Virus record (IMG/VR): IMGVR_UViG_3300045988_115146
DNA from: a virus
Strand: one strand, 5' to 3'
Length of the DNA stretch: 64,000 nt
A model generated the notes under the pieces. That model saw nothing but the letters and a program-made list of their open reading frames with translations. It was not told the origin of the DNA and did no database searches. The position numbers were made by a program, and so were the translations under genes. Positions within the stretch are counted from its first letter, which is position 1, and each line of letters begins with the position of its first letter. This document shows, one piece after another, positions 1-64,000 of this stretch.

Positions 1-1
1 A

Positions 2-1633
2 TTTGCAGGTATTGCAGAAGTTATACACTACTATATAGATGGTATGGCAAGAGAAGCTTTCTTACCAACTTGTAGAAGGTATTCATCTCTATATAAACAT
101 GCCAAACTAGTGGACTACCATATAAAATCTGCTATACCATCTTCTGTAGACCTTACAGTATACATGCAGGATGGGACCTCATTTCCAGTAGATATCAATG
201 TACCACAGAATACAGTATTTAATTCTAAGGATGGTAAACCTTGGATAACTACTAGAAATGTAACCATTGAAAAGGGAACATATACTTATAAAGTTCCTGT
301 TGCACAGAAGGAGGCTGTAGCTGAGGTAGAATTGGGAACTTATACTTCTCATGATATAATCATAACCTTGGGTGATCTGCCAGCTGATAGGAAGTATGTA
401 GAGGGATCAATGGTACTTACCATTGACGGTGAAGCTTGGACCTTGGTGGATACCTTTGCCTATTCTGGTCCTGGTGATAGGGTGTATAAGGTAGAATTGG
501 ATAGTACACTCCAACCGTATTTGGTATTCGGTGATGGTCAATTCGGTAGAAAACCAACCATCGGTTCTCAAATAAAAGGTCAGTACTACCTTACTTATGG
601 TTCAAGTGGTAATATACCATCTAACCAATTTGATAAGGTACCAGAAGTAATGTCTGATGTAACTTCTGGTTTATCAATTACTAATACCATAGCTGCAACT
701 GGTGGTTCTGACTATGAGGATTTTGATACTCTGAAGGAGCATATTCCACTCAGTATAAAGACTCTTGGAGTAGCCATTACAAAAGAGGATTACGAAGCAA
801 TAGCTATGCTCATAGACGGTGTAGATAAAGCCTACTGTAATTATATATGCGGTAAATATGTAGAAGTATATATTACCCCAGATGGTGGTTCAGAAGCTAG
901 TACCGAACTTATCAACAATGTTAAGCAGAGGATGGAATCCTCAAAAGTACTGACTACTAGAGTAAGTGTATATTCTACACATGCAGCAAAGATATACTTA
1001 TCTGCAACTATAACCGGTAAGAAGTCATTTAAGTCAATAGATATAAGCAATCAAGTTAAGAAAGCTTTACTTGATGCTTATAACTACCAGAGTTCTGGTA
1101 TAAACAAATCGGTAAGGCAATCTGATTTATATGCTTTAATGGATAATCAACCAATGGTTGACTTCCTTACCATAACCGAGTTATACTTATTGCCGTACCC
1201 AATAGCTATAAATATAAATTCTCAGAATACCGAAGAGATAGTATCTGTACCAGCATTGAACATAACATATTTCAAAATGATATCGTTCAATACTGCAACT
1301 CCAGAGACTGACTATGAGAATTGCTATATTCAGACGGTAATAGAAGATGGCAATGCTTTCTATAGAATATTCACCAATAAGAACGTATCTGGTAATGCCT
1401 TATATACTGGTCAATATGGTAAACCAATAAATGTAAGCTTATACAAATCTAAGTTTACTATGACCATCAACTTACCAGTTGAAAATGCAAACTATGAAAA
1501 TGGTACAGTATATCAGTTAACTACCCAACCAATGGGAAGCAATGGCAGACTGGTAGATCTTATACCTCATAACTATAATATACCAGTTATCAGTTCAGAT
1601 AACATAACCTTAACAATCAATGAAGTGGTTTAA
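2..1633 (+). CDS. Baseplate J-like baseplate protein (5' end cut by window edge)
   Basis: Frame is open from nt 2 (FAGIAEVIHYYIDG precedes first Met at 44). ATGGSDYEDFDTLKEHIPLSIK...AITKEDYEAIA resembles the GGxDxE...T..DYe signature of Baseplate_J/gpJ proteins. Confidence 0.6.
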   Translation, partial: FAGIAEVIHYYIDGMAREAFLPTCRRYSSLYKHAKLVDYHIKSAIPSSVDLTVYMQDGTSFPVDINVPQNTVFNSKDGKPWITTRNVTIEKGTYTYKVPVAQKEAVAEVELGTYTSHDIIITLGDLPADRKYVEGSMVLTIDGEAWTLVDTFAYSGPGDRVYKVELDSTLQPYLVFGDGQFGRKPTIGSQIKGQYYLTYGSSGNIPSNQFDKVPEVMSDVTSGLSITNTIAATGGSDYEDFDTLKEHIPLSIKTLGVAITKEDYEAIAMLIDGVDKAYCNYICGKYVEVYITPDGGSEASTELINNVKQRMESSKVLTTRVSVYSTHAAKIYLSATITGKKSFKSIDISNQVKKALLDAYNYQSSGINKSVRQSDLYALMDNQPMVDFLTITELYLLPYPIAININSQNTEEIVSVPALNITYFKMISFNTATPETDYENCYIQTVIEDGNAFYRIFTNKNVSGNALYTGQYGKPINVSLYKSKFTMTINLPVENANYENGTVYQLTTQPMGSNGRLVDLIPHNYNIPVISSDNITLTINEVV

Positions 1634-2507
1634 TCCAGCGAAGACATTCTTCAGGGATTACATCTTCAGTAACCTTTTTGACCATTACTACAAAGCCAAT
1701 GATACTTATCAAGATTCAGAAGGCAAGGGTATATTCGAAAGGTTCATAGATGTATGTTCTGGCTATTTCGATACTGAGGTAATGCCCGATATAGATAACT
1801 TCATGGAATGTCTGGATGTGGATAAAGCCAATCCTATATTCCTGAACTATCTATGGGAATACTTTGGGTTCATCCCTTATGCTTATGGCGTATTAACTAA
1901 GGGAGAGCCCTATACAGAGGAGAATCTAGAGAATTGGGTAAAAGAGGACAGGGGTTTTCCCACTGCTGATTGCCGGTTAGTTCTAAGATACGCCATATCA
2001 CTGTATAAGATTAGGGGAACTAAAAAGTTTTACGAAATCTTAGGTAGATTTTATGGTGTAACTTTTAACCTTACAGAAGTAGAAGGCAGTACTAAAGCTG
2101 TAACTGGATTTTCTGGTGATGGGTCAGTAAAGTATGACAATGTTTCTTACTATGATACTCCATCAGCTACTTATGATACAGAGACAGATTGTTGGGAATG
2201 TGTTCCTATGATTTTAACTATCGGTATACCAAAAGGTCAATGGAATTTTATGACCAAGAAAGATCAAGAGATTCAGGAAAAACTTTTAGAAGAATGGAAG
2301 TCTATGAATCCCTATGCTACAGAAGAAGAGATTCAGCAAGCTAAGGAACAGATATATACTGAGCATCCATCAGATTATAGTGATAAGGTAAAAGAGACTT
2401 TGATAAACATAGTTAACAAATATCTGCCAGTAAATGTAAAGTACTTTGAACCAAATGATAGTTCAGTGGTATTTGAACAAACTTCTGCAGTAATTTATAT
2501 CGTATAA
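1620..2507 (+). CDS. Baseplate/tail protein, P2 gpI-like (tentative)
   Basis: 14-nt overlap with baseplate J gene. LVLRYAISLYKIRGTKKFYEILGRFYG resembles the rGT motif of tail protein I family. Position after gpJ-like gene. Confidence 0.35.
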   Translation: MKWFNPAKTFFRDYIFSNLFDHYYKANDTYQDSEGKGIFERFIDVCSGYFDTEVMPDIDNFMECLDVDKANPIFLNYLWEYFGFIPYAYGVLTKGEPYTEENLENWVKEDRGFPTADCRLVLRYAISLYKIRGTKKFYEILGRFYGVTFNLTEVEGSTKAVTGFSGDGSVKYDNVSYYDTPSATYDTETDCWECVPMILTIGIPKGQWNFMTKKDQEIQEKLLEEWKSMNPYATEEEIQQAKEQIYTEHPSDYSDKVKETLINIVNKYLPVNVKYFEPNDSSVVFEQTSAVIYIV

Positions 2508-2508
2508 C

Positions 2509-3141
2509 ATGCCACTGATCTCATTATTATTTGCAGCTGCTCAAGATCAAAAAGTAGACAATGCAGTTCAATCTTTAACAAGGTCATCCATAGAGTTAGC
2601 GGAAGCAGCTTCTAACTACGGGGCATTAAAGGTAATCTTCGGTATCTTTATGGTATTAGTTCTAGTATTGGTAGTGATGTTTATGTATACCATCTGGAAC
2701 TTAAACAAAAAGATATCTGTAGTATCAGAGTCTTCTAGTAAGGTCACAGAATTCTTCGATGGAGCTGCTGATTCTACAATAGGTGTAACTGAGGCACAGA
2801 TTCTTATACGAAGGGAATTCAATTGCCTTGGTCATATACTTAAGTATGCCATACTACGAATAAGACTCGAGAATCATATAGATAATAAAGAGTCAGTAAT
2901 AAAGAAAGTAGACATATTAGTTAACAATGAGTATTCAGAACTATGTGGGCTTATGTCTAACTTTAATTGTAATGGCAAATCTCTTTCGACCATATTTGAA
3001 CTTCAAGATAATGAAGCAATAAAAGATATGGTAATAGAACAAATATACATATCCAAGGATCAATTCTCCATTTCAAATATGGATCAATCAGTAAGTATGT
3101 ATCTCAATGGATTGAAATTGATGTACCTTAAAAAATTATAA
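2509..3141 (+). CDS. Hypothetical single-pass membrane protein
   Basis: Hydrophobic segment ALKVIFGIFMVLVLVLVVMFMYTIW. Directly upstream of the amidase, so a holin-like role is possible but unsupported. Confidence 0.5.
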   Translation: MPLISLLFAAAQDQKVDNAVQSLTRSSIELAEAASNYGALKVIFGIFMVLVLVLVVMFMYTIWNLNKKISVVSESSSKVTEFFDGAADSTIGVTEAQILIRREFNCLGHILKYAILRIRLENHIDNKESVIKKVDILVNNEYSELCGLMSNFNCNGKSLSTIFELQDNEAIKDMVIEQIYISKDQFSISNMDQSVSMYLNGLKLMYLKKL

Positions 3142-3143
3142 CC

Positions 3144-3770
3144 ATGGAACGAAAATTATTACCGATCATTGACTTTGCTCATGGGTCAGATGTACCTGGA
3201 AAACAATCACCAGATGGTAAACATAAAGAATATTTATGGAGTCGTAAAGTAGGTGGAATGCTAGCTGAACGTCTCAAGCAGGAGGGATTCAAGGTAGCAT
3301 TCACTAATACCTCAGATAAAGAAATCGGGTTATCTAGAAGAAGAGAAATTGCAAATAATCTAGATACTCCACTTGGGGGAACTAAATTTCTGCTATCCCT
3401 CCATAATAATGCCACAGGCATGGGGAATGAATGGTGCACTGCAAGGGGATTTGAAATTTATACTACCAAGGGCCAGACTAGTTCTGATTTATTTGCTACA
3501 GTAATATTTGAGCAGCTTCAGGAAGACTTCCCGATTACCAATGGATATAAACACCGTATGGATAAATCAGATGGTGATCCAGATAAGGAAGCTAACTTTA
3601 CTGTACTAATGGGAAATAATTACTGGGGAGTACTGCTTGAGTGGCTCTTCCAGGATAATCCAGATGATGTAGCTTTATTAGAGGATGATAATATAAACCA
3701 TAAATTGGTTGAGTCTTTAACTAAGGCACTCATTTTCATAGACGAAAACTTGGATAAATTAAAACTGTAG
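3144..3770 (+). CDS. N-acetylmuramoyl-L-alanine amidase (Amidase_3-type endolysin)
   Basis: IIDFAHGSDVPGKQSPDG, LSRRREIANN, FLLSLHNNA and GFEIYT match the conserved His/Glu zinc-ligand blocks of Amidase_3 (CwlC/AmiC-like). Confidence 0.8.
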   Translation: MERKLLPIIDFAHGSDVPGKQSPDGKHKEYLWSRKVGGMLAERLKQEGFKVAFTNTSDKEIGLSRRREIANNLDTPLGGTKFLLSLHNNATGMGNEWCTARGFEIYTTKGQTSSDLFATVIFEQLQEDFPITNGYKHRMDKSDGDPDKEANFTVLMGNNYWGVLLEWLFQDNPDDVALLEDDNINHKLVESLTKALIFIDENLDKLKL

Positions 3771-3774
3771 AGAT

Positions 3775-5688
3775 ATGGCTAATAATGTAACCGTGGTTAA
3801 TAACGATGTAGTTCAACAGAGGTTCTATCAAGTATATGGTGACTTGATTGAATCCAAAGAAACCATGGAACCCATAGCTATTGCTCATGGTAATGGTCCT
3901 ATATGTGGATTTGATATTGTAGATACTTCTACTGATCATGTAATAATCCGTGGTTCATGGGATCCCAATTTATCTAGCGATGGTATATCCGCTCCGCCAG
4001 TATTAAAGAAAGCTAATCGTAGAGTCATAATATCAGATGGAGAAAATAATGGTGGAAATGTAGTTAATGCCATAGTAACTAATGATGGGCTTATACATAT
4101 ATGTCCAGTTACTCTTGATTTTACTGATGTAAAGCCAACTGGTGGATGGTTTGATCTAAGTAATCCCAGTAAGTTTGTGGCTTTTGCTATGAAAGTAAGC
4201 CATACCTATACTCCAGTAGCAGATGCTAGTAATATTGGAGTTAGTGATTTTAGTATTACTTGGTTAACATTAGAAAAGAGTACTGGTGGTACTTATAGTC
4301 CTGCAGAGGTAGCCTCTTTAGACTTCTCATCTCTTGTAGGCACTATATTACCATCTGGTTGGATAAATAGGAATACTGATTCTTTAGTTGGTATATACAT
4401 TGTAGGGTATGACCCAAGTTGGGGAGACAACGATGTATATGCCTCTTTCGGATATAAAATGGCTTTGGTATCTTATGATGGTAAATGGCCAGTAAGTCCT
4501 TTCATAAACGGGTCATTTGATATCCTTTCACTTAATCAAAGAGTAAAAAATATACCAGTCATAGAAGATGATATTGATAGCTTGAAAGGGCTGAACAGTA
4601 TACTTCAGAACCAGGTGAATACTCTTGGTAAAGGTATAGAATGTGATTACACTTTAGATATTAATGTTACAGATGAAGGGACCGGTGATGGTACAGTAAG
4701 TATTACTATAAAGAAGCTGGTGTATCTCGGAGTAAGCCTCTATGAAGGAGCTGGGAAAACCTTCACCAGTAATACCATGTATTTAAACAATATAAAGGCC
4801 ATATACTTAGACATATTATCATCTGATACTAATCCAGATACTGGTTTACCTTCTATCTCTAAATGGGGATTAAGTCTTGGATTAAGTACTGTTAGGTTAA
4901 CTAATCCAAGTGACATTAGGGGAGGCATATCTGGTGATTTTCAAGGAACTGGAGAATCTGGTTCTATATCAGCTGGTATTATATGCCTAATCAATAAGAA
5001 TGGTCAAATGACTGACTCTTATTATGGCCTAGTAGGTAATGGTAAAAGTTCAAAAGTAGTAAAACCCTCTGATGATCCAAGTTATTATCTGGCATTGGTA
5101 TTAAATAACTTCTTTAATAGGTTTGCTAATACCGCTGATGTATTGGATACATCCTCAGAAAGGGATAAGAGGTATACTAGAGTATTCATAGATACCAAGA
5201 GTGGAGGTTTAACTTCAAGTGATACTTGTGGAATAACCTTCAGATTGTACCCAACAGGTATAAACTTATCTTGGTATGTATACCTTAGTAACACTTCTTC
5301 CCCATATACACAAGGTACTTTCAGGTTAGATTTGAATTCTGAATTGGCTTTACATTTCAAGCCTTATGTATTAAAGAATCTATACGACTTCTATAAGAAG
5401 GTAACTGCTCAGGCATCTGGCGGGAAGTTGTTATTGCAAAGTATGCCGTTGATGGTTAATACTACTCAAAGTGGAACAGAGCAAGAAGTAAATGGTCATA
5501 TATTTGTTTATTTACGAAATGATTCGTCTGATAATTTCTACTTAGAAGTAGTAGTGGGTACTATAAGTGGTTCATCTTCTGCTACCATAAGGAGTACTTA
5601 TTTTGGTACTACATTTATCCCATTTATGTTGAATGATGTATGGGATTTATGTAATACTGGAGATGTATCAATTACTCCGAATGTATAG
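3775..5688 (+). CDS. Large virion protein, candidate tail fibre/receptor-binding protein
   Basis: 637-aa ORF following baseplate genes, rich in Gly/Ser/Thr/Asn. No specific motif recognised. Confidence 0.35.
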   Translation: MANNVTVVNNDVVQQRFYQVYGDLIESKETMEPIAIAHGNGPICGFDIVDTSTDHVIIRGSWDPNLSSDGISAPPVLKKANRRVIISDGENNGGNVVNAIVTNDGLIHICPVTLDFTDVKPTGGWFDLSNPSKFVAFAMKVSHTYTPVADASNIGVSDFSITWLTLEKSTGGTYSPAEVASLDFSSLVGTILPSGWINRNTDSLVGIYIVGYDPSWGDNDVYASFGYKMALVSYDGKWPVSPFINGSFDILSLNQRVKNIPVIEDDIDSLKGLNSILQNQVNTLGKGIECDYTLDINVTDEGTGDGTVSITIKKLVYLGVSLYEGAGKTFTSNTMYLNNIKAIYLDILSSDTNPDTGLPSISKWGLSLGLSTVRLTNPSDIRGGISGDFQGTGESGSISAGIICLINKNGQMTDSYYGLVGNGKSSKVVKPSDDPSYYLALVLNNFFNRFANTADVLDTSSERDKRYTRVFIDTKSGGLTSSDTCGITFRLYPTGINLSWYVYLSNTSSPYTQGTFRLDLNSELALHFKPYVLKNLYDFYKKVTAQASGGKLLLQSMPLMVNTTQSGTEQEVNGHIFVYLRNDSSDNFYLEVVVGTISGSSSATIRSTYFGTTFIPFMLNDVWDLCNTGDVSITPNV

Positions 5689-5768
5689 ATACATATTAAA
5701 CACAAGCCATAGTTGAGTTGGTTAAGTGGGGCCGGAGTTGGGTTATGTTTAATCCTGCTCTGGCTTTT

Positions 5769-6416
5769 TTATTGTCTAAGATCTACAGCAGCTTGTTCTA
5801 AAGTTTTTTGTATGTTCTTTCTCATGTGAGAAAACATATTTACTGCAAATTTATCTCTTGGCAACTCAAAGTAATCAATCAAGTGAAGGATAGATAACTT
5901 ACCGTGTGATTCCTTTATTCTTGACTCAAACCATTTGGGAGGTTCAAGCTGTATCTTCATAACCAAATACTCATCAGGTGTAAGATGTTCTTTCATGTAT
6001 TCATGGAATCTTTGTGATTGTTCTTCCTTGATACGAGTTTCTTCTGAGTCATCAAGTAATTCCTTGTTATTATCAAATAGGACTTCAAATGAAGTTAACT
6101 CCTGATTAAATTCTGCCTGTTTAGTATAGGCATTACGCAATAACTTACTCTTGAAAGTTTGAAGGGAAGATAAAAGAGTGGCCTTTAATCTTTCTTCATC
6201 ATACTCACTTTGATATTTATTGAATACATACAAGAACTTATCCCAGAAAAAAGAGTTGATTATATCTGGTGTAACATTAAATCTTCTAGAATCTATTCCC
6301 CTTACTAATCTGCGGATTAATGGTTTACAGGTTTTATACAACCTATTAAACAAATCCTCATCATAAGGTTTTAATTCTGTCAAACGATGTAGTTCACTTC
6401 CGTTGTTGCCTTTCAT
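5769..6416 (-). CDS. Putative sigma-70/ECF-like transcription factor
   Basis: Only leftward gene in this part of the window. Region-2-like DIINSFFWDKFLYVF and region-4-like LTPDEYLVMKIQ...SILHLIDYFELPRDKFAVNMFSHMRKNIQKTL seen by eye. Confidence 0.35.
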   Translation of the reverse strand: MKGNNGSELHRLTELKPYDEDLFNRLYKTCKPLIRRLVRGIDSRRFNVTPDIINSFFWDKFLYVFNKYQSEYDEERLKATLLSSLQTFKSKLLRNAYTKQAEFNQELTSFEVLFDNNKELLDDSEETRIKEEQSQRFHEYMKEHLTPDEYLVMKIQLEPPKWFESRIKESHGKLSILHLIDYFELPRDKFAVNMFSHMRKNIQKTLEQAAVDLRQ

Positions 6417-6440
6417 AGTAGTAAAGATTTTTTAACAATG

Positions 6441-6448
6441 CAAATATA
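6441..6448 (-). promoter_or_regulatory. Bacteroidota-type -7 box (TATATTTG on minus strand)
   Basis: Plus strand CAAATATA is the reverse complement of TATATTTG, 25 nt upstream of the minus-strand ATG at 6416. No clear -33 TTTG. Confidence 0.45.
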
Positions 6449-6585
6449 ATATAATAAGTAACAACTTGTATGAATTTATAAAAATTATTTCACCGTTTGT
6501 GTTGAAGTTAGTTCAAAGATGAGCTTCATGAACTATATCATCTAGCAGATACTATTGATAATACATCCTGAATATTATATAATAT

Positions 6586-8052
6586 ATGAAACAAAACAAG
6601 GTAAAGAAGAGGTTAAACTCATGTGATAAATTCACTTTTTCCATAGAGTTTCAATTAGAAGTATTAAGGTTTCTGATACAAGGCAAGGAATCTCTTTTAT
6701 ATATCTCAAAGATAAAGCCTGGGTATTTTACTCTGATAGAACATTCTATCTTAGTAGAAGCCTTGATCAAATTTGTTAAGAAGTATCAGAGAATCCCCAG
6801 TGAAGTTTTGATGATAGAACAGGTAAAGACTTTATTGGAAGGCAAGGATTATACAGATTTGGTTACAAAGGAAGATATCCCCAATATTCATAAGTTAATA
6901 TATGAACTGTATAACAAGCCATTAAAGGATGTAGATATAGTTTTGGAAAACATACATAAGTTCATTGCCTATATAGAATTAAAGGCTTTGAATGAGAGTA
7001 TGGATTTCTCAGATTATAACTCATATGAAACATACCAATCAAAGCTAACCAAGATCCTTCAAAATTCAAAGCCACAAAAGAAGGATGAACCATTGTTAAT
7101 GGTTAGTGGAACTGCAATGCGTCAACTTATGAGAAAGGTTGATCCGGATGTAGTTCCTACTCCATTTTGGCAATTGAATAAGTTGGGTAATGGGGATGGG
7201 TATCCTAAGAATTCTTTATTTGTGTTGATTGATCGACCCAAACGGAGAAAGACCTTTGCACTTATAAATATAGCAAGGGGATACTTGGCAATGAGGAAGA
7301 ACGTATTATATATTGATACTGAGAATGGTAAGAACCAGTTAATGGATCGTATGATCCAATCTACTCTCAACAAAACTAAGAGAGAGATGTTAACTGGTGA
7401 TTATGATAAGATGGAGCAAAGACACATGCGTAAATATAAACGTCTTGGTGTAGAGTTTATAGTTGAGCGTGTACCAGCAACCATTGCCGATTGTAATACT
7501 ATCAAGAATCTAGTCAGGAAGTTAGAATCAGAGAAAGGTATAAAGGTGCATGTCATCATGATTGACTATGCTGCAAAGTTAGCTTCTATTTCCAGAGATA
7601 AGGATGATGTAGAACGTATTAACAATGTATATATAGATATAGATAATATGGGTGATGAACTTGGGCTAGATGCCATTTGGACTGCTCAACACGTTACCCG
7701 AGAAGGCGCTAAGCATCAAGAAACAAGATACGAGGATAATGATATTGCTTCTGCTATTTCTATCATAAGAAATGCAAAATGCGTAATGGGGTTAAATTCT
7801 ACACCCGATGAAGAAGAACATAATATAATGAGAATGGAAGTTGTAGTTCAACGAGATGGAGTTCCAACCGGTAGAGTTATGTTCAATATGGATCCAGAAA
7901 GACAACGTATGAAAGAGTTCTCAAGAGAAGCCAGAGCTAAATATGATGAGTCCATGGGTAGACAAGTAGATGATATGCTTAAAAAGAAAAAGAAGGTAAG
8001 TAATCCCAATGCAAACTCTGAAAAGAGGAGTAAAACCACTGGTGATATTTAG
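6586..8052 (+). CDS. DnaB-like (SF4) replicative helicase
   Basis: RecA-type core (VLIDRPKRRKT Walker A-like, VHVIMIDYAAKL Walker B-like, WTAQHVTREG) after an alpha-helical N-domain. Sits next to the primase. Confidence 0.55.
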   Translation: MKQNKVKKRLNSCDKFTFSIEFQLEVLRFLIQGKESLLYISKIKPGYFTLIEHSILVEALIKFVKKYQRIPSEVLMIEQVKTLLEGKDYTDLVTKEDIPNIHKLIYELYNKPLKDVDIVLENIHKFIAYIELKALNESMDFSDYNSYETYQSKLTKILQNSKPQKKDEPLLMVSGTAMRQLMRKVDPDVVPTPFWQLNKLGNGDGYPKNSLFVLIDRPKRRKTFALINIARGYLAMRKNVLYIDTENGKNQLMDRMIQSTLNKTKREMLTGDYDKMEQRHMRKYKRLGVEFIVERVPATIADCNTIKNLVRKLESEKGIKVHVIMIDYAAKLASISRDKDDVERINNVYIDIDNMGDELGLDAIWTAQHVTREGAKHQETRYEDNDIASAISIIRNAKCVMGLNSTPDEEEHNIMRMEVVVQRDGVPTGRVMFNMDPERQRMKEFSREARAKYDESMGRQVDDMLKKKKKVSNPNANSEKRSKTTGDI

Positions 8053-8085
8053 TAACATATTATAAACCTTAATAATTAAAGTTGT

Positions 8086-8298
8086 ATGGCACGTATTATT
8101 GATTCTATGGATTTGGCCAAGTTTGGAGAAAAGGTTACTTCCTGTCCCAAATGTAAAAAGGTAATAGCCTGTGTTCCAAATGAAGTATTCTTAGATTTAT
8201 CTTATGGTCCTGGACATTTTGAAGAAGAGAGTATTGTATGTCCTCAATGTCATAGTATACTTCATCTCAATGAGTTTCATACTGTAGAACATATGTAA
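8086..8298 (+). CDS. Small zinc-ribbon protein
   Basis: Two CxxC pairs (CPKCKK ... CPQCHS). Confidence 0.5.
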   Translation: MARIIDSMDLAKFGEKVTSCPKCKKVIACVPNEVFLDLSYGPGHFEEESIVCPQCHSILHLNEFHTVEHM

Positions 8299-8300
8299 TC

Positions 8301-8666
8301 ATGGATATCAGATTGCTAAAGATATTCCGTAGGAGAGCTTCTAAAGAGATATGCTTAAGAAGACAACCAGGTAATAGGTATGAAGTGGTATGTCCAATAA
8401 ATGAAGAAAATACTCTTGGATGTTTTACTAAACAATGGGTTCACATAAATAGTCCAAAAGCTTCTATTACATTTAAGATGTGTACTCCCAATGGCAGTAC
8501 TTTCATAAATAGAATAGGGTATAATCAATACGATGCGTATATTATACCATTTAACACTAATTTTCTAACTATGGAAGAAGCTATTTTAGAGATATCCAAG
8601 ATTAGGAGAGGTTATATACAATATCACTTAGTGCCGGAGTTCTGCAAAGGATTACCCATTAAGTAG
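8301..8666 (+). CDS. Hypothetical protein
   Basis: Co-directional ORF, 2-nt spacing from upstream gene. No motif recognised. Confidence 0.5.
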   Translation: MDIRLLKIFRRRASKEICLRRQPGNRYEVVCPINEENTLGCFTKQWVHINSPKASITFKMCTPNGSTFINRIGYNQYDAYIIPFNTNFLTMEEAILEISKIRRGYIQYHLVPEFCKGLPIK

Positions 8667-8671
8667 TAATC

Positions 8672-8712
8672 ACCCGGCTATGGATAACATGGTCGGGTAT
8701 TTTTATTTATTG
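8672..8712 (+). terminator. Rho-independent terminator
   Basis: 11-bp stem ACCCGGCTATG/CATGGTCGGGT (3 G-U pairs), 5-nt loop GATAA, then ATTTTTATTTATT. Confidence 0.65.
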
Positions 8713-8803
8713 ATATGAAACTCAACAGCAATATAAAAGGTTTTCCTTTATACCATGTAACTAAAGATGGAAAGGTATATACATAAAATAAAGACTGGTT
8801 ATT

Positions 8804-9757
8804 ATGAAGCTTAATAATAATCTCAAGGGCAGGCTCCATCAATACTTTATAAGAAAGATAGGGGCTTTTGATTACAGACACTCATGGATGAAGTCAGATT
8901 GTCCATACTGTGGTAGAGAAAAGAAGTTTGGTATTAACCTTTCAAGTAATAGGTGCAATTGTTTCCGATGCGGAGAACATCCCTCCCCTATTGGATTAAT
9001 CATGTATCTAGAGAATACCGATAGTTTTCAAGAAGTACTGCATATACTTGAATCGGGTGATTATTCTGGATATGTATTTAAGGAGGAGAAGGTTGAATTA
9101 AAAGGTAAGAAAGAATTTTTCCTCCCTGATGGATTCAAGAATATATCTATGGGTAATTCTGTATTGGCAAAGTCAGCCAGGAATTATTTGAAGAGAAGAG
9201 GATTCAATATAGATGAATTGGCTCGTAAGGGATGGGGATATTGCAATGAAGGTAAGTACCTGGGTTATGTAATTATCCCATTTACGGAGCATGGGCAATT
9301 AACTTATTTCAATGCCAGATTATATATGGGCGCTGGCCCCAAATATAACAATCCAGAAGTAGATATAACAGGTTTGGGAAAGAGTTTTATTATTTATAAT
9401 GCAGATGCTCTAGAAATATATAAAACAGTTTATATTTGTGAGGGTGCAATTAATGCAGAGACTATCGGAGAAAATGGGATTGCAACGGGAGGCAAGGCCA
9501 TTTCAAGATATCAGGTGAATAGATTTATTAAAAGCCCAGTAGAAAAGTTTATTATATTAATTGACCCAGATGCTAAGGATAAGGCATTAGACCTGGCTTT
9601 CAAATTAGTACCCTTTAAAAAGGTAAAGGTGGTATTTCTACCTGATAATGAAGATGTGAATTCTTTGGGTAAGAGAAAGACTTTAGAATATGTACGAAAG
9701 ACGACATATCAGACTTATCAAGAACTTTTAACTATAAAATCAGAACTAAAATTATAA
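8804..9757 (+). CDS. DNA primase (zinc finger + TOPRIM)
   Basis: CPYCGREKKFGINLSSNRCNCFRCGEH zinc finger. TOPRIM blocks YICEGAINAETIG and ILIDPDAKDKA. Confidence 0.75.
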   Translation: MKLNNNLKGRLHQYFIRKIGAFDYRHSWMKSDCPYCGREKKFGINLSSNRCNCFRCGEHPSPIGLIMYLENTDSFQEVLHILESGDYSGYVFKEEKVELKGKKEFFLPDGFKNISMGNSVLAKSARNYLKRRGFNIDELARKGWGYCNEGKYLGYVIIPFTEHGQLTYFNARLYMGAGPKYNNPEVDITGLGKSFIIYNADALEIYKTVYICEGAINAETIGENGIATGGKAISRYQVNRFIKSPVEKFIILIDPDAKDKALDLAFKLVPFKKVKVVFLPDNEDVNSLGKRKTLEYVRKTTYQTYQELLTIKSELKL

Positions 9758-9760
9758 ATT

Positions 9761-10144
9761 ATGGCACTTTTAATTTGGGTTATATCAGTGGTATTACTTT
9801 CATTTATTACACTTATTGTAACTACTTGGTTATGCAATATAACCGACTCTTCAAATAGCCTTATTCATAATAACAAATATAACAAGTATAAGATTTATTA
9901 CGATGCCTCATGTGACCTATATTATTGTAAGATGGTAACTAACTATCTGTTGGGTATTATCCCTATTTGGAGGAAGGTCAAATATTCAGTACCATCAGGA
10001 TTTGAAGATTCAATTTATCATATATGGTATGAAGATAATTCAGAAATTATACGGGTTGAGATGAATAAAAGTTACACTGAATACTGTGAAAGAAATGATA
10101 AGTTAAAAGCTAAGGCAAGAGTAGTATATAAGAGTTATGAATAA
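9761..10144 (+). CDS. Hypothetical membrane protein
   Basis: N-terminal TM segment LLIWVISVVLLSFITLIVTTWL. Confidence 0.5.
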   Translation: MALLIWVISVVLLSFITLIVTTWLCNITDSSNSLIHNNKYNKYKIYYDASCDLYYCKMVTNYLLGIIPIWRKVKYSVPSGFEDSIYHIWYEDNSEIIRVEMNKSYTEYCERNDKLKAKARVVYKSYE

Positions 10145-10979
10145 GGTAAAGAGAGAACCGTCAATCCATATATCCAAATCTTTATTCCGTAAATTATGGA
10201 ATGAGATTGGGGATAAAGTATCAGAAGAATTTGTGGATAAATTTTTTACAAGAGCCAGGCAATATTCTTTGGATCACAGATCTGTAGTAGGAGAGAATAA
10301 ACCAGTAAGAAAAAAGGCTATCAGTAGAACTTCAAGTAGTATAGGAGATGCTAATTTATTAGCCGATATTATATACTCTACTAGAATACAACTAAAACAT
10401 ATAGGAGTAACTAAAATAAAGCAAACAGATTTACAATGGGCATCAATAAAAGAGTTGGTACCTGTTGTAAATGAATTCTGTCAGAAGTATGGATTTGAAC
10501 CTCGTCAAGGTTATATTGAATTTGTAACTACTGGCCTTAAACTCATGGCTCAAGCCAAGAGAGTTAATTATAACTTCTGTGCTAATTGGTTACATCAAAG
10601 AGTTAATTGGATAATTGAGATATATGATTCTGAGATAGAAGTTAAAGAGGATAAATATCCAGAATATACTAGAGAGGTATATGAGAACTATACAAAGGAA
10701 ATCCTCGACAGAATAGGTATCAACAATACTTATGATAAGAATCCGCAAGAATATGTATGGTTTGTAAGAGCAAGAAAACTTGCAGATGAGATAGGGGTTG
10801 ACTATGAAACTTTTGTTCAGGCTCAATTCTATGCTCTTGAATTCTGTAATGGTATACCTAAGATAGAAGATTTATCAAATGATAAGGCTCGTCAAAGAGT
10901 AATCAATTATATGGCTAAATTTAATATTGTATCCCGACCCAAATCAGAACATGTGGATTGGGATGCCTTTAAAAGATAG
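10137..10979 (+). CDS. Hypothetical protein
   Basis: 280-aa co-directional ORF, 8-nt overlap with upstream gene. No motif recognised. Confidence 0.5.
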   Translation: MNKVKREPSIHISKSLFRKLWNEIGDKVSEEFVDKFFTRARQYSLDHRSVVGENKPVRKKAISRTSSSIGDANLLADIIYSTRIQLKHIGVTKIKQTDLQWASIKELVPVVNEFCQKYGFEPRQGYIEFVTTGLKLMAQAKRVNYNFCANWLHQRVNWIIEIYDSEIEVKEDKYPEYTREVYENYTKEILDRIGINNTYDKNPQEYVWFVRARKLADEIGVDYETFVQAQFYALEFCNGIPKIEDLSNDKARQRVINYMAKFNIVSRPKSEHVDWDAFKR

Positions 10980-10982
10980 GAT

Positions 10983-11102
10983 ATGAAAAGATATGATCCA
11001 ATGGTAGAAGCAGCTAAACCCTTATTAGTGTTATATACTGTAGCTATAATAATTGGTTTGATATTGGGTATTATTTGTTGGATATTTGATATAAGAATAT
11101 GA
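10983..11102 (+). CDS. Small (39 aa) hydrophobic protein
   Basis: MKRYDPMVEAAKPLLVLYTVAIIIGLILGIICWIFDIRI. Below ORF-track cutoff. ATGA overlap with helicase start fills an otherwise empty gap. Confidence 0.35.
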   Translation: MKRYDPMVEAAKPLLVLYTVAIIIGLILGIICWIFDIRI

Positions 11103-12529
11103 TAACTATAACTATCAAGAACTGTAATGTTTGTGAGATTTCTGGCCCAGCTAAATTCACAAATAAATTATATGAGGCTTTCAGGATCAAGCATCCTGAT
11201 GCCTGGCATATATTGATGTATAGCAGGGCAAAGAATTGGGATGGGTATGTAAAATATATCTCAGATTATGGTCAATTCAAGATAGGCCTACTGAATAAGG
11301 TTTATAATGAATGCTGTAAAATGGGACAAAAAGTAAAAATTATAGATAATAGACCCCCGTTAGGAATTAAACCAGTAATTCCAGATGTACTGGGAGATAA
11401 AAATCTACGGGAAGTACAAAAAGAAGCTCTAGAAAAGATACTAAATAATCGTGTAGGGGATACTCCTTTCCTGATTTGTGCATCAGACCTGGCTGTAAAT
11501 TTTGGTAAGACCCTTATATTTTGTGGGTTACATCAAGCCTTCAATAGGAAATTGAAAACTGTGTTGTTATTAAACAGTGCAGATTTGTTTAAGCAATTCA
11601 AAAAGGAGATTCCAGAGTTGTTACCAGGTGAAAAGATTGCATTTATCCAAGGTAGTAAATGTAATGATTGGGGTAACTTCAATGTGTGCATGGTACAGTC
11701 ATTATCGTCTAACATAAAACGGTACCAAAGATTCCTATCAGAAATTGATATGGTATTAATAGATGAGGCTGATGTCATAGATAACAAAACCTATAAAACC
11801 GTAATACAGCACTTATACAACTCTAGAATACGAATTGGATTGAGTGGTACAATTTACATGAGTGACCAGAAGAAGAAATTGATACATAACCTAAATATCA
11901 TGTCTTTCATTGGTGATAAAGTTAACCAAGTAAAACTGGTTGATATGATAGAGAAAGGATATTCTACTCCCATCACCTGTAAACTGGTATATGCTCCCTT
12001 TAAGTATTCTAAAGAAGTTGACTATCCAACAGAATACAAAGAAGTGATATGTGATAACAAAGAAGCTTGGAAGTTTTCTCTTGATCGTACAAGATACAAT
12101 CTGAAGAGAAAAAGATTGCCAGCTCTTATTGTATGTAAGTTCATTGACCATTGTGAAAATCTTTACAAGTATTACGTTAAACATCTTGGAAATGATTACA
12201 GTATACAATATGTACATCATAAGACAAAAGGGCGTGATAAAATTCTACAAGATTTCAGGGAAGGGAGAATTGATGTGCTAATTGCTACTACAATCATTTC
12301 TAGAGGTCAAAATTTCCCTGAATTGAAATATCTTCAGAATACTGCATCAATGGATTCTAATGAAAAATCGATACAGATATTGGGACGTCTTGCAAGAACT
12401 CACATGAATAAGAAGAAGGCATATCTTGATGACCTTCAATTCCCTGGTCATTACCTTAAGAGGCATGGCAATCATAGAAAAACGTATTATCAGAAAGAAA
12501 ATTTAAAGGTAATCAAGGTGGAGGGATAA
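11099..12529 (+). CDS. Superfamily II DNA helicase (DEAD/DEAH-type, UvsW/RecG-like role)
   Basis: Motif I NFGKTLI, motif II LIDEADVID, motif III LSGT, motif VI QILGRLAR. Confidence 0.75.
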   Translation: MITITIKNCNVCEISGPAKFTNKLYEAFRIKHPDAWHILMYSRAKNWDGYVKYISDYGQFKIGLLNKVYNECCKMGQKVKIIDNRPPLGIKPVIPDVLGDKNLREVQKEALEKILNNRVGDTPFLICASDLAVNFGKTLIFCGLHQAFNRKLKTVLLLNSADLFKQFKKEIPELLPGEKIAFIQGSKCNDWGNFNVCMVQSLSSNIKRYQRFLSEIDMVLIDEADVIDNKTYKTVIQHLYNSRIRIGLSGTIYMSDQKKKLIHNLNIMSFIGDKVNQVKLVDMIEKGYSTPITCKLVYAPFKYSKEVDYPTEYKEVICDNKEAWKFSLDRTRYNLKRKRLPALIVCKFIDHCENLYKYYVKHLGNDYSIQYVHHKTKGRDKILQDFREGRIDVLIATTIISRGQNFPELKYLQNTASMDSNEKSIQILGRLARTHMNKKKAYLDDLQFPGHYLKRHGNHRKTYYQKENLKVIKVEG

Positions 12530-12694
12530 TACGCACGCGTATGCGTATATACTTACCTGTATATCTCTATTAGTATTTTAGTATACTAAAATACTAATAG
12601 AGGTTTATATAGCTAAAGCTATATAAACTTATACTTTCTATACTTACTTTAGTAAGTCTTTAAGCTAAAGCTTAATAATGCGCACGCACGCATA
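12529..12694. repeat. Composite element copy 1: alternating Pu-Py tract + four perfect hairpins + second Pu-Py tract
   Basis: 24-nt perfect alternating purine-pyrimidine run 12529-12552. 34-nt palindrome 12567-12600. Palindrome GTTTATATAGCT-AA-AGCTATATAAAC 12603-12628. ACTTACT/AGTAAGT and TTAAGCT/AGCTTAA hairpins. 17-nt Pu-Py run 12678-12694. About 80 bp repeated at 54035. Confidence 0.9.
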
Positions 12695-12786
12695 AGGGAT
12701 TGCCTGAAAGTTAGTGCATATACTATTCTACATCAATGAAACAGAAAAACCTATTAACTATTGAATGATATCAAACACTCGAATAT

Positions 12787-13188
12787 ATGGCTAAGAAAAA
12801 GAAAGACAAACTTAAAGATGCCAGGGAAGAATTAGAATCAGGTGATATCCTTGAACCAATGGATATTTCTAAGTTGGGAACAAACGGAGATGTATGCTTT
12901 GGTAAGCATTATGATCTTTCAACCAAGGAATGCAAGATGTGCGGGGATTCCGAATTATGTTGTATCAAGTTCACAGATCTAATGGGTAAGACCAGAAAGG
13001 AATTAGAAGCTGATACCCAATACAAGGATTTGGAACCTTTGATTGATATGGCAGGTTGCAAGAAGTATTACCGTAAATTGGTAAGGGATAAACTTGGTAA
13101 GAGAGAAATACTTGATAAGCTTCAGAGTAGGTTTGAATTATCACGTAAAGAAGCAAGAGACTTATACCGTAAATTTAACAGTAAATAA
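12787..13188 (+). CDS. Lys-rich small protein with Cys cluster
   Basis: MAKKKKDKLKD N-terminus, CFGKH..CKMCGDSELCC cluster. No family recognised. Confidence 0.5.
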   Translation: MAKKKKDKLKDAREELESGDILEPMDISKLGTNGDVCFGKHYDLSTKECKMCGDSELCCIKFTDLMGKTRKELEADTQYKDLEPLIDMAGCKKYYRKLVRDKLGKREILDKLQSRFELSRKEARDLYRKFNSK

Positions 13189-13189
13189 C

Positions 13190-13765
13190 ATGATTCAATT
13201 AGAGTTCACAAAGATTCGGGAGGTTAAATCCCCCAACCGAGCAAACGAAGGGGATGCAGGTTTAGATTTCTATATCCCTAAGTTATCAGAAAAGGATATA
13301 CTAAGGGTGGGGGAAAAAGATTTACGTGATATGGTTGGTATCAACCGTAAGATGTATAGTAAAGGTTATATCAAGTTCAATGGTATGGGAACTGATGATC
13401 TTTATGTAATCGTTAAACCTCATGGAAGGTTGCTTATTCCATCAGGTATAAAGGTACTGATCAATCCCAAAGAGTCTATGCTAATGGCAGCAAACAAATC
13501 TGGGGTTGCTACTAAAGATGGGTTGACATTCACTGCAGAGATTGTGGATAGTCCATATACTGGTGAAATGCACATAGGTATACAAAATAATTCACCTGAA
13601 GAAGTATGGATACCTCTTCAACAGGATAAGAAGATAATGCAGTTCATACATGTTCCAATCCTACTTTCAAATCCCATAGAGATACCTAATGAGGAGTATG
13701 AAGAGAAAGCAAAGGACTGGGGAACAAGAGGAGACAAAGGATTTGGTGCACACGATAACAAATAA
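13190..13765 (+). CDS. dut: dUTP diphosphatase (trimeric dUTPase)
   Basis: AGLDFYIP, IVDSPYTGEMHIGIQN and C-terminal RGDKGFGAHD match dUTPase motifs. Start moved to the ATG at 13190, just after the upstream stop. Confidence 0.85.
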   Translation: MIQLEFTKIREVKSPNRANEGDAGLDFYIPKLSEKDILRVGEKDLRDMVGINRKMYSKGYIKFNGMGTDDLYVIVKPHGRLLIPSGIKVLINPKESMLMAANKSGVATKDGLTFTAEIVDSPYTGEMHIGIQNNSPEEVWIPLQQDKKIMQFIHVPILLSNPIEIPNEEYEEKAKDWGTRGDKGFGAHDNK

Positions 13766-13769
13766 GAAG

Positions 13770-14681
13770 ATGGACTCGAGGGACATAATTCAGGAACCTG
13801 GTATCATACCCGGTGATAAGTATTTGGAAGAGATATACTCTATGCAAAAAGAACTGTTATCTGGTTATATAGGCATAGAGGGATTACCACAATACCCAAT
13901 AGACATAAATACTAAGGCATCACAATCCTTGTTGAAGGATTTCACTGCTAGAGTGGTAGAGGAATTATCAGAGGGATATGAATCATTCCAAGCTATCAGT
14001 GAAAGTATGAGTAAAAATCATTGGAAGTTAGCTAATGGTAATTGTGAAGACTCAATCTACATTGAATTGTTAAACAATCTTCAAAATGCCAATGAAGAGA
14101 ATGCAGATGCAATACACTTCTTTGTAGAGTTGCTAATATATGCAAATGTAGGTCCAGATGACATTATGTCATATATGGAGAAGTATGCTAAGGATAATCA
14201 CTTCAATAAGATTGAAATTGATAGTTTCAATGAAATGAGAGGTGATGTATTATATACTGCTCAGAATATGGGAGTGAAATGGTTGATGGATGAGGGTAAT
14301 ATTGATGTTACACTTAATCATCAAAAGATAGATCTCTTAAAGTGGTATGAGAATAAAGATAGTGGATCTTTACCTGAATACAACATAAACTTATTAGTTG
14401 GTGGTAGGATGTATAACTATGAGGACTATGAAATTCAATATCCATACATACTGTGGAAGATAACCCATCACCTTAACATTGCTCGTAACTTTTTGAAGAA
14501 TAAGCCTTGGAAGCAATCTCAGGTAATGACTCAAGAGTTAAAGTACCAGGCTGAATTAGTGAAGGCATTCATATATTTCTGTGGATACCTTGGATGGATA
14601 GGTATGGATTCAAAGGAAGTATTCTACATCTACTTCAAAAAGAATCACATTAATATGTTCCGTCAAAAGTCGAAGTATTAA
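13770..14681 (+). CDS. All-alpha NTP pyrophosphohydrolase (MazG / dimeric dUTPase-like), tentative
   Basis: Acidic helix motifs ARVVEELSEGYESF and NANEENADAIHFFVELL plus KPWKQSQ resemble the E..E / E..D metal-binding helices of MazG/dUTPase_2 proteins. Start set at the ATG at 13770. Confidence 0.45.
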   Translation: MDSRDIIQEPGIIPGDKYLEEIYSMQKELLSGYIGIEGLPQYPIDINTKASQSLLKDFTARVVEELSEGYESFQAISESMSKNHWKLANGNCEDSIYIELLNNLQNANEENADAIHFFVELLIYANVGPDDIMSYMEKYAKDNHFNKIEIDSFNEMRGDVLYTAQNMGVKWLMDEGNIDVTLNHQKIDLLKWYENKDSGSLPEYNINLLVGGRMYNYEDYEIQYPYILWKITHHLNIARNFLKNKPWKQSQVMTQELKYQAELVKAFIYFCGYLGWIGMDSKEVFYIYFKKNHINMFRQKSKY

Positions 14682-14682
14682 T

Positions 14683-15672
14683 ATGAACATAGTAAAGAGC
14701 AATAGGCCAGTAGATGCTTGGGAGCAAATACTTGAAAATTTTTTGGTTAAGAAACCAGAATGGTTTAGTGAAGGGATAGGGTATAACTTAACCGATTCAT
14801 TATTCACTTATGATCTGGTAGTAGAGATATCAGAAGCTAAGTTTGATCCAGAATTTGATTTTGGTAAGTTATTTGGATATACAGCTACTAAGTGGACTGG
14901 ATTAATAACTAATTACCTTGATCTTGATATTCTTGATCAGGCAAAGTTAATGATAAGGAAGTTAGAGGAGAATAAGGCAGTAAATAGGAATTATCACATC
15001 GGTTTCCATTTTGCTGACAATCATGGCAGTGGAAAAGGATGCTTGGTTGGAGGTATATTCTCCCGTAAGATTGGGGTTGATAATCCTGAGGTAACAGTAA
15101 TCATACGTTCATCCGAAGTAGTTACAAGGTTGCCAATAGACATGTTGCTGTTCTGTCGTATGGGACAGTACATTTATGGTCATGATAATTTTTCATTGAA
15201 GTTAGTTATCAAGGCTGCTTGGGCAAATGATACTACCATACTTCTATATCAGAATATAAAGGACTTAAAAGAGTTCTTGAAAGAAAACTGTAATGATGAG
15301 GCTCGTAGGAAAAAGATACGTAAGTCACTGAAAAAATTAATGACAAGTGATGAGGCTAGTTATAAAACCTATGGCAACAGTTTTAGAGCTTTCAAAGTAC
15401 TTAGGAAAGATTTAGGATATAAGCAAAAATCAATGTTGGCCTCTGACTTAGAAATTGGAGATTGGGATGGAATTCCATTACCAGAGGTATGTCCATCAAT
15501 TCTAAAGCGTAACATGATAAAGAAGACATATCTTAAGTTCACAGAGAAGTATGGCCTTAAACTAAAGTTGGAAGAGAATACAGAGAAGAAAAAGAAAAAG
15601 TTGATATCATTCTCTTCACCTGATGAAGATGATATGGATGATAACGAACCAATAGCTGAGGCTAATGAGTAA
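14683..15672 (+). CDS. Thymidylate-synthase-fold protein, divergent paralog A (candidate pyrimidine C5 hydroxymethylase)
   Basis: By-eye alignment to ThyA: FGYTATKW ~ YGxQWR, GKGCLVGG ~ catalytic PCH, IIRSSEVVTRLPIDMLL ~ YQRSCDVFLGLPFNIAS (Asp replaces Asn177). Paralogous to the next ORF (DPEFDFG.., KW..LI.NY.D). Confidence 0.4.
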   Translation: MNIVKSNRPVDAWEQILENFLVKKPEWFSEGIGYNLTDSLFTYDLVVEISEAKFDPEFDFGKLFGYTATKWTGLITNYLDLDILDQAKLMIRKLEENKAVNRNYHIGFHFADNHGSGKGCLVGGIFSRKIGVDNPEVTVIIRSSEVVTRLPIDMLLFCRMGQYIYGHDNFSLKLVIKAAWANDTTILLYQNIKDLKEFLKENCNDEARRKKIRKSLKKLMTSDEASYKTYGNSFRAFKVLRKDLGYKQKSMLASDLEIGDWDGIPLPEVCPSILKRNMIKKTYLKFTEKYGLKLKLEENTEKKKKKLISFSSPDEDDMDDNEPIAEANE

Positions 15673-16450
15673 GTTAAAAGTAAAGAATAACCTGTTAGTG
15701 TTCCGAAATAGCATGAAAGCTTGGGAGGGGCTTAACAGGTTATTCTTATTCAATATTCCCGGTTTGGATATTGAAAGAATTGGTAAAGCTCAATATATAA
15801 ATGATTTGGTTATTTATATTAAAGAACCTCTAGTAGACCCGGAATTTGATTTTGGAAGGCACTTTAATTATACATCTGCTAAATGGAAATCTTTGATAGC
15901 TAATTATATAGATGAGAATTCAATGATTGATCTGAGACAAGAAGTGGTGAGATCATTGAATTCAAGAAAGATTTTCAACATAGGGTATCAGTTTGATAAT
16001 AAGCATGCACATGGAAAGAATTGTTTATTATCATTGACAGTATCAAAGAAAGCTGGTATGGATTATCCCATGATAACGGTATTCATGAGGGCTTCTGAAG
16101 TAACTAAAAGACTAATATGTGATCTTTTATTAATACAAAGAATTGGTGAATACATATTCACTGGGGATAAATTCTGTATATCAATACACTTTAGTCAGAT
16201 ATTCAATGATGATACGGTATTATTGATGTACCATGCTCATGAGGATCTATTAAAGCTTAGTGATAGAATTGGTATATATGATAGTAATTGGTATGATAGG
16301 CTGAAGTATCTACTAAAAGTAGATCCCGATAAGATAAAGTATAAGGTACATAAAAGAGCATTGAAAGTACTTAGGCCAGAATTGTTTAAGTATCCTAAAA
16401 CTCTGGCCAAGGATTGTACACTGGGTAATGAAGACTGGCTACCTTTCTAA
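15665..16450 (+). CDS. Thymidylate-synthase-fold protein, divergent paralog B
   Basis: Shares DPEFDFGRHFNYTSAKWKSLIANYID, HGKNCLLS and MRASEVTKRLICDLLL with paralog A over full length. 8-nt overlap with paralog A. Confidence 0.4.
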   Translation: MSKLKVKNNLLVFRNSMKAWEGLNRLFLFNIPGLDIERIGKAQYINDLVIYIKEPLVDPEFDFGRHFNYTSAKWKSLIANYIDENSMIDLRQEVVRSLNSRKIFNIGYQFDNKHAHGKNCLLSLTVSKKAGMDYPMITVFMRASEVTKRLICDLLLIQRIGEYIFTGDKFCISIHFSQIFNDDTVLLMYHAHEDLLKLSDRIGIYDSNWYDRLKYLLKVDPDKIKYKVHKRALKVLRPELFKYPKTLAKDCTLGNEDWLPF

Positions 16451-16494
16451 GAAAGGGAAGTCTATTGAATTGCAAACATAAAAAAATTATAACC

Positions 16495-17265
16495 ATGAGA
16501 ATATATTCAAATCCCTACGAATTGATGTCTGAGACTGCCCGTAATATATGGGAGATGGGTACAGAGGTAAAACCAAAAACTTACCAAAACAAAGTAATAG
16601 AAGGCAAAGATGAGTTCATAACTAAAGAGCTTATTTGTGAACAATATTGCTTAACTCACATGGATGATCCATCTCCATTATTTGTATTTACCAAATCTAA
16701 AGATTGGGCAGATGCCGAATTTAAAGAGAGAATTAGTGGAGTAATGGAAAATCCAGGTAAAGCTTGGGAATTACGTAAAGATATCTGGGAAGAGTTCTTA
16801 GTAAATGGGTTCTTTGATTATACCTATGCTGAACGTATGAATGAGACAGTTTCATATAAAGGCAAGGCATTTTCTAAAATAGGAGCAATTATAGAGTTGT
16901 TAAAAACAGACAACGATACTAGAAAAGCCATACTAAATATATATGGTGAGGATGGTTTTAATGAGGATTGTGATTCAAACTATCTTGGTGGTGAACATAG
17001 AATACCATGTTCAATGTATTATGATTTCCTTATCCGGGAGAATGCCAGAGGAGAAAAGCAATTAAATATTTGCTATCACCAAAGATCATCCGATTTTGTA
17101 ACTCATTTCGGAAATGATGTATATTTGGCATGGAGACTGATGGAATATGTAGCTAGTGAAGTAGGAATTAAACCTGGATATTTATATCAAACTATTGATA
17201 GTTTGCATAGCTATAAAAAAGATTGGGTAAAGTTAAAGACATCAATCCAAACTGAATTGAGATAA
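16495..17265 (+). CDS. Thymidylate synthase family enzyme (ThyA / dUMP hydroxymethylase-like)
   Basis: TRKAILNIY (SRR..w block), RIPCSMYYDF (catalytic Cys), CYHQRSSDFVTHFGNDVYLAWRLMEY (QRSxD..G.pfN) and DSLHSY (D.H.Y). Lacks the canonical DRTGTGT N-terminal block. ATG 16495 preferred over TTG 16465. Confidence 0.7.
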   Translation: MRIYSNPYELMSETARNIWEMGTEVKPKTYQNKVIEGKDEFITKELICEQYCLTHMDDPSPLFVFTKSKDWADAEFKERISGVMENPGKAWELRKDIWEEFLVNGFFDYTYAERMNETVSYKGKAFSKIGAIIELLKTDNDTRKAILNIYGEDGFNEDCDSNYLGGEHRIPCSMYYDFLIRENARGEKQLNICYHQRSSDFVTHFGNDVYLAWRLMEYVASEVGIKPGYLYQTIDSLHSYKKDWVKLKTSIQTELR

Positions 17266-17269
17266 CCTC

Positions 17270-17344
17270 ATGGGTAATGGTATGTTTTGAATGGTGTCCT
17301 ATCTGAGAATTGAGATTAAAGCTAAATAAATTACCATTACCCAT
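17270..17344. repeat. 13-bp inverted repeat flanking a 49-nt loop, immediately upstream of the tRNA cluster
   Basis: ATGGGTAATGGTA (17270-17282) pairs with TACCATTACCCAT (17332-17344). Followed by CTTT. Confidence 0.7.
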
Positions 17345-17348
17345 CTTT

Positions 17349-17425
17349 GGGCCCATAGCTCAGTTGGTAAGAGCAGCGGACTCATAATCCGAAGGTCGGG
17401 GGTTCAAGCCCCTCTGGGCCCACCA
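17349..17425 (+). tRNA. tRNA-Met (or Ile2) anticodon CAT, CCA encoded
   Basis: Cloverleaf folded by hand: acceptor GGGCCCA/TGGGCCC, D arm GCTC..GAGC, anticodon loop CTCATAA, T arm GGGGG-TTCAAGC-CCCTC, ACCA end. G1-C72 argues for an elongator type. Confidence 0.85.
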
Positions 17426-17524
17426 AAGATTTTCTCTTATTTTCTTATTTTGTGCGTGGACAATACAAACAGTCCTGGTAAATTCGAAGGTACTAGACAG
17501 TAGTGATACAGGCTAGTACCAATT

Positions 17525-17599
17525 ACGGGAGTAGCACAGTCAGGTTAGTGTACTTGCTTTGGGAGCAAGTGGTCGCAGGTTCGAATCCTGTCTCCCGTA
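17525..17599 (+). tRNA. tRNA-Pro anticodon TGG
   Basis: Acceptor ACGGGAG/CTCCCGT, anticodon stem CTTGC/GCAAG with loop TTTGGGA, T arm GCAGG-TTCGAAT-CCTGT. Confidence 0.85.
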
Positions 17600-17612
17600 C
17601 ATATTAGTAAAG

Positions 17613-17695
17613 GCTCGGATGGAGAAATAGGTAAACTCATCAGATTTAAGCTCTGACGGTCATTGACCTTGCGGGTTCGACTCCCGCTCCGAGTA
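17613..17695 (+). tRNA. tRNA-Leu anticodon TAA (class II, long variable arm)
   Basis: Acceptor GCTCGGA/TCCGAGT, anticodon stem TCAGA/TCTGA with loop TTTAAGC, variable arm GGTC-ATT-GACC, T arm GCGGG-TTCGACT-CCCGC. Confidence 0.8.
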
Positions 17696-17719
17696 CATAG
17701 TATCAAATACTCTTGTCTT

Positions 17720-18418
17720 ATGAATGATGTTATAATTACCATGGCTGGAAAGGGTACAAGAACAAATAAAGAAGTACCCAAACAATTCTTAAAAGTATCA
17801 CAAGATAAATACCTATTTGAAATCTCATTAGATAAATTTATACGTACTGGATGCTATCGTAAGATAGTTCTTGTTGTGAATCCAGAGTATGTAGAGTGGG
17901 TAAAAAATAGAATATCTAATAACTATCCAGGTAAATTAGGCAGATTAATCACAGTAATACCAGGTGGTGATACTGCACAACACTCGAGAATCTTAGGATT
18001 TGAAAGCTTATTAACAGATGAGGAATCACTTTGGCCAAATACAGTTACTTTCCATGATGGTGTAAGAGTTGGTTTCGATGAAAATCTACTAACATTCATG
18101 ATTAATAATTGTAGGTTTAATAGCACTGCATATGTACCGTATATTCCAGCAACTGGTACATTAAGATTAGATTCTGATAAGGTAGTATATACTAAGGATA
18201 AGTACATGAGGCTTCAGACTCCCATGGTATTTCCATTTTACCAATTCTATGGATGTTATAATAAGGCAAAAGATAAGGGTATAGAATACCAAACAGCTTC
18301 TGATTTGTATGAAGACAACAGTGGTTTAGTGAACTATGTAATGGGTAATAGATTGAACTTCAAGGTAACTTTCGCAGAAGATATTGATGTAGTAAGATTA
18401 TTATACAATCATGAATAA
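17720..18418 (+). CDS. IspD/TarI-family cytidylyltransferase (CDP-alcohol forming nucleotidyltransferase)
   Basis: N-terminal [23 protein letters not shown] matches the AGxGxR...PKQ(F/Y)L signature. IVLVVNP and [10 protein letters not shown] blocks. Start set to the ATG after tRNA-Leu. Confidence 0.7.
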
Positions 18419-19283
18419 TATGAGTTATATTAGTAATCATATCCATAATGGTCATCTAATAAGCAACCTTAGGAGAGAAGTATGGGATATAGAACTAGAT
18501 ATGTTAGATCTAGTAGTTAATATATGTGACAAGATAGGAGTAAAATATTATCTTGATGCAGGTACACTATTAGGTGCAGTTAGACACCAAGGATTCATAC
18601 CTTGGGATGATGATATCGATTTGGTAATGTTCAGAGATGAATATGATAAGTTTATATCATACTGTAGGGAAAATTTAGAATATCCATATTTCTTACAAGT
18701 ACCAGAAACTGATACTTCTATTTATCAACATGCAAAGATAAGGAGGAGTGATACAACAGCTATATTAGAAAGGGATCTAGAAGCTAATTGGGATTTTAAT
18801 CAAGGCATATTCATAGATATATTCCCATTAGATAGAGTTCCAGAAGATAAGGGGAAAAGGGAAAGATTTCTATATGAATTGCAATTAATTAAACTAGAAC
18901 TCTTCTTTTTAAAGAATAGGAGCTGGAAATTTGCTAATATTCCCCTTGAAAGGGAAAGAATGAATTACCTTAAAAACCTTTATGAAAAGAATAGGAAAAG
19001 GTATAATAACACTCAAGAGAATTGTTGGGCAACATTAGCTTTTCCTGAACATAACAATATCATAAAGAATATTGATTTTTACAAGAACCAATATCCGGAT
19101 GTATTCTTAACATTTGAAGGTAGAAATTTGAGAGTACCGAATATTTACCATGGAGTATTGGAAGACATATATGGAGAGGATTACTTAACTCCCAAGAAAT
19201 ATTCTGGATTACATGGTAGGATATTGGTGAATACTCATAAAACATATAAAAACAATATGGAAGACTTTCAAATATTGAAGTAG
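18411..19283 (+). CDS. LicD-family phosphotransferase (CDP-alcohol dependent, fukutin/LicD type)
   Basis: [36 protein letters not shown] is the hallmark LicD motif. 8-nt overlap with the cytidylyltransferase gene. Confidence 0.8.
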
Positions 19284-19288
19284 GTTAT

Positions 19289-19322
19289 AGACAGTATACC
19301 GTAAAAAGTATACTGTCTTATT
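19289..19322 (+). terminator. Rho-independent terminator
   Basis: Perfect 11-bp stem AGACAGTATAC/GTATACTGTCT, 8-nt loop, then TATTGT. Confidence 0.65.
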
Positions 19323-19403
19323 GTCGAATAAGCTAAAGAATCTCAACAGAGTTATGGTTTATTAAATAACTATTGAATACTGCAATATTTAATAATATTA
19401 TAG

Positions 19404-20972
19404 ATGGAGTCAAGATATGCCATAATAAAGAGTTTTTCACAGGTTAAGAAACTTGTGAAAGCTTGTTTGAAGACAGGTATAGCTTCAATAGACTATGAGA
19501 CTAATGCTGAAGGCATATACAATAAAACATTTAGACCAACAATTCTATCAGTAACTTTCCAGGTTGGTTCTGGAGTATCTATTCCATTATGTCATCATGA
19601 ATATGATAACCCTCATTGGAAAAAATGGCTTCTATACTTTGGTAGAAAAGTAGTTGAGAATCCAAAAGTAACTAAAGTAGGTTGGAATCTGAAGTTTGAC
19701 CTTCAGATATTCGAGTTGTATGGTATATATGTAAGAGGTACAGTACTTGATGGTATGTTAATGAAGTATCTCTTAAATGAAGAGAAACCAAATGACCTTA
19801 AATCAATGGTTCGTAGGTATTTACCAGAACACGGAGATTACGAAAAAGCTGATAAGTTTGATAAGATACCATGGAATAAAAAGCCACTGGAACCACTCTG
19901 CAAATATGGATGTCAAGATACCGATTATACCCTACGATTATCTATGTTCTTTGAGAACAAATTGATAGAAATAGGTATGTATCCATTATTAAGGCATCTG
20001 ATAATGCCAGCATCAAGAGTATTACAGCATGCAGAGAAAACTGGTTTATACCTTGATAGGAAATTCAATCAGGAATTACTTGAATCTTACAAGCCAAAGA
20101 TTGATCAAGCAACTTTAAATTGCTTGAATCTTCCCAGAGTTAAAAGATTCTCTAGATGGCTTATCCAAGAAAGAATAAGCAAATACATTTCTTCAATTGA
20201 AATGGAACTTGAAGACTTGGATTATAGTGATCCAAAAAATGCAAGGAAGATAGCTAGCAGGGAACAAAAAATATCTAACATAAGAGCTGGTGTATATACA
20301 ACCAAGAAAGAATTAGAATTAACCCGTGATATAAATCTTGGTAGTAAAGTAGACTTACCAATGTTGTTATATTCTGAAAAGGGGTTCAAATTCCCTATTA
20401 TAAAATATACGAAGGATAAGACTACAAATCGTGATACTGATAAGCCGAGTACTGATGAGGATACATTGGTAGAACTTCGGTTGTCAATTAAGAATCCCGA
20501 AAGTCCCAAAGCAATATTCTTGGATAATCTACTCAAGTTGAGAGGATTGAAGAAGATGTACACTACATATATAAAAGGGTGGCACGATAAAGTACAGGAT
20601 GATAATAAATTACATGGAAGATTTTTGATACATGGAACAACTAGCGGGAGATTGAGTTGCATAGGCGGAGATACAAAAGTATTAACTCAATATGGAGAAA
20701 TACCAATTATAGATATTAAGGATTGGATTGGTGAAGGATTATGTGCCATGACTAAAGATGGGTGGCAATTAATAGAAAACTTCATATATAAGGGTGTTGA
20801 TGATATGTATGAAGTAACACTTGAAGATGGTACTTCTATTCAATGTACTTTAGATCATAAATTTATAACTAATAAAGGTACTAAAAGATTAAGGGAAATT
20901 TACAATAAATACCGAAATACTATTGATTCTAAAATTAAACTTTTAAGATATGTCCCAGACTACGAACAATAG
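19404..20972 (+). CDS. Family A DNA polymerase, N-terminal fragment (3'-5' exonuclease + palm start) fused to split-intein N half
   Basis: Exo I SIDYET, Exo II WNLKFD, Exo III YGCQDTDY. Extein ends HGTTSGRLS at 20657. Then CIGGDTKVLT...TLDH... (104 aa, intein blocks A/B) and TAG. Confidence 0.85.
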   Translation: MESRYAIIKSFSQVKKLVKACLKTGIASIDYETNAEGIYNKTFRPTILSVTFQVGSGVSIPLCHHEYDNPHWKKWLLYFGRKVVENPKVTKVGWNLKFDLQIFELYGIYVRGTVLDGMLMKYLLNEEKPNDLKSMVRRYLPEHGDYEKADKFDKIPWNKKPLEPLCKYGCQDTDYTLRLSMFFENKLIEIGMYPLLRHLIMPASRVLQHAEKTGLYLDRKFNQELLESYKPKIDQATLNCLNLPRVKRFSRWLIQERISKYISSIEMELEDLDYSDPKNARKIASREQKISNIRAGVYTTKKELELTRDINLGSKVDLPMLLYSEKGFKFPIIKYTKDKTTNRDTDKPSTDEDTLVELRLSIKNPESPKAIFLDNLLKLRGLKKMYTTYIKGWHDKVQDDNKLHGRFLIHGTTSGRLSCIGGDTKVLTQYGEIPIIDIKDWIGEGLCAMTKDGWQLIENFIYKGVDDMYEVTLEDGTSIQCTLDHKFITNKGTKRLREIYNKYRNTIDSKIKLLRYVPDYEQ

Positions 20973-22004
20973 GCAAAAGGTATTCAAAGATAAATCTATC
21001 AACGGTCCAAGGAGAAAATTAAAGTTAATAGTAGAGGATGGTAAAAGATATATAAAGAAAGAAGATCTTTTACATTACTTCTTTCAAGAGAATTGGAATA
21101 TAGAAGACTTTAATTATCATTTTGGCATTGGTCATAGGATAGTGAGAGGTTCTCTATATAAATGGTTTACTAGGGAAGAAATAGAGGAATCTCATAGAAA
21201 GAAGATTGCTAATAAACAGATTGGTAGTAATAATTCTAATAGGATTAATTGGTATAAACCCCGTAAGCTTATACCTTTATTGGATTTAGAAGAAGCCGTT
21301 AAAAAATCTACTTGTAAACAGGATTTGAAGGAGAGACTACAATTAACTTCTTGGGAATTGTCACACATACAACAGTTCTATAACTTTAAACTACCAAATA
21401 GATCTCCTTTACTTAATACTAAACTACAGTATTCTCTTTCTAGATGTGATATAAAACTTTTATGTAAAGTTATTACTGGAATGGGATGGGAAGATGTATT
21501 TTTCTATAATACTCCTAAGGCTATCTATAAAATGGATTGTCTTATTTGGGAACTTAGGAAGATAAATCGTTCTTTGAGGAGAGCTTTTAGGAAACAGATA
21601 GTAGATAATGGTATTAAGTTTCCTACAAATTTGATAGAGTATAAATTTCACAAAGCTCTAGAAAAAATGGATATAGAGCATGAAATACAATATTATATAC
21701 CAGAACATAATATACATCTAGACTTTTTAATAAAAGGTCATTACAACTTGGAATTAGATGGAAATTTGCATGAAGAAGAAGCAGATAGTGGTAGAGACCG
21801 TATTCTCAAATCTCTTGGCTATAAAATTATAAGACTAGATTTAAAATCTCTAAATCTTACTAGATTCTCAAAAGAAAAGGAGGTAAGGAAATGTATAAAG
21901 AAATTGGTATTACCAAAGTTAAACCAATAGGTAAGAAAGGTGTATATGATTTATCCGTTATGAACTGTCATCAGTTTGTGGCTAATAATATCCTAAATCA
22001 TAAT
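20658..22004 (+). mobile_element. Split intein (IntN 20658-20969, IntC 21891-22004) with an embedded free-standing endonuclease gene
   Basis: Inserted in the invariant GRLS|S..PNLQ motif. 1347 nt (449 codons), so both polymerase halves share one frame. IntC ends VANNILNHN followed by Ser. Confidence 0.8.
20950..21930 (+). CDS. Free-standing homing endonuclease, Vsr/DUF559-like PD-(D/E)XK domain
   Basis: Different frame from the polymerase halves and overlaps both. C-terminus HEIQYYIPEHNIHLDFLIKGHYNLELDGNLHEEEADSGRDRILKSLGYKIIRLD matches the Vsr-like ..DF....l.iE.DG..H...D..Rd..L...G...iR pattern. Confidence 0.65.
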   Translation: MSQTTNNRQKVFKDKSINGPRRKLKLIVEDGKRYIKKEDLLHYFFQENWNIEDFNYHFGIGHRIVRGSLYKWFTREEIEESHRKKIANKQIGSNNSNRINWYKPRKLIPLLDLEEAVKKSTCKQDLKERLQLTSWELSHIQQFYNFKLPNRSPLLNTKLQYSLSRCDIKLLCKVITGMGWEDVFFYNTPKAIYKMDCLIWELRKINRSLRRAFRKQIVDNGIKFPTNLIEYKFHKALEKMDIEHEIQYYIPEHNIHLDFLIKGHYNLELDGNLHEEEADSGRDRILKSLGYKIIRLDLKSLNLTRFSKEKEVRKCIKKLVLPKLNQ

Positions 22005-23045
22005 TCTCAAGAACCAAACTTACAGCAAATCCCAAAGACTTCAGTAGACCCAAATATAAAGAAGCAATTAGTAGCCCCAGATGGTAAGTTGTACATGGCT
22101 CTTGACTACTCTCAAGCAGAGTTAAGAATCATGGCTCATCTGTCTGGGGATGAAACATATCTTGAGGCTTTTGCAAAAGGTCAGGATCCTCACCTTGCTA
22201 TTGCAGCAAAGAAGTATGGGGTATCATATGAGGAAGCATATAAAGCTTACAGTGATGAACAACACCCAGATCATAATCTTTGGAAGAACCGAAGAAAGCA
22301 GGCAAAACAGATTTGCTTCGGTATTATCTATGGTATTCAGAAGAAACTGCTTGCAGTTAAATTGTCAGATCCAAAAGCTGGTATTATTGTAACACCAGAT
22401 GAAGCTCAGCAGCAGTTAAATGAATTCTTCTATGAACATCCTAAGATTAAAAAGTTCATGATTCATCAAGAAAAGGTATTGATTAAGCATGGGTATATAA
22501 AATCTTTGTTCGGAAGAAAGAGAAGGTTACCTCAGGTATATTCCGATAATGAACAAGAAGCAGCATACGCAGTACGATTATCTGTTAATATGCCATGTCA
22601 ATCAGCAGCATCTGATATGAACTTATTTGCTTCAGTATTAAACTATTGGAAAATGAGACAAGGTAAGTTGCCATTTATGCAAGAGACTTGTAATGTTCAC
22701 GATGCTACCTACTATTTGGTGAGGCCAGAATATATAAATACATGGGTAGTACATGAAATATGGGAAACTTGTCGTAACCCTAATACAAAAGAATATTTTA
22801 ACTTTCAGATAGACGACGTCAATATGAGCATGGATTTTGTTATAGGACGTTCAATGGCAGAGGAATTACCATTTATACCCGGTTATGATTATAGGAAAAT
22901 GCTTAAACCAGATTTTAATCCAGATGAGTACTTAGAAGAACATCGTAAGTACAGAGGTATTGAAATAGAAGATTACCCTAAGTTGTATCCAGAAGAGATA
23001 GCTAGGAATAAAATGGAATTTGAGAAAAGGATATATGAAAGGTAA
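21891..23045 (+). CDS. Split-intein C half fused to family A DNA polymerase C-terminal fragment
   Basis: 38-aa IntC, then SQEPNLQQIP. Motif A LDYSQAELRIMAH, motif B RRKQAKQICFGIIYG, motif C NVHDATY. AAGGAGGT at 21877-21884 upstream of the ATG. Confidence 0.85.
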   Translation: MYKEIGITKVKPIGKKGVYDLSVMNCHQFVANNILNHNSQEPNLQQIPKTSVDPNIKKQLVAPDGKLYMALDYSQAELRIMAHLSGDETYLEAFAKGQDPHLAIAAKKYGVSYEEAYKAYSDEQHPDHNLWKNRRKQAKQICFGIIYGIQKKLLAVKLSDPKAGIIVTPDEAQQQLNEFFYEHPKIKKFMIHQEKVLIKHGYIKSLFGRKRRLPQVYSDNEQEAAYAVRLSVNMPCQSAASDMNLFASVLNYWKMRQGKLPFMQETCNVHDATYYLVRPEYINTWVVHEIWETCRNPNTKEYFNFQIDDVNMSMDFVIGRSMAEELPFIPGYDYRKMLKPDFNPDEYLEEHRKYRGIEIEDYPKLYPEEIARNKMEFEKRIYER

Positions 23046-23529
23046 TATACCATACTTTGATTGTTATCATGTTACAAGAAGTGGTGATGTATACTCCAAG
23101 TATAAAGACAAAGTTACTTGGAGGAAAATGGCTAAGAGAAAGAAGAATAATGGTTACATTATAGTAAGCTTAAGAAATAACGATGGGGTTAAGTATACAT
23201 TTAACATACATAGGTTAGTAGCTGAAACTTATATACCTAACCCAGATAATAAGCCATGTGTAGGTCATAAAGACAATAATAGGGAAAACAATACAGTAGA
23301 AAACTTATACTGGTGTACTCATAAAGAAAATACTAAACAATGTATAGATGATGGTAGATTTAATATACCAAGCCAAAAGTTAAATGATGAGTCTATAAAT
23401 AGTATGATAGAAGATTATGAAAGTGGTATGAGTAACATACAGATAAAGGCCAAATACAAAATAAGTATTATGACCATGTATAAATACTTCAACGAAAGAG
23501 GTGTTATATGGAAAAAAGTCAAAAGGTAG
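23020..23529 (+). CDS. Free-standing HNH homing endonuclease (NUMOD4 + HNH_3 type)
   Basis: YHVTRSGDVYSK...NGYIIVSL...IHRLVAETYIPNPDNKPCVGHKDNNRENNTVENLYWCTHKEN is a typical phage HNH_3 arrangement. Confidence 0.75.
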   Translation: MRKGYMKGNIPYFDCYHVTRSGDVYSKYKDKVTWRKMAKRKKNNGYIIVSLRNNDGVKYTFNIHRLVAETYIPNPDNKPCVGHKDNNRENNTVENLYWCTHKENTKQCIDDGRFNIPSQKLNDESINSMIEDYESGMSNIQIKAKYKISIMTMYKYFNERGVIWKKVKR

Positions 23530-23954
23530 TACGGTTATCCCAGATTAAGAAAAATACCTTGAAGATACTTTTTCAAGGGAAGACCTATGAGATTGATTTA
23601 GATCAGGAGCTCATGATTTATGAGAACTTGGTTAATCAGTCTTTAAGAAAGAGCCCTTCTAATTATGCTTTACTTGTAATGGTTAGGGATAGGCTTATCT
23701 ATAAAAGGGATAAGCTTGAAAAAGCCAAAGATCAAGCATATAGCAAGGCATGGCTTTATTATAAGGAGTCAGGTAATGTAAATAATGAGGCAGCTTCACA
23801 TAAGGCCGAAAATAATAAAGCCTATCAAGGAGCTTTGAAAAGGTATATGAAGGCAGAATACAATGCAAATAAGTTCATTGGAATATGTCGTGCATACGAG
23901 TCAAGAGAAAACATATTGAGAACTGTATCAGCTAACTTACGTAAACAACAGTAA
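23508..23954 (+). CDS. Hypothetical protein
   Basis: Co-directional ORF, helical and Lys-rich. No motif recognised. Confidence 0.5.
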   Translation: MEKSQKVVRLSQIKKNTLKILFQGKTYEIDLDQELMIYENLVNQSLRKSPSNYALLVMVRDRLIYKRDKLEKAKDQAYSKAWLYYKESGNVNNEAASHKAENNKAYQGALKRYMKAEYNANKFIGICRAYESRENILRTVSANLRKQQ

Positions 23955-23956
23955 CT

Positions 23957-24331
23957 ATGTCAAAAGTAGAATTAAACCTTCTTTCAGTAGAAGAAGCAAA
24001 ATGGTTAAACGAAAAACTGAAAGGTGTAGGAACACCAACAGGTGGGAGGGTATTAATTGTATCCCCGAAGGTAACATCAGAGACTAAAACTCAGAGTGGT
24101 CTTTATATCCCACAAGATCATGATAAGGATACTGTACCACGTAAAGGGGTAGTAATTCAAGTGGGGTATATTACCAAAGAACAGGAAGTAGATTATCCAG
24201 GTCTTCAGGTTGGTGCAGTAGTAACTTATGGTCTATATGCAGGTAAAGAATTAGATGTAATAGACCTTCCTGATCAGGTAACAACTATATTATCACTGAA
24301 CGAGATACTTTATATTGAAACCAATAAATAA
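23957..24331 (+). CDS. GroES-like co-chaperonin (Cpn10)
   Basis: PTGGRVLIVSPKVTSETKTQSGLYIPQ...PRKGVVIQVG...LQVGAVVTYGLYAGKE parallels GroES P..DRVLV....E.KT.gGI.lP....G.V.AVG...vGD.V. Confidence 0.65.
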   Translation: MSKVELNLLSVEEAKWLNEKLKGVGTPTGGRVLIVSPKVTSETKTQSGLYIPQDHDKDTVPRKGVVIQVGYITKEQEVDYPGLQVGAVVTYGLYAGKELDVIDLPDQVTTILSLNEILYIETNK

Positions 24332-25118
24332 AGCTATGAAAGAGAAAACTAAAAAGAGTTCAAGTAGTGTAATGACTACTAGAGAGAAAATGCTCGCTAG
24401 AAAGAAGGATTTAGAAAAGCGAGGTGGTGGTGGAGGGATGATATATCCAAAAGAAGGAACAATACGAGTACGTATTAAATCCCGAGGTGCCGATGAGGAA
24501 CTTGGTATAGAAGTTGTTCAATTCTACCTTGGTCCAAAGGATGGTGGTATCATATCCCCGGCAACATTTGATGAGCCATGTCCTTTCATGGAGAAATTCC
24601 AGGAGCTTAAGAATTCTGATGATCCAGATGATAAGGCACTTGCATCTAAGTTAGTACCGAGAAGAAGGTATATATTAGGGGTAATAGCTTATAAAGATAC
24701 AAAGGGAAAAGAGGTAGATCCTGATAAGATTGATAAACCCATGATGGTACCCCGTTCGGTATATCAGGATATCATAGATTTATACCTTGATGAGGAGGAT
24801 TGGGGTGATATGACCGATCCAATTGAGGGGTATGATATCAAGATTACTAGAACTGGATCAGGTAAGATGGATACCAGCTATTCTGTATCTCCATGCCAGA
24901 AAACAAAGCTTGATAAAAAATACAGAGAGGATGTAGATCTTGAGAAGGCAGTAAGAGCAAGTATCCTTCCCTATGATCAATTGGAAGAGAAGTTGGCATC
25001 TTTCCTTAATGAAGGAGGTGATGATGAGGATGAAGATGATGCACCCGTAAAATCTTCTAAGAGCAAGCTAGCAGATAAAAAGAAGAAAAACGGAAAGAAA
25101 TATAAGGGTGATATCTAA
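24315..25118 (+). CDS. Putative ssDNA-binding protein (acidic C-terminal tail)
   Basis: Position between chaperonin and RecA genes. C-terminal GGDDEDEDD tail as in phage SSBs. OB-fold not verifiable by eye. Confidence 0.35.
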   Translation: MKPINKAMKEKTKKSSSSVMTTREKMLARKKDLEKRGGGGGMIYPKEGTIRVRIKSRGADEELGIEVVQFYLGPKDGGIISPATFDEPCPFMEKFQELKNSDDPDDKALASKLVPRRRYILGVIAYKDTKGKEVDPDKIDKPMMVPRSVYQDIIDLYLDEEDWGDMTDPIEGYDIKITRTGSGKMDTSYSVSPCQKTKLDKKYREDVDLEKAVRASILPYDQLEEKLASFLNEGGDDEDEDDAPVKSSKSKLADKKKKNGKKYKGDI

Positions 25119-25143
25119 AATTTCTAGATATATACCCAAACAG

Positions 25144-25176
25144 AGAGTGGGATATAATTTATATCCCACTCTTTTC
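25144..25176 (+). terminator. Rho-independent terminator
   Basis: 14-bp arms AGAGTGGGATATAA / TTATATCCCACTCT, then TTTTC. Confidence 0.65.
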
Positions 25177-25194
25177 ATCTAATATCAAATAAGT

Positions 25195-26385
25195 ATGGCA
25201 AGAAAGGCAAAAGCTCCCAAGAAATCAGGGGGCAGGAAATTTAAGGTACCAACACAAAATGAGATACTCAAGAAGTATGGGTCATCTTTACAATTTAAAG
25301 CTAGTACCATAAATCATCATGGATTATGGATTCCATCTACTTTCTTTGCTCTCAATTATCAAATGGGTGGTGGTGTACCATTCGGTAAGATAATTGAAAT
25401 AATGGGTGAGGAATCATCTGGAAAATCACTGATAGCATATAACTTTGCTTATGCTACTCAACAACTAGGTGGTCATGTAATATGGGTAGATGCTGAACAA
25501 GCATGGATGAATTCATGGGCAGAAGAGAATGGATTGGATCCAGAAAGAGTAACAGTATTAAATGATACCCGTATAGAAACAATATCTGATGCAATAGCAG
25601 ACTTAGCAATATATTGGAGATCAAAGTTAGTGAATAATGAACCTATCATAGTTGTGATAGATTCAATAGCTGCTCTTGATTCAATAGAAGCCATAGATGC
25701 AAAGATGGCAGATGGTAAAGCCGAGATGGGTAACCGAGCTAAGCAGATATATAAGATGTTCAGAATAAGGAATGAATTATTCTATCGCTTAGGTGTAACT
25801 ATGGTGTGTATCAATCAATTGCGTAGTAAACTGGGAGCAGGATTTGGTCAAGATACTAACACAACTCCCGGAGGTGCTGCTCTTAAGTTTTATGCTTCAA
25901 TCAGGTTGGCTTTCTTTTCGGGTAAGACTCTAAAGATTAAGTATAAAGGTAAGGAAAGACGGGCAGGTAAGTATGTAACTATTCAGATGAAAAAGAACAA
26001 GGTATCTCCCCCAAGAGAAACCATATCTAAAGCCCCGATATATTTCAACCCAAAGTATCATGAGATTGGATTCGATAGATACTTCTGGTTAGAAGAATCT
26101 TTAGAAGATGCTGGTGTAATTGAAAAGCTTGGTGGAGGTACATACGTGTTCGAGGGTAATAAACTATGCCGTGGTGAAGATGCTTTCCATAGGTTGATAG
26201 AAGAAGATGGAGATCTTAGGAAAAAATTACTCAGGGCAGCAGGAATAAATACCATAGGAACTACTAAGCGTAAGCTAAAGAAGATTACACGAAATATGTT
26301 CCCTGTTGATGAAGATTTAGACTATGAATCTCAAATAGAATCAGATGATACAGAAGAAGATGAAATCATCCCAGACGAGGGGTAG
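25195..26385 (+). CDS. recA: RecA/UvsX-like recombinase
   Basis: GKIIEIMGEESSGKSLIAYNF (Walker A), VVIDSIAAL (Walker B), NQLRSKLGAGFG..TTPGG (L2-like loop). Confidence 0.85.
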   Translation: MARKAKAPKKSGGRKFKVPTQNEILKKYGSSLQFKASTINHHGLWIPSTFFALNYQMGGGVPFGKIIEIMGEESSGKSLIAYNFAYATQQLGGHVIWVDAEQAWMNSWAEENGLDPERVTVLNDTRIETISDAIADLAIYWRSKLVNNEPIIVVIDSIAALDSIEAIDAKMADGKAEMGNRAKQIYKMFRIRNELFYRLGVTMVCINQLRSKLGAGFGQDTNTTPGGAALKFYASIRLAFFSGKTLKIKYKGKERRAGKYVTIQMKKNKVSPPRETISKAPIYFNPKYHEIGFDRYFWLEESLEDAGVIEKLGGGTYVFEGNKLCRGEDAFHRLIEEDGDLRKKLLRAAGINTIGTTKRKLKKITRNMFPVDEDLDYESQIESDDTEEDEIIPDEG

Positions 26386-27295
26386 AAAGCCAAGAATGCT
26401 TATGGTAGTGGACGGTAGTAACCTTGCTCACCGTTCATACCATAAGTTTAAGAATCTTAAAGCTAATAATGGAGCTGGAACAGGATTAGTATATGGGTTC
26501 TTAAGAATATTTGGTTCATACCTTGTAAGGTTTAAGCCAAGTCATGTGGTAATTACATTTGATACACATAAGAGTAAATCATCAAACTTCCGTAATGACT
26601 TATTGGAGGGTTATAAAGCTCACAGAAGTAAGGTAAGTATGGATTATGAAGACTTCAATAAACAATTGGCTTTGTTGAGAAGGATATTGAGATTACTTGG
26701 AGTTCAAATGATCATAGACAATAAAGGATTGGGACATGAATCAGATGATTACATTGCTTGGTTGGTAATAAACCATAAAGGAAAATCACTGATAATATCT
26801 TCTGACAAAGACTTCTGTCAATTGTTAGATAAGAAGGTAAAGATATTCAACCCAAGTAAAGAAACTCTAGTACATAACCAGACATGTAGAGAGATAATGG
26901 GATATTCAGCAGAAGAATGTGTTGACTACTTAATACTCAACGGAGATAAGTCAGATGACATACCTGGTTATTATGGTATGGGAGAAGTAAAGACTAGATC
27001 ATTCCTTGATAAATTTGGTAGTATAGCAGATTTTATTAATGATAGTGAAGCAGAATTCAAAGGTATAGAAAGAGATCAATTAGAAGAGTTATATAAGAAG
27101 AATAAGTCTCTGATAGACTTGAGATCTGCTTTGAATCTGTATCCAATAAAGATAATCCCTTGGGTAAAAGGATGTACTAATAATATAAGGAAAGACAGGT
27201 TATTCATGGTATTAGATAAGTTTAACCTAAGATCTTTCAAGATACCAGATTTTTTAGAACCTTTCAAAAAACTACAGACTTATGTATCACGGTAA
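26345..27295 (+). CDS. 5'-3' exonuclease / flap endonuclease (PIN-type, RNase H-like)
   Basis: MLMVVDGSNLAHRSYH, ESDDYIAWL, SSDKDFCQL, NGDKSDDIPG match Pol I 5'-nuclease/FEN acidic clusters. True start may be Met18 (26396). Confidence 0.75.
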   Translation: MIQKKMKSSQTRGRKPRMLMVVDGSNLAHRSYHKFKNLKANNGAGTGLVYGFLRIFGSYLVRFKPSHVVITFDTHKSKSSNFRNDLLEGYKAHRSKVSMDYEDFNKQLALLRRILRLLGVQMIIDNKGLGHESDDYIAWLVINHKGKSLIISSDKDFCQLLDKKVKIFNPSKETLVHNQTCREIMGYSAEECVDYLILNGDKSDDIPGYYGMGEVKTRSFLDKFGSIADFINDSEAEFKGIERDQLEELYKKNKSLIDLRSALNLYPIKIIPWVKGCTNNIRKDRLFMVLDKFNLRSFKIPDFLEPFKKLQTYVSR

Positions 27296-27941
27296 GTATC
27301 AAATTATGTTCACCGGTGTTTCTGGAGTAGGGAAAACTACTATAGCTAAAGAAATAGCCGAATTATTGAATATACCATTCATATCTGGGTCATATTCAGA
27401 TTTAGTACCAGAAACAAAAGATATGCCACATGCTGATATGATACAGCAAGATGCAAAAACAGTATTTATGCAAGATATGCAAGTATTGAATCTACGTAAC
27501 AAAGCTTTCCGAATGGAAGATAACTTTGTAACAGATAGATCATACTTTGATTCTGCAGCATATTTCATTAATAAGTTATCCCATAGAATTGAAGAATGTG
27601 ATCTAGATCATGCCATCAACTTATGTAGAATGTTACTTGGTCAACAGTGTACACATTTGATATTCATACCATTTTCGGATAAATTCTTTAATGAGTGGGT
27701 AACTGAGAATAATGGTAAAAGGGTATTGTCAAAGTACTACCAATATCAAGTATCTCAAATAATGTATGGTTTATTAAAAGTATGGGGATATAAACCAGAT
27801 TCAAAAATATATCAACTATGTAATGGAGTTCCCAATACAGGGGTGATGGATATAATGGGTTATAAGGTAAAAGTTCTCATACTTGATGAGATGAATCACG
27901 AAAAGAGAGAATACTTAATCAGGAAGTTTCTTCAGTTATGA
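27282..27941 (+). CDS. P-loop kinase (candidate dNMP kinase)
   Basis: MFTGVSGVGKTTIAKEIAELL Walker A at the N-terminus, about 210 aa, in a nucleotide/DNA metabolism context. Confidence 0.4.
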   Translation: MYHGKYQIMFTGVSGVGKTTIAKEIAELLNIPFISGSYSDLVPETKDMPHADMIQQDAKTVFMQDMQVLNLRNKAFRMEDNFVTDRSYFDSAAYFINKLSHRIEECDLDHAINLCRMLLGQQCTHLIFIPFSDKFFNEWVTENNGKRVLSKYYQYQVSQIMYGLLKVWGYKPDSKIYQLCNGVPNTGVMDIMGYKVKVLILDEMNHEKREYLIRKFLQL

Positions 27942-28900
27942 AGGTAATAGGAATAGCATTTTCTGACTTGCACTTAGGAGAATATTCTAAGTTCAATGAG
28001 GATAACAAGAGGACCCTGAATCATATAAGGGTCCTCTATTTGATTAAAGACTTATGTATCAAGTATAAATGTCCTGCATTCTTTTGCGGTGATTTTATGC
28101 ACCGTCCAGAATTTATAAGTACTTCACTGGATGAAATTATAATTGAACAGTTCGAAGAATTAAATAGGTGTGAAGAATTCAACATATATGGTATATCAGG
28201 GAATCATTGTATGCCAAAAGCTAATACCATAGAACACCGTTCTCCTTCACATTGGGCAAATTTATGTCGTAGGTATTCTTTCTTACACAATATAGATTTT
28301 TCATATCATGATTTTGGTAAGTTCAGAGTAGTAGGTATACCATATATTGATCACAATAATGGATTGGATGGTTTGATAAAATCTGAATTGAAAGGGGCTA
28401 TGTTAAAGCCAACCATATTATTGTTACATACAGACTACCCAGGAGCTAAAGATACAGATAACACTGAAGTTGGAACAGTAGAGAATTTGAATGTAAATTT
28501 ACTCTCTAAGTTCAAATTAGTATTGATAGGTCATATACATAAACCTCAAAGGTTAGGGAAGAAAGTATACATGGTAGGGGCTCCTTTACAACAGAGAAGA
28601 ACAGATCGTAATTGTAAACTTGGATATTGGAAAATATATGAAGACTTCTCAATGGAATTCAAGCCATTCAAATGCTTCCCAAAATTCATAGATGTATCAT
28701 CAGAAGATGAAATTATGGATGATGGTAATTACTATACGGTCATTGCTAGTAAGTCTAAAGTTATGGAAGTAGAAGATACCCCTCAAATAACCAGGGAACT
28801 TTCTAAGAAATCAATGGTACGAAAATATATGAAAGCTAATGGCATAAAAGATAAGAAAAAGAAGGCTACATTATTAAAGGTAATAAAGGAAGCAGAATGA
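27938..28900 (+). CDS. Mre11/SbcD-like nuclease
   Basis: Calcineurin-type phosphoesterase motifs FSDLHLG, GDFMH, GNHC, GHIH. Confidence 0.8.
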   Translation: MKVIGIAFSDLHLGEYSKFNEDNKRTLNHIRVLYLIKDLCIKYKCPAFFCGDFMHRPEFISTSLDEIIIEQFEELNRCEEFNIYGISGNHCMPKANTIEHRSPSHWANLCRRYSFLHNIDFSYHDFGKFRVVGIPYIDHNNGLDGLIKSELKGAMLKPTILLLHTDYPGAKDTDNTEVGTVENLNVNLLSKFKLVLIGHIHKPQRLGKKVYMVGAPLQQRRTDRNCKLGYWKIYEDFSMEFKPFKCFPKFIDVSSEDEIMDDGNYYTVIASKSKVMEVEDTPQITRELSKKSMVRKYMKANGIKDKKKKATLLKVIKEAE

Positions 28901-30612
28901 TACAGTTTGGTAATATCATTATAGAAGGTTTCTGTTCTATACCATATTTAGAATTAAACCTTGGTTTAAGGGGAATAACCGTAATAAGGGGAGCTACTGG
29001 AGAAGGTAAGACTACAATCTTATCAGCTTTAGTATGGGCAGTATATGGTAAGAATATAAAAGGTAAGTCGGATGTTAATACCTGGGAGAAATACAGGCAA
29101 AAGAATTATCAAGGTACAAAGGTAGAGATATACTTTAGTAAAAGTGGAAAGATCCATAAGATAACCCGTTGCCTTAAATATAAAGGTGAAGTGAATGGAG
29201 CAAAGGGTAAAGACAGACTCATATATGAGATAGATGCTATAGAGGTATCAGATAAAAATAAGAATGACATACAGGCGCTTATAGTAGCCGATTTAGGTAT
29301 GTCTTATGACCTTTTCATGAATTCAATAATGTTTGGTCAGGGAATGAAAAGGTTAATACAGGAATCACCATCTGATAAGAAAGACTTGTTTGAGGAGATA
29401 TTTGAATTGGGGTATATCTCTAAGGCAAGGGAAATTGCTAAGGGATACTACACTAAATCATTAGAAGAGTATAATGATACCCATCAGAAATATTACTCAA
29501 TCAAAGAAAAGAGACAGTCAGTGCAAAGGATGCTTGATGACTTAAAAGAACAAGCCAAACATATAAAGACTGATCTGTCTTCAAAGATAAAATCCTTAGA
29601 AAAGAAATTATCCATGCTAGCTAAGGCTAAAAAGTCAAATGAACTTAAGGATACAGTAACTCAGAAGAACCTAATTGAACAAAAGATACAAGAAGCAAGG
29701 GATTCTCAAAAGGAATTACTTGATAAAATAAATGATGCCAGGAGTAAAACTAAGGTATCTCTAGAAGAGTTTATTGGTATTATTATAAAGTTATTAAAGA
29801 AAGGGGATATTAAGAACTCTTTGAAACGTCTAATGGATGTTAAAAAAGCATTCGGAGACATAGAGAAGTTTCAAGATAAATATTCCAGGATATCAGATAG
29901 CATATCAAGCTATCGTGATCAGTTAGAGGATATAAAAGATAAAGAATACGAATCAAAAAAGGTACAAAGAGATATAGACAACATAGAGGCTGAAATCAAA
30001 AATTTATCATCAGAGAAAAAAACTGGTGTTAACGTAAGCCTTATTAAGAAGTATAAAGAACAATTATCTACCTTAACAGATAAGTTGTCTGATATAGAAA
30101 ATCAGATGGAAGAGAAAAAAGTAGTGGTAGATAATTATAAATGGGTGATGGATGATCCACTCGGTAACAGAGGAATAAAGGCATTCTTATTTGAGAGCTC
30201 ATTAGATATATTGAATGAGACTCTTGATTCATATTCTGAAGTATTGGGATTCAGTATACTGTTCTATGTGGATATACAAGGTGTGAAGAAAGACTTCAAT
30301 ACCCAAATCATAATGGATGGTATAGAAGTATCATACGAAGAATTATCTGGAGGCCAACGACAATTGGTTAATTTAGCTATGGCTTTTGCCATGAATGAAG
30401 TGATGACTAAAGCTAAGGGTATAAATATAGCATTCTTGGATGAGGTATTTGAAAACCTTAGTTCAGAATATATTGATTTAGTGATAGGTTTAATACGAAA
30501 AATATACAGAGATAAAACCCTATACTTAATCTCACATCAAGAATCACTTCCAATACCAAATGCCAGGGTGCTTACTGTGACCAGAGAGAGGGGCCTTTCA
30601 CAATACCAATAA
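28897..30612 (+). CDS. Rad50/SbcC-like ATPase
   Basis: Walker A GATGEGKTT, central coiled coil, signature LSGGQRQ, Walker B AFLDEVF. ATGA-coupled to the Mre11-like gene. Confidence 0.8.
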   Translation: MIQFGNIIIEGFCSIPYLELNLGLRGITVIRGATGEGKTTILSALVWAVYGKNIKGKSDVNTWEKYRQKNYQGTKVEIYFSKSGKIHKITRCLKYKGEVNGAKGKDRLIYEIDAIEVSDKNKNDIQALIVADLGMSYDLFMNSIMFGQGMKRLIQESPSDKKDLFEEIFELGYISKAREIAKGYYTKSLEEYNDTHQKYYSIKEKRQSVQRMLDDLKEQAKHIKTDLSSKIKSLEKKLSMLAKAKKSNELKDTVTQKNLIEQKIQEARDSQKELLDKINDARSKTKVSLEEFIGIIIKLLKKGDIKNSLKRLMDVKKAFGDIEKFQDKYSRISDSISSYRDQLEDIKDKEYESKKVQRDIDNIEAEIKNLSSEKKTGVNVSLIKKYKEQLSTLTDKLSDIENQMEEKKVVVDNYKWVMDDPLGNRGIKAFLFESSLDILNETLDSYSEVLGFSILFYVDIQGVKKDFNTQIIMDGIEVSYEELSGGQRQLVNLAMAFAMNEVMTKAKGINIAFLDEVFENLSSEYIDLVIGLIRKIYRDKTLYLISHQESLPIPNARVLTVTRERGLSQYQ

Positions 30613-30640
30613 TGACTATTGGTCATAAAGGTATAAAATC

Positions 30641-31168
30641 ATGAGAAAGAACAGTAAAAGCAAAGGTAATCGATTTGAAAGATCTGTTTGCAAGGCATTC
30701 CAAAATTGGTCAGGATATGAATTTTCTAGAACTCCAGCTAGTGGTGGATTAAGGTGGAAAAAAGCCGATAACATATCTTCAGATGTAGTATGTTCTGATC
30801 CAAAACATGCAAAAAGATTTTCTCTATCTATAGAGTGTAAGAGTTATCATGATATAAAATTTGAGCATCTGTTACTTGGTATGAAGAGTTGTAAAATAGA
30901 CAGTTTTTGGAATCAAGCTAACAGAGATGCAGAAAGGGCTAAGAAAATACCTGTATTAATAATGAGGTATAATTCTATGCCCAAAGATGAAGCTTTCTTT
31001 ATGGTAAATGAAGAAGTGGATAATTTTTTGAAGAATCAATCACCAGAAATTTCCAGAATGGAAGTGAGCACTCCAAAGATACATGTTTTTGTTTACATGT
31101 TCAAGGAAGTTCAAAGATTGATAAATTATGGAGATTTACATAAGTATGTACGTAAATTGATTAAGTAA
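30641..31168 (+). CDS. Hjc-like PD-(D/E)XK nuclease, candidate Holliday junction resolvase
   Basis: KGNRFERSVCKAF...RTPASGG...SDVVC...SIECKS parallels the archaeal Hjc KG..fER...R..gSG..D...iE.KS pattern. Confidence 0.5.
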   Translation: MRKNSKSKGNRFERSVCKAFQNWSGYEFSRTPASGGLRWKKADNISSDVVCSDPKHAKRFSLSIECKSYHDIKFEHLLLGMKSCKIDSFWNQANRDAERAKKIPVLIMRYNSMPKDEAFFMVNEEVDNFLKNQSPEISRMEVSTPKIHVFVYMFKEVQRLINYGDLHKYVRKLIK

Positions 31169-31169
31169 T

Positions 31170-31880
31170 ATGAAGACCCCCTATGTATACTGTATATTCA
31201 GGCTTGATAGGAAGTTCTATAAAAGGATTAACTCTGACTTAAAAAGTAGGGGGTATAAAAATGTGAAGGCAATTATCCCTACTATAAGCGTATTAAAGAA
31301 ATCACGTAAAGGTAATAATGAGTACGATGATGTTCCATTATTATTCAACTATGGATTCTTACGAATGAAGCCAGAAAAAGCCTTCGATAGATATTATTTG
31401 AACAAACTAAAGAGAGATATCCCAGGTATACTGTCATTCTTAAAATCCCTAGATTATAGGCCAAAAAGGAAAAGGCTAAGAGTTGACAATGCTGAAGACT
31501 TTGATGATTATTCTGTAGTGGCTACAATAACCAAAGAGGAAGTGAAAAAATACCGAAAGATGTCTAAAGCAAACAAGATATTTTCGGCTGACGATATAAC
31601 AAGAGTAGCAATTGGTGATTATGTAGTACTTAGAGGATATCCATTTGAAGGAATACCTGCAATATTATTAGAAAATAACCTAACTACCAAAATGATGCTA
31701 GTTAGGTTATATCCAGAGATGGATGGTAGTTTAGAAATAGAAGTACCAAGAGAAAATGTACTATACTCTGCTTATCATGAGTCAGATGAATATAAAATGT
31801 ATTCTGCAGACTACGATGTTGATTTGTCACAAATACCAGATGGTAGTACAGAAGAAATTCTAATGAACAAACAATACTGA
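31170..31880 (+). CDS. NusG/UpxY-like transcription elongation factor (NGN + KOW)
   Basis: YVYCIFRLDRKFYKRINSDLKSRGYKNVKAIIPT...VPLLFNYGFLRM resembles the NGN domain (WY.v....e..v...l...ip....pLFpgYvF). IGDYVVLRGYPFEGIPAIL resembles KOW. Confidence 0.5.
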   Translation: MKTPYVYCIFRLDRKFYKRINSDLKSRGYKNVKAIIPTISVLKKSRKGNNEYDDVPLLFNYGFLRMKPEKAFDRYYLNKLKRDIPGILSFLKSLDYRPKRKRLRVDNAEDFDDYSVVATITKEEVKKYRKMSKANKIFSADDITRVAIGDYVVLRGYPFEGIPAILLENNLTTKMMLVRLYPEMDGSLEIEVPRENVLYSAYHESDEYKMYSADYDVDLSQIPDGSTEEILMNKQY

Positions 31881-31882
31881 AT

Positions 31883-32812
31883 ATGGAAAGACATCAAGAA
31901 TTAGCTTGGGATTGTTTGACTGATGCAGAAGAGAATAGCCTTATGTTCATACAAGGGAAAGGTCTATCAACTTGGGAAGCTGGAGAAATTTTAAAGATGC
32001 CTCATTATAAGTATTTAGAACTTAAGGCAAGGGCAGAAAAGTTTTTTAAGTTGTTCTCTGACTACTTCGAATTACATCCATCATTGGTAAACCCAAAATC
32101 ACCCATTGAGCCAAGGTTCAGAGATTACTTATTCGGGGCAATGATTAAAAGATTATCAAAGGAAGAAGCAAAAATACACTCAGGAGATTCATCTTGGTTA
32201 TTAACATCCATAACTAACTCAAGAATAATAACCAATATGAAAAGGCTTAAAGAATCAGGGAATAAGTGGGATAAAGACTTATATGCTCTGATTCTTGAGT
32301 TTGATAGGTGGAATAATTATAGGATATTACCAAGAATATTGCAAGCTCCATCTGCATATAAGAGAAGGTCAACCAAGAAAGATAAGGTATATTTATCGTA
32401 TCTTCATAGAATACCCGACTTTAAGATAAGGCAGTTGATAACTGAGTATTGGAAAAATGGTCCTTCTGGTAGAAGGTATTTTACAGCTATAGTATCAGAT
32501 GAACTTTTCCCAGAAGAAGGGTATGGTGTAATGCCCATAAAAAGATCTGATTATGTTATTAAGGCTATAACAGATTTAAGGATATACATATTCGAAAGCC
32601 AGACCATTGCAGATACTTTCGGATTTTTGGTGACAAGATACTTTGAAAAAACTGTTGATAGTAAAGGTGGATTGAAGTTCTGGAAAGAGTACAGAGAAAT
32701 AATCCAGAAATCTATTAACTACAAATCAATAAATAACATGGATTTTACATGTGAGACTCTAGATACTGCCTATAAATTACACAGGAAGAGGAATCTAGTA
32801 TCAAACTCTTAG
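31883..32812 (+). CDS. Hypothetical protein with N-terminal sigma region-4-like HTH
   Basis: LTDAEENSLMFIQGKGLSTWEAGEILKMPHYKYLELKARAEKFF looks like a region 4/LuxR-type HTH. Rest unassigned. Confidence 0.3.
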   Translation: MERHQELAWDCLTDAEENSLMFIQGKGLSTWEAGEILKMPHYKYLELKARAEKFFKLFSDYFELHPSLVNPKSPIEPRFRDYLFGAMIKRLSKEEAKIHSGDSSWLLTSITNSRIITNMKRLKESGNKWDKDLYALILEFDRWNNYRILPRILQAPSAYKRRSTKKDKVYLSYLHRIPDFKIRQLITEYWKNGPSGRRYFTAIVSDELFPEEGYGVMPIKRSDYVIKAITDLRIYIFESQTIADTFGFLVTRYFEKTVDSKGGLKFWKEYREIIQKSINYKSINNMDFTCETLDTAYKLHRKRNLVSNS

Positions 32813-32829
32813 AATTTTTATACAGATAT

Positions 32830-32860
32830 TTTGTAACTTCGATAAATTTGTTTATATTTG
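32830..32860 (+). promoter_or_regulatory. Bacteroidota sigma-A type promoter (-33 TTTG / -7 TATATTTG)
   Basis: TTTG 32830-32833, 19-nt spacer, TATATTTG 32853-32860, 42 nt upstream of ATG 32902. Leader AATGAAGAAATAA shared with the promoter at 44601. Confidence 0.6.
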
Positions 32861-32901
32861 CAATGAAGAAATAATAAATATAATTTTATACTTATATTAA
32901 T

Positions 32902-33468
32902 ATGCGCAAAGGAAAGAAAAAGGACAAAAGGCCCTTAAAACTAAACAAAGAGAAGATCAAGGTAATGGGTAGTGGGTTAGAAAATATGACCTACAAAGAT
33001 ATGAAGAGAAGGGCAGTTTCTCTTGGTATGCCATTCCCAGATGCTTGTTCTGCAGACTACAATGGGTTGGCTTCATATATTCATCATTCGAATAATAAGC
33101 CAGACAATTCCCTCATTGATGAATATGATAAGTGGATGGATAATCAACTTGAATTAGCAGGTTATGCTAAAGATGATCCAATGAGAAGTTATCAACTTAA
33201 TCTCGGATTTATCAGTGAGGATACTGTAACAAAGCAGAAGAAGACAAAGAGGATTAAAGGATTAGAGAAACCAAAGAAACCCAAGAAAGAAAAGGATGAT
33301 AACGGTCTTTGGAAAGGAACTAAGAAATCATATGTTTTTGAGCTAACATATAAAGGATTACCAATAGATCGTATTATCAGAAGAGTACAAAAGAAATTCC
33401 CGGATGCTAAAGAAAAGTCAATTCAGCAATGGTATAGGGCAGCACTACGTAAACAAAAGAAAGAATAG
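32902..33468 (+). CDS. Lys-rich basic hypothetical protein
   Basis: First gene after promoter. KKKDKRPLKLNKEK and KKTKRIKGLEKPKKPKKEK tracts. Confidence 0.5.
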   Translation: MRKGKKKDKRPLKLNKEKIKVMGSGLENMTYKDMKRRAVSLGMPFPDACSADYNGLASYIHHSNNKPDNSLIDEYDKWMDNQLELAGYAKDDPMRSYQLNLGFISEDTVTKQKKTKRIKGLEKPKKPKKEKDDNGLWKGTKKSYVFELTYKGLPIDRIIRRVQKKFPDAKEKSIQQWYRAALRKQKKE

Positions 33469-33474
33469 GTATAT

Positions 33475-34305
33475 ATGCCAAGAATATGGTATTTTCATAG
33501 TCATGACGATTTTGAGGAAGCTTGTTATAAGCTTGGTATACCATGGGTACCACCTGCTATAATAAATAACTCCAGTATATATTTTAAGCAGCTGTGGCTG
33601 AGAAAAGTACTTATGGGTAAGATAAAGATCCATAAGTATAGGCAAAGAGATAAACGTTTTCTAGACAGATACAAAGAATGTATTAAAGAAGCTACAGTAG
33701 TAAATGGAGCAATAGATCCTGATTCATTACCGCCAGATGTAAGAGCTTATTACTTCGAGAAAAAGAGAAGAGCTGATTTTCATAGGAGACATGGTAAGTT
33801 AATAAGGGAGATGGATGTTAAGATATATCTCCATAAATGGTATCCATGGTCTTATAATTACAAGGGGGAACCAGCGGTAGTATTACAGGGATTTTATTCA
33901 TTAAAGGCTGCTAGACAAAGGTTCTTAATTTATTACGGTAGAGAAAACCTAAGATCAGTTCATTGGATAAAAGGAAAGACTGCCTTAGAAAAGAAATTTG
34001 TAATAGGTAAATCTCTTTTGATAGGTGGAAAACGTAAAAAGCCGATTTCTAAGATACTGCTTACTGAGGCATATAGAAATGCAAAATCTAGTGCTCAAAG
34101 AACTCTTGGTGAAAGACTTGCTAGAAAGAAAAGACTTAGTTCACAACAAAAAGAGAAATACTTTATAAATCTGGTAGAGAAGTTTAATTATGGAGCAAAA
34201 GAATATAGAACTTTACTCAAAGCTGTTCCAGAAAAGCTTGTTAAGCTATCGAAGGCTAAAGAGACTGAGTCTAAAAGAAAGAAAACTCTTTACAAAGAAG
34301 AGTGA
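33475..34305 (+). CDS. Basic hypothetical protein
   Basis: 276-aa co-directional ORF, Arg/Lys-rich. No motif recognised. Confidence 0.5.
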   Translation: MPRIWYFHSHDDFEEACYKLGIPWVPPAIINNSSIYFKQLWLRKVLMGKIKIHKYRQRDKRFLDRYKECIKEATVVNGAIDPDSLPPDVRAYYFEKKRRADFHRRHGKLIREMDVKIYLHKWYPWSYNYKGEPAVVLQGFYSLKAARQRFLIYYGRENLRSVHWIKGKTALEKKFVIGKSLLIGGKRKKPISKILLTEAYRNAKSSAQRTLGERLARKKRLSSQQKEKYFINLVEKFNYGAKEYRTLLKAVPEKLVKLSKAKETESKRKKTLYKEE

Positions 34306-34735
34306 TTTGGGATGGGGTCAAATAAAAGTAGCTCTTGCATATAAATCCATAACTAAACGGTCTACCATAAGTTCTATCAGATGGACTAAAAGACATTGGG
34401 ATGAATATAAAAAGGCAGTATCCCAAAGACTGGGTGATATGCCACAAGTAAGGAGACTCCTAAAAGAAGAGTTTATTCTCAAAGAACTATTAATTCAGGG
34501 ATTTGTTCCAATGTCAGAGTTTCCTATGAAAATGAAGACAGGGTGGTATGCTTATTTAGTAACTAACAGAAAAGTATGTGGGGATTACTATATATATCCT
34601 GAACATTTTGCTCATGATTATAGGGCATATAAAAAAGGTTATAGGGATATTCATATTGCTCTAAATTCAGGTATAGGACAAGAAGGATATACTAGAATCT
34701 ATTACACTGCATATAAAAACGGAATAGCTAAATGA
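34190..34735 (+). CDS. Hypothetical protein (start uncertain)
   Basis: ORF overlaps the upstream gene by 116 nt in another frame. True start probably downstream of 34305 (TTG 34313 or Met at GDMPQV). Confidence 0.4.
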   Translation: MEQKNIELYSKLFQKSLLSYRRLKRLSLKERKLFTKKSDLGWGQIKVALAYKSITKRSTISSIRWTKRHWDEYKKAVSQRLGDMPQVRRLLKEEFILKELLIQGFVPMSEFPMKMKTGWYAYLVTNRKVCGDYYIYPEHFAHDYRAYKKGYRDIHIALNSGIGQEGYTRIYYTAYKNGIAK

Positions 34736-34992
34736 CGGTAGTAAAAAAGAAAGAGCCTGAAAATCCCTGGGATGGTATAAAGCTCATAGTGGGAGTTAAA
34801 AAGTATTATACAGAAACAGATAAGGCAGTTGATGATAATTTTACTCAAGAAGGTGAACCCTTTGAGGTAAAAGATCAAAATGAATTCACTCAAAAGTTGG
34901 AGGCTATCAGAGATAAAAACGTATTCTTGAAAGCTATAGCAGTCCAAGAAAATAAAGAGATATATACTCAAAAGTTTATTACAAAACTATAA
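34732..34992 (+). CDS. Hypothetical protein
   Basis: ATGA-coupled to the upstream ORF. Confidence 0.45.
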   Translation: MTVVKKKEPENPWDGIKLIVGVKKYYTETDKAVDDNFTQEGEPFEVKDQNEFTQKLEAIRDKNVFLKAIAVQENKEIYTQKFITKL

Positions 34993-35034
34993 TCAATCAA
35001 ACAGTTTTCAAACAACTTTTTAATTAATTCAATT

Positions 35035-35586
35035 ATGGCAAAGAAAAAAGCTGCAGCAGCAAAAGAGGTAGAACGCAAGGTTCTCTCTAATGGTGTAATT
35101 CTCATCAAGTATGATGACGGTTCCTATGCACTTCTGACTCCTATTTCGGCTGAAGATTCTGAAGATGTATTTGGCGGAGAAGCTGAGGAATCTGATGACG
35201 ATGATTCGGATGAAGATGAGGAATCTGATGACGATGATTCGGATGAAGATGAGGAAGAAGGTGATGATGATGACGAAGAGGATGAAGATGAAGACGATTC
35301 TGATGATGACGAAGAGGATGATTCTGAAGATTCGGATGAAGATGAAGATGACTCAGACGATGAGGAATCTGATGACGAAGATGAAGTAACTCCCGAGGAT
35401 CTGGCCGAAATGGATTTTGAGGCTCTTGAAGATCTTTGCGATGACAAGGAACTCGAAACAGATCCTGATGAGTTTGATGAAGAGGATGTAGAGAAACTTC
35501 GTAAGGCAGTAGCTAAGGAGTTGGGTATTGCTTTGCCCAAGGCAAAGGCTGCTTCTAAGAAAGACACTAAGAAAAAGAAGAAGTAA
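35035..35586 (+). CDS. Polyacidic protein (about 110-residue Asp/Glu/Ser tract) with Lys-rich termini
   Basis: MAKKKAAAAKE..., then EESDDDDSDEDEESDDDDSDEDEEEGDDDDEEDEDEDDSDDDEEDDSEDSDEDEDDSDDEESDDEDE, ends KKDTKKKKK. GC visibly higher than in neighbouring genes. Confidence 0.7.
   Translation: MAKKKAAAAKEVERKVLSNGVILIKYDDGSYALLTPISAEDSEDVFGGEAEESDDDDSDEDEESDDDDSDEDEEEGDDDDEEDEDEDDSDDDEEDDSEDSDEDEDDSDDEESDDEDEVTPEDLAEMDFEALEDLCDDKELETDPDEFDEEDVEKLRKAVAKELGIALPKAKAASKKDTKKKKK
35185..35250 (+). repeat. Perfect 33-nt tandem duplication inside the polyacidic gene
   Basis: GAGGAATCTGATGACGATGATTCGGATGAAGAT at 35185-35217 and again at 35218-35250 (EESDDDDSDED x2). Confidence 0.95.
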
Positions 35587-35614
35587 AGGTAATTCCGACT
35601 ATAACCAAATCCAA

Positions 35615-35685
35615 GGGAACTTCAAGTTACAATATAGTTAAATTTCATAGGTGATAATAGGCAATAAACTTGAAGTTCCCTTTTT
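35615..35685 (+). terminator. Long-loop hairpin terminator
   Basis: GGGAACTTCAAGTT (35615-28) pairs with AACTTGAAGTTCCC (35667-80), followed by TTTTT. Confidence 0.55.
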
Positions 35686-35714
35686 CAAAGAAACCCATAA
35701 AATAAATTAAAGAT

Positions 35715-36137
35715 ATGGCAACTAAGAAAAAGGCAGTAGAAGCAAAGGCTGCAAAAACTAAGACTAAGAAAAGCGGTAAGAAGGAATTGACCGCAGAGGA
35801 GAAGAAGGCCAAACGTGAGGCCATGAAGGAGCGACTCAAGAACCGGGCACCTGGTCAGCGACCCAACAGCAAGCAGTGCGATATTATCGACCTTGGTGGT
35901 GGTAACGTAGTAAAGACCTTTGCCATGAACGTACGTAAGTACGGTGTCCTCATTACGTCGGTAGTAACCGATAAGGATGGTAAGGTAATTGCTGTCTCGA
36001 ATGAGACAATCCCTGGCGTATCGGTTAAGTCCAAGAAGGAGCACGGGAACCTTGTTCCTAAGATGCCCGGTATGGGTAAGAAAGGCAAGGAAGCCGAGGA
36101 AATCGTGGACGATGAGGATGATGAAGATGAGGAGTAG
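35715..36137 (+). CDS. Histone H1-like Lys/Ala-rich protein with acidic tail
   Basis: MATKKKAVEAKAAKTKTKKSGKKELTAEEKKAKREAMKERLK N-terminus, C-terminal DDEDDEDEE. GC-richer codons. Confidence 0.55.
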   Translation: MATKKKAVEAKAAKTKTKKSGKKELTAEEKKAKREAMKERLKNRAPGQRPNSKQCDIIDLGGGNVVKTFAMNVRKYGVLITSVVTDKDGKVIAVSNETIPGVSVKSKKEHGNLVPKMPGMGKKGKEAEEIVDDEDDEDEE

Positions 36138-36183
36138 GCTTTATGCCAAATAACCGATTCTGACTTCAGTTTTGAGTCATGCA

Positions 36184-36225
36184 GGGGAGGTCATCCAAGT
36201 AGCCTGGGTGAACCTCCCCATTTTG
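36184..36225 (+). terminator. Rho-independent terminator
   Basis: GGGGAGGT / ACCTCCCC 8-bp GC-rich stem, then ATTTTG. Confidence 0.7.
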
Positions 36226-36236
36226 TATAGAAATAT

Positions 36237-36455
36237 ATGCAAGAAGACGATGATATTATATACCTGGCATTATGTAATCAATTGCAATCATATCAGCTAT
36301 TGCTAGAGGAAGAAAAAGATCTTTCCGAAGAAAATAGAATGATGGCGGAATATATTATCTCTAGAACATTGCATTTGATTGAAATATATGCCCAGAAAAT
36401 AGGAAGTGATACCTCTATTCAAAAACCAAAATGGGACAATTTAACTCGTCAGTAA
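36237..36455 (+). CDS. Hypothetical protein
   Basis: Co-directional 72-aa ORF. No motif recognised. Confidence 0.45.
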   Translation: MQEDDDIIYLALCNQLQSYQLLLEEEKDLSEENRMMAEYIISRTLHLIEIYAQKIGSDTSIQKPKWDNLTRQ

Positions 36456-36811
36456 ATGGGCTGATCTATCGTATAAAGGACCTGAGTAAGTTAATTCAGG
36501 ATATAGATATAAGGTTATCAATACCAGGATTATCACCCGGAAAAAAGCAAGCCTTAATAAAGGATAGAACCTTAAAATTAGGCAAGGTGAAGTCACTAGT
36601 GAAGAGGATAGGAGATCTCACAAATGGTAATATAATAACTATAACCTTTGAAGATAAGAACACTAGTGATAGATTCAGGATAGTATATACCAACATATCT
36701 CAAGAGGACGCCATTGTTCACCTTAAATTAATGGCTAGTTTACAAAAGAGAGAAATAATTATCTCAGAGGTAAAGGAAGTGCAAACCAAAAACTCCTTGA
36801 CTAAACTATAA
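36431..36811 (+). CDS. Hypothetical protein
   Basis: Co-directional 126-aa ORF overlapping the upstream ORF by 25 nt. Confidence 0.45.
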   Translation: MGQFNSSVNGLIYRIKDLSKLIQDIDIRLSIPGLSPGKKQALIKDRTLKLGKVKSLVKRIGDLTNGNIITITFEDKNTSDRFRIVYTNISQEDAIVHLKLMASLQKREIIISEVKEVQTKNSLTKL

Positions 36812-36855
36812 TCATGTAAAGGTAATCAAAACTCATTTTAATCAACTCAACTACA

Positions 36856-37401
36856 ATGGCAAAAGAAGTTAGTAAGAATGACCTGGCTGCTCGTAAAGCA
36901 CGCAAGGCTCAGAAGGAAATGCTGGCCTACATGGAAGAGAACAATCTTGATCCTAAAAAAGATTGGACAGGCCACAAGAAACATGGTAAGAAAATACAGG
37001 CTTGGATTGATATCATTAACCTGGGAAACAAAAAGGCTCGTGAATTGAATGAGGAGAAGGCAATTGAGAGACACGAAAAACGGAAGAGTAAAAAGCCCGA
37101 AGTTCATCCCAAGAAAGAGAAGGTAACTAGCACTCCTAATGCTTATGACTACCCGAAGGTTGATGGCAAGGAAATGACTTCTGATCAGAAAAAGAAGTAT
37201 CGTCAGAAGATGCGTACTCTTCTGAAAACTATGTCTAAGGAAAAGGCAGAAGTGGAAGGAAAGAAGTATGCTGAAAATTTGGCAAAAGAAAAACCAGTTA
37301 TTCCATTTAAGAGGAAAGAGGAGCCTGTAAAGGTGAAAAGGGTAGAAAAGAAGGCTTCAAAGGATAAGAAGAAAAAGAAGGCCAAGAAAGAGGAGGATTA
37401 A
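36856..37401 (+). CDS. Lys-rich highly charged protein
   Basis: MAKEVSKNDLAARKARKAQKE..., ends KKASKDKKKKKAKKEED. GC-richer codon usage like the capsid genes. Confidence 0.55.
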   Translation: MAKEVSKNDLAARKARKAQKEMLAYMEENNLDPKKDWTGHKKHGKKIQAWIDIINLGNKKARELNEEKAIERHEKRKSKKPEVHPKKEKVTSTPNAYDYPKVDGKEMTSDQKKKYRQKMRTLLKTMSKEKAEVEGKKYAENLAKEKPVIPFKRKEEPVKVKRVEKKASKDKKKKKAKKEED

Positions 37402-37430
37402 TAGATTAGGCAATCTGTAAACCTCTAATG

Positions 37431-37464
37431 CCCCGGATCATACTCAGGTTCGGGGTTCTTTGTT
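37431..37464 (+). terminator. Rho-independent terminator
   Basis: CCCCGGATC / GGTTCGGGG 9-bp stem, 7-nt loop, then TTCTTTGTT. Confidence 0.65.
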
Positions 37465-37495
37465 AGATATACCCATATAACACCACTGAATTTAA

Positions 37496-37527
37496 TTTGC
37501 ATATTATAATTAGAAATATTATATTTG
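37496..37527 (+). promoter_or_regulatory. Bacteroidota sigma-A type promoter
   Basis: TTTGCA at 37496, 20-nt spacer, TATATTTGCA at 37520. ATG at 37549. Confidence 0.7.
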
Positions 37528-37548
37528 CATAACGAATAAATTTAAAAG

Positions 37549-38007
37549 ATGAAAATTAATCGAGGCTGTATCAGGTTAAAATTGCAAAGTCATTTATCCG
37601 CTCAGGATATCTGGAATCAAATTATGGATGTGCAGATTCAGGCGCTAGAATCCCTTTTAGAGGATAAAAGCTTAGATAAATGGAAAATTATATTCCCTTG
37701 TTATGGAACTTCTCTAGAATCAGTAGAATCATGGGCAAGGGAATATATAGAATCCTTTAAAATGATGAAAGGAGATACCTTTAATAATAGGTATGATGAT
37801 ATTGAAAACATGTTAGTAAATGGACTAAACCAAAGATGGTTCAATACTATAATGAGTACATTATATATGATGGAAGAGGACTTAATGGAAATGAGTTCTG
37901 ATTCAGTATTCATTCTTTGGGATATTTTATTTACTTGCCAGGCATTGAGGAAGGAAAATAATGTAGTAGCTATGGGACTTAATATTTTCGAGCTTAAAGG
38001 ACGATAA
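37549..38007 (+). CDS. Hypothetical protein
   Basis: First ORF downstream of a promoter. No motif recognised. Confidence 0.5.
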   Translation: MKINRGCIRLKLQSHLSAQDIWNQIMDVQIQALESLLEDKSLDKWKIIFPCYGTSLESVESWAREYIESFKMMKGDTFNNRYDDIENMLVNGLNQRWFNTIMSTLYMMEEDLMEMSSDSVFILWDILFTCQALRKENNVVAMGLNIFELKGR

Positions 38008-38009
38008 CG

Positions 38010-38237
38010 ATGAAAGAAGTATTTAATACCACGGGATCATCCAGAATTGAAAAGGTTATTTTTGACCTCGATAATAGGGATATAACCATAACTTTCAAGG
38101 GAAATAAGGTATACAAATATGTTTCTGTATCGGAGTTTGATTTTAATACTTTCAAGGATGATATTGAAAATGGTTTATCAGTAGGCAAATCATTTGAAAG
38201 AAGGATTAGGAATAAATATGCAGGCCAAAAGCTATGA
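38010..38237 (+). CDS. KTSC domain protein
   Basis: SSRIEKVIFDLDNRDITITFKGNKVYKYVSVSEFDFNTFKDDIENGLSVGKSF fits the KTSC pattern S.i..v.Yd...L.i.F..G..Y.Y..V....f..f.....S.Gk.f. Confidence 0.55.
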   Translation: MKEVFNTTGSSRIEKVIFDLDNRDITITFKGNKVYKYVSVSEFDFNTFKDDIENGLSVGKSFERRIRNKYAGQKL

Positions 38238-38653
38238 AAAGGTATTACACACCAGAAGGAGAACCAGATGAAGCAAAAACTTTATGGGAAGCCGTTAAAA
38301 CTGGTATCATAGGAATATCGGCATTTAGTGTAATCTGCATACTATGGGATGGTCAAACAGTTCCCCCTACTCCTGATTCAGAACCTCATTGGAAAAACTG
38401 GGATAAATCTAGACATGTATCAGAAGTAAAAAGTTATGACTACGAAAATGGTATAATTCATTATAGAGATGAAGTTACAGGATATAGACCCAGGGAGTTC
38501 AATCTTCATGGGTCTCCCGGTAGTTATGGTTCTGGAATAACATTGCAAGTATCAGGAGCTTCAGTACATTTGGATATGGAAGTAGAAGAACTGATGGATC
38601 AACTAACAGAAGATGTAGATTTTTACGAATACTTTGAACGAAATATGGATTGA
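38234..38653 (+). CDS. Hypothetical membrane-anchored protein
   Basis: TM segment TGIIGISAFSVICILW. ATGA coupling. Confidence 0.45.
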   Translation: MKRYYTPEGEPDEAKTLWEAVKTGIIGISAFSVICILWDGQTVPPTPDSEPHWKNWDKSRHVSEVKSYDYENGIIHYRDEVTGYRPREFNLHGSPGSYGSGITLQVSGASVHLDMEVEELMDQLTEDVDFYEYFERNMD

Positions 38654-38654
38654 T

Positions 38655-38990
38655 ATGGCTGGTCTAATTAAATTCAGATTGAACAAGTATGTTAATGGCG
38701 ATAGGCATAAAAGTATTTATGGATTCAAACCCAAAGCCGTTATTAAGTTTGAAAGAGTTACAATCGGTCAAATAATTGATAATGAAGTCTACTTCTACAT
38801 AAGGGTAAAACCAGGAGAATCAAAGCATGCCTGCTTGAATTATATTCCAATACTGTGGAAAACTTTTAGCAGTCATCTGGAAGCTAAAGATGCAGTAGTA
38901 AAACAAGCAGAATCTATTTGGGAATCATTAGACATTTTTCATCCGTTAAAGAAAGTTAAATCAACCTATGGATTATGGGAAAAGAAGTAA
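38655..38990 (+). CDS. Hypothetical protein
   Basis: ATG 38655 right after the upstream TGA (track start 38634 overlaps). Confidence 0.45.
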   Translation: MAGLIKFRLNKYVNGDRHKSIYGFKPKAVIKFERVTIGQIIDNEVYFYIRVKPGESKHACLNYIPILWKTFSSHLEAKDAVVKQAESIWESLDIFHPLKKVKSTYGLWEKK

Positions 38991-39298
38991 AGAAAACTAA
39001 TAGCTGGGTATGGAAGAAAGTATTTGGTATAACTCTATTGGGATGGATGAATATCTTGATATTTCAATGGCTATTCATAAGGATATCCTATCATTGGGTA
39101 TATGTAGACCCTAAGAATGATGATGATGCTAGAACAGATGATTTTTGGGATGCAGAGAAACAGCAGTTTGTTGCAAAAACTTTCTACTACTATGCCATTA
39201 TCGGGTGTATTATACCTCTAACTGGATGGTGGGGAGACTATGTAATGCCGTTCAAATTCAAATGCCGTTTAACTAAAGTAAAAGAGTATTACGAATGA
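38975..39298 (+). CDS. Hypothetical two-pass membrane protein
   Basis: VFGITLLGWMNILIFQWLFI and YYYAIIGCIIPLTGWW hydrophobic segments. Confidence 0.45.
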   Translation: MGKEVKKTNSWVWKKVFGITLLGWMNILIFQWLFIRISYHWVYVDPKNDDDARTDDFWDAEKQQFVAKTFYYYAIIGCIIPLTGWWGDYVMPFKFKCRLTKVKEYYE

Positions 39299-39483
39299 GT
39301 ACAGTAGAATTCAAATCAGCATGTGCAGCACATAGAAAGTGTTGTCCATATAAGGCAACAGGTATGACAAAGTGTGGTGCCAATGAAAACATTACTCCTG
39401 ACGGTAAATGTACTAATAAGGAATGCCACTACATGAATCAGTTCAAAGCTATACTAAGAAAACTATCAGCTAGTAAGCCATGA
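39295..39483 (+). CDS. Small Cys-rich protein
   Basis: 6 Cys in 62 aa (CAAHRKCCPY..CGAN..CTNKEC). Confidence 0.45.
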   Translation: MSTVEFKSACAAHRKCCPYKATGMTKCGANENITPDGKCTNKECHYMNQFKAILRKLSASKP

Positions 39484-39511
39484 ACAGACCTTTAAATAAT
39501 TAGCAAAATAA

Positions 39512-39543
39512 TTTGCAGGGGTTCATATTTATATCTATATTTG
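39512..39543 (+). promoter_or_regulatory. Bacteroidota sigma-A type promoter (upstream member of a tandem pair)
   Basis: TTTGCA 39512, 20-nt spacer, TATATTTGCA 39536. No ORF before the next promoter. Confidence 0.6.
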
Positions 39544-39624
39544 CATAAACAATAAAAGGGAAAGCAATAAAAGGTTAACACACTAGAGACCAAGAACACA
39601 ACCACTAAGAAATTGATAAAAATA

Positions 39625-39656
39625 TTTGCACATATAAAAAAGTTACTTTATATTTG
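39625..39656 (+). promoter_or_regulatory. Bacteroidota sigma-A type promoter
   Basis: TTTGCA 39625, 20-nt spacer, TATATTTGCA 39649. ATG at 39720. Confidence 0.7.
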
Positions 39657-39719
39657 CATTAGGAAATAAAAATAAAAATAACTTTTAATTAATTGTATAA
39701 CCATTTAAAATTGTAAGCC

Positions 39720-40175
39720 ATGAAAAAGGAAAAAAACACCAAGGCTCAGGAAGTTAAAAAGACCAATCTGGTAGAGGGTATCAATAACCTCATCGAAGAA
39801 AAAGCTGAGAAGGTCGAAAAATCAAAGAAAGCTCTGAAGGTAGTTGGCAAAGAAAAGGAAGCTACAGAAAAGGCCTCAGAGAAGAAGGTCAAGAAAACCA
39901 AAAAAGAAAAACTGGTTGATAAAACCAAGAAAAAGGTGGAAGCCAACCTCGTAGAGGAGGTAGTAACAAAAAGGGAAGTAAAGTATATTTATCCCGCAGA
40001 CTGCGAGGACACTCTTTCAAGAAAGAAGTTCCGGCAGCAGGTAAGAAATAAAATCCACCAGCTGGAATTGGCAATGCTCAGAATCGAGAACCAAGATTCT
40101 AAAGAGTTCAAGAAAGCCAAGAAGGAGTATCTTGAATATAAGAATCAATTCGTAAAAGAATCAGTTGCAATCTAA
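39720..40175 (+). CDS. Lys/Glu-rich highly charged protein
   Basis: MKKEKNTKAQEVKKT...KKVKKTKKEKLVDKTKKKVE. GC-richer codons. Confidence 0.55.
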   Translation: MKKEKNTKAQEVKKTNLVEGINNLIEEKAEKVEKSKKALKVVGKEKEATEKASEKKVKKTKKEKLVDKTKKKVEANLVEEVVTKREVKYIYPADCEDTLSRKKFRQQVRNKIHQLELAMLRIENQDSKEFKKAKKEYLEYKNQFVKESVAI

Positions 40176-40192
40176 TCTTTCATAGTAGGAGA

Positions 40193-40227
40193 GGGGTACA
40201 GGGCTAATTATTAAGTCCTGGCCCCTT
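40193..40227 (+). terminator. Possible terminator hairpin (imperfect)
   Basis: GGGGTACAGGGC.../...GTCCTGGCCCC stem with one bulge. Weak T tract. Confidence 0.35.
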
Positions 40228-40259
40228 AGTATAATGATCATTTAATGTTATGAAAGATT

Positions 40260-40565
40260 ATGATTGTTGGCTTACCAGAGAAAGCAATTCAGAAAGTAGA
40301 TCATGAATTGTTAGAATTACATAAAGAAGTTCTAAGAGCATATCTTACACAGAGAAATCTGAAACATAGGCATCAGAAGAAGTTTTTTAGGCTATACGAT
40401 TACTACATTACTGAGAAGAATATAAGGAGATTCTTCTTCCGTTCTGCTAAGTTATTCGTATATGCCTTGGTAACTAATCGGCTGGATGATATAGAAGACT
40501 ATGTACCAATAAAAGAAAAAAAAATTAATGTTTCCAGAGAAAGTAAAAAGCGTAACGCTAGATAA
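40260..40565 (+). CDS. Hypothetical basic protein
   Basis: Co-directional 101-aa ORF. Confidence 0.45.
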   Translation: MIVGLPEKAIQKVDHELLELHKEVLRAYLTQRNLKHRHQKKFFRLYDYYITEKNIRRFFFRSAKLFVYALVTNRLDDIEDYVPIKEKKINVSRESKKRNAR

Positions 40566-40944
40566 ATCAAGGATAACTTACTACCTTCAAACTACCAATA
40601 TTGATAATATTTATAATGAATTACCAGTAAACCCAGAGATATATAAGGTAGAAGATTTGGCATTTGACTGCAGTATAAGGTCTAGTCAGTATCTTCCAGA
40701 TTATGCTATCAAGGGATATTTTAAGGTAGACGAAAATTTAAGGTATCCAGTATTTATAGAGAACACAAATGGGCCTCATTTATTATATATTACTGGGATG
40801 CCAAAGAATATATCGGTAGAAGAGAAGAATAAGTTCAGGTTTCAAAATCATATGTGGTTATCATACTGGGAAGATAACCTGGTAGGATATCTTTTTCAGG
40901 TAGTATCTAGAGAACAAGCATTAATACACTTAATAAATCAATAA
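40528..40944 (+). CDS. Hypothetical protein
   Basis: Co-directional 138-aa ORF overlapping the upstream ORF. Confidence 0.45.
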   Translation: MFPEKVKSVTLDKSRITYYLQTTNIDNIYNELPVNPEIYKVEDLAFDCSIRSSQYLPDYAIKGYFKVDENLRYPVFIENTNGPHLLYITGMPKNISVEEKNKFRFQNHMWLSYWEDNLVGYLFQVVSREQALIHLINQ

Positions 40945-40964
40945 TTTGTAAATAATAAAACACT

Positions 40965-41429
40965 ATGAAGACCAATGAGTATGTAAAACAGTTTAAGTTG
41001 GATAGAGAAAATTACAACTTCAACCGGGAAAAATTCATGGAGGCCTTTGGCCAGGAGTTTAAGGACCGTATTGAGGCAATGATAACTGCCTGCCAAAAAA
41101 TGAAGGTTCAGTTCACATACGAAAAATTCCTTCATGCAGTAAAAGAACAGAAGGATAAATTCCGGAGTATTTCTAATAGGAAAGCTGGTGAGCCATTCTC
41201 TGAAAAGTTATTCTCTGCATTCTTTGCCTTACATGTAATTCCTATTAGAGCAAACCTTTTCCCCAATCTACATGCAGAATTGGAAGAGAAAAGGAAAAAG
41301 GCCATTGAAAGGTATGAAAAGATTAAGGCAGAATTAGAGGCCAAGGAGAAAGAGGAAAAGACAAAACAAAAGCGAATGGAACCCATTTTGGAAGCAATAA
41401 TAGCTTATGGAGCTGCACATGAAAGATAA
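40965..41429 (+). CDS. Lys/Glu-rich helical protein
   Basis: ELEEKRKKAIERYEKIKAELEAKEKEEKTKQKR coiled-coil-like tail. GC-richer codons. Confidence 0.5.
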   Translation: MKTNEYVKQFKLDRENYNFNREKFMEAFGQEFKDRIEAMITACQKMKVQFTYEKFLHAVKEQKDKFRSISNRKAGEPFSEKLFSAFFALHVIPIRANLFPNLHAELEEKRKKAIERYEKIKAELEAKEKEEKTKQKRMEPILEAIIAYGAAHER

Positions 41430-41514
41430 GCCTAATATGAAGAGATAATTCCTAATAATACAAGACTCTAAAGTTACTAAGATTTTATGAAGACCATTTT
41501 TAGAAATTGCCAAA

Positions 41515-41748
41515 TTGGCCCAGGATAAAATTGTAAACTTCTATCAAGGAGCTGGTGAAAGTGAAGTAAATATAAGCTTTTGCTATAGTATTAGTTCAGT
41601 GGATATAGAGATAGTATATCCCATACATGTACAAAAGCTATTTTCAGAACTTTTTGCTATGAGTAACCAGCTTAAAGCTGAATGTCATATTGGGGAATAT
41701 AAAATAACCCTAAGCTCTTCAAAATTGAAGGTAAGCCTAATTCAGTGA
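41515..41748 (+). CDS. Hypothetical protein (TTG start)
   Basis: Only a TTG start is available. Followed by a strong terminator. Confidence 0.3.
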   Translation: MAQDKIVNFYQGAGESEVNISFCYSISSVDIEIVYPIHVQKLFSELFAMSNQLKAECHIGEYKITLSSSKLKVSLIQ

Positions 41749-41781
41749 TCCAGCAACCTGATTATTAAATAGTTAACTCTA

Positions 41782-41815
41782 AAAGGCCCTTTATTTGGTA
41801 AGGGCCTTTTATTTG
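41782..41815 (+). terminator. Rho-independent terminator
   Basis: AAAGGCCCT / AGGGCCTTT 9-bp stem, then TATTTGG. Confidence 0.65.
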
Positions 41816-41856
41816 GTTATTAATAGATCAACTATTAGATACCAAAATACAACACT

Positions 41857-42711
41857 ATGAAAGAACAAAAAATAGCTCAAAGGTTCCCAAGAGGAATTGG
41901 TATAACTCAATTGGCTATACAAGCTAACAATGGCGATGATGAAGCTATGAAGAATTTGACCAAGTTCATAATCCATATATGGATAGTGAATAATGGAAAA
42001 CTTTGGTCAAGATATTATTCAGTAAATGAACTAGCAGATTTTCTTAGATGTGAACCCGCAATAGTTCAGATGCAAATGAAACAAACGTTTCTAGACAACG
42101 GTTTATTTGACCGTAACAAGATGGAAGAAATCGCTGATTCATTGATGGGGGCTTGTATAGGCTGGGCACTTGAGGATCGTATGGAAATAAGCCAACAGCT
42201 TCAAATACTCCGGGATTGTCAGGGAGGAAAGTATGCTCCTTTCATAACCTCTGAAGTAAATAAAGCTATCGGGTTAAAACAACAATCTACAACTTCTCTT
42301 CAGAGTCTGGTAAGAGCCATATCCGGAGGTGGTACTGTGAATATTTTCAATCAACAGAACAATCAATTCAACAATGGAGTATCTGAAGAACAGACTTTAA
42401 CTCGGGATGAAGCTATGACTCTGATCCAAAAAGAGATTGCCAATAAGGGAGGTATAAAAGAGTTAGAGTATGTAGAAAATCAGTATGACTTCAAAGAATT
42501 GCCCGTTGTAGTTGCAACTAAACAAGAAGGTAATAGGGGAGATAAAGAAGGATTAACTCTCAGAAAGGCCGAATTAGATAGCGTAACAGCAGACTATCAT
42601 GGTGCCTTAAAAGCCTTTGATGAAGATCATCACCAAATCCGACGAGAAATCGAAGAGGGGATAGACTATGAAGAAATCGACCCAGAACTCGAGGATAACC
42701 CCGAAATTTAA
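41857..42711 (+). CDS. Hypothetical protein
   Basis: 284-aa ORF. No motif recognised. Confidence 0.5.
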   Translation: MKEQKIAQRFPRGIGITQLAIQANNGDDEAMKNLTKFIIHIWIVNNGKLWSRYYSVNELADFLRCEPAIVQMQMKQTFLDNGLFDRNKMEEIADSLMGACIGWALEDRMEISQQLQILRDCQGGKYAPFITSEVNKAIGLKQQSTTSLQSLVRAISGGGTVNIFNQQNNQFNNGVSEEQTLTRDEAMTLIQKEIANKGGIKELEYVENQYDFKELPVVVATKQEGNRGDKEGLTLRKAELDSVTADYHGALKAFDEDHHQIRREIEEGIDYEEIDPELEDNPEI

Positions 42712-42743
42712 TTTGCAAATATTGATTTAATTCGTTATATTTG
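42712..42743 (+). promoter_or_regulatory. Bacteroidota sigma-A type promoter
   Basis: TTTGCA 42712, 20-nt spacer, TATATTTGCA 42736. Begins right at the stop of the upstream gene. Confidence 0.7.
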
Positions 42744-42769
42744 CATATCGAATAAAAAATAATAAAACT

Positions 42770-42910
42770 ATGGATTTAATAATTCAGGCAAGAGGGGCTA
42801 AGATTACTATCGAGGTTGATGGTAAATTAAGGGCAGTATCAGCAGATGATAAGGAAGTGAAATTCTACATTTCGGGTGAAGAAGATATCCGAGAAGCCTC
42901 TAAAAATTAA
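42770..42910 (+). CDS. Small protein (46 aa), below ORF-track cutoff
   Basis: MDLIIQARGAKITIEVDGKLRAVSADDKEVKFYISGEEDIREASKN, ATG 27 nt downstream of the -7 box. Confidence 0.45.
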   Translation: MDLIIQARGAKITIEVDGKLRAVSADDKEVKFYISGEEDIREASKN

Positions 42911-43030
42911 CATCTTTCAATATCTGGCACAATCCCTACCCTCATTATTTGGGTATTCCCTTTGAAGTAGGAGATTTAGAACCGAGATATAAAGCCGAAA
43001 TTCAATTCAATCTATAATTAAACACCCACT

Positions 43031-43552
43031 ATGAAAGAAATTCTAAATGCAACCAAAGTAGTTGACAAGGTTAATCAACTAATCTCTGAGGGTAAGAAAA
43101 TCAAGGTATTCGGTTTACCCTATCCCCCCTATCAGGAGGATATTGTATTCACAGATACTAAGGTGAATCGACAGGGATGGTTATGCACTAACAGCAAAGT
43201 AACTCTGTCAGTAGCTGCATGTGCAACCAAGATAAAGATACATACCATTACAGGTTGGTCTAATCTTTTCAAGTACATGGAAAATGGTAGATATGTAGAT
43301 ACCATTAGTGAGGATGGTAAATACATCGGAATGTTCATCACAGAAGATATATGTCCTGGCATGCTTCTGGGTGCATTCGATACTGATAAGCTCATAAACT
43401 TGGGTATGATATTGGATGTAACCGATAATGAAGAGGGAACTCTTCGTACAGTGACTTCCATAAATAGGGACTTCAGTGAAGGGCTTTATCATTTTCCCTC
43501 TCATACTCCCGAGGAAAATGGAAAATACTTTGTATTTGATCGGATAATGTAA
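43031..43552 (+). CDS. Hypothetical protein
   Basis: 173-aa ORF. Plus strand chosen over two antisense ORFs because of flanking plus-strand promoter and terminator signals. Confidence 0.5.
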   Translation: MKEILNATKVVDKVNQLISEGKKIKVFGLPYPPYQEDIVFTDTKVNRQGWLCTNSKVTLSVAACATKIKIHTITGWSNLFKYMENGRYVDTISEDGKYIGMFITEDICPGMLLGAFDTDKLINLGMILDVTDNEEGTLRTVTSINRDFSEGLYHFPSHTPEENGKYFVFDRIM

Positions 43553-43570
43553 TATTAACCCTTTATAACT

Positions 43571-43924
43571 ATGCACACTAATAATAAGATCAATCTTTTA
43601 ATCCGGGCTAGTAGACTTTACTGTCGACCCAAATATCTTGAATTCAATTCAGGGTATTATCCCCAGATCGAATACATTATCAGAGGTTTTATCAATAAGA
43701 TATTCGGTACAAAACCCCTGGAAAGAATGGTGAAAATATCGATATTACCTCTATTTCGGACTGTATTCACCGGTAATAACTACTACACTAAATATGTGGG
43801 GATAACAATAAATGTAGTATTCCCCGATACTTCGGAATTGAATTTTGAATTATGGGCTGAACCCCCTATCATTAATGCTTGGACTCATTCATATAAGCCT
43901 AAACCTGTACCAACTAAGGCTTAA
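43571..43924 (+). CDS. Hypothetical protein
   Basis: 117-aa ORF followed by a terminator. Confidence 0.5.
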   Translation: MHTNNKINLLIRASRLYCRPKYLEFNSGYYPQIEYIIRGFINKIFGTKPLERMVKISILPLFRTVFTGNNYYTKYVGITINVVFPDTSELNFELWAEPPIINAWTHSYKPKPVPTKA

Positions 43925-43940
43925 TTTAATAAAGACCATT

Positions 43941-43970
43941 AGACCTCTTATCTAGAGGTCTTATTTTTGT
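43941..43970 (+). terminator. Rho-independent terminator
   Basis: AGACCTCT / AGAGGTCT stem, then TATTTTTGTTT. Confidence 0.7.
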
Positions 43971-44046
43971 TTCTTAAGTAACTAGAACCCTTTATAATAT
44001 AAAAGTTCTAGAAATCCCTACCACATGCCAATACCGAGAACTTTTA

Positions 44047-44078
44047 TTTGCATATTAAGTATAATTTTATTATATTTG
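44047..44078 (+). promoter_or_regulatory. Bacteroidota sigma-A type promoter
   Basis: TTTGCA 44047, 20-nt spacer, TATATTTGCA 44071. ATG 44121. Confidence 0.7.
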
Positions 44079-44120
44079 CATAAAGAGAAATAAAGATATA
44101 AACCCTAAAATTTAAAGGCT

Positions 44121-44324
44121 ATGGAAAAGAGAAAAATCAAGGATTTGAAAAGAGGAGATTACTTTACTCTTACCCCTGTTAAAGAGCCTAACATCTCTCA
44201 AGTATGGGTCAGAGGAGAATACATTCCTCAGGCTAAATGCTACAGTACATACAAATGGGAGAACATCAATCATGAAGTAATCCGAAGAGGAGACAAAGAA
44301 GTTTACACGGATTTCACATTCTAA
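44121..44324 (+). CDS. Hypothetical protein
   Basis: 67-aa ORF after a promoter. Confidence 0.5.
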   Translation: MEKRKIKDLKRGDYFTLTPVKEPNISQVWVRGEYIPQAKCYSTYKWENINHEVIRRGDKEVYTDFTF

Positions 44325-44336
44325 TCAATTACCACT

Positions 44337-44594
44337 ATGAAAACTAAGAGTTATCCAATCGATTCAACCTTTACGGTAAAAGATCTGATGCAAGTATTGG
44401 AGGATATGGACCCTCTGGCACCAGTAATGGTAGCAGTTCAGCCTATGTGGCCACTCGAACATGGTATTACTGGAGTAGTATGCGACTGCAACGGCACAGT
44501 TTATCTTGCAGCTTCAGAAAAATGCGAATATTTATCAGAAGAGGCTAAAGAAGCATTCGAAGTAGCTGGTATACCATTCCAGGCCGACCGTTAA
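44337..44594 (+). CDS. Hypothetical protein
   Basis: 85-aa co-directional ORF. Confidence 0.5.
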   Translation: MKTKSYPIDSTFTVKDLMQVLEDMDPLAPVMVAVQPMWPLEHGITGVVCDCNGTVYLAASEKCEYLSEEAKEAFEVAGIPFQADR

Positions 44595-44600
44595 TTTTAA

Positions 44601-44632
44601 TTTGCAGATATAAATTAAATTGCTTATATTTG
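44601..44632 (+). promoter_or_regulatory. Bacteroidota sigma-A type promoter
   Basis: TTTGCA 44601, 20-nt spacer, TATATTTGTA 44625. ATG 44660. Confidence 0.65.
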
Positions 44633-44659
44633 TAATGAAGAAATAAAATCGCATTAATT

Positions 44660-45016
44660 ATGAAAGATTACAAGAAGGTATTACTCAAAGGGTTGGAAGA
44701 ATCCAAGGGTATACATGAAGAGGATCAGGAATATATCAAAGAAGCTATCAATGATATTTATTCTGAGATGATTGAAGAGCTTGACAACAGACTCGGGCTT
44801 CAGTTATATGATTACAGGGTGGATGTTAAATATGATTCTGAGGGAATCCCCGAATCATTTAAGCATACATTCTGGTTAAACTTCTGGGATGATACTCTAA
44901 AAAACCTGCGCTTCATCACAGCAATGCAGCAATTGATACATGTTCTATCAACTGGAGATGATGAAATAAAGGTTACTCTTTTGAACATCGGGATTAAAAT
45001 AGAATTGGTAGCATGA
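44660..45016 (+). CDS. Hypothetical protein
   Basis: 118-aa ORF after a promoter. Confidence 0.5.
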   Translation: MKDYKKVLLKGLEESKGIHEEDQEYIKEAINDIYSEMIEELDNRLGLQLYDYRVDVKYDSEGIPESFKHTFWLNFWDDTLKNLRFITAMQQLIHVLSTGDDEIKVTLLNIGIKIELVA

Positions 45017-45201
45017 GTTCTTTCAATAGGATACAAAGACAGTATAACTGGATATGCAAGAATATCAAAGGACCGTTATACAGAATAAAGATGGGGAAAT
45101 TGTATATAAAGACTAAAAAGGCAATACTTGACCCTCATTTGACTCCAGAACAAAAACTAATACTAATCGGTATCAGAGATACCATAAAATCAAAACTATG
45201 A
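45013..45201 (+). CDS. Hypothetical basic protein
   Basis: ATGA-coupled on both sides. Confidence 0.45.
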   Translation: MSSFNRIQRQYNWICKNIKGPLYRIKMGKLYIKTKKAILDPHLTPEQKLILIGIRDTIKSKL

Positions 45202-45317
45202 AAAAGCTAATCATTGTAATGGCAATCCTCTTAACTTCATGCGTAGAAAAGAGAGTAGAATCAACCGATTGGGTTGATATCGGAGGAAAACCCGATGTTC
45301 TCATTCATAAAATGTGA
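45198..45317 (+). CDS. Small lipoprotein (39 aa); frame continues open past an in-frame TGA to 45419
   Basis: MKKLIIVMAILLTSC signal peptide with lipobox Cys. TGA at 45315, then 33 more sense codons and TAA 45417. Confidence 0.45.
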   Translation: MKKLIIVMAILLTSCVEKRVESTDWVDIGGKPDVLIHKM

Positions 45318-45436
45318 AATCATCAAGTATTGACATTCACCTTTGAACAAGATGGCCATAAGTATATGGTGGGAATCTATAATCAAGGTGGAATTGATAT
45401 GATAGAAATACCTGAATAAGTAAAGATTACCCTACT

Positions 45437-45682
45437 ATGAAGATGTTCGAATTAATTCCTTACATATTGGAATTAGATTATGACTCAGAAATAAAGATCA
45501 TAGAAGATCTAGAACATAATGAAGGTGAATTACCTAAGATGATGGATGTAGTTCCCACTATCATGTTAAATACCGTAACAGGTAGGAAAACCTTCACCAT
45601 GATAGAGAAAACGGCAATGGATAAGTACATTGCACAGAATAATACAGTGACCAAATTAAAAGTATCAGATAAAATATCATGA
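45437..45682 (+). CDS. Hypothetical protein
   Basis: 81-aa co-directional ORF. Confidence 0.45.
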   Translation: MKMFELIPYILELDYDSEIKIIEDLEHNEGELPKMMDVVPTIMLNTVTGRKTFTMIEKTAMDKYIAQNNTVTKLKVSDKIS

Positions 45683-46029
45683 AAGAGCAAGAAGAACAAG
45701 GCTGTTTGAAGCCAATGGTGATAGGTATCATCATAGCAGCTATATTCATCTTAATGGCTTTCCTATTCGTACCTCACCACAAACCAGAGACTTATAATCC
45801 ATTAGAGGATGTAATCATGGTACAAGAACCTGTACTGAAAATTGATAATCAAGGCAGGTATTACATCTCTACCAAAAGATCCTACTACCGTATCAAATCT
45901 GAAAAGGAAGGCAAAGAACTCATAGAATCTGTAGAAAAGAAAAGAGATGAGCTTGAAAAGCAGGTTCAACAGCAAAACATCAACATAAACCACAATATCC
46001 ATATCACTATCGAAGACGATACCTGGTAA
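45679..46029 (+). CDS. Hypothetical membrane-anchored protein
   Basis: TM segment VIGIIIAAIFILMAFLFV. ATGA coupling. Confidence 0.45.
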   Translation: MKEQEEQGCLKPMVIGIIIAAIFILMAFLFVPHHKPETYNPLEDVIMVQEPVLKIDNQGRYYISTKRSYYRIKSEKEGKELIESVEKKRDELEKQVQQQNININHNIHITIEDDTW

Positions 46030-46123
46030 AAACCCAAGATCAAGATAATCCCTATCTGAAAGACTTAGATTCAGAAACCTCAGCAATATATGGGTAACTT
46101 CAAACCGAATACTACGTACAATT

Positions 46124-46495
46124 ATGACTACTCAGGAAAAGAATAGATGGCTAAGACTAAGCCAACGTTACAGAAAACTCGGAGTAACCGCAGTAAATGG
46201 AGCATTCGCTGAACTAGAGAATAACCTCTGGGAAGAAGGCTGGTCAGGCAATCCTCTATCTTATAGGCAAACAGATCATGGCATCTACATAGAAGTAATG
46301 TTAAGATCCATAGGAGAAATATCTCTGAAATACAAAGACTATGATGACTTCTGGAATAAAGTAAAAGATGAGGAGGGAGCTTATAAGGTAGCTCAACCAA
46401 TCTATAATAAATGGTCAGAACTACTTTATCCTCAAATCCAACTAGTGAACGGATTAAATCAAACCAAAATCCCCGAACAAGTACTCCGAAAATAA
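46124..46495 (+). CDS. Hypothetical protein
   Basis: 123-aa ORF. Antisense ORF of similar size looks compositionally implausible. Confidence 0.45.
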   Translation: MTTQEKNRWLRLSQRYRKLGVTAVNGAFAELENNLWEEGWSGNPLSYRQTDHGIYIEVMLRSIGEISLKYKDYDDFWNKVKDEEGAYKVAQPIYNKWSELLYPQIQLVNGLNQTKIPEQVLRK

Positions 46496-46503
46496 ATAAA
46501 ACT

Positions 46504-46629
46504 ATGAAAATCAAAGCAACAGCCTTATCAAACTATACTTCCAAGGAATGGGTATTACTTCCAACAATAGTTATCACATCCCAGAGACCATTCTACATCA
46601 TCCTATCCTGGCTGAGATGGTATATATAA
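46504..46629 (+). CDS. Small hydrophobic protein (41 aa)
   Basis: ATG 46504 just after the upstream stop. WVLLPTIVITS and FYIILSWLRWYI. Confidence 0.3.
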   Translation: MKIKATALSNYTSKEWVLLPTIVITSQRPFYIILSWLRWYI

Positions 46630-46665
46630 TTCGACTTTTTCCAAACATCAAAATAAACTAAGATC

Positions 46666-46845
46666 ATGAACAACATCTCTAAAGAACTCTTCGACAAATT
46701 CCTTAAACTCCAACGATCTGGCATTATGAATATGACTGATATAGAACGGGGAGCCAAACTAATCAAATGTACAGAAGATCAATATGAAACCATTATATGG
46801 AATTATACAGATCTCAAGAATAAGTTCTACCCAAAATCCAGATAA
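46666..46845 (+). CDS. Small protein (59 aa), below ORF-track cutoff
   Basis: MNNISKELFDKFLKLQRSGIMNMTDIERGAKLIKCTEDQYETIIWNYTDLKNKFYPKSR translated by hand. Confidence 0.4.
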   Translation: MNNISKELFDKFLKLQRSGIMNMTDIERGAKLIKCTEDQYETIIWNYTDLKNKFYPKSR

Positions 46846-46848
46846 CCA

Positions 46849-46998
46849 ATGAAAACGAAAACATTTAAGATCTCTAGAGAAAAGGCAATCATAATTGCTT
46901 CCAACCACAACAACATCCCTCTAGAAAAAGCTAAATCCTATACCGATTCCGAACTAAGAGAGGTACTAAGACATCTGAACCTTAAACCAGGATTCTAA
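46849..46998 (+). CDS. Small protein (49 aa), below ORF-track cutoff
   Basis: MKTKTFKISREKAIIIASNHNNIPLEKAKSYTDSELREVLRHLNLKPGF, 3 nt after the upstream stop. Confidence 0.4.
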   Translation: MKTKTFKISREKAIIIASNHNNIPLEKAKSYTDSELREVLRHLNLKPGF

Positions 46999-47189
46999 TA
47001 CCCAACAGTAATACATCATCCCCCCCAAAACAAATATAACCATAAAAAGGCCTCTAATCAAATAAAGGATCCCAATCACTTAAAGGCCATAACTAATACC
47101 CACCATCCCCAAACAAAGAAAAATACCAAAATTAATAAATTAAATCATAACCTCAATCCATAATACAAAGGATCAATATAATAAATCAT

Positions 47190-47239
47190 ATATAAGGCTT
47201 TTAGGTTTATATCTTAGAGGCCTTATATTTGTTTTTTTT
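47190..47239 (+). terminator. Terminator-like hairpin with T8 tract
   Basis: ATATAAGGC / GCCTTATAT 9-bp stem (21-nt loop), followed by TTGTTTTTTTT. Confidence 0.5.
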
Positions 47240-47527
47240 AGTTTACCCATATATGAAAAGAGAATAGGATAACAGTATTCAAATGATAGATAAAGAATAG
47301 CTTTTATTCATGGGCCTTATAGGTAAGGATAATAATGGGTCCGGGAACTTGGGATGAAGTCGAAATTTCGCCAGGGCCATAAAATCAGGGGGTGGGAAAT
47401 TTTGGGTAGTTAGGTTATCCTACCAATTCACTGTGTACCATACGAGCTCTTGAGCTATCTTGGTTACTATACGTATTAGCTACTACGACTTAAGGCCCAA
47501 ATAGCATTAGACTGGACCAAAAGGCAT

Positions 47528-47543
47528 TTTAAGGTACCTTAAA
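47528..47543. repeat. Iteron-like palindrome copy A (TTTAAGGTACCTTAAA)
   Basis: Perfect 16-bp palindrome with a GGTACC core. Confidence 0.9.
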
Positions 47544-47550
47544 GAGCTAT

Positions 47551-47565
47551 TTTAGGGTACCCAAA
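47551..47565. repeat. Iteron-like copy B (TTTAGGGTACCCAAA)
   Basis: GGGTACCC core, 8 nt after copy A. Confidence 0.8.
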
Positions 47566-47583
47566 CCATTGCCTTTTCAAGTC

Positions 47584-47613
47584 TATATTATATAATATAT
47601 AAGTCTTTTAAGG
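47584..47613 (+). repeat. AT-rich unit + AAGTCTTTTAAGG, copy 1
   Basis: TATATTATATAATATATAAGTCTTTTAAGG. A related unit lies at 47760-47796. Confidence 0.8.
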
Positions 47614-47712
47614 TTAAGGATTAGGCTACCAACTAAGGCTCTTTATCTAAAGAGACATATAGCCTACTATATGGTCTATACTTGAGATATATGAAGATCT
47701 TCATAAAGTACA

Positions 47713-47727
47713 TTTAGGGTACCTTAA
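47713..47727. repeat. Iteron-like copy C (TTTAGGGTACCTTAA)
   Basis: Preceded by ACA, as in copy D. Confidence 0.85.
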
Positions 47728-47759
47728 TGGGCCTTAATCCCAAGCCTTAAAGAATACTT

Positions 47760-47796
47760 TATATTATATTATATATAATATGCGAGTCTTTTAGGG
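47760..47796 (+). repeat. AT-rich unit + GAGTCTTTTAGGG, copy 2
   Basis: TATATTATATTATATATAATATGCGAGTCTTTTAGGG. Confidence 0.8.
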
Positions 47797-47872
47797 GATT
47801 TTTGAACTGGTGTCTAAAATAGATATGCCAGGAATAGAGTATCTGAGCTTTTATGTTTCAAGTTAAGGCACA

Positions 47873-47887
47873 TTTAAAGTACCTTAA
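47873..47887. repeat. Iteron-like copy D (TTTAAAGTACCTTAA)
   Basis: One mismatch in the core (AGTACC). Confidence 0.8.
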
Positions 47888-47936
47888 TACAGCATTCAAG
47901 GCCTTAAAAGGTCCTAACCTGGGCCTGGAATATTTA

Positions 47937-47968
47937 TTTGCATATATTATATAATTATATTATATTTG
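47937..47968 (+). promoter_or_regulatory. Bacteroidota sigma-A type promoter
   Basis: TTTGCA 47937, 20-nt spacer, TATATTTGCA 47961. ATG 48015. Confidence 0.7.
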
Positions 47969-48014
47969 CATTGTGAAAAAAAAATAAATATTAACCAATT
48001 AAAAAGCAAAGGCC

Positions 48015-48419
48015 ATGAAAACTCTTGAAAACTACAAATTCGAAACCAACACTAATCCTGGGGAAAATCTCTTGGGCTTTATCCAGGGGCAAATCAGACA
48101 ATATATTATTCCAGATGGGTCTTATAGCCAACTATTATCTATTACTCTATATTCCGAGAGAAACATCTCTTCTATTGTACTTAACTCGGATATGACCGAT
48201 ATACACTTTATCCTGACCCCAAAGGTAAGTGTCCCTTATCAAGTCCTAAAAGCCATCTGTAAAGAAATTATGGAGGCCCTTAATGAAGAAATCTTCGATG
48301 GATTCCTGGATGCCAAAACAGTAGGCAATATGATCACCTATTCAGCTGGTCTTGATAATGGGTCCACTATGGTAGGGATTATCAATGAAGAGCTTAGTTT
48401 TAATATTTGCTTAATGTAG
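48015..48419 (+). CDS. Hypothetical protein
   Basis: 134-aa ORF after a promoter. Confidence 0.5.
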   Translation: MKTLENYKFETNTNPGENLLGFIQGQIRQYIIPDGSYSQLLSITLYSERNISSIVLNSDMTDIHFILTPKVSVPYQVLKAICKEIMEALNEEIFDGFLDAKTVGNMITYSAGLDNGSTMVGIINEELSFNICLM

Positions 48420-48443
48420 GGCTTATATAATACAGAAGAGACT

Positions 48444-48788
48444 ATGATACCTTATAGATTAACCCTTGGGGAATATCGAGATGAAGACCAAACCAAGGAA
48501 TGGATCGATTCGCTTATAACTCAAGAAAATCTCCCCACTATCCTTACCCACTATGATTTTTTGAACTACCGATATTTTAGGCAGGATAAGGATCTGGATG
48601 GGAGGCCTAACCACCATATCTTTACCTTCTCACCAAAGGATAAGAGCCAAATCACTCCTCAAAGATTTGAGTACATTGAAAAGGAACTGGATAGAAAGAC
48701 CCTTATAACCGATCCTCTAGAAGATGACCAGGATTGGACATTACTCAACAATGGATGTATCATAATTTGCATCCGATCCACAGATTAG
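48444..48788 (+). CDS. Hypothetical protein
   Basis: 114-aa ORF followed by a terminator. Confidence 0.5.
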   Translation: MIPYRLTLGEYRDEDQTKEWIDSLITQENLPTILTHYDFLNYRYFRQDKDLDGRPNHHIFTFSPKDKSQITPQRFEYIEKELDRKTLITDPLEDDQDWTLLNNGCIIICIRSTD

Positions 48789-48814
48789 AAAAAAACTTTG
48801 CTTTCATAATTGCC

Positions 48815-48849
48815 GGGAGGTATGCCAACTATGGGTATGCCTCCCTTTC
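48815..48849 (+). terminator. Rho-independent terminator
   Basis: GGGAGGTATGCC / GGTATGCCTCCC 12-bp stem (G-U pairs), 7-nt loop, then TTTC. Confidence 0.65.
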
Positions 48850-48875
48850 GGCTTATAAGGCCTTAGGAAAAATAG

Positions 48876-48890
48876 ATTAAGGTACCCAAT
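48876..48890. repeat. Iteron-like copy E (ATTAAGGTACCCAAT)
   Basis: Same GGTACC-core motif as 47528-47887. Located next to the TAAGGCCTTA palindrome at 48856. Confidence 0.75.
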
Positions 48891-49276
48891 GGTGCCATAT
48901 CCTGATCCTATATTAAATTTTTATTCAGTGCAATGCAAATAAGGTGTAATGCAATGCAAGCAATGGCATATCATAGAACTTTACAATTAATAAGACAAGT
49001 ATTTAGTTATTTATAAATATATGATACTCTAGATATATGGGGACAAAGGCTAAAAATGAAGATGAACATTAAAGGCCTAGTTATTGGACTATTCTGTACC
49101 TCAGGGTGCCAGCTAAGGCCATAATTGTATCAGACCATATACCAACAAACCAACTTATCATCATGGATCATTAAACAGACCTACTGCCTGAACCTAAACC
49201 GATTATTTTGTATAGTTAAAATTGATCTAAATAAATACTATTATAAGAAAAAATAATCAAAATTTATGTCTAAAAA

Positions 49277-49308
49277 TTTGCATTAAAAAAAATTCAATAG
49301 TATATTTG
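49277..49308 (+). promoter_or_regulatory. Bacteroidota sigma-A type promoter
   Basis: TTTGCA 49277, 20-nt spacer, TATATTTGCA 49301. ATG 49358. Confidence 0.7.
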
Positions 49309-49357
49309 CAATATAGAAAAGAACAAAGCATTTTATTAACCTTTAATTTTTACTATT

Positions 49358-49687
49358 ATGAAAGCAAATGAAATTTTAGCAATTGGTAATGAAATTTTTT
49401 CGACCAGCGAAAGAAAATCAATTTATCGCAAAGAAATCTTTGCAGAGTATAAAACGGACAAAGAAAAGAAAAATTTGCGTATGAAATTGCGCAAGAAATT
49501 AGACGCTTTTATTGCCGAATTTATTGCCAGCAATAAAAATACAGAGAAAAGAAAAGCATTGAAAAAAGCGTGGCAAGAATATGCAAAGCAAGTTTACATT
49601 AATGTAGAATGTATCGTAGACGCAAATGCAAACACAGAAAAGAAAGATACGATTAAAAATTTCCTTTCTGCAATGAATGAAAAATAA
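49358..49687 (+). CDS. Lys-rich hypothetical protein
   Basis: 109-aa ORF after a promoter. KEKKNLRMKLRKKLD. Confidence 0.5.
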   Translation: MKANEILAIGNEIFSTSERKSIYRKEIFAEYKTDKEKKNLRMKLRKKLDAFIAEFIASNKNTEKRKALKKAWQEYAKQVYINVECIVDANANTEKKDTIKNFLSAMNEK

Positions 49688-49862
49688 AGATATGAAACTA
49701 CTAAATAAAATAAAACATATATTTGATAAAAAAACATACGAATTTCAAATATATGTAAATGAAAAAGAAACTATTTTAATTCATGGATTGAAAAAGAAAC
49801 AAATAAAAAATAAAATAACTTATCAATTTATTGAAAATAAAATAGTAATTAAATTTCATTGA
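49677..49862 (+). CDS. Hypothetical protein
   Basis: 61-aa ORF ending 3 nt before a strong terminator. Confidence 0.45.
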   Translation: MKNKDMKLLNKIKHIFDKKTYEFQIYVNEKETILIHGLKKKQIKNKITYQFIENKIVIKFH

Positions 49863-49864
49863 AG

Positions 49865-49895
49865 AAATAGGGGGCATAATTTGTCCCCTATTTTT
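49865..49895 (+). terminator. Rho-independent terminator
   Basis: AAATAGGGG / CCCCTATTT 9-bp stem, then TT. Confidence 0.7.
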
Positions 49896-50131
49896 AATTA
49901 ATTTTAATTTTGCGATAGGGACACCGTGTGCCTTTTTTACTGCCAGATGTTTTAGGCTCCTCGCATTAAAGGCTCCCATGAAGGGCCATAATTTTACTGC
50001 TAGCTCCAAAATAAACCCAGTGATAAAGCTCATAATAAGGGAATTGATCACTACCCCCCTTCCCCACACAAAATGAAGAACCTATCTAAAGGCTCTTCAT
50101 AAAATTTTTCAGGATATTTTTATGGCTCCTA

Positions 50132-50548
50132 TTATAAGGCTCTACCATTTACCTTAGCCTCATAAATCCCTATCAATTTATCAAAGGCCTTAATCCTGGA
50201 TTCTTTGTCATCCCTTTCCCACCAGTAAATGTCCCTTAAAGGCAAATCACCTCTCTCATAGCTTTCATATGCCTTAGTATTCCTATTACCATCTAAGAAG
50301 TCGAAATTAAATTCAGGTATCAAGGCAGGAATCCATTCATTTCGATACATTATCTTACCTTCGAATTTATATAAGGGATGGTCCATCTCCTGTAGTATAC
50401 TTATAAGGTTGGCTTCCAAATCAGGAGAGTAAAGAATAGCCTTACTGAAGGCATTACACATACCATGAAGCCAATAATTATTAAGGTAGCATTCCTTGGC
50501 TTTGGTTATCCATTCCAGGATAGTTGTATTTTTCTCCATCTGTTCCAT
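50132..50548 (-). CDS. Hypothetical protein
   Basis: 138-aa leftward ORF, last gene of the leftward cassette. Confidence 0.5.
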   Translation of the reverse strand: MEQMEKNTTILEWITKAKECYLNNYWLHGMCNAFSKAILYSPDLEANLISILQEMDHPLYKFEGKIMYRNEWIPALIPEFNFDFLDGNRNTKAYESYERGDLPLRDIYWWERDDKESRIKAFDKLIGIYEAKVNGRAL

Positions 50549-50550
50549 TG

Positions 50551-50938
50551 TTAATCTACGATTTGAGTTGGAGGGTTCTTCTCCCAGGATTCACTTACTG
50601 GGTCCTTATAATAAGGGTTGATGAATATCTTCCCACATTGACTACATCGAGTTATGTAAGGCTTGTTTTCACTTAAACCATATTTCTCTACCTTAGTTAT
50701 AGCTTTACAATCAGAGCATTCTATTAAGAACTCAAATCCATCGTTGATGTAAGCCCTTTCAGAGGTGTATTCGGTTTTTTAATCGGTCACCCCCTCTAGT
50801 AAGGGATATTACTTTTTCTTCGATACCCAATCCCATATCCTGAACTACATAGGCAGGGCCTTCAAATGAGTTGTCAACTTGTGGCTGACCATCTTTATCC
50901 AGGGTTATTCCCTTAGTATTACTAATGATTTTAGGCAT
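50551..50938 (-). pseudogene. Zinc-ribbon protein gene interrupted by a +1 frame change at a homopolymer
   Basis: 388 nt (3n+1). MPKIISNTKG...LTRGGDRLKN stops soon after the T6 run at 50775-50780 (A6 on the coding strand). A second frame without Met continues EYTSERAYINDGFEFLIECSDC...CSQCGK... to the TAA at 50551. Confidence 0.55.
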
Positions 50939-51125
50939 AAGGCTTAATTATAATTATTGTAATGGTGACTACCAGTATACAAATTATTCCAAATATAAAT
51001 AACTCACCTATTTTCTTTAATAAATCTCTGGAAGGTTCTTGTAACTGCATAAAGGACCATACCAATATACCGTATATAATGAGAGTTAAAATAAAACCTA
51101 CGAGTAAACCGATTAAGAAATACAT
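50931..51125 (-). CDS. Small two-pass membrane protein
   Basis: MYFLIGLLVGFILTLIIYGILVW and ELFIFGIICILVVTITIIII. Stop overlaps the next start (ATGCCTAA). Confidence 0.5.
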   Translation of the reverse strand: MYFLIGLLVGFILTLIIYGILVWSFMQLQEPSRDLLKKIGELFIFGIICILVVTITIIIIKPYA

Positions 51126-51231
51126 ATTATTAAGTTTTGGAGATATAGACTTGGAATAATCGTTTCGGTATCAAGCTATACACACAATAAGAGTCACTTA
51201 CGAAACTGTTGGTGCTGGTTATGATTATACC

Positions 51232-51444
51232 ATGGATTTTATAGCTACACCTGTAATTAGCTTTAGTAGTGCTACTAAACCATTAACCTTTACTTTAACT
51301 ACACCTGCTATACCAAGGGAAGTTTCTAACCGATTAGAGTTTGACACATCTCTGTACGGTAGAGGAAGAATGGCAGATAACGTATTTATTGGTATGGTAA
51401 TAAATGCCAATGGTAACGTAACCATGAAATACTTCGAGAACTAA
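51232..51444 (+). CDS. Hypothetical protein (orientation uncertain)
   Basis: 70-aa ORF followed by a terminator with a plus-strand T tract. An antisense ORF of equal size exists. Confidence 0.35.
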   Translation: MDFIATPVISFSSATKPLTFTLTTPAIPREVSNRLEFDTSLYGRGRMADNVFIGMVINANGNVTMKYFEN

Positions 51445-51454
51445 TTCACAAACG

Positions 51455-51489
51455 AAATACCCAAGCTTATAAGCTTGGGTATTTTTGTG
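51455..51489. terminator. Bidirectional terminator (30-bp near-perfect palindrome)
   Basis: AAATACCCAAGCTT-AT-AAGCTTGGGTATTT between convergent ORFs. T-rich on both sides. Confidence 0.7.
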
Positions 51490-51501
51490 TGATTACATTT
51501 A

Positions 51502-51849
51502 CTACTTCTGGTCTGGTTCTTTAACCTTAGCCTTCTGTTTGAAATAGAACTTGGTTTCTACGAAAAGATATGGGTATTCCTTATTCTCTAGGTCATATAC
51601 CAATGTATAATCTACGCCCCTAACGTTAGCTTTCATATAATGAAACTCTCTCCAAGCCTCATCATTCAGATTCTTGATTACTTGTTCGAAAGAACGTATA
51701 AAACCAACTCTCTTCCTTAGATACTTCTTTGTTCTACCAACTTCTTGGTAAAACATTTCCTCTACTACTCCACCGGCAGCATAGAACTGACCGGGAGTAT
51801 AAACTTTTACTGCCATATAAATATTTTGATTAAGGTTCCCAAATGTCAA
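51502..51849 (-). CDS. Hypothetical protein
   Basis: 115-aa leftward ORF. Confidence 0.5.
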   Translation of the reverse strand: MTFGNLNQNIYMAVKVYTPGQFYAAGGVVEEMFYQEVGRTKKYLRKRVGFIRSFEQVIKNLNDEAWREFHYMKANVRGVDYTLVYDLENKEYPYLFVETKFYFKQKAKVKEPDQK

Positions 51850-52180
51850 ATGGTTTGTCTGGTTTTGTAGAAATTAATAAATAGTACCCATCTCTTTTTA
51901 CCCTTAATTTGGAGTAAGTTATTCCATATTTCTTATAGATACTAACCTCTGTTTCATTTAGTAAGTTTTCTATATTACCTTTAAGCTGTCCACTGAATTT
52001 TTGAGGATAGCCATTTATCATAGACTTTATCCCTCCACATAACCTGTCGGATATCAGGGAAGGAATATCCCCGTCTATAACTACCTTTTCTATGTAGGCA
52101 TCCCATACTGGTATATCATTCTTTTGTTGATATGTTGCACTTGGTATGATTATATCTATATCAGTTCTTCTTATCGCCAT
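51830..52180 (-). CDS. Hypothetical protein
   Basis: 116-aa leftward ORF overlapping its neighbours. Confidence 0.5.
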   Translation of the reverse strand: MAIRRTDIDIIIPSATYQQKNDIPVWDAYIEKVVIDGDIPSLISDRLCGGIKSMINGYPQKFSGQLKGNIENLLNETEVSIYKKYGITYSKLRVKRDGYYLLISTKPDKPFDIWEP

Positions 52181-52400
52181 GTCTGAATATAACTTTCATA
52201 GTTAAAAAGAATAATCCCATCACTACTGCTGGACTCATCATCCATATAAGGAATAAAACTCCATACCTTACTTTAGTGCTTGACCTTTTCAAAGGAGTTT
52301 CACTTATTACACTTCTGAGAAAGATACAGAAGATAAACCCTAAGATATACATGATGATAAGTGTATATCCGAACCAAATTGGTGGTGTTGATGTTAGCAT
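52161..52400 (-). CDS. Small two-pass membrane protein
   Basis: Start moved to MLTSTPPIWFGYTLIIMYILGFIFCIFL, whose ATG overlaps the upstream stop (ATGCTAA). Second TM is VLFLIWMMSPAVVMGLFFL. Confidence 0.45.
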   Translation of the reverse strand: MLTSTPPIWFGYTLIIMYILGFIFCIFLRSVISETPLKRSSTKVRYGVLFLIWMMSPAVVMGLFFLTMKVIFRHGDKKN

Positions 52401-52609
52401 ACTATGTATGAAATGATGATTAGACCTATAAAGCAGATGATGAATGTTCGAAAGGCTTCTTTTTTGCCATTTTCCCAAGATTCATTGCCTTCATACTCTT
52501 TGTTTATTCCTTTCCAAGCTTTGCTAAGTACTCCTGCATCTGAAATCCCATTGTCTATAACCCTTATAAAGTGATTTGTTATAAGGAATCTTATCATGAA
52601 ACGTATCAT
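52394..52609 (-). CDS. Small C-terminally anchored membrane protein
   Basis: C-terminal FRTFIICFIGLIIISYIV. Confidence 0.45.
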   Translation of the reverse strand: MIRFMIRFLITNHFIRVIDNGISDAGVLSKAWKGINKEYEGNESWENGKKEAFRTFIICFIGLIIISYIVC

Positions 52610-52920
52610 TTTTCTTCCAGTTTTTCAAGTATACGACTTAGTTTATTAGCTGCATATCTAACAATTTCTGGATTTTCTATCCCTTTGTTGTTGATCAGAG
52701 TCAATTTCTCCAAATTTCTGGTTAAAAGTCTCTGTGCCATGAGATTTTTATACTTTTCCTCATCAAAAGGTTCAACTTTATATGTTGAATTCAGTGGATG
52801 AAGAGTTCTATCTGTCTTTATCCCATTTTCTAGGGTATAAATCCCCTTATTTCGGTCAACAATTTTGGTCTTTTCAAAAAATGCAGTGCCAGTTACCAGT
52901 AGTAAATCTCCAACTTTCAT
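52606..52920 (-). CDS. Hypothetical protein
   Basis: First gene of the leftward cassette, divergent from the methyltransferase. Confidence 0.5.
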   Translation of the reverse strand: MKVGDLLLVTGTAFFEKTKIVDRNKGIYTLENGIKTDRTLHPLNSTYKVEPFDEEKYKNLMAQRLLTRNLEKLTLINNKGIENPEIVRYAANKLSRILEKLEEK

Positions 52921-52999
52921 ATAGTTTTGATATTAAATTTGCATATTATAGTAGTCTTTAGCAAGACCATCCGGTATATATTAAACAAATCTATTTTCA

Positions 53000-53992
53000 A
53001 TGAATGTACTTGGTATCTGTGGAGCGCAAGGAGCGCTTCTTTTCGAGTTTAAAGATCATCTTGTAGCTAATGTTGAACCAAGAGCTGTATTCCATTCCAA
53101 AGGAGAACTACAATGGAAGCTTAATTTTGGTGATATTCCATTCTTAAAGAGCCTTGAAGAGGTGAAATTTACCAAAATTGACATAATCATTGGTTCTCCA
53201 TCCTGTGGTCATAGCTCTGTATTCTCCTATTCAAGGAAGAAAACCCTGGGTAAACCAAGAGAAGATGCAACCTTAAATCTGTATCTTTCTAGTGTTAAGA
53301 AGTTCAAACCAGCAGTATTTATGCTTGAGAACCTTCCAAAGCTTCTAGATTTCATCCCTATCAGTGAATGGGAAAATAATTTGCCTGATTATCAGCTTAT
53401 AGTACACTGTCATTCCGTTACGGTATTTGGTAATTCCCAGAAAAGTAGGAAAAGATTAGTGATGATAGGAGTACGTAAGGATTCTGGAATCAATCCAAAA
53501 GTATTTGATCACACTTTTCAAGTAACTAAGCCTAAGAATCTGTGTCAATTGAAGAAAAAAGTAAGAAAAGACATAAATTACAGAGAATCTGATGACAAGA
53601 AATTAGCAATGTATCATTATGCTGATAAGTCTAAGACTACACTTACTGTAGCTCAAGTGAGGAAGCTATGGAAAACTGAATTCAAAAATGATCACAAATG
53701 GCCAATGAGAACTCATAAGATGAAAACTCTACCAGGAGTATATCGCAATAGGAAGAAAGGTTACCCTTTGACTGTGAGACCTTCATCCAGGCAATTTAAT
53801 CCTCATGGAAGGATAATGGGACTTGATGAATATAGAGTCATCATGGGATTCCCAGAATCATTTAAGGTATATTTTGATAAGAACAATCCAACCTATTGGT
53901 TGAACAAGGGGAGGAATACCCTGACAAAAGGAGCTGTATACGAGAATTCACTTTGGTTAAAGGCTTGCTTGAGGAAAGCTAAAATACTCTAA
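53000..53992 (+). CDS. DNA (cytosine-5) methyltransferase-like enzyme with non-canonical motifs
   Basis: Motif I-like GICGAQG, motif IV GSPSCGHS (PCQ replaced by SCG), motif VI MLENLP, motif VIII QKSRKRLVMIG, motif IX/X IMGFPESF...GRNTLTKGAV. Confidence 0.6.
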   Translation: MNVLGICGAQGALLFEFKDHLVANVEPRAVFHSKGELQWKLNFGDIPFLKSLEEVKFTKIDIIIGSPSCGHSSVFSYSRKKTLGKPREDATLNLYLSSVKKFKPAVFMLENLPKLLDFIPISEWENNLPDYQLIVHCHSVTVFGNSQKSRKRLVMIGVRKDSGINPKVFDHTFQVTKPKNLCQLKKKVRKDINYRESDDKKLAMYHYADKSKTTLTVAQVRKLWKTEFKNDHKWPMRTHKMKTLPGVYRNRKKGYPLTVRPSSRQFNPHGRIMGLDEYRVIMGFPESFKVYFDKNNPTYWLNKGRNTLTKGAVYENSLWLKACLRKAKIL

Positions 53993-54005
53993 TCAAGCCC
54001 CCTAT

Positions 54006-54125
54006 CGCGTATACGCATACGTATAAGGAGAATTCTATTAGTATTTTAGTATACTAAAATACTAATAGAAGTTTATATAGCTTTAGCTATATAAACATAT
54101 ACTTTGTTCTATAGTAGTATTCTTA
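54006..54125. repeat. Composite element copy 2: alternating Pu-Py tract + the same two palindromes
   Basis: 20-nt perfect alternating Pu-Py run 54006-54025. A 34-nt palindrome identical to copy 1 at 54035-54068. GTTTATATAGCT-TT-AGCTATATAAAC at 54071-54096 (centre AA becomes TT). Similarity continues to about 54115. Confidence 0.9.
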
Positions 54126-54152
54126 TTCTTTCTAGATTAAGACTTACTTCTT

Positions 54153-54175
54153 TAATCCCCCCTATAATCCCCCCT
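54153..54175 (+). repeat. Direct repeat TAATCCCCCCT x2
   Basis: 54153-54163 and 54165-54175. C6 runs are conspicuous in this AT-rich sequence. Confidence 0.85.
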
Positions 54176-54201
54176 TAATGGTTTCATAAAATCTCAATCA
54201 C

Positions 54202-54861
54202 ATGAAAAATGTAATCTTAACCATAGCCTTCATACTTATGACCTTAACTATATTCTGGATGTGGGATCAGAATTCAGAGTTAAGGCATGACTTGGAAAAT
54301 ATCAACCATCAACCAGATACAGTTTGGGTTAATAAACCCTTTGTTCCCAAAGTAGAGTTTCCAAAGATACAATTGCCTAGCATGGTATTCCTCTACCAGA
54401 TAGATTCAGTACCAATTGAACGAATAGAGTATGTTGATAGAGTAGTTACTATCATACAGAAAGATTCAGTGAAGGTTGAATACAATGAGTTGTTCTTAAC
54501 TAACTATCCACAAGCTCCAAAACTACTGCAGATACTTTCCAGTAGAGATAAATTGTCAATCACTACCTTCAATACAGACTGCAAACTATTTACTGAAGAG
54601 TATCAGGTAAATTATGATCGTTATCAGTACAACTATCTTGATGGGAAATTAACCCATAAGAAAACGTCATTCATAAAAAGGTTTGATCCAGTCGTACAAT
54701 ATACCATCAGACCGGTACATAACATGCATGATCTGGATTTAGGCTTGAAGTACAATACCAGTAAATTTAATTATGAGGCCGGGTTGAATTTCAACTATTA
54801 TCCCAAACTCAGGGACAATTTATCACTTGATCCTTACATAAGAGTTTCATACAGTTTTTGA
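54202..54861 (+). CDS. Hypothetical exported protein, possible outer-membrane beta-barrel
   Basis: N-terminal hydrophobic segment VILTIAFILMTLTIFWMW. C-terminal alternating-hydrophobic strands ending ...YIRVSYSF (terminal Phe as in OMPs). Confidence 0.35.
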   Translation: MKNVILTIAFILMTLTIFWMWDQNSELRHDLENINHQPDTVWVNKPFVPKVEFPKIQLPSMVFLYQIDSVPIERIEYVDRVVTIIQKDSVKVEYNELFLTNYPQAPKLLQILSSRDKLSITTFNTDCKLFTEEYQVNYDRYQYNYLDGKLTHKKTSFIKRFDPVVQYTIRPVHNMHDLDLGLKYNTSKFNYEAGLNFNYYPKLRDNLSLDPYIRVSYSF

Positions 54862-54862
54862 T

Positions 54863-57385
54863 ATGGCAAGAAAGAAGACATTACTAGAAGGAGATACAAA
54901 TATTACACCAGAACAACTTAAGACCTTGGTCCGTGTGATGAAGGATCCATTCTTCTTTTCTACTTTCTGCTATGTTATCAACCCTGTGTTGGGTATGGTT
55001 AAGTTCTTGCTATATCCATTTCAGAAAGCAGTACTATACCAATTCATGCTGAACAGGTTCAATATCATCCTTAAATTTCGTCAGGCTGGTATTACAGAGT
55101 TGATATCCATGTATTGTCTCTGGTTAGCAATGTATCACCCAAACAAGAAGATAAACATCATCTCGATCAAAGATACTGTAGCAAAGAAGGTACTGAAGAA
55201 GATCAAGTTTATGTACAAGAATCTTCCTTCATATCTACAAGAACCAATTATAAACGGTCGTACTGGAGAATTTGGTTCTGTATCAACAATAGAATTTGCA
55301 AATGGCTCCATAATTGAGTCTATACCAACATCAGATCAAGCAGGTCGTTCTGAATCTTTGTCGTTGTTGGTAATTGATGAGGCAGCAATTGTAAGATGGG
55401 CTTCAACGATATGGGCATCGGCATTCCCCACATTGAGCTGTATATCAGGGAGTTACGAAATATTACTTACTAAAAATCTCTATCGGAAAAATATAGAAGG
55501 TAATAAAAAAGGTCTACAGGCTTTTCTTAAGCCTATAAAAGAATTAGCTCCAGATGAAATAGGAGTAAGAGATTTAAGAAAAGAGAAGTTATATACTCTA
55601 ACTCATACTGGAACTTGGAAACAAGTATTGGATGCTGTATATAAAGGAAAGCTTTTAACTTGGGAGGTAGAAGACAATAGAGGTAAAATTTTAGATTGTA
55701 CTCCTAAACACCGCTTATTAACTCCACAAGGCTGGAGGACAGTATCTGATATTGTTAAGTATGGCCTAAAAATAGTTCAGGTAGATACCAAATACGATTC
55801 TATAGGTAATACGATTTTAGTAAAACCACCAAAGAAAGTAGTATTCAAGCCATTGTTTACTTTTGGCAAGTTCAAATATCAAATAACTAACTTTGGTAAA
55901 GTATATAAAGTTGGTAGTAATGGTGAAAGGACTGAAGTAAGAATAAGAGTACACAAAGGATATAATACTCTTACACTATTCTCTAAGTTAGAGGGTGGTA
56001 CTAAGAATTGGAAAGTATCTAGATTAGTATATGAAACATTTATTGGTTCAGTACCAGATGGTATGGTAATTGACCATATCAATAATAATCCTCTTCAGGA
56101 TTGGGTAACTAATTTGAAGTGTGTAACCAATTCAGAGAATATAAAGAAGTCATATAATACTAATTTATCTCACGTTACCTCTTTATCTGGTTATCCGATA
56201 GAATTACATTCTAAGGTATTACACACATTAGATTTGAATCCTGGTAAGAGTGACCAAGAAGTTAAAGAAGTATTAGCTAAACAGGGATTAAATATAAGTA
56301 GGAAAAGTATAGGTAATATACGAAGAAATTCTAAAGTATATCTATCAAAATTAACCGTAAACCGAGAGTATGTAACAGACATATATGATATACATGTAGA
56401 AGGGGATCACTCATATATACTACCAACTTGTAACTTTGTAAATCATAACACTGGCGGTTCAGCTATCGTAAATAGCACGCCCTACGGAGTCGGGAACTTC
56501 TTCCACGGTGCTTGGGTAGATGCTATAGCTGGTGGTAATCCTCTTAATCCAATACGACTTTATTGGCAGATGCATCCAGATAGAGATCAGAAGTGGTATG
56601 AGGAGATGTCTACTGCTCTTGGTCCAAAGAGAACTGCTCAGGAGATTGATGGTGACTTCCTATCATCTGGTAATACAGTATTTGATTTAGTTGATATTAA
56701 GGCTATAGAAGAGTGCTTATCTGACTATCCCATTATCAATACACGTTTGAAAGGTCAGTATAAGGAATTCAATGAGCCTGATCCAAACAAAGAGTATTTC
56801 ATTGGTGGTGACTGTGCAACTGGTAGAGGTACTGACTACTCAGCTTTTACTTGTATGGATAGAGATGGAGAAGAGTCTGCAGTATACAAGGGTAGAATAC
56901 CTTTGAACAAATATGCTCGTTTACTTGGTGATATCGGAGAAAAGTATAACTTTGCTAAGCTAGCTCCAGAGACTAATGATGTTGGTATGGCTGTAACAAC
57001 TATACTCCAAGATGAAGGTTATCCAAACCTATACTTCTATACTAAATTGTTAAGGAAGAAACGTCACAGTCGTCCAGAAGAAGAGAAGTTCCCGGGTTGG
57101 TTAACAACCGCAAAGAATAGGTCAGTAATTGTAGAGAATCTTGAAAAGGATATAAGGGAAAACAATGTGGTAATTAAAGATCCGTTCTTTGTTCAAGAGG
57201 CTTATACCTTCATATATGATGGTGCAGGAAGACCCATTGCACGAGGTAAACATAGAATGAGTACCTCATCTATGGATATTGACTTAGAGGGTGAAACATA
57301 TTCCGATGACTCCATATTCGGTAAAGCCATAACAAATCACATCAGATGTCATAGTGCATCATCAACTGTGGTTATTCCTCAGTAG
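54863..57385 (+). CDS. terL: Terminase large subunit, interrupted by an intein
   Basis: FRQAGITE (Walker A position), LLVIDEAA (Walker B). After the intein, TGGSAIVNSTPYG (motif III), then a C-terminal nuclease-type domain (GGDCATGRGTDYSAF). Confidence 0.8.
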   Translation: MARKKTLLEGDTNITPEQLKTLVRVMKDPFFFSTFCYVINPVLGMVKFLLYPFQKAVLYQFMLNRFNIILKFRQAGITELISMYCLWLAMYHPNKKINIISIKDTVAKKVLKKIKFMYKNLPSYLQEPIINGRTGEFGSVSTIEFANGSIIESIPTSDQAGRSESLSLLVIDEAAIVRWASTIWASAFPTLSCISGSYEILLTKNLYRKNIEGNKKGLQAFLKPIKELAPDEIGVRDLRKEKLYTLTHTGTWKQVLDAVYKGKLLTWEVEDNRGKILDCTPKHRLLTPQGWRTVSDIVKYGLKIVQVDTKYDSIGNTILVKPPKKVVFKPLFTFGKFKYQITNFGKVYKVGSNGERTEVRIRVHKGYNTLTLFSKLEGGTKNWKVSRLVYETFIGSVPDGMVIDHINNNPLQDWVTNLKCVTNSENIKKSYNTNLSHVTSLSGYPIELHSKVLHTLDLNPGKSDQEVKEVLAKQGLNISRKSIGNIRRNSKVYLSKLTVNREYVTDIYDIHVEGDHSYILPTCNFVNHNTGGSAIVNSTPYGVGNFFHGAWVDAIAGGNPLNPIRLYWQMHPDRDQKWYEEMSTALGPKRTAQEIDGDFLSSGNTVFDLVDIKAIEECLSDYPIINTRLKGQYKEFNEPDPNKEYFIGGDCATGRGTDYSAFTCMDRDGEESAVYKGRIPLNKYARLLGDIGEKYNFAKLAPETNDVGMAVTTILQDEGYPNLYFYTKLLRKKRHSRPEEEKFPGWLTTAKNRSVIVENLEKDIRENNVVIKDPFFVQEAYTFIYDGAGRPIARGKHRMSTSSMDIDLEGETYSDDSIFGKAITNHIRCHSASSTVVIPQ
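55439..56449 (+). mobile_element. Intein (337 aa) with an internal HNH endonuclease domain
   Basis: Starts CISGSYEILL after AFPTLS. Block B TPKH. HNH_3-like VIDHINNNPLQDWVTNLKCVTNSEN. Ends DHSYILPTCNFVNHN followed by Thr. Confidence 0.8.
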
Positions 57386-57407
57386 AACATAAACAAATTT
57401 ACATAAC

Positions 57408-58892
57408 ATGAAACTTAATCCTATCAGTTGGTTCACAAGGTCAAAGCCCAAAGAATCAAAGAACAAAGATGAAGGAAAGGGTTCTATAAGTCCAGGAAGA
57501 GTTTCCCAACCAGATGATGGTGTGGGAAATTCTGAGTTAATTACAACTCTAAATGGTATTACTAACTTAGTTACTCCAACCTTCAGAACAGAACTAATAC
57601 CAATTATTCGGGATTTATACAAAGTAAACCCAGATGTCAGTATTGCACTGCAAGACATGTTCAAGCTGTCAAATACTGGCCATACTATAGACTTCCCAAA
57701 CAATACCGCAGAAGAATCAACTAAGATGAGAAATCATCTTAGAGAGGTATCTAAGAAGTGGTCAAGATATACAGCTGGTATAGACGGATTGGTAAACAAG
57801 TTCATTGTTCAACTTTTAGTTGGTGGTGCAATATCAGTAGAGGGTGTACCAAACAAAGAGTTGACTGGATTAGAGACAATACTATTCATTAAACCAGAAA
57901 CTATAAGGTTTAAGAGAGAGAACAATGGAGTATATCATCCATATCAGAGGAATCCAAGAATAGTAGATGGAGTAAAAGATACATTCATCAGACTTAATAC
58001 AGAAACATATTGTTATGTTGGGATGTATAATGATACTGATGAACCGTATGGAGTACCTCCATTTATGTCTGCATTAGACTCTATAGCTGGTCAGCATACT
58101 ATGAGAAAGAATTTCAAACATATCATGGAGATCATGGGTATGGTTGGATTCTTAGAGGCAAAGATGGCTAAACCTCCTCGTACTGCTGGTGAAAGTGAAA
58201 AAGCTTATCAAGGTCGTCTAAACAGTACACTCCGTAAGATGAAGACTAACATAGTTAGTGGTATGTCAGATGGAGTTGTAGTTGGTTATATTGATGATCA
58301 TGAATTCGACCTGAAGTCAACATCAGCTTCTATGCAGAACATAAATCTCCCGTGGAATATGAACCAGCAGTCTGTTGCTAATGGGTTGGGGGTAAATGGT
58401 TCTATCATAGGAGTATCAGCATCTCAAGCTGGAACAGAAGGAGGGGCTGGTATACAGCTGTCAAAGATGATATCCCAGTTAAAGAATATCCAAACACTTG
58501 TAATATTTGTATTGGAATTCTTTTATTCTCTAGAACTGCGTCTGGCTGGATTTAATAACAAGGGAATAACAATTCAATTTGGAACTTCAACAGTTTCTGA
58601 TGACATTAAGTTACAGCAAGCAAGGGAATATAGGGCTCGTGTAAATATAACACTTTACAATCAGGGTATCATAAGCCAGGATCAATTTGCACGTGATATG
58701 GGGTATGAAGCTCCTGATCTACCAGAACCCCGTACACCAGTAGATTCAGATGATTCATCCGGTACTGGTGATACAGATACTGGTAAGAAGAAAAAGGATA
58801 GAAAAGACGATAAAGAAAGGTCAGATCGTAAGGGCAGGGACAAAAATAACCCAAACCCAAGAAGAGGTGATCAAGATAGTAAACCGAGATAA
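57408..58892 (+). CDS. Portal protein
   Basis: 494-aa ORF immediately after terL. Charged C-terminal tail. Assignment by size and position. Confidence 0.6.
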   Translation: MKLNPISWFTRSKPKESKNKDEGKGSISPGRVSQPDDGVGNSELITTLNGITNLVTPTFRTELIPIIRDLYKVNPDVSIALQDMFKLSNTGHTIDFPNNTAEESTKMRNHLREVSKKWSRYTAGIDGLVNKFIVQLLVGGAISVEGVPNKELTGLETILFIKPETIRFKRENNGVYHPYQRNPRIVDGVKDTFIRLNTETYCYVGMYNDTDEPYGVPPFMSALDSIAGQHTMRKNFKHIMEIMGMVGFLEAKMAKPPRTAGESEKAYQGRLNSTLRKMKTNIVSGMSDGVVVGYIDDHEFDLKSTSASMQNINLPWNMNQQSVANGLGVNGSIIGVSASQAGTEGGAGIQLSKMISQLKNIQTLVIFVLEFFYSLELRLAGFNNKGITIQFGTSTVSDDIKLQQAREYRARVNITLYNQGIISQDQFARDMGYEAPDLPEPRTPVDSDDSSGTGDTDTGKKKKDRKDDKERSDRKGRDKNNPNPRRGDQDSKPR

Positions 58893-58895
58893 ATT

Positions 58896-60425
58896 ATGCC
58901 ACCTATTGAAAAACAAAACACCGATGTAATGGTGTTAAGTGCAGCTCATAGCTTAATGGTATCAGATGTACCAAAAGTAGTTATTGATGCTCACTCTCTT
59001 TCTGAAAACTTCTACAAGGGAACAGGTAATTTCAGTGATGATCCAAAGAAGTCATTAGAGAGGTTCGGTATGTGGGGAGGTACTTTGAATGTGAATCAAT
59101 TTATGCCAAATGTAACTCCAGACATGCTGAAACCAAAGGACACAGACTTTATTGAGCCAATGTTCAGAATGCTTTCGGCTGCTGTTGTAGCAAAGAAGTA
59201 TAATCCTACTGAATTTCCAGAACAGATCCTCAAAGAGTCAATGCCATTACTGGTTGGTCAGTCTGTAAACCTTGATCATGAAACTGATGTGGCTAATGCT
59301 ATCGGATCAGTTAAATCTGTTGAATGGCAAGACGCATACAAAGATGAAAAGACTGGAGTAGTAATACCTGCTGGTATAAACGGTATACTGAAGATAGATG
59401 GATTATCAAATCCACGTATAGCTCGTGGTATACAAATGGATCCACCTTCTATACATTCTAATTCTGTAACTGTAGAGTTTGCATGGGAACCATCTCACCA
59501 ATTTGAGGATATATGGGAGTTCTATTCTAAACTTGGTACATATACAGATAAGGGAGAACTTATACGTAGGATTGCTACAAAGATAATCTCTTATAAAGAG
59601 ACATCTCTGGTATGGCATGGAGCTGATCCATTTGCTCAATTGATTAAGAGTGGTAGGTTAAATAGCCCTGCTTATGCTGGAAGTCAGTATTATTCTTTTT
59701 CCGAAGAGAAAGCAGCCGAGGCTAATGATCCGATAAAGAGGGTATCTCTATTCGACTTCAAGGTTCTTTCAGAAAAAGATATAAAGTACAATACCAGTAA
59801 ATCTAATAATGAAAAGGGTGCCGGAAAGGGTAACCATAATAACCAAAATAATAAAACAAACATGGACAAAGAATTGCAGCAGATGCTTGCGAGCCTCTTT
59901 GGTGAAAATCTTTTGACCCTTTCTGAAGGTCAGGAAGTTTCGACAGAGCTGGCTCTCACCCAGATTAAAACTCTGGTACAGCAGAACAAGGACTTCGCTG
60001 ATGCTGTGAAGGCGAAGGATGAGGAAATTGAAAAACTCACTGAGGAAAAGACTAATCTTGAAAAAGACCTCAATTCTTACAAGGAGGCTAAAGAGAATTG
60101 GGATTGCCACATTAAATCGTATCGTGAGGAAACGGTGGCAGCATATAAGAAAGTTTCTGGTGAGGATAAGGTAGACCAGAATATCCTGGCTTTACTGGAG
60201 AATGAAGGAACAACTCTGGAGACTCTCAAAGCTCTGCGTAAGACTTATGATGCACAGCTGGAAGAGAAATTCCCCATGCACTGCAATAATTGCGGTTCTC
60301 ATGATGTTGGCCGAGCATCATCTATTAATCCCGAAGATGATGAGGAAAAGAATAAGGCACCGAAATCTACCCGTGATATAGCTTTAACTTTGGCAGATCG
60401 TAAACTTCGGGGAGAAAAGAAATAA
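58896..60425 (+). CDS. Prohead protease-scaffold fusion (tentative)
   Basis: Position between portal and capsid genes. VNLDHETDVANAIGSV resembles the nHd....iG block of HK97-type prohead proteases. C-terminal coiled coil. Confidence 0.45.
   Translation: MPPIEKQNTDVMVLSAAHSLMVSDVPKVVIDAHSLSENFYKGTGNFSDDPKKSLERFGMWGGTLNVNQFMPNVTPDMLKPKDTDFIEPMFRMLSAAVVAKKYNPTEFPEQILKESMPLLVGQSVNLDHETDVANAIGSVKSVEWQDAYKDEKTGVVIPAGINGILKIDGLSNPRIARGIQMDPPSIHSNSVTVEFAWEPSHQFEDIWEFYSKLGTYTDKGELIRRIATKIISYKETSLVWHGADPFAQLIKSGRLNSPAYAGSQYYSFSEEKAAEANDPIKRVSLFDFKVLSEKDIKYNTSKSNNEKGAGKGNHNNQNNKTNMDKELQQMLASLFGENLLTLSEGQEVSTELALTQIKTLVQQNKDFADAVKAKDEEIEKLTEEKTNLEKDLNSYKEAKENWDCHIKSYREETVAAYKKVSGEDKVDQNILALLENEGTTLETLKALRKTYDAQLEEKFPMHCNNCGSHDVGRASSINPEDDEEKNKAPKSTRDIALTLADRKLRGEKK
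59862..60425 (+). CDS. Possible nested in-frame scaffolding protein
   Basis: In-frame ATG preceded by AATAATAAAACAAAC (an A-rich leader like other gene starts). GC and codon usage jump exactly here. MDKELQQMLASLF... coiled coil. Confidence 0.35.
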   Translation: MDKELQQMLASLFGENLLTLSEGQEVSTELALTQIKTLVQQNKDFADAVKAKDEEIEKLTEEKTNLEKDLNSYKEAKENWDCHIKSYREETVAAYKKVSGEDKVDQNILALLENEGTTLETLKALRKTYDAQLEEKFPMHCNNCGSHDVGRASSINPEDDEEKNKAPKSTRDIALTLADRKLRGEKK

Positions 60426-60452
60426 CAAACAACTAAAATATCAAGTTAAATT

Positions 60453-60905
60453 ATGGCAGACTTACACAAAGTGGGTGGACGGACCCCACAGGCTGTGATT
60501 TACAAAAGTGAATCGCACAAGCTTCATCAGGCATTTCCGGTAAAGAGTGGCGATACCATCGTTCAGGGTCAACCGGTAAAACTTAATAACGATGGAACTA
60601 TCTCTCCGTATACTGGGGCAGCTGGTGATATGTATCTCGGTATTGCTGTTAACTACAGTAAGTACCCTGCATATCCTGCAAATGCAGCTGGTGTAGAAGT
60701 AACTGTAATGGTAGAAGCCTTTGCAATTATACACGGTATAGCTAAGGTAGAGTTTACCGCCACTGGTTATGTTAAGACCGATGGAACTTTGGATGAAAGC
60801 GGAACGTATACAAACTTCCAGCCCTCCGATGCAAATGCAGAGACTAAGTTCATAGCTATCAACGTAGCTGAGGTTGGTGATCTGATTCAAATCCTGGTAA
60901 AATAA
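60453..60905 (+). CDS. Head decoration / capsid accessory protein (tentative)
   Basis: 150-aa Gly/Ala/Val-rich beta protein directly upstream of the major capsid gene. High-expression codon usage. Confidence 0.4.
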   Translation: MADLHKVGGRTPQAVIYKSESHKLHQAFPVKSGDTIVQGQPVKLNNDGTISPYTGAAGDMYLGIAVNYSKYPAYPANAAGVEVTVMVEAFAIIHGIAKVEFTATGYVKTDGTLDESGTYTNFQPSDANAETKFIAINVAEVGDLIQILVK

Positions 60906-60926
60906 CAGAAAATAACATTACTAAAT

Positions 60927-62036
60927 ATGGCAGAAAAAACCTTAACTCGGGAGCAGTACTTAAAGGAGCTTCCCGAAATTGTAAAGAACATGGATGGCTT
61001 CCGTCAGGGAAGCAACAAGAGTCTCCCAGTGGATATTCATCTGGGTGATATGCTCCAGGAGAAATACGGTCTCACTCAGGAGGATTATTTCAAGGCTATC
61101 GGTTTCAACCCGAAAGTTGATACGATGGAGAATATTTACTCCATGCCTAATCCTGAGCTGCGTTGGCTTGTTCCTGAGATTGTACGTGAGGCAATCTATC
61201 TTGGAATGCGTGAGGCACCTTTCTATCCGAACATCATTGCATCTGATCAGCCTATTAATGGGCTAACGGCTATCATGCCTCTGGTAAATATGTCGGATGC
61301 TAATCCTGCACGAGTTAACGAGGCAGAGACAATTCCTCTGGGTACTGTATCCTTCGGACAGAAGTCGGTAAACCTTTTCAAGATCGGTAAGGGATTCAAG
61401 GTAACCGATGAGGTACGTAGCTATGTATCCATGGATGTAATGGCCATCTTCCTTCGTGACTTCGGTGTTCAGCTTGGTTATGCAATGGATGCTCTGGCAA
61501 TGGATGTACTCGTAAAGGGTAACAAACTTGATGGTTCTGAATCGGCTCCTGTTATCGGTGTAGGTGATACTCAGAATGGTATACAGTATCGTGACCTTCT
61601 CCGGGTATGGATTCGTGCATCTCGCCTTGGTCGTCAGTTCCGTACTATTATCGGTGGTGAAGAGCAGGCACTTGATCTGCTTGATCTGCCTGAATTCAAG
61701 TTACGTTCGTCGGGTACTACTGATGCTCGCTTGAACCTGAAGACTCCAGTTCCAAATTCGGCAGACTTCTATATTCACGGTGGAACTCCAGAAAATGAGG
61801 TAATGCTTGTAGATCCATCGGCTGCCATGATTAAGTTGACTGCTAAGCAGCTTATGCTTGAGTCTGAACGTATAGTATCGAACCAGACAGAGGCTATTTA
61901 TGCTTCGTTAACTACTGGTTTCTCGAAGATGTATCAGGATGCTTCTATCCTCATAGATGCAACTAAGGAATTCTCTACCAATGGATTCCCTGATTACATG
62001 GATGTAGATAATTACCTGAAAGGCATCCTCGAATAA
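60927..62036 (+). CDS. Major capsid protein (HK97-fold expected)
   Basis: 369-aa ORF in the canonical position, GC-richer codon usage, followed by a strong hairpin. Confidence 0.7.
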   Translation: MAEKTLTREQYLKELPEIVKNMDGFRQGSNKSLPVDIHLGDMLQEKYGLTQEDYFKAIGFNPKVDTMENIYSMPNPELRWLVPEIVREAIYLGMREAPFYPNIIASDQPINGLTAIMPLVNMSDANPARVNEAETIPLGTVSFGQKSVNLFKIGKGFKVTDEVRSYVSMDVMAIFLRDFGVQLGYAMDALAMDVLVKGNKLDGSESAPVIGVGDTQNGIQYRDLLRVWIRASRLGRQFRTIIGGEEQALDLLDLPEFKLRSSGTTDARLNLKTPVPNSADFYIHGGTPENEVMLVDPSAAMIKLTAKQLMLESERIVSNQTEAIYASLTTGFSKMYQDASILIDATKEFSTNGFPDYMDVDNYLKGILE

Positions 62037-62055
62037 TTAAACCACTTAACAATAT

Positions 62056-62081
62056 AAGGAGGGAGTATATACTCCCTCCTT
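62056..62081 (+). terminator. Terminator hairpin after the capsid gene
   Basis: Perfect 26-bp palindrome AAGGAGGGAGTAT/ATACTCCCTCCTT. Short T tract. Confidence 0.55.
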
Positions 62082-62095
62082 TAATCCATTTAACT

Positions 62096-62524
62096 ATGGC
62101 AAAATACATAAAACTTAATCCAAAGGCAAGTATCTTCTATGATCAGGCTTCTAAGATTAAGGTACTTCGCAAGGATGTTGTTGAGATAACCGAGAATCAG
62201 TTTAATTCCCGGGTAATCCGAGCAGCTATTGCAAATGGTTACCTTATAGAAGCTAAGGCAGAAGAAGTTAAAGTCAAGACAGAAGAAGTTAATCCTAAGA
62301 AGAAAGCTGATTCAAAGAAAGAAGTGGACACAGAAGCTCTTAAAGATAAGTTCATTGGTCTTATAGAGGCAGGCGAAGCTCCAGAAAAAATAAAGGATCA
62401 GTTCAATGGAGAAGAGCTGAAAGCTTTGGCTATCTCTTTAGATATTGAACCAGAAGATGGTGATACTAAGCTTGACTTGGTAAATGCCATTTTAGATGAG
62501 TTTAACAGCGGAGAAGACGAGTAA
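62096..62524 (+). CDS. Hypothetical head-module protein with Rho-N/HeH-like C-terminus
   Basis: LKALAISLDIEPEDGDTKLDLVNAILDEF resembles a SAP/HeH helix-extension-helix. Confidence 0.35.
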   Translation: MAKYIKLNPKASIFYDQASKIKVLRKDVVEITENQFNSRVIRAAIANGYLIEAKAEEVKVKTEEVNPKKKADSKKEVDTEALKDKFIGLIEAGEAPEKIKDQFNGEELKALAISLDIEPEDGDTKLDLVNAILDEFNSGEDE

Positions 62525-62527
62525 TAT

Positions 62528-63391
62528 ATGAAAACGGTGGATTTTTTATCTACCGTAGTTGGACTAAATGCAAGGTTCAGGGCATTCGCTGATGAGCTAC
62601 CTCATGATTTCACGGTAACATGGGTATTTGGTGATGGGAAGACAGAATCACATGTAGGTGTGGTAACTGCTTCCCATCTTTATGAAAATCCTGGCGACTA
62701 TGTTGTCAAGGTAACAATAACAAATAACTATGGTGGAGAGAATCTTTCCAAAACCAATGTAATCGGAGTTAGTGATCAAGTAAATACCCAGTTGCCTGGC
62801 AGTATCTATGAGCTGATAGACACTTATATTCCTGAGGATATCTTCGGTAAGGTTTCTCTTAAAGAGAAGCAGCAATTCATTGAAAAATGGCAGCTGTATA
62901 TTCAGCCGCTAGTAAATCATGAGATTCCAATAGAGGAATTTAATAATGAGTTGTATTATGAAGCTCTAGAAAACCAGCTAATTATGGAATTGGCAGCCTA
63001 TGATTATATGGTTGTACAAATCTCATTAATGGTTGGTGCTACTGCAGAATCGGTTAAAGATAGTAACTCAACCTCTAGTTCTGAATCAGAATCTTCTGAA
63101 TCAAGTAGAGGTTCAGGTGAGGTTAAACGAATACAAACAGGTCCAACTGAGGTAGAATTCTTCAACGATACAGACTCAGAATCTAAAACCTCATCCAATG
63201 TTATAAAAGCAATGCAACCAGGTGGAGTTATTGATATACTCAAACAAAACCTGTGTATGCTTGCTGAAAGACTTTCCATATATCTACCTATTTGCAGAAC
63301 AGTGAAGAAGGTAGTAGTTCCAAAAGTAGTCAATCACCGGAGGCCAGGTCCATTAGATGGCCCAGACCCCGGCTTCCCAGTAAAGAAGTAG
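62528..63391 (+). CDS. PKD (Ig-like) domain virion protein
   Basis: FTVTWVFGDGKTESHVGVVTASHLYENPGDYVVKVTITNNYGGEN matches the PKD consensus WdFGDG....H.Y...G.Y.V.l.v.n. Confidence 0.6.
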   Translation: MKTVDFLSTVVGLNARFRAFADELPHDFTVTWVFGDGKTESHVGVVTASHLYENPGDYVVKVTITNNYGGENLSKTNVIGVSDQVNTQLPGSIYELIDTYIPEDIFGKVSLKEKQQFIEKWQLYIQPLVNHEIPIEEFNNELYYEALENQLIMELAAYDYMVVQISLMVGATAESVKDSNSTSSSESESSESSRGSGEVKRIQTGPTEVEFFNDTDSESKTSSNVIKAMQPGGVIDILKQNLCMLAERLSIYLPICRTVKKVVVPKVVNHRRPGPLDGPDPGFPVKK

Positions 63392-63394
63392 GGT

Positions 63395-63991
63395 ATGGCA
63401 CGAAGGAAAAGGATTACTAATGGAGTATGGGATAGATACAAAGCCATAGTAAATGACTTTGTTGAAGTGGATGCAGGGAAGCAACCTCTAATCTGGTTGA
63501 AGAGATTTGACCAGATGTTATCTTACGGTGAAGATACTGGAAACAACTATGAACCGTATCTATTGGATGGCTTAATCCAATATAACTACATAAGAACTTG
63601 GCCTTCATTAAAAGAAACCGTATCAGGTGAATTAGACGGTATCAATATTGTGCTATACGTAACCAAGAGATCATTAGCAGAGAATGGCCATTTAACCAAA
63701 GATGGTTACTGGGACTTTGACTGGGCACAGGATAAGTTTGTAATCAATGGTAAAGTATATTCTCCATCTGGTGATACTCAAGTTGCTCAAGCACATGATG
63801 AGGCTTTGTTATTCTTTGTAGTATTGAAGAGAGAGACTCCTGAAGAGACGAAAAAGATACTTAATTACATGGAAAATGTAGGCAAGTACCTTGAGTTGAC
63901 CAAGTACATCCTTGAACTAAACGAAATGAATAATTACGAGGATGAAACTACCGTAAAGACGAATACTACATTTAGAGTTAGACCCAAATAA
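63395..63991 (+). CDS. Hypothetical head-tail connector region protein
   Basis: 198-aa ORF after the capsid module. No motif recognised. Confidence 0.4.
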   Translation: MARRKRITNGVWDRYKAIVNDFVEVDAGKQPLIWLKRFDQMLSYGEDTGNNYEPYLLDGLIQYNYIRTWPSLKETVSGELDGINIVLYVTKRSLAENGHLTKDGYWDFDWAQDKFVINGKVYSPSGDTQVAQAHDEALLFFVVLKRETPEETKKILNYMENVGKYLELTKYILELNEMNNYEDETTVKTNTTFRVRPK

Positions 63992-64000
63992 AAAAAAAAT

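Follow-up and report, generated by a model that had tools for sequence, protein, structure and literature searches.

FKRP, fukutin and the bacterial LicD enzymes transfer an alcohol phosphate to a hydroxyl group with release of CMP, FKRP being a ribitol-phosphate transferase. Polyol-phosphate attachment is otherwise known from bacterial capsules, teichoic acids and human dystroglycan. In phages, adjacent ispD and licD genes were described by Benler et al. 2021 (Microbiome 9:78, PMC8008677) in some 'Flandersviridae', only part of the family, where the two enzymes were treated as separate functions (isoprenoids; teichoic-acid choline) and not as one pathway. The pair is not new to phages, as that report precedes ours; in the literature on phage LicD, cytidylyltransferases and hypermodification it was the only paper found for the pair itself. 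Among phage DNA-modification systems, the YerA41 cluster contains an IspD-like gene, and the modifications of Carin-5 and SP-15 contain phosphate, with Carin-5 yielding a C3H7O5P ion.

Here we analyse an IspD-like and a LicD-like gene on a 64,000-nucleotide stretch of viral DNA from IMG/VR, hereafter the window. If the pair works as we propose, it gives common human-gut phages a portable kit of two enzymes with which polyol-phosphate groups can be attached. Taken on their own, the enzymology and the cassette nature of the pair are, in our assessment, very probable; the identity of the modified target is considered separately below.

The gene pair and its predicted enzymes

As the original prediction had placed it, the pair has nucleotide-metabolism genes upstream and a family A DNA polymerase downstream. 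The features of the region are:

13094: dUTPase-like gene, upstream of the pair
13689: MazG-like gene, upstream of the pair
14683 and 15665: two thymidylate synthase (TS)-fold paralogues, upstream of the pair
16465: TS homologue, upstream of the pair
17095–17127, + strand: candidate Bacteroidota-type promoter, TTTG-N-TAnnTTTG, from a pattern search, 222 nt upstream of tRNA-Met
17349–17425, + strand: tRNA-Met (CAT), ARAGORN, first of the ancestral tRNA cluster, with an orthologue at the same place in a cassette-free sister lineage
17525–17600, + strand: tRNA-Pro (TGG), ARAGORN, with an orthologue in the sister lineage
17613–17696, + strand: tRNA-Leu (TAA), ARAGORN, ending 23 nt before the IspD start
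17720–18418, + strand: IspD-family cytidylyltransferase gene, 232 aa, Pfam IspD match
18411–19283, + strand: LicD/FKTN/FKRP-family phosphotransferase gene, 290 aa, Pfam LicD match
18411–18418, + strand: 8-nt overlap ATGAATAA, read from the sequence, combining the LicD start and the IspD stop; putative translational-coupling junction
19289–19318, + strand: hairpin GACAGTATAC-N8-GTATACTGTC, 6 nt past the LicD stop, with a perfect 10–11 bp stem
19404–23045: family A DNA polymerase (polA), downstream of the pair
27282: P-loop kinase
53000–53992: C5-cytosine methyltransferase

The predicted 8-nt overlap is borne out with the LicD start at the first ATG, 18411, which it presumes; public gene calls begin at a second ATG, 18420 (P0001, 287 aa), and from there the two genes would be separated by a 1-nt gap. 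We favour the first ATG because an unrelated 85-kb phage lineage, group B (see below), has kept both the MNNM N-terminus and the DNA junction ATGAATAAYATG. Judging from this arrangement, the two genes are translated as a coupled pair.

The IspD-like protein matches Pfam IspD (PF01128) over residues 4–223 of 232, with an E value of 2.8e-25 and 89.8 bits (cut-off 27). Its motifs GxGTR, PKQF, HDGVR, QTP and NFKVT are conserved across phage groups A, B and C. In alignments to 1vpa, 4kt7 and 5ddt, we looked for the residues of CTP binding and catalysis, namely the GxG(T/S)R loop, the lysine of PKQ(F/Y), HDxxR, QTP and the lysine of N(I/F)K(V/I)T, and found all of them in the window protein and in groups B and C. 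The protein scores below the NCBIfam MEP equivalog TIGR00453 (105.2 bits, cut-off 181.3) and below the TarI/ribitol-5-P model NF001183 (61.6 bits, cut-off 166); having missed the TIGR00453 cut-off, it cannot be called a true isoprenoid-pathway IspD. Among solved structures, T. maritima IspD 1vpa comes closest (E 6e-19), with TarI 4jis at 2.6e-9, and human ISPD 4cvh is among the sequence matches. The protein resembles T. maritima IspD (72 bits) and the IspDs of polysaccharide clusters (49–80 bits) to a similar degree. With both NCBIfam cut-offs missed and these similarities roughly equal, a substrate assignment from sequence was dropped. In PHROGs, the IspD match was marginal only and there was no family for LicD.

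We predict that this protein is a CDP-polyol (CDP-alcohol) synthase. The cassette holds no reductase in groups A, B and C or in the fourth lineage, L087. Its absence, in an enzyme set for which bacteria need it, restricts the possible donors: candidates are MEP, a pentose or pentulose 5-phosphate, glycerol phosphate and host-made ribitol-5-P.

The LicD-like protein matches Pfam LicD (PF04991) across the entire profile (positions 1–227 of 227; E 4.6e-39; 135.3 bits, cut-off 22.6). Its GTLLGAxRHxGxIPWDDDxD block is invariant across 21 aligned sequences; in the form GxLLGxxRHxxxIPWDxDxD the block contains the metal-binding DxD and aligns with FKRP, which the sequence matches at E 2e-7. An AF2 model (pLDDT 85.5) has a nucleotidyltransferase fold like that of the FKRP catalytic domain, and the best 13 Foldseek matches are all FKRP entries (E 5e-7 to 8e-6; TM 0.45–0.49 by query length), including the CDP-ribitol complex 6kam. 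The protein is thus predicted to transfer an alcohol phosphate from a CDP-alcohol to a hydroxyl acceptor, the donor type being deduced solely from the coupled IspD. Both family identities given in the original prediction stand, as each protein clears its Pfam cut-off and neither has a disrupted catalytic motif.

By neighbour joining, the phage LicDs are monophyletic and confined to phage contexts (100/100 NJ bootstraps), and those of groups A, B and C form an exclusive clade (94/100). All 16 of the 16 phage-clade proteins are acidic (pI 4.8–6.7), against a median pI of 8.7 for bacterial LicDs, a hint that membrane work on lipid-linked acceptors has been given up. The best bacterial identity to a phage LicD is 36–39%. 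In GenBank, no LicD exceeded 37% identity except MT121964, an unannotated close relative (98%), and one uncultured fecal contig (48%).

Genomic surroundings and distribution of the cassette

Three tRNA genes (Met, Pro, Leu), absent from the original prediction, fill positions 17349–17696. As tRNA-Leu ends 23 nt before IspD, the tRNAs and the pair probably share a transcript, which would also take in the nucleotide-metabolism operon upstream. A pattern search of the window gave 18 sites for the TTTG...TAnnTTTG promoter motif, where 3.0 were expected. The site at 17095–17127 is the only one on the + strand near the cassette, and none falls between the tRNAs and IspD; it lies within the 3′ end of the TS homologue and so may be a coding coincidence. 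A sigma-70 promoter scan of the window was uninformative (24 sites, 21 expected), and no Shine-Dalgarno enrichment was seen. From this lack of enrichment, together with the motif excess, the host is assigned to the Bacteroidota.

The pair had been credited with its own terminator at 19289. A conserved hairpin is indeed found there (deltaG −17.1 kcal/mol, z −3.44), its stem identical and its loop different in two relatives (L026 and L038), but it is not a canonical terminator: the T-tail is weak, and for this reason the terminator scan made no call at 19289–19318. The hairpin is likely to mark a transcript end or a processing site before polA.

Four phage lineages share the arrangement of IspD first, with LicD overlapping it or nearly abutting: the window clade (group A, 15 IMG/VR contigs), group B (nine contigs of 42–85 kb), group C (TGA-recoded phages of 100–170 kb) and L087. 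A rough dN/dS of 0.14–0.2 indicates that the pair is under purifying selection. In the sister lineage L091/L092, the helicase, dUTPase, MazG, TSl1, TSl2, TS, tRNA Met/Leu/Pro and polA genes are present and the pair is absent. This sequence comparison shows that the cassette entered the window clade between the ancestral tRNA cluster and polA; since the cassette-free lineage has the same tRNAs, these mark the insertion site and are not cargo. In protein databases, LicD identity drops from 87% to 46% and IspD identity from 87% to 36% with nothing between, whereas the neighbouring TSl2 family covers a continuous range from 86% to 33%.

For group B we assembled one complete genome of 85,183 bp, which is 'Flandersviridae'-like and carries the pair. 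LicD is 47–49% identical between the window phage and group B, and of the other genes only PolA (28%) and RecA/UvsX (21%) are detectably related. The TerL, portal, capsid and DnaB proteins of the window have no match in the group B genome, which places the window phage outside 'Flandersviridae' by shared genes. The GC content is 35% in the window phage and 49% in group B. On these comparisons, the pair is a horizontally moving accessory cassette among unrelated gut phages. One natural variant (L016) has an 8-bp frameshift deletion in LicD, and a 31-member protein cluster corresponds to the truncated LicD product. Such frameshift variants, along with the cassette-free sister phages, are ready natural controls.

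The recurrence bears on the published reading of the two genes as unrelated metabolic functions (PMC8008677), in which IspD would lift isoprenoid flux through the host MEP pathway and LicD would add phosphocholine to teichoic acid. The family names fit, and among solved structures the IspD-like protein is slightly nearer to genuine MEP enzymes than to TarI. However, gene order and adjacency are constant, the genes overlap or abut in four lineages with a conserved dual-coding junction, and bacterial polysaccharide-type clusters also place LicD beside IspD. A Bacteroidota host, moreover, has no teichoic acid. Nor does the IspD family make CDP-choline, and we regard two unrelated functions as highly improbable.

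Candidate targets of the modification

In the mechanism that we propose from homology, the IspD-like enzyme would join CTP to a host-made phosphorylated alcohol to give a CDP-alcohol, and the LicD-like enzyme, using its DxD-bound metal, would then pass the alcohol phosphate to a hydroxyl group and release CMP. This enzyme logic, in which a CDP-alcohol is made and its alcohol phosphate transferred, was already part of the original prediction; it is well supported by homology, and the FKRP match, the recurrence in four phage lineages and the bacterial clusters all agree with it. Knowledge of the target would reveal in what way these abundant and uncultured phages of Bacteroidota change the host surface, their own particles or their nucleic acids, and would also account for the exchange of the kit between unrelated phages.

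A link to the neighbouring TS-like island, and with it to DNA modification, had been suggested. By this account, the island supplies a pyrimidine with a hydroxymethyl or hydroxyl group, and at that hydroxyl LicD adds an alcohol phosphate in phage DNA, giving a bulky, phosphodiester-linked base that blocks restriction. The layout of a full pathway is present upstream of the pair, with the dUTPase-like, MazG-like and three TS-fold proteins. The TSl2 model (pLDDT 91) matches the phage dCMP hydroxylase 9iqu (E 2e-7), and TS3 has an aspartate at the cytosine-specificity position; a P-loop kinase occurs at 27282, and polA lies directly downstream of the pair. Known clusters likewise couple a nucleotidyltransferase and a group transferase near TS homologues and a DNA polymerase, and YerA41, Carin-5 and SP-15 offer the precedents given above. 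Group B has the base-modification genes FolE, QueD and QueC and a radical SAM enzyme, with anti-defence genes nearby.

The transferase is, however, not co-inherited with the TS homologues, and the dissociation runs both ways. The sister lineage keeps the island without the pair, and the 85,183-bp group B genome keeps the pair with no TS-family, TET or glycosyltransferase match in Pfam scans and profile searches. Because the linkage is not conserved, the DNA-modification reading is weakened. A 7-deazaguanine would supply no hydroxyl; no glycosyltransferase was found among the window ORFs scanned; and the C5-cytosine methyltransferase speaks against full cytosine replacement. Acidic LicDs would be unusual for DNA-binding enzymes, and the phage assembles readily from short-read metagenomes (a cluster of 1921 sequences). 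Going by this distribution, the cassette is functionally independent of the TS-like island, an accessory module separate from the pyrimidine-modification genes beside it. The target is probably not the phage's modified DNA, and we consider this reading unlikely.

About equally unlikely is decoration of the virion, in which polyol phosphate on capsid, tail or fibre proteins or their glycans would change how the particle adheres, how stable it is or how the immune system recognizes it. A soluble protein acceptor would suit a LicD clade that is acidic and specific to phages. The pair follows tail-fibre genes in group B, and two LicD paralogues follow a tailspike gene in another phage (L094). LicD proteins are numerous in giant viruses and in some cases joined to glycosyltransferase domains, and the LicD model also matches a Bodo saltans virus protein of 456 aa that carries an IspD annotation and may be a fusion; the roles of giant-virus LicDs are themselves inferred, however. 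In the window phage, the structural genes lie at 54–64 kb and 1–6 kb, far from the pair, and the missing glycosyltransferase counts against this reading as well. We know of no example of polyol phosphate on phage virions.

The tRNAs raise the question of another soluble or nucleic-acid acceptor, such as tRNA or RNA ends, a host protein or a small signalling molecule modified as counter-defence. In groups A, B and C the pair immediately adjoins tRNA genes, which in C form an array of 17 around it. L087 encodes a CCA-adding enzyme and YqeY near the pair, group B has Tad2-like, MazG and methyltransferase genes as its neighbours, and a Macro domain occurs in L093. The LicD fold class is also that of tRNA- and antibiotic-nucleotidyltransferases. 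Set against this, the tRNAs predate the cassette in the window clade, so that tRNA regions may simply be insertion hot spots, and phages with LicD only show no nearby tRNAs. We know of no precedent. As the same Met/Pro/Leu cluster occurs in the cassette-free sister, tRNA adjacency was set aside as a sign of tRNA-related function, and the reading is kept as a rival of low probability, quite unlikely in our view.

As acceptor, our best guess is an envelope glycan of the Bacteroidota host (capsule, LPS or an O-glycan precursor), which would be decorated during infection and thereby mask a receptor or exclude other phages. The host envelope glycan ranks first among the targets, phage DNA and the virion following at about the same level. 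The explanation as a whole, with this target included, is tentative, and we would not be surprised to see it replaced. Four observations speak against a host glycan. The phages look virulent, with no lysogeny module seen. The phage LicDs are acidic, where the bacterial median pI is 8.7. The layout of the window, with its TS homologues, donor-synthesis enzyme, transferase and DNA polymerase, matches DNA-hypermodification clusters. The monophyly and phage restriction of the LicDs, lastly, indicate that they were not repeatedly captured from hosts, as one would predict of enzymes that follow variable host glycans.

It is conceivable, if quite improbable, that the phage LicD clade has left glycan chemistry and, with the reductase-less IspD, puts a polyol phosphate derived from a universal host metabolite (for example MEP, via CDP-ME) on a phage-relevant macromolecule other than a host polysaccharide: a virion protein, tRNA or other RNA, or hydroxylated DNA bases in the window clade. 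This would amount to a new class of macromolecular modification for counter-defence or virion function.

Comparison with known systems

The phage DNA-hypermodification clusters (T4 glucosyl-hmC; RB69/DLP3 arabinosyl-5hoC, PMC13326640; YerA41/Carin-5/SP-15) resemble the window in having TS homologues, a donor-activating nucleotidyltransferase and a group transferase beside a DNA polymerase. They differ in the transferase, since the known ones are GT-A or GT-B glycosyltransferases and not LicD proteins. Mammalian ISPD with fukutin/FKRP, which places ribitol phosphate on alpha-dystroglycan, shares both protein families and the two-step chemistry. The relation between FKRP and the phage LicD is distant (13–15% identity by structural alignment), and the phage protein is without the stem or zinc-finger domain.

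Closer in organization are the bacterial CDP-pentitol modules of capsule and teichoic-acid loci (TarI/TarJ, Bcs1, and AbpA/AbpB with LicD-family transferases), where IspD-family and LicD-family genes are adjacent in an operon. A strong IspD adjoins LicD in 12 of 80 bacterial LicD loci, and an SDR reductase comes next after IspD in four of the five IspD-adjacent loci in which the flanking ORF was scanned. In these modules LicD is followed by IspD and then, in those four loci, by the SDR reductase, among glycosyltransferases and flippases, whereas the phage cassette begins with IspD, is without reductase or glycosyltransferase, and has an acidic rather than a basic LicD. The closest non-phage LicDs are located in polysaccharide loci, and on other viral contigs LicD occurs with glycosyltransferases or beside a lysis module; along with the bacterial LicD–IspD loci, we count these relatives in favour of a glycan target.

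The 'Flandersviridae' cassette (PMC8008677) is the nearest counterpart: a human-gut Bacteroidota myovirus there carries IspD and LicD side by side in a module of non-structural genes. Group B fits the description of that family (85,183 bp, BACON, DnaB, DnaG, PolA, contractile tail), and its cassette shares with that of the window the order of IspD before LicD, the junction ATGAATAAYATG and LicDs that fall in one exclusive clade. What sets the window cassette apart is that it is fixed in its clade, behind a tRNA cluster and between a TS-like island and polA.

The IspD-LicD locus and its predicted enzymes

The pair very probably constitutes a functional, mobile cassette in which a CDP-alcohol synthase is joined to an alcohol-phosphate transferase. 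It is carried by a roughly 75-kb contractile-tailed phage of the human gut, ~64 kb of which lies in the window, at 94.7% identity to the unannotated GenBank entry MT121964 ('Phage DP SC_6_H4_2017'). As the original prediction held, the two genes sit between nucleotide-metabolism genes and the DNA polymerase.

Features at the locus (window coordinates)
13094: dUTPase-like gene, upstream of the pair
13689: MazG-like gene, upstream of the pair
14683 and 15665: two paralogues without Pfam matches (mutual identity 35%), upstream of the pair
16465: divergent TS homologue, upstream of the pair
17349–17696: tRNA genes Met, Pro and Leu, the last ending 23 nt before the IspD start
17720–18418, + strand: IspD-like ORF, 232 aa (Pfam IspD, E = 2.8e-25)
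18411–19283, + strand: LicD-like ORF, 290 aa (Pfam LicD, entire profile covered, E = 4.6e-39)
19289–19318: perfect hairpin, 6 nt past the LicD stop (deltaG -17.1 kcal/mol, z -3.4)
19404: family A DNA polymerase, the next gene after the hairpin

The Pfam matches bear out the IspD and LicD signatures first read from the sequence. The IspD-like protein retains the GxGTR loop, the PKQF lysine and the HDGVR, QTP and NFKVT motifs, which line the active site in solved IspD and TarI enzymes. Among solved structures T. maritima IspD is the closest (E = 6e-19), and B. subtilis TarI, human ISPD and the pneumococcal and staphylococcal TarI proteins also match. On the NCBIfam equivalog models it scores too low for either the MEP enzyme (105 bits against a cut-off of 181) or the ribitol-5-P enzyme (62 bits against 166), so its substrate cannot be assigned. 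The LicD-like protein carries an invariant block, GTLLGAxRHxGxIPWDDDxD, that lines up with the metal site of FKRP, and the sole strong match of its AlphaFold model (pLDDT 85.5) is FKRP, including the CDP-ribitol complex. Among diverged clade members, differences are chiefly synonymous, with a rough dN/dS of ~0.14–0.2.

The predicted 8-nt overlap of the two ORFs is present (ATGAATAA). Initiation at a second ATG (18420) would replace it with a 1-nt gap; however, the LicD N-terminus MNNM and the junction ATGAATAAYATG recur in an unrelated phage lineage, which favours the first ATG as the start and argues for translational coupling of the pair. The terminator proposed at 19289 fared less clearly: in diverged relatives the hairpin keeps its stem while the loop varies, but a terminator scan did not call it.

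The downstream polymerase gene (19404–23045) is broken into three ORFs. Its N-part terminates in an intein N-fragment (…SGRLS/CIGGDTKV…), its C-part opens with an intein C-fragment (…ILNHN/SQEP…), and a 326-aa endonuclease-like ORF (DUF559 match; 20950–21930) lies in a different frame within the region. This arrangement, suggestive of a split intein whose homing endonuclease is encoded separately, also occurs in independent contigs L005, L008, L009, L014 and L015; in relatives L006 and L010 polA lacks the intein (about 2.3 kb), and the intein is contiguous (about 3.3 kb) in L011, L001 and, with HNH_3, L091. In the large terminase (54863–57385, 840 aa), an HNH endonuclease domain interrupts the middle of the protein (residues about 252–490), probably another intein or homing-endonuclease insertion.

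Recurrence, insertion and exchange of the cassette

The IspD-then-LicD order was found in three IMG/VR lineages: 15 contigs of the window clade (group A; LicD 91–99% identical), nine contigs of 42–85 kb from a Flandersviridae-like lineage (group B; LicD 47–49%, IspD 30–32%), and phages of 100–170 kb in which TGA encodes Trp (group C; LicD 43–45%). Group C LicD genes have three or four TGA codons in frame, mostly at conserved Trp positions. In a fourth lineage (L087) the genes overlap by 4 nt. A strong IspD adjoins LicD in 12 of 80 bacterial LicD loci, and a 456-aa giant-virus protein, annotated as IspD in a viral structure library, matches the LicD model and may be a fusion. Recurrence as a unit in four phage lineages and in bacterial loci supports the two-step logic originally proposed, with CDP-alcohol synthesis followed by alcohol-phosphate transfer; that the genes serve two functions unrelated to each other is very improbable.

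A sister lineage (L091/L092, about 82.6 kb) preserves the order helicase, dUTPase, MazG, TSl1, (ThyX), TSl2, TS, tRNA Met/Leu/Pro and polA, and both IspD and LicD are absent from it. Since its tRNA-Met and tRNA-Pro are orthologues of those in the window, the cassette was inserted between polA and a tRNA cluster that was already there. The pair likewise lies beside or inside tRNA genes in groups B and C and, given that the tRNA cluster predates the cassette in the sister lineage, we read tRNA regions as putative insertion hot spots. In group C (L027 1–20846; L028 7726–8147) the LicD locus falls within a 17-tRNA array, one member of which has a CUA anticodon (called 'Pyl'); a UCA-anticodon tRNA was not seen in the 20 kb, and a related contig has a tmRNA gene.

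In a collection of 5.8 billion proteins, identities drop without intermediates from 87% to 46% for LicD and from 87% to 36% for IspD; the neighbouring TSl2 family spans an unbroken range from 86% to 33%. Between the window phage and group B, similarity of terminase, portal, capsid and DnaB was undetectable, and only PolA (28%) and RecA (21%) could be matched. LicDs that are nearly half identical and share a junction, in phages with dissimilar core genes, point to exchange of the cassette between unrelated phages. Within the window clade, an 8-bp deletion (TTATATCA; L016 9109–9973, equivalent to window 18652–18659) frameshifts LicD in one contig, and a protein cluster of 31 members (P0005) is made up of the truncated product, a C-terminal fragment of 172 aa, so natural loss-of-function variants circulate. 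The pair is also present in only some Flandersviridae (Benler et al. 2021, PMC8008677). From gene order and sequence comparison, we regard it as an inserted, mobile and accessory cassette.

The TS-like island and DNA modification

The original prediction named DNA modification as one of three possible targets of the pair. The TS-like island spans 13094–17265. Structural modelling shows the paralogues at 14683 and 15665 as predicted TS-fold proteins: the 15665 model (TSl2; pLDDT 91.3) best matches the phage dCMP hydroxylase 9iqu, and also CMP hydroxymethylase MilA and T4 dCMP hydroxymethylase. The TS homologue at 16465 has Asp at 169 and 177 (E. coli numbering, ungapped alignment), which, by published criteria for reading specificity from such positions (PMC13326640), suggests to us a cytosine-directed enzyme and not a 5-hydroxycytosine synthase. 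In the sister lineage, ThyX and DUF3310 also lie between the TSl paralogues. With these genes and a P-loop kinase at 27282, compatible with a hypermodification pathway, the local layout resembles known DNA-hypermodification clusters. However, a C5-cytosine DNA methyltransferase (53000–53992, Pfam E = 6e-17) alongside a probably cytosine-directed TS homologue does not fit full cytosine replacement.

Island and pair also dissociate both ways. The sister lineage has the island without the pair, and a complete group B genome of 85,183 bp, walked along one contig and assembled without conflicts (L241, L251, L212, L196, L176, L021 and L184), has the pair without the island: scans with Pfam on ORFs of at least 140 aa, and with the TSl profile and TS homologue on ORFs of at least 60 aa, gave no TS-family, TET-type or glycosyltransferase match. 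This genome, which fits the Flandersviridae description, encodes the 7-deazaguanine precursor proteins FolE, QueD (PTPS), QueC and a radical-SAM/4Fe-4S protein, with no DpdA/TGT match in the scans. Close to its pair are MazG, an N6/N4 methyltransferase and a Tad2-like anti-defence (anti-Thoeris) domain; the genome also encodes a LAGLIDADG-containing intein and an Fe/Mn superoxide dismutase domain. The pair is thus not always kept beside TS-like genes, and the link to modification, though the island is real, is not general. The members of the LicD clade cannot have in common the addition of polyol-phosphate to a hydroxymethyl-pyrimidine; it is possible as a clade-specific use, and phage DNA in the window clade is an unlikely acceptor, ranking second among those considered.

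Host, acceptor and comparison with known systems

The promoter motif TTTG-N17-23-TAnnTTTG occurs 18 times in the window against 3.0 expected (0 of 100 shuffles got to 18) and 10 times in group B against 1.1 expected. Together with a search that found no Shine-Dalgarno enrichment, this indicates a Bacteroidota host, making capsule, LPS or O-glycan precursors the candidate acceptors, not teichoic acid. On the + strand at 37496–49308, near-identical promoters of the Bacteroidota type (TTTGCA…TTATATTTG) cluster upstream of small ORFs, in what is probably the early region.

A host envelope glycan heads our ranking, although only tentatively. The characterised members of the LicD family are all known to act on glycans or glycolipids, which they decorate; the nearest non-phage LicD inspected is housed in a polysaccharide locus, and other viral contigs bear LicD with glycosyltransferases or beside a lysis module, in the manner of conversion genes. 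Against this, LicDs from phage contexts form a single clade (100/100 NJ bootstraps), with groups A, B and C exclusive in 94/100, and across 185,579 species genomes identity to the closest match reaches only 36%. Lysogeny genes were not seen in the phages, and LicD-only relatives neighbour DNA ligase, endonuclease V, SSB, sigma factor or tailspike genes. All 16 phage-clade LicDs compared (window, L020, L021 and P0003–P0030) are acidic (pI 4.8–6.7, net charge -1 to -17), whereas those of bacterial loci L096–L157 are mostly basic (median pI 8.7), a shift that may reflect a change of acceptor or lost membrane association. Virion components are an unlikely target, placed just after phage DNA, and an acceptor of some other kind (tRNA, protein or a small molecule, for example) is slightly less likely still. 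In a large set of small viral contigs from IMG/VR (L060–L084, about 36–40 kb; 1–2972), an SDR gene and a 625-aa SDR-LicD fusion adjoin an amidase (lysis) gene at the contig end, an arrangement resembling either cargo of the conversion type or an artefact of a prophage boundary.

In bacterial LicD-IspD clusters, an SDR reductase follows in 4 of 5 scanned, whereas one never follows the phage pair; without it, the phage enzyme must use a host-supplied phosphate ester. The pair has one earlier report: Benler et al. 2021 described adjacent ispD and licD in some 'Flandersviridae' and gave them separate roles, in isoprenoid synthesis and teichoic-acid choline (PMC8008677). The window pair adds another member, and we read the same adjacent genes as one pathway. 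New here are this joint reading, the history of insertion and horizontal transfer, the separability of the pair and the TS island, the recognition of an acidic LicD clade specific to phages, and the absence of a reductase.

Follow-up and report, generated by a model that had tools for sequence, protein, structure and literature searches.

The 64,000-nucleotide stretch of DNA analysed here (the window; IMG/VR record IMGVR_UViG_3300045988_115146) belongs to a "Flandersviridae"-like gut phage, probably with Bacteroides as its host. It carried the gene for a family-A DNA polymerase (PolA) in two pieces, with a third open reading frame (ORF) lying between them (Table 1). The N-fragment ORF (19404-20972) encoded 522 aa, of which 418 were extein and 104 an N-terminal split-intein half (IntN), and the C-fragment ORF (21891-23045) encoded a 38-aa C-terminal half (IntC) followed by 346 aa of extein. 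The insertion point fell between the two Ser codons of the motif TSGRLS/SQEPNLQQIP (the slash marks the junction). Pfam DNA_pol_A_exo1 matched the N-extein (E=1.5e-19) and DNA_pol_A the C-extein (E=1.8e-50); the DNA_pol_A match broke off in the N-fragment at profile position 123 and restarted at 123 in the C-fragment, and the match to PHROG 17 likewise ended at position 977 and restarted at 977. An intact 764-aa PolA allele was present in L002 and 69 IMG/VR loci. An earlier note, made from the sequence of the window, had placed the break inside this conserved polymerase motif, as both profiles now bear out. Its other measurements were reproduced in full: an N-fragment reading HGTTSGRLS and then 104 aa from CIGGDTKVLT to a TAG at 20970; a C-fragment opening at ATG 21891 with 38 aa that end in NNILNHN, directly ahead of SQEPNLQQIP; a 1347-nt interruption (449 codons) between extein parts on the same strand and in one frame; and a 326-aa ORF in another frame, sharing 23 nt with IntN and 40 nt with IntC.

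Table 1. Features of the interrupted polA locus (positions are those of the window)
Feature	Position	Strand	Remarks
PolA N-extein, 418 aa	19404..20657	+	3'-5' exonuclease domain and start of polymerase domain; ends ...LIHGTTSGRLS
IntN (N-terminal split-intein half), 104 aa	20658..20969	+	starts CIGGDTKVLT; Cys1 at 20658-20660
IntN block B (TLDH)	20847-20858	+	
IntN stop TAG	20970-20972	+	
Predicted free-standing homing endonuclease gene, 326 aa	20950..21930	+	+1 frame relative to polA
Endonuclease C-terminal EDxHD / Vsr-like (DUF559) nuclease domain, ~aa 226-300	21625..21849	+	
Shine-Dalgarno-like AAGGAGGT	21877..21884	+	inside endonuclease coding sequence (codons K-E-V)
IntC (C-terminal split-intein half), 38 aa	21891..22004	+	MYKEIG...NNILNHN; His-Asn at 21999-22004
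PolA C-extein, 346 aa plus stop	22005..23045	+	Ser+1 (22005-22007), then QEPNLQQIP

Joined end to end, the two halves matched the solved intein 4o1r over its full length in a single-sequence search (E=8.5e-9). A profile built from eight lineages matched the Ssp DnaB mini-intein (1mi8; 7.8e-13), the DnaE split inteins (about 1e-10), gp41-1 (6qaz; 2.3e-10) and NrdJ-1 (8ubs; 9e-4), with the matches to 1mi8, 7cfv, 7qil, 2keq and 6qaz running over positions 2-143. The break aligned to the linker of mini-inteins, the point at which these are without an endonuclease; by this alignment, the split coincides with the canonical site of endonuclease insertion in the HINT fold. Invariant in all eight lineages were C1, T64-L65-D66-H67, H141, N142 and S143 (Ser+1), so that Cys1, the block-B TxxH, the terminal His-Asn and Ser+1 of class-1 inteins were all in place, and IntC had a Met start and was exactly 38 aa long in every lineage examined. 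The earlier note had likened the half sizes of 104 and 38 aa to those of natural DnaE split inteins; the sizes are similar, and the halves are clear DnaE homologs by sequence. The HINT fold is assigned here from sequence homology only, because AF2, run on the joined halves as a single sequence, gave a model with a pLDDT of 36.

The middle ORF was predicted to encode a Vsr-like "EDxHD" homing endonuclease. Pfam DUF559 matched aa 258-297 with E = 5.7e-5, a genuine but modest match, and the AF2 model had a pLDDT of 82 overall and 86-96 in the region of the nuclease domain. When this model was searched against the PDB with Foldseek, the top matches were 3r3p_B and 3r3p_A (I-Bth0305I), both with probability 1.00, a target TM of 0.62-0.64, 95-97 aligned columns and E about 2e-3, which gives the catalytic domain a Vsr-like restriction-endonuclease fold. 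A profile of the nuclease domain searched against PDB sequences matched 3hrl (E=0.0026) and 3r3p (E=0.013); searches of the same sequences with the single sequence and with a whole-protein profile gave no significant match. The fold match (E 2e-3) and the profile match (0.013) to I-Bth0305I are each weak alone and convincing only in combination. In an alignment of 27 sequences, the invariant residues of the nuclease domain were E230, D258, E268, D270, H274, D279, R282 and D283, with 16 residues from D258 to H274 and nine from H274 to D283. These correspond to the composite EDxHD motif of I-Bth0305I in residues and in spacing (E170, D196, H213 and D222, with 17 residues from D196 to H213 and nine from H213 to D222; PMC3239194). 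The Vsr/DUF559-type nuclease domain that had been read into this ORF was thus borne out by the DUF559 and 3r3p fold matches. PHROGs held no family for the protein; aa 1-225 had no Pfam or PHROG family and no sequence match to I-Bth0305I, and this N-terminal part is a putative DNA-binding region. The family of the endonuclease comprised 44 cluster representatives, all homologous and about 305-330 aa long, and was conserved over the full length from a common start. A profile search for remoter relatives in other host genes returned the same tight family only, and 9/9 of the genomic contexts examined were in PolA. The endonuclease was decaying in some relatives.

A contiguous cis-splicing intein would have a single uninterrupted frame joining N-extein, intein and C-extein; no such frame was present here, and the translation starts of the endonuclease and the C-fragment both fell inside the upstream ORFs. 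It is extremely improbable that the insert is such an intein with a nested endonuclease, its frame changes being sequence errors or programmed +1/-1 frameshifts. Two frame changes would suffice to produce it, as the endonuclease ORF overlaps both halves, and a 2025 survey of actinobacteriophages proposes that indels can bring such elements into frame. However, the three-ORF, +1-frame layout was found in 9/9 endonuclease lineages examined (40-99% identity), and was the same in five independent, near-identical IMG/VR assemblies and in eight further diverged lineages. Diverged lineages with this layout included L008, L010-12, L013-16, L075, L097-98, L099-100, L101, L102 and L103. Because it recurs across independent assemblies and diverged lineages, the layout is not an assembly artefact. 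The overlaps differed among lineages in length (8-23 nt on the IntN side, 22-46 nt on the IntC side), their sequences were unconserved, and they held no slippery heptamer; the endonuclease had its own conserved Met start, and the IntC Met always stood exactly 38 residues before the junction. Two compensating indels that restore one in-frame intein, which the earlier note had named as the finding that would overturn it, are excluded by the recurring +1 layout and the varying overlaps. Across the insert, the polA frame contained 43 stops of all three kinds (27 TAA, 13 TAG, 3 TGA). Read-through or recoding of the TAG was ruled out, as no suppressor tRNA was present and TAA and TGA stops followed downstream in frame.

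All three parts of the cassette were under purifying selection, with dN/dS of 0.25-0.53 for IntN, 0.15-0.23 for IntC and 0.12-0.23 for the endonuclease. That polA is a dead pseudogene, disrupted by a selfish nuclease gene in a phage that relies on another polymerase, is very improbable. A second polymerase could sit beyond the visible 64 kb, and the endonuclease is itself decaying in some relatives; yet both extein fragments were intact, with a dN/dS of 0.03-0.04 (window vs L010), the intein halves were under the selection just described, and none of 10 large ORFs scanned outside the locus was a polymerase. Cassette alleles also occurred in many independent assemblies (for example, clusters P0001, P0018 and P0031 had 256, 434 and 184 member sequences), on contigs of up to 85 kb. 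Removal of the insert from RNA before translation, as a group I or group II intron with an endonuclease ORF, has a negligible probability. EDxHD endonucleases do also occur in group I introns, such as I-Bth0305I in phage recA (PMC3239194), but no Rfam family matched at E<=1 on either strand of 20400-22300, and the sequence adjoining the exteins encodes conserved in-frame intein blocks for which an intron would have no need.

The earlier note had also pointed to a strong Shine-Dalgarno (SD) sequence, in a genome otherwise lacking them, as support for independent translation of the C-fragment. The site itself was confirmed, with AAGGAGGT ending 6 nt 5' of the IntC ATG, and the C-fragment was the only one of the window's 63 ORFs of >=120 aa to have GGAGG or AGGAG upstream, within the 17 nt that end 4 nt before the start (positions -20 to -4). 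Its proposed meaning is weakly supported. The 8-mer occurred twice in the window against 2.9 occurrences expected by chance, and was found in two of the eight distinct cassette lineages compared (the window and L008) and absent from the other six. As it was neither conserved nor enriched, we rejected the SD as a hallmark of the element, and its function as an SD for the C-fragment is doubtful. It is weak evidence for independent initiation because the phage probably infects Bacteroides, and this probable host group does not use SD sequences. No terminator-like site was found on the + strand inside the insert, and a scan for sigma-70 promoters gave 22 sites against 23.8 expected, with a consensus unsuited to Bacteroides-type promoters.

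Among 79 related IMG/VR phage loci, 69 had an empty site, seven carried the cassette and three carried a different, contiguous HNH intein inserted 7 codons upstream of the cassette site. L022 with the cassette and L018 without it were 99.2% identical upstream until about 5 nt from the site, where the empty allele of L018 reads ...GGTAGATTATCA/TCTCAAGAACCAAAC... across the insertion point. The codons immediately before the intein were TTG AGT in cassette alleles and TTA TCA in the nearest empty relatives, synonymous changes linked to the junction, and TTGAGT occurred in 0/69 empty alleles. Between the window and L004, the cassette was 98-100% identical, compared to 85-96% for the N flank and 68-91% for the C flank, with the first mismatch 15 nt past the 3' junction; this excess of identity in the cassette over its flanks (68-96%) indicates recent cassette mobility. 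Ordinary mosaic recombination could partly account for the discordance. A candidate N-side co-conversion tract, a divergent block of ~1.2 kb between the window and its empty relatives, was judged not to be linked to the cassette because the block was common to comparisons with cassette-bearing and with empty relatives; the N-extein of the window was a recombinant block relative to both. The clear signal was that of the L004 comparison and of the junction codons. Against L010, the exteins were 91-94% identical at the protein level, the intein 55-58% and the endonuclease 53%.

We interpret the locus, with a probability of roughly 85%, as a gut-phage gene for a family-A DNA polymerase that has been 'fractured' by a mobile cassette consisting of a trans-spliced split intein and a homing endonuclease. 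Trans-splicing is inferred from the invariant catalytic residues and the purifying selection. Cleavage and homing have indirect support from the presence or absence of the cassette in near-identical phages, the changes at the junction codons and the excess identity of the cassette over its flanks. Under this model, the three ORFs would be co-transcribed, in keeping with the lack of a + strand terminator-like site in the insert, and the N- and C-fragments of the polymerase translated separately, after which IntN and IntC would pair and splice in trans by the class-1 route, in which an N-S acyl shift at Cys1 is followed by transesterification to Ser+1, cyclisation of Asn and an O-N shift. The resulting PolA would be seamless and 764 aa long, reading ...GRLS-SQEPNLQQIP across the junction. 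During co-infection, the endonuclease would cut intein-less polA alleles, and recombinational repair would then copy the whole cassette into the empty site, along with short stretches of co-converted flank. After the split, neither intein half could be lost without killing the polymerase, and this indispensability would explain why they persist even where the endonuclease decays.

The two PolA fragments might instead assemble non-covalently into a heterodimeric polymerase, with the intein halves serving as high-affinity dimerisation modules and no peptide bond being formed. A precedent is the NrdA of phage Aeh1, which is split by a mobile endonuclease and reportedly reassembles without splicing (PMC3045599). 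We consider this unlikely for PolA, as the residues of the splicing chemistry (Cys1, the block-B Thr and His, the penultimate His, the terminal Asn and Ser+1) were invariant in eight lineages whose intein sequences were otherwise only 56-70% identical. The break also falls inside the PolA motif of highest conservation, and an unspliced product would keep about 140 extra residues in its active-site region; the Aeh1 case involves no intein. A more speculative extension of the trans-splicing model, to which we attach a small probability, is that the split has been co-opted: coupled in translation, the three ORFs would act as one unit that controls when, or in what stoichiometry, the polymerase is assembled. 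This is suggested by ORFs that overlap without a spacer and by a frame offset that is fixed across lineages with endonucleases 40-99% identical. The N-fragment, which contains the complete 3'-5' exonuclease domain, might then have a function of its own ahead of splicing, or splicing might occur only under certain conditions. If the split has been co-opted in this way, trans-splicing would be a regulatory step of replication in a very common gut phage family.

The fractured-gene arrangement is itself known; what is new is PolA as the host gene and a "Flandersviridae"-like gut phage as the carrier, neither of which has been reported before. Our reading would extend the arrangement to a ninth host enzyme, a family-A replicative polymerase, and to common human-gut phages. 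Near-identical genomes here offer a natural series of empty site, cassette, endonuclease in decay and rival intein at a distance of 7 codons, which is well suited to tests of homing-cycle and gene-breaking models. Also available are at least eight Cys1/Ser+1 split-intein pairs, diverged but orthologous, with halves of about 100 and 38 aa; as relatives of gp41-1 and NrdJ-1, both of which are very fast, they are candidate tools for protein engineering. When gut viromes are annotated, a split polA ORF should be taken neither for a pseudogene nor for a sign of an incomplete genome.

The closest published counterparts are the fractured genes that Dassa et al. (2009) described from ocean and lake metagenomes, such as gp41-1, NrdJ-1 and IMPDH-1, half of the loci having the Vsr-like type of nuclease (NAR 37:2560; PMC2677866). 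The earlier note cited this study accurately, and the arrangement does conform to it: a phage gene for a DNA-metabolism enzyme has one break, the intein halves are in frame with the exteins, IntC has its own start and an endonuclease gene lies between them on the same strand. The halves of 104 and 38 aa fall inside the size ranges reported for IntN (88-105 aa) and IntC (33-54 aa) (PMC2677866), and once joined they match the solved gp41-1 and NrdJ-1 inteins. The resemblance does not reach to the host gene, as the eight enzyme types of that study (gp41, IMPDH, DnaE, NrdA, NrdJ, ligase, terminase and one unknown; PMC2677866) do not include PolA. The carriers here are human-gut phages, probably on Bacteroides, in contrast to marine and freshwater cyanophage-like sequences, and the 27-51 nt spacer reported there is replaced in every lineage by an endonuclease ORF that overlaps both halves in the +1 frame. 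Whereas most of the original examples were fragments, many complete alleles are available here, whether empty, cassette-bearing or with a decayed endonuclease.

I-Bth0305I, the prototype EDxHD homing endonuclease, is encoded in a recA group I intron (Taylor et al. 2011, PMC3239194; PDB 3R3P). The endonuclease of the cassette resembles it in the fold of the C-terminal catalytic region, in the order and spacing of conserved acidic and His residues and in its two-part structure with an N-terminal region that is presumably DNA-binding, but is only 16-18% identical to it across the catalytic domain. In the cyanobacterial DnaE split inteins (Ssp, Npu), a replicative polymerase subunit is assembled by trans-splicing, through class-1 inteins of homologous sequence and similar half sizes that are split at the canonical site; unlike here, no endonuclease separates the DnaE halves, which are encoded far apart. 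The host enzyme of DnaE inteins is a family-C polymerase, and their +1 residue is Cys rather than Ser.

A literature search on PolA inteins found no papers; PMC4760082 mentions contiguous inteins in DNA polymerase I of bacteria. The contiguous HNH intein of MT121964.1 / L001, L017, L019 and L020 is found at the same motif of polA, in phages that share about 91-99% identity with the window. It differs in its position at LIHG/C...SN/TTSGRLS and in forming a single 328-aa in-frame ORF with HNH_3 and NUMOD4, and with about 31-40% identity it is unrelated to the split intein. The PolB1 proteins of Aes123 and CP21 (PMC11923092, PMC12707363) are a further case of a two-piece phage replicative polymerase with a natural split intein, although those polymerases belong to family B and their inteins are cysteine-less and inserted at another site.

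The polA locus of the window comprised three co-directional ORFs, whose coordinates and counts, taken from the ORF listing and by direct reading, agreed exactly with those of the earlier note. The middle ORF overlapped the N-fragment ORF by 23 nt and the C-fragment ORF by 40 nt. As had also been claimed, PolA was broken at one exact point of a motif: the Pfam DNA_pol_A match stopped at profile position 123 in the N-fragment and restarted at 123 in the C-fragment, and the match to PHROG 17 stopped and restarted at position 977. The length of the insert means that both PolA extein parts, i.e. the polymerase sequences flanking the putative intein, share a frame, and across the insert that frame was interrupted by 43 stops, TAA, TAG and TGA all being represented.

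Features at the polA locus and elsewhere in the window and its relatives (L-numbers denote fetched relatives; IntN and IntC, predicted N- and C-terminal split-intein halves)
Feature	Sequence	Coordinates	Length	Description
N-fragment ORF	Window	19404-20972	522 aa	418-aa PolA N-extein ending HGTTSGRLS, then 104 aa
IntN	Window	Last 104 aa of ORF 19404-20972	104 aa	Begins CIGGDTKVLT, includes TLDH; stop TAG 20970-20972
Insert	Window	20658-22004	1347 nt	
Endonuclease ORF	Window	20950-21930	326 aa	+1 frame
C-fragment ORF	Window	21891-23045	384 aa	38 aa MYKEIG...NNILNHN (IntC), then SQEPNLQQIP
Divergent N-extein block	Window	19404-20657	~1.2 kb	
Endonuclease remnant	L103	3501-3986	161 aa	In-frame internal deletion
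Upstream HNH intein	L001	4234-5217	328 aa	Contiguous; also in L017, L019, L020
HNH_3 + HTH_7 endonuclease ORF	Window	23020-23529	169 aa	Free-standing, overlaps polA end
Long PolA C-fragments	L097/L098; L103	4433-7963; 3956-6139	727 to >1177 aa	
Terminase-large-subunit-like ORF	Window	54863-57385	840 aa	Assigned by eye, without family match
Intein in terminase-like ORF	Window	~55439-56449	337 aa	Contiguous, in-frame, HNH_3 domain; FPTLS/CISGS...FVNHN/TGGS
RecA	L014, L015	From 8270	738 aa	Intein_splicing + LAGLIDADG_2 insertion
RecA	Window	25195-26385	396 aa	Without intein
LicD-family nucleotidyltransferase	Window	18411-19283		Directly upstream of polA; Pfam E=4.6e-39
tRNA cluster	Window	17349-17696		Met-CAT, Pro-TGG, Leu-TAA; upstream of replication module

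The earlier note had allowed that two compensating indels might disguise a single contiguous intein, which is excluded by recurrence of the layout in both near-identical contigs and diverged lineages. The three-ORF layout was shared by five IMG/VR contigs whose polA locus is 91-99.5% identical to that of the window; in one of them (L007) a 1-bp deletion truncated the endonuclease alone. Diverged endonuclease homologs (40-99% identity) sat between PolA N- and C-fragments in all nine lineages examined, on syntenic contigs with the conserved order thymidylate synthase, PolA and, in most, Cpn10, gp32 and RecA. Across lineages IntC was invariably 38 aa with a Met start and the endonuclease was always in the +1 frame; IntN ranged from 98 to 110 aa, and the overlaps varied (8-23 nt and 22-46 nt) without sequence conservation. 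Sequencing error is thereby ruled out, and programmed frameshifting becomes very unlikely. Nor did any Rfam family, and hence any group I or II intron, match the insert region at E<=1. The tRNAs of the window (tRNA-Met, tRNA-Pro and tRNA-Leu only) included no suppressor. Nei-Gojobori dN/dS among four lineages pointed to purifying selection on all three parts (IntN 0.25-0.53, IntC 0.15-0.23, endonuclease 0.12-0.23).

When joined in silico, the two halves (104 + 38 aa) matched solved mini-inteins and split inteins over their full length. The single sequence found the DnaB mini-intein 4o1r (E=8.5e-9) as well as DnaE and gp41-1 inteins, and was outperformed by a profile of eight lineages, which matched the Ssp DnaB mini-intein 1mi8 at 7.8e-13, DnaE split inteins at ~1e-10, gp41-1 (6qaz) at 2.3e-10, NrdJ-1 (8ubs) at 9e-4, and also DnaX. 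In these alignments the break fell in the linker that, in mini-inteins, takes the place of the endonuclease domain, which is where inteins are canonically split. Although intein identity among the eight lineages was otherwise no more than 56-70%, they shared without exception Cys1, T-L-D-H of block B, the His-Asn end and Ser at +1. Because AlphaFold, run on the joined halves without an alignment, returned a pLDDT of 36, their assignment as a predicted HINT domain is based on sequence.

Its homologs show that the middle ORF is a genuine gene under conservation: among 5.8 billion proteins searched there were 37 cluster representatives (44 with a profile), mostly of 305-330 aa, 39-99% identical and alignable from a common Met start through to the end. 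The DUF559 match reported for it earlier was present but modest (Pfam E=5.7e-5), and a PHROG search returned no family. An AlphaFold model built with a homolog alignment had a mean pLDDT of 82, rising to 86-96 in the C-terminal alpha/beta domain, and its best fold match in the PDB, over 95-97 columns, was the I-Bth0305I catalytic domain (3r3p, with a target TM-score of 0.62-0.64 at probability 1.00). When the profile was restricted to the nuclease domain, it matched the DUF559 protein 3hrl (E=0.0026) and 3r3p (E=0.013). The invariant residues E230, D258, E268/D270, H274 and D283 matched E170, D196, H213 and D222 of I-Bth0305I in order and spacing. The N-terminal ~225 residues, mostly helical in the model, were conserved even more strongly and matched nothing known; by analogy they presumably form the DNA-recognition part. 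Within the protein, the stretch 'SHRKKIANKQxGxNNSN' presumably resembles NUMOD3 motifs, a lead only, and no NUMOD model was matched in a Pfam search. The 'EDxHD' family of Vsr-like homing endonucleases, for which I-Bth0305I serves as prototype (PMC3239194), was initially predicted in fractured genes.

Alongside the observed anatomy, conservation, selection and population pattern of the cassette (IntN, endonuclease and IntC), we propose that one transcript covers all three ORFs, no terminator-like sites having been found on the + strand within the insert, and that the two polymerase fragments and the endonuclease would each be translated separately. IntN and IntC would then associate and undergo class-1 trans-splicing, to give an uninterrupted PolA of 764 aa in which the exteins meet as GRLS-SQEPNLQQIP. 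The main rival, that the PolA fragments assemble non-covalently without splicing, has a precedent in Aeh1 NrdA (PMC3045599); it is disfavoured because the conserved residues are those required for the chemistry and because the break lies inside the most conserved motif of PolA. Besides trans-splicing, the proposed mechanism includes homing, in which, during co-infection, the endonuclease would cleave empty alleles (polA sites lacking the cassette) and repair would copy the cassette in.

Separate translation of the C-fragment had been argued from a strong Shine-Dalgarno (SD) sequence. The AAGGAGGT indeed sits 6 nt 5' of its ATG, and among 63 long ORFs only the C-fragment had GGAGG or AGGAG at positions -20 to -4 (17 nt ending 4 nt before the start). 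The window contained two copies of this 8-mer, where 2.9 would be expected; the copy at the C-fragment falls inside endonuclease coding sequence (K-E-V) and was limited to the lineages of the window and L008, six others being A-rich there (e.g. TAAAGATATAAG). SD pairing is little used in Bacteroidetes; as the phage appears 'Flandersviridae'-like, the motif is weak evidence for initiation. That resemblance, drawn by analogy, lies in genome size (contigs of ~75-86 kb), replication genes (DnaB-type helicase and PolA), the LicD insertion and reported hosts. Some 'Flandersviridae' gut phages have a licD insertion in the replication module (PMC8008677), and the hosts reported for the group are Bacteroides/Parabacteroides (Benler et al. 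2021).

PolA had 377 matches in IMG/VR, of which 80 were fetched; among 79 complete loci, 69 were empty, seven carried the split intein with endonuclease and three the upstream HNH intein. A GenBank relative, MT836181.1, encoded an intein-less 764-aa PolA reading GRLSSSEPNLQQIP. Three relatives with empty sites (L018, L021 and L024) had ~98% nucleotide identity to the window across locus and flanks, the empty site of L018 reading ...ACAAGCGGTAGATTATCA/TCTCAAGAACCAAACTTACAG..., and L022, which has the cassette, was 99.2% identical to L018 to within ~5 nt of the site. The Leu-Ser codons directly 5' of the intein were TTG AGT in six of seven cassette alleles and TTA TCA in the nearest empty relatives; TTGAGT occurred in 0/69 empty alleles, a linkage compatible with co-conversion as well as with target-site immunity. 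In a comparison of the window with L004, identity was 98-100% for the cassette, 85-96% for the N flank and 68-91% for the C flank, with 15 nt past the 3' splice junction before the first mismatch; between the window and L010 the exteins were 91-94% identical, the intein halves 55-58% and the endonuclease 53%. Since these identities run opposite ways, cassette and host gene have different histories, as expected of homing, with the caveat that these phages are generally mosaic and that a 1.2-kb divergent block in the N-extein of the window is independent of cassette presence. This block differed by ~75 substitutions from four relatives with or without the cassette (L018, L021, L022, L028) that were otherwise nearly identical to the window, C-extein and downstream DNA being almost identical; it has the appearance of a distinct recombination event whose end lies at, or close to, the intein site. 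The endonuclease was cut to 241 aa by the 1-bp deletion in L007/L023 (IMGVR_UViG_3300045988_152762) and reduced to a remnant in L103, with intein halves intact in both, the decay that the homing cycle predicts once a split intein becomes indispensable.

The upstream HNH intein, with HNH_3, NUMOD4 and HTH domains, is a different element, found in MT121964.1 (L001; 91% identical to the window) at LIHG/C...SN/TTSGRLS, seven codons 5' of the split-intein site. Two unrelated inteins compete for one PolA motif, and none of the 79 loci contained both. The free-standing HNH_3 + HTH_7 ORF was patchy among relatives (in L001, L002, L011 and L012; missing in L008 and L013-16), a distribution suggesting that polA has yet another mobile nuclease, its third. 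Inteins also occurred beyond these sites. The long PolA C-fragments had at least one extra contiguous intein downstream of the split intein (Intein_splicing + LAGLIDADG_3, plus possible PT-HINT), making these multi-intein PolAs, and RecA of two relatives had an insertion missing from that of the window. With the intein of the terminase-like ORF, the window therefore has two inteins of different architectures.

A literature search for 'PolA intein' found no papers; PMC4760082 does mention bacterial Pol I with contiguous inteins, and according to a 2025 survey Vsr-like endonucleases within split inteins had previously been reported by Dassa et al. alone. For the specialist the locus is a neat and useful example and no surprise, its value being the allelic series and the collection of split inteins that are orthologous but diverged. 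At the sequence level the polA locus has all the features that define the fractured genes described by Dassa et al. 2009 (PMC2677866), and on these features it is best classed with them. It differs in habitat and in its host enzyme, PolA being absent from their eight host enzyme types, and, unlike theirs, it has no spacers at all, the endonuclease overlapping both halves.

Follow-up and report, generated by a model that had tools for sequence, protein, structure and literature searches.

Organization of the region

The window analysed here is a stretch of viral DNA of 64,000 nt in which, as the original prediction had claimed, positions 46999-48014 are free of ORFs of at least 60 aa on both strands, the longest frames there being 37 and 33 aa. 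Within and just beyond this kilobase we distinguish an untranslated tract and a terminator, a conserved core with three units (A, B and C), a promoter, a gene cassette and a second array (Table 1).

Table 1. Features of the ORF-free region and its downstream flank, with positions in the 64-kb window
Feature	Position	Strand	Elements
A+C-rich, G-poor 3′ untranslated tract	46999-47189	+	follows the stop codon of a 49-aa ORF
Intrinsic terminator ending the upstream operon	47190-47239	+	stem and T run; kept in relatives
Single-copy conserved core, part 1	47373-47500		boxes GGCCATAAAATC, ACTGTGTACC, GAGCT/AGCTATCT, GTTACTATACGTAKTAGCTA, GACTTARGGCCC
Two GGTACC-centred palindromes	47528-47543 (perfect 16 bp), 47551-47566		centres 23 bp apart
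Unit A	47584-47625	+	TA-only run 47584-47602; box AAGTCTTTTAAGG 47601-47613; three direct half-sites 47606-47625
Conserved block, then variable segment	47626-47707		block 47626-47664 with CTAAGGC and AAAGAGAC; variable segment 47665-47707
Palindrome 3 and half-sites in opposite orientation	47713-47751		palindrome 47713-47728; CCTTAA, CCCAAG, CCTTAAA 47732-47751
Unit B	47758-47870	+	TA-only run 47758-47781; box ATATGCGAGTC-TTTTAGGGG 47778-47797; stretch 47798-47870, the best conserved of the region
Operator-like array of unit C	47873-47911		palindrome 4 47873-47888; AAGGCCTTAAAAGG 47898-47911
Bacteroidetes-type housekeeping promoter (P47937) of the cassette gene at 48015	47937-47968	+	-33 TTTG 47937-47940; -7 TATATTTG 47961-47968
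Swappable accessory-gene cassette	48015-48850	+	ORFs 48015-48419 and 48444-48788; terminator hairpin about 48815-48850
Second small array	48855-48890		ATAAGGCCTTAGG ... TTAAGGTACCC; starts a second conserved non-coding zone, 48877-49357

The upstream tract consists of 49% A, 26% C, 5% G and 20% T, against 36, 15, 20 and 29% in the window, which bears out the A+C-rich, G-poor composition ascribed to it. Among relatives its length varies or it is partly deleted, and its C-rich, G-poor character persists, even in the distant relative L078. This composition resembles that of a Rho-utilisation (rut) site and may point to a rut-like function. The terminator-like hairpin that had been noted next to the tract proved to be a 16-pair stem with a 7-nt loop (47190-47228) followed by the T run TTGTTTTTTTT, with a column identity of 91-95% in 35 relatives. 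No further terminator is predicted in 47240-48014.

In part 1 of the core, the alignment of relatives shows invariant boxes separated by short segments that occur in alternative versions. The palindrome pair that follows is flanked by AAAAGGCA (47519-47526) and TGCCTTTT (47570-47577); its second member is kept in 30 of the 35 relatives, and its first is deleted in the group of L016. Unit A is conserved in relatives, and so is the adjoining block, where column identity is 0.90-0.92, compared with 0.65-0.67 in the variable segment, for which the relatives carry three unrelated versions. The half-sites beyond palindrome 3 form an imperfect inverted repeat with 47605-47626, so that two inverted half-site triplets bracket a centre and each abuts a TA run. 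Across relatives, the repeat is occupied by Watson-Crick pairs in 71% of cells versus 10-54% in slid controls; the changes in it are uncompensated, indicating that the motif rather than the pairing is kept.

The best-conserved 100 nt of the region (47760-47859, with 95-99% column identity in the 35 relatives) lie in unit B, and ATATGCGAGT is found once per genome, with the exception of L022. This relative contains a diverged paralogous module in which the order of short motifs is kept and the spacers are not, as expected for binding sites. At unit C, the palindrome is present in two to four or more copies among relatives, the window having the shortest version, and in L011 the array consists of tandem repeats of a 33-bp unit.

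The three units are collinear: each comprises one or more GGTACC palindromes and a GGCCTTA box, together with a TA-only run and a box further downstream. The three TA runs occupy the equivalent place in the three units, and that of unit C is the AT-rich spacer of the TTTG-N20-TATATTTG promoter. Units A and B lack the TTTG/TAnnTTTG boxes and have AGTCTTTTARGG and ATATGCGAGTC there instead.

Motif enrichment, coding status and distribution

The original prediction had proposed comparing motif frequency with expectation, and the motifs are indeed enriched: the half-site TTARGG/CCYTAA has 14 exact copies in the region against 0.80 expected (P=2e-13). The TAAGG half-site described at first is a truly repeated site, the actual unit being the hexamer or heptamer (T)TTARGG. 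Its clustering is unique in the window, with 10 copies in one 300-nt stretch here and no more than three in any other; overall, some 20 half-sites lie within 400 bp, paired into palindromes whose spacers are 2 bp or 0 bp long or grouped in triplets, either direct or inverted. The 14-nt GGTACC motif TTTARRGTACCYWA has four copies in the entire 64-kb window, all in the region and all where they had been reported (47528, 47551, 47713 and 47873), the first being the perfect 16-bp palindrome. GGCC occurs 10 times versus 1.06 expected; only about seven or eight of these have the AAGG/CCTT flank, so that the "about ten" sites originally listed are a slight overestimate. Four of the eight copies of GGCCTTA in the window lie in the region, and RGGCCTTA is found there five times against 0.01 expected. 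GGCC and GGTACC sites recur in the second small array. The direct triplet (TTTTAAGG-TTAAGG-ATTAGG, 47606-47625) is also present as described, as are the two TA-only stretches with their box: both copies of AGTCTTTTARGG in the window (47602 and 47785) stand immediately 3′ of such a run.

No A/T-only run in the 64-kb window is longer than the two that start at 47942 (26 nt) and 47758 (24 nt); a third one in the region measures 19 nt. The run at 47758 belongs to unit B of the single-copy core, and that at 47942, which has to be added to the two TA runs originally listed, is the spacer (47942-47967) of a canonical Bacteroidetes-type promoter, P47937. In the relatives, motif positions are 0.79 identical, compared with 0.64 at neighbouring non-motif positions (P=6e-5).

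A protein-coding gene, in the standard or a recoded code, was rejected in view of stop codons in all six frames (TAA, TAG and TGA in five of them; 19 TAA, 4 TAG and zero TGA in the sixth) and of substitution rates that are flat across the three codon phases in the aligned relatives, with no 3-base periodicity. One frame of 13 codons, starting with the ATG at 47825, is of constant length among relatives, but its changes are mostly non-synonymous, and we treat it as not real.

A structured RNA, the outcome that the original prediction had set against its own proposal, was examined with Rfam models, shuffle z-scores of blocks on both strands, and RNAalifold on the two best-conserved blocks, and found no support. 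Rfam gave only chance-level matches in the region (E 0.04-4.7), none above the gathering threshold, which in the window is exceeded only by three tRNAs at 17.3-17.7 kb; the region itself has no tRNA. Fold z-scores were not significant for any block, ranging from -1.2 to +0.9 on the two strands (-0.85 for unit B). RNAalifold yielded -5.8 kcal/mol, a covariation term of 0.05 and no compensatory pairs for unit B, and -9.1 kcal/mol, a term of 0.01 and one compensatory pair for part 1 of the core. With covariation near zero and uncompensated changes, conserved RNA structure is rejected for these two blocks and for the long inverted repeat. A CUGG/CCAG helix considered within 47445-47490 was discarded, as its two sides recombine freely among relatives. 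The region is a genuine non-coding, cis-acting DNA element and no chance gap; neither coding signs nor support for a structured RNA gene were found in it.

Homologues of the region occur in at least 50 metagenomic contigs of IMG/VR, all from one uncultured myovirus-like lineage that is recurrent in human-gut viromes and whose promoters are of the Bacteroidetes type; 35 distinct relatives make up the alignment set. In the 51 viral contigs that carry the element, a 20-mer of the core is found once per contig, and the orientation of this single-copy core is constant. The only GenBank relatives are two faecal contigs, unannotated or barely annotated. A host or prophage origin was dismissed, since a search of 185,579 species genomes returned only three mis-binned MAG contigs. 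In more distant relatives, whose methyltransferase is 47-67% identical, the core has no nhmmer match; one of them, L078, has a comparable zone containing AGGTACCT, ATGGCC and TA-run motifs. A search of the literature found no paper that speaks of MT121964 or of the motifs in a phage context.

Promoters, arrays and a putative regulator

The promoter consensus TTTG/TAnnTTTG of Bacteroidetes is taken from the literature (PMC4747536). P47937 is one of nine near-identical promoters of the window (TTTGCA-N18-TTATATTTGCA) and is conserved in relatives, where a GCCT box precedes the -33 element by a constant 15-17 nt. Unit B shares the sequence GCCTTAAAGAATA with this promoter box. The distance from the GGTACC palindrome to the promoter is variable among relatives. 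None of the 35 relatives has any segment inverted, and the possibility of an invertible promoter was dropped.

The two ORFs of the cassette matched no PHROG or Pfam family. Most close relatives have an unrelated segment of about 0.34-1.2 kb in its place: homology is lost at palindrome 4 or the GGCC box and returns at the TTAAGGTACC site at 48877, from where the second non-coding zone is 94% identical to MT121964. In relatives, several neighbouring promoters are preceded by GGTACC/GGCC arrays in the 130 nt upstream; each box type averages 0.4-1.9 copies per promoter, compared with a background of 0.04-0.06. These array-bearing promoters are located 4-7 kb upstream of the methyltransferase gene, and promoters elsewhere are without arrays. 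MT121964 contains three successive array-promoter-gene-terminator cassettes; in this window, an array lies within 130 nt at only one of the two local promoters.

Our best reading, to which we assign a probability of roughly 40%, is that of a multi-site protein-binding control region for early cassettes. It builds on the enrichment and conservation of the motifs, the lack of any coding sign or structured-RNA support, the identity of unit C as a promoter, and the association of arrays with promoters. The upstream operon terminates in the G-poor tract and the intrinsic terminator, followed by the conserved single-copy core with three collinear and probably promoter-derived units, the third of which, a promoter of the working Bacteroidetes type, would drive a cassette that differs between otherwise near-identical phages. 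One sequence-specific protein, probably phage-encoded, would bind the half-sites, and the resulting multi-site nucleoprotein complex would switch the early accessory-gene promoters of the zone on or off, with units A and B acting as non-canonical or decoy promoter sites inside the same complex. The binding, the identity of the protein and the direction of regulation are what we infer from the sequence.

The four palindromes are dyad-symmetric, operator-like sites that are kept in relatives. Operator arrays are known from strong early phage promoters, as in the phi29 p4/p6 control region, the Aca-repressed anti-CRISPR promoters, and lambda OR/OL. The region resembles these in the clustering of dyad-symmetric sites at early accessory-gene promoters, which by analogy would imply cooperative multi-site binding. 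It differs from them in that its sites are much more numerous (about 20 in 400 bp) and variously arranged, its palindrome-promoter distance is variable, and its regulator is putative. The best-conserved 100 nt (47760-47859) and the boxes of the single-copy core are not made of the half-site, and the operator model leaves them unexplained.

The neighbouring ORFs contain no HTH, RHH or similar family, and no cognate DNA-binding protein was recognised. The one lead, the 49-aa upstream ORF, was rejected as the binding protein: its SAP/LEM-like signal is weak and sub-threshold (E about 0.03) and has no PDB support, and the ORF is missing from some relatives in which the module is kept. Promoters for a T7-like or N4-like phage RNA polymerase were also set aside, the resemblance of the boxes being superficial and the boxes being confined to this part of the window; neither a phage RNA polymerase nor a sigma factor was recognised in the scanned proteins.

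The 16-bp palindrome and the hexamer can be used directly as bait for the cognate protein, with TTTAAGGTACCTTAAA, AAGGCCTTAAAAGG and the triplet TTTTAAGGTTAAGGATTAGG as probes. Furthermore, the region supplies exact promoter sequences for the lineage and a clearly delimited slot where strains exchange accessory genes, possibly for host takeover or anti-defence. We regard it as a useful handle on the lineage, not as a new principle.

Alternative functions of the region

The main rival to the control-region reading is a replication origin, which we consider possible but rather unlikely. In this view, an origin-binding protein would recognise the half-site arrays as iterons, and the TA runs would serve as DNA-unwinding elements; alternatively, the origin could be of the T4 type, with R-loop priming. 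Such a function would account for a core that is single-copy, in one orientation and very highly conserved with neither coding nor RNA-structure signal, and for the presence here of the longest A/T-only runs of the window (26 and 24 nt, plus 19 nt). The two palindromes with centres 23 bp apart stand beside the TA run of unit A, the inverted half-site triplets abut TA runs, and the 14 exact half-sites and four palindromes could be clustered, enriched initiator sites. In addition, the region is insulated by the upstream terminator, and the cumulative GC skew has its maximum at 45-46 kb, although the skew is confounded by gene orientation and an atypical gene block.

The original prediction had called this architecture a classic origin, with an operator array as its alternative. 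A genuine cis element with enriched and retained motifs holds, but the classic-origin part is countered on several grounds. In the alignment of the units, the TA runs fall on a promoter spacer, the longest of them being part of a canonical promoter; the arrays recur at several promoters in relatives; no DnaA box is present in 46434-54504; and no initiator family was found among 69 proteins scanned, the replication genes being 12-40 kb away with no initiator gene near. Iteron-type phage origins include lambda ori and the non-coding origins of SaPIs and lactococcal phages. The region shares with them closely spaced repeated or dyad sites beside a putatively meltable A/T-rich stretch in non-coding phage DNA, but it neither contains nor adjoins an initiator gene, has no host DnaA boxes, and has its A/T runs in promoter-spacer position and its sites also upstream of other promoters in relatives.

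In T4 oriF and oriG, a promoter is followed by a downstream unwinding element and replication is primed by an R-loop. The phage encodes a T4-like replication and recombination set (DnaB-like helicase, primase, polymerase, SSB, UvsX, SbcCD and RusA), which, together with the lack of a recognisable initiator, would suit a transcription- or R-loop-type origin. Promoter-like units with a putatively meltable element and the presence of UvsX, gp46/47-like proteins and the helicase/primase set are common to both systems. Units A and B are promoter-like but without the host boxes TTTG/TAnnTTTG, unit C is a true promoter with its TA run as the spacer, and, in contrast to T4, no MotA-like activator or MotA box was identified. 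In an improbable variant, the core would be a novel kind of origin derived from promoters. Units A and B, once promoters of the host type, would have become places at which a phage protein that binds TTARGG melts the TA runs or promotes R-loop priming; when bound at the cassette-promoter arrays, this protein would also couple early-gene shut-off to the start of replication.

Compared with the control-region reading, non-coding RNA genes or a long regulatory leader are quite improbable. Here, units A and B would be non-canonical promoters for small RNAs (about 47613-47700 and about 47797-47870) that base-pair without being structured. This would fit the promoter-like architecture of the two units and the 95-99% conservation of the sequence 3′ of the unit B box, and the lack of a predicted terminator in 47240-48014 means that a transcript would continue into the cassette. 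The entire 697-nt stretch folds better than its shuffles (z=-3.8, with only 20 shuffles); this low value is explained by the DNA palindromes and TA runs, with their uncompensated changes. On the other hand, the Rfam search, taken to E≤10, gave no significant match, the block z-scores are not significant on either strand and the covariation term is about 0. The blocks are not preceded by a TTTG/TAnnTTTG promoter, and antisense targets within the phage were rejected, as no complementary target was found elsewhere in the window.

A packaging or genome-end site (pac or cos, a terminal-repeat boundary, or a T5-like injection-stop signal) is very improbable. Hexamer repeats flank a centre in P1 pac, and repeats and palindromes are numerous in the T5 injection-stop region; the symmetric hexamer arrays recall the former, and the region, like both, is non-coding with repeat arrays. 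It also has a long unidirectional operon on one side and early-type cassettes on the other, and of some 27 true contig ends located up to 10 kb from the methyltransferase gene, a hand tally places about 8 in this 1-kb region. These ends, however, are scattered over 47119-47811 with no single position, as would be expected if assemblies had broken at repeats, at TA runs and where strains vary, and in no near-complete contig does a copy of the core stand at each end. In contrast to P1 pac and the T5 region, this one is not beside terminase genes (the large terminase gene is at 54863, with the region 7 kb upstream), its motifs are unrelated and there is no sign of fixed ends; moreover, another palindrome-rich intergenic region directly precedes the packaging and structural genes.

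Least probable as a full account is a recombination scaffold with no dedicated binding protein, in which promoter, terminator and palindrome repeats serve as homology patches for cassette swaps: it accommodates the replacement of the segment between P47937 and 48877 by unrelated DNA in close relatives, the loss of palindrome units in the window and their tandem amplification in L011, and the duplication in MT121964 of the promoter at 44047, but leaves unexplained the strong purifying selection on the 500-nt single-copy core and the enrichment of one hexamer in many orientations, and is compatible with, not exclusive of, the regulatory reading. Its precedent is the PeSLs of T4-type phages, small composite terminator/promoter motifs repeated through hyperplastic regions (PMC2839356, PMC4122927). 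Much as with PeSLs, conserved early promoter and terminator repeats flank small variable early genes, and the boundaries of indels or replacements fall at repeats, whereas the single-copy core and the hexamer/palindrome array have not been described for PeSLs. In this phage, the promoter and terminator are 400-700 nt apart.

A DNA-level cis element with many copies of one half-site

Our analyses establish the ORF-free region (46999-48014) as a DNA-level cis element in which one short motif recurs in many direct and inverted copies. The features listed in the original prediction are all present where it placed them, and no ORF of at least 60 aa overlaps the region. All four copies of TTTARRGTACCYWA in the 64-kb window fall here, as do both window copies of AGTCTTTTARGG and all five of TATATTATAT. 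The unit underlying these motifs is the half-site TTARGG/CCYTAA, and its enrichment was borne out by counting: 14 copies lie in 47170-47935, where the rest of the window predicts 0.80 (P=2e-13), with ten in one 300-nt stretch and no more than three in any stretch elsewhere, while RGGCCTTA occurs five times (0.01 expected). The most economical reading is that a sequence-specific DNA-binding protein would use the region as its platform.

From 5' to 3', the terminator is followed by a single-copy core, and 47505-48014 comprises three collinear units, each running from CATTTARRGTACCTTAA palindrome(s) through a GGCCTTA-type box and a TA-only run to a downstream box. Unit C contains a canonical promoter 47 nt before the ATG at 48015: its TA run forms the spacer that separates a -33 TTTG (47937) from a -7 TATATTTG (47961). 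The promoter-box positions hold AAGTCTTTTAAGG in unit A and ATATGCGAGTC-TTTTAGGGG in unit B, and GCCTTAAAGAATA is common to unit B and the stretch that immediately precedes -33 in promoters of relatives. The TA runs, originally taken as easily melted DNA, sit at the position that the promoter spacer occupies in unit C, which suggests an origin from promoter spacers. Run A is followed by three direct half-sites and run B is preceded by three in the opposite orientation, the centre between the two triplets being a variable segment. Directly upstream of the region, a conserved 49-aa ORF (46849-46998) shows a DNA-binding-like motif of SAP/LEM type (helix-extension-helix) that stays below threshold (E about 0.03) and received no backing from PDB sequences; the gene is missing from some relatives that retain the non-coding module.

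In blastn comparisons with 80 related loci, 47373-48021 is 70-77% identical in phages with a methyltransferase protein 84-89% identical, and 80-99% identical in closer relatives. Among 35 distinct homologous regions, very highly conserved blocks (the terminator, GGCCATAAAATC, 47430-47500, 47553-47664 and 47708-47870, with column identity of 95-99% over 47760-47859) alternate with segments that vary, are deleted or come in different versions (47385-47430, 47500-47550, 47665-47707). Motif positions are better conserved than neighbouring non-motif positions (0.79 vs 0.64, P=6e-5); part of the comparative analysis uses our own MAFFT alignment, whose register is uncertain in variable segments. The core 20-mer occurs exactly once per contig in 51 viral contigs, and the core boxes once per locus, except in the related locus L022. 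Profile HMMs of the core blocks (nhmmer) found no match in more distant relatives, and a 30-nt degenerate core pattern matched, among species-representative genomes, only three MAG contigs, evidently mis-binned. The exception, L022, contains the entire module a second time (4700-6000), in a strongly diverged form whose spacers differ from those of the main module but whose short motifs keep their order (ACTGTGTACC, GAGCTC, TTTTAGGGTACC, TA run, AGTCT, TAAGGCC, then TAATGGTACC, AGGCCTAAAG, TA run, ATATGCGAGTA, GTTAAGGTACCTAAG).

Features of the studied region and of the surrounding phage genome
Feature	Coordinates	Remarks
Baseplate module	44-5688	
Replication/recombination module	6.5-31 kb	DnaB-like helicase, primase, split DNA polymerase, SSB, UvsX-like recombinase, exonuclease, SbcCD-like, RusA-like
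Small genes, many, of no assigned function	35-53 kb	
G-poor tract	46999-47189	G = 5%
Terminator	47190-47239	predicted
Unit A	47584-47625	
Unit B	47758-47870	
Unit C	47873-47911, 47937-47968	array, promoter
Inverted-repeat arms	47605-47626, 47731-47752	long, imperfect
Second ORF-poor zone	48789-49357	starts with AAGGCCTT and TTAAGGTACC sites; ends in promoter at 49277
Cytosine methyltransferase	53000	
Large terminase, portal, protease, major head protein	54.8-62 kb	

Proposed promoter control and competing readings

Tentatively, at a probability of about 0.4, we favour a role of the region in controlling the early cassette promoters, because the arrays reappear in front of relatives' promoters, the units appear promoter-derived and nothing origin-specific was found. 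Upstream of the promoter, palindrome/GGCC units number one in the window and up to four or more in relatives, one of which (L011) carries a tandemly repeated 33-bp unit; most close relatives have unrelated genes downstream of it. Homology with these relatives breaks off at the fourth palindrome (47873) or the GGCC box and restarts at the TTAAGGTACC site at 48877, which opens the second conserved non-coding zone. That zone is 94% identical to the GenBank faecal contig MT121964 and about 71% in more distant relatives, has unrelated flanking genes and gives no RNA folding signal (z=0.08). Of the relatives' promoters, those 4-7 kb upstream of the methyltransferase are preceded, at no more than 130 nt, by arrays of GGTACC and GGCC (averaging 0.4-1.9 boxes of each type per promoter vs backgrounds of 0.04 and 0.06), and those further away have none. 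MT121964 contains three array-promoter-gene-terminator cassettes in succession, an arrangement similar to the PeSL promoter-terminator cassettes bordering hyperplastic regions in T4-type phages (PMC2839356, PMC4122927). The same record begins inside the studied region, at the equivalent of about window 47711, and ends within the second copy of a duplicated promoter and leader matching window 44047 (L002 1560-1650, 2920-3001); repeats evidently broke its assembly.

A replication origin, as first proposed, is a serious rival, only somewhat less probable: the single-copy core is extremely conserved beyond what operators alone explain, the window's longest A/T-only runs fall in the region, and the phage's T4-like replication set could use a promoter/R-loop-type origin. 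Against it, no DnaA box was found between 46434 and 54504, nor an initiator among the 69 proteins scanned.

Less likely are a packaging or DNA-end site, a pure recombination scaffold and small RNAs without structure. Counted by hand, about 8 of some 27 true contig ends within 10 kb of the methyltransferase gene lie inside the region; the best explanation for this enrichment is that assemblies break at repeats and at cassettes that vary between strains. A better candidate for packaging or late control is another intergenic region rich in palindromes, immediately before the packaging genes (53993-54201). The window contains two copies of an exact 28-bp palindrome, TTAGTATTTTAGTATACTAAAATACTAA, where chance predicts none: the first (12570-12597) follows the helicase gene, and the second (54038-54065), beside two further palindromes and just upstream of packaging/structural genes, is a candidate site for late-operon control or for packaging.

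A structured RNA, the outcome that the original prediction had set against itself, gained no support. No Rfam family passed its gathering threshold, and the matches at E<=10 were at chance level; conserved blocks fold no better than shuffled sequence on both strands (z -1.2 to +0.9); and RNAalifold gave -5.8 kcal/mol for 21 distinct sequences (covariation term 0.05, 0 compensatory pairs) and -9.1 kcal/mol for 29 (0.01, 1 compensatory pair), the power to detect covariation being limited because the relatives are close. The better-than-shuffled folding of the whole 697-nt stretch (z=-3.8, 20 shuffles only) comes from palindromes in the DNA, TA runs that are self-complementary and the inverted repeat, whose arms are kept across relatives (71% Watson-Crick cells vs 10-54% in slid controls) with uncompensated substitutions; the motif is conserved, the pairing is not. 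The Rfam search, block z-scores, near-zero covariation and uncompensated changes thus speak against a structured RNA gene. Nor is there any sign of a protein-coding gene: stops occur in all six frames (five with all three stop types, the sixth lacking only TGA), and substitutions lack codon periodicity.

The phage genome and its probable host

The window covers most of a phage genome of about 77-80 kb, whose genes lie almost entirely on the + strand. It contains nine nearly identical promoters (TTTGCA-N18-TTATATTTGCA). Their layout, -33 TTTG / -7 TAnnTTTG, is that of housekeeping promoters in Bacteroidetes (PMC4747536), and the host is therefore probably a member of the Bacteroidetes. GenBank relatives are limited to two faecal metagenomic contigs; IMG/VR holds many.

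The DNA polymerase is split between ORFs 19404-20972 and 21891-23045, which match consecutive parts of one PHROG profile and enclose an unannotated 326-aa ORF. A cluster of dUTPase-like, NTP-pyrophosphohydrolase-like and thymidylate-synthase-like genes (13094-17265) adjoins three tRNA genes (17349-17696), a hint that the nucleotide pool or the DNA is modified. In the 840-aa large terminase (54863-57385), an HNH-endonuclease segment (about aa 250-490) separates the ATPase part (aa 12-213) from the nuclease part (aa 636-790) and, judging by its junctions (..TLS/CISGSYE.. and ..VNHN/TGGS..), looks like an intein. A block of small minus-strand genes (50100-52920) interrupts the otherwise + strand genome, with convergent terminators near 49863-50100. 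Several related contigs stop some 2 kb before the methyltransferase gene, suggesting a second place where assemblies break or the sequence varies.
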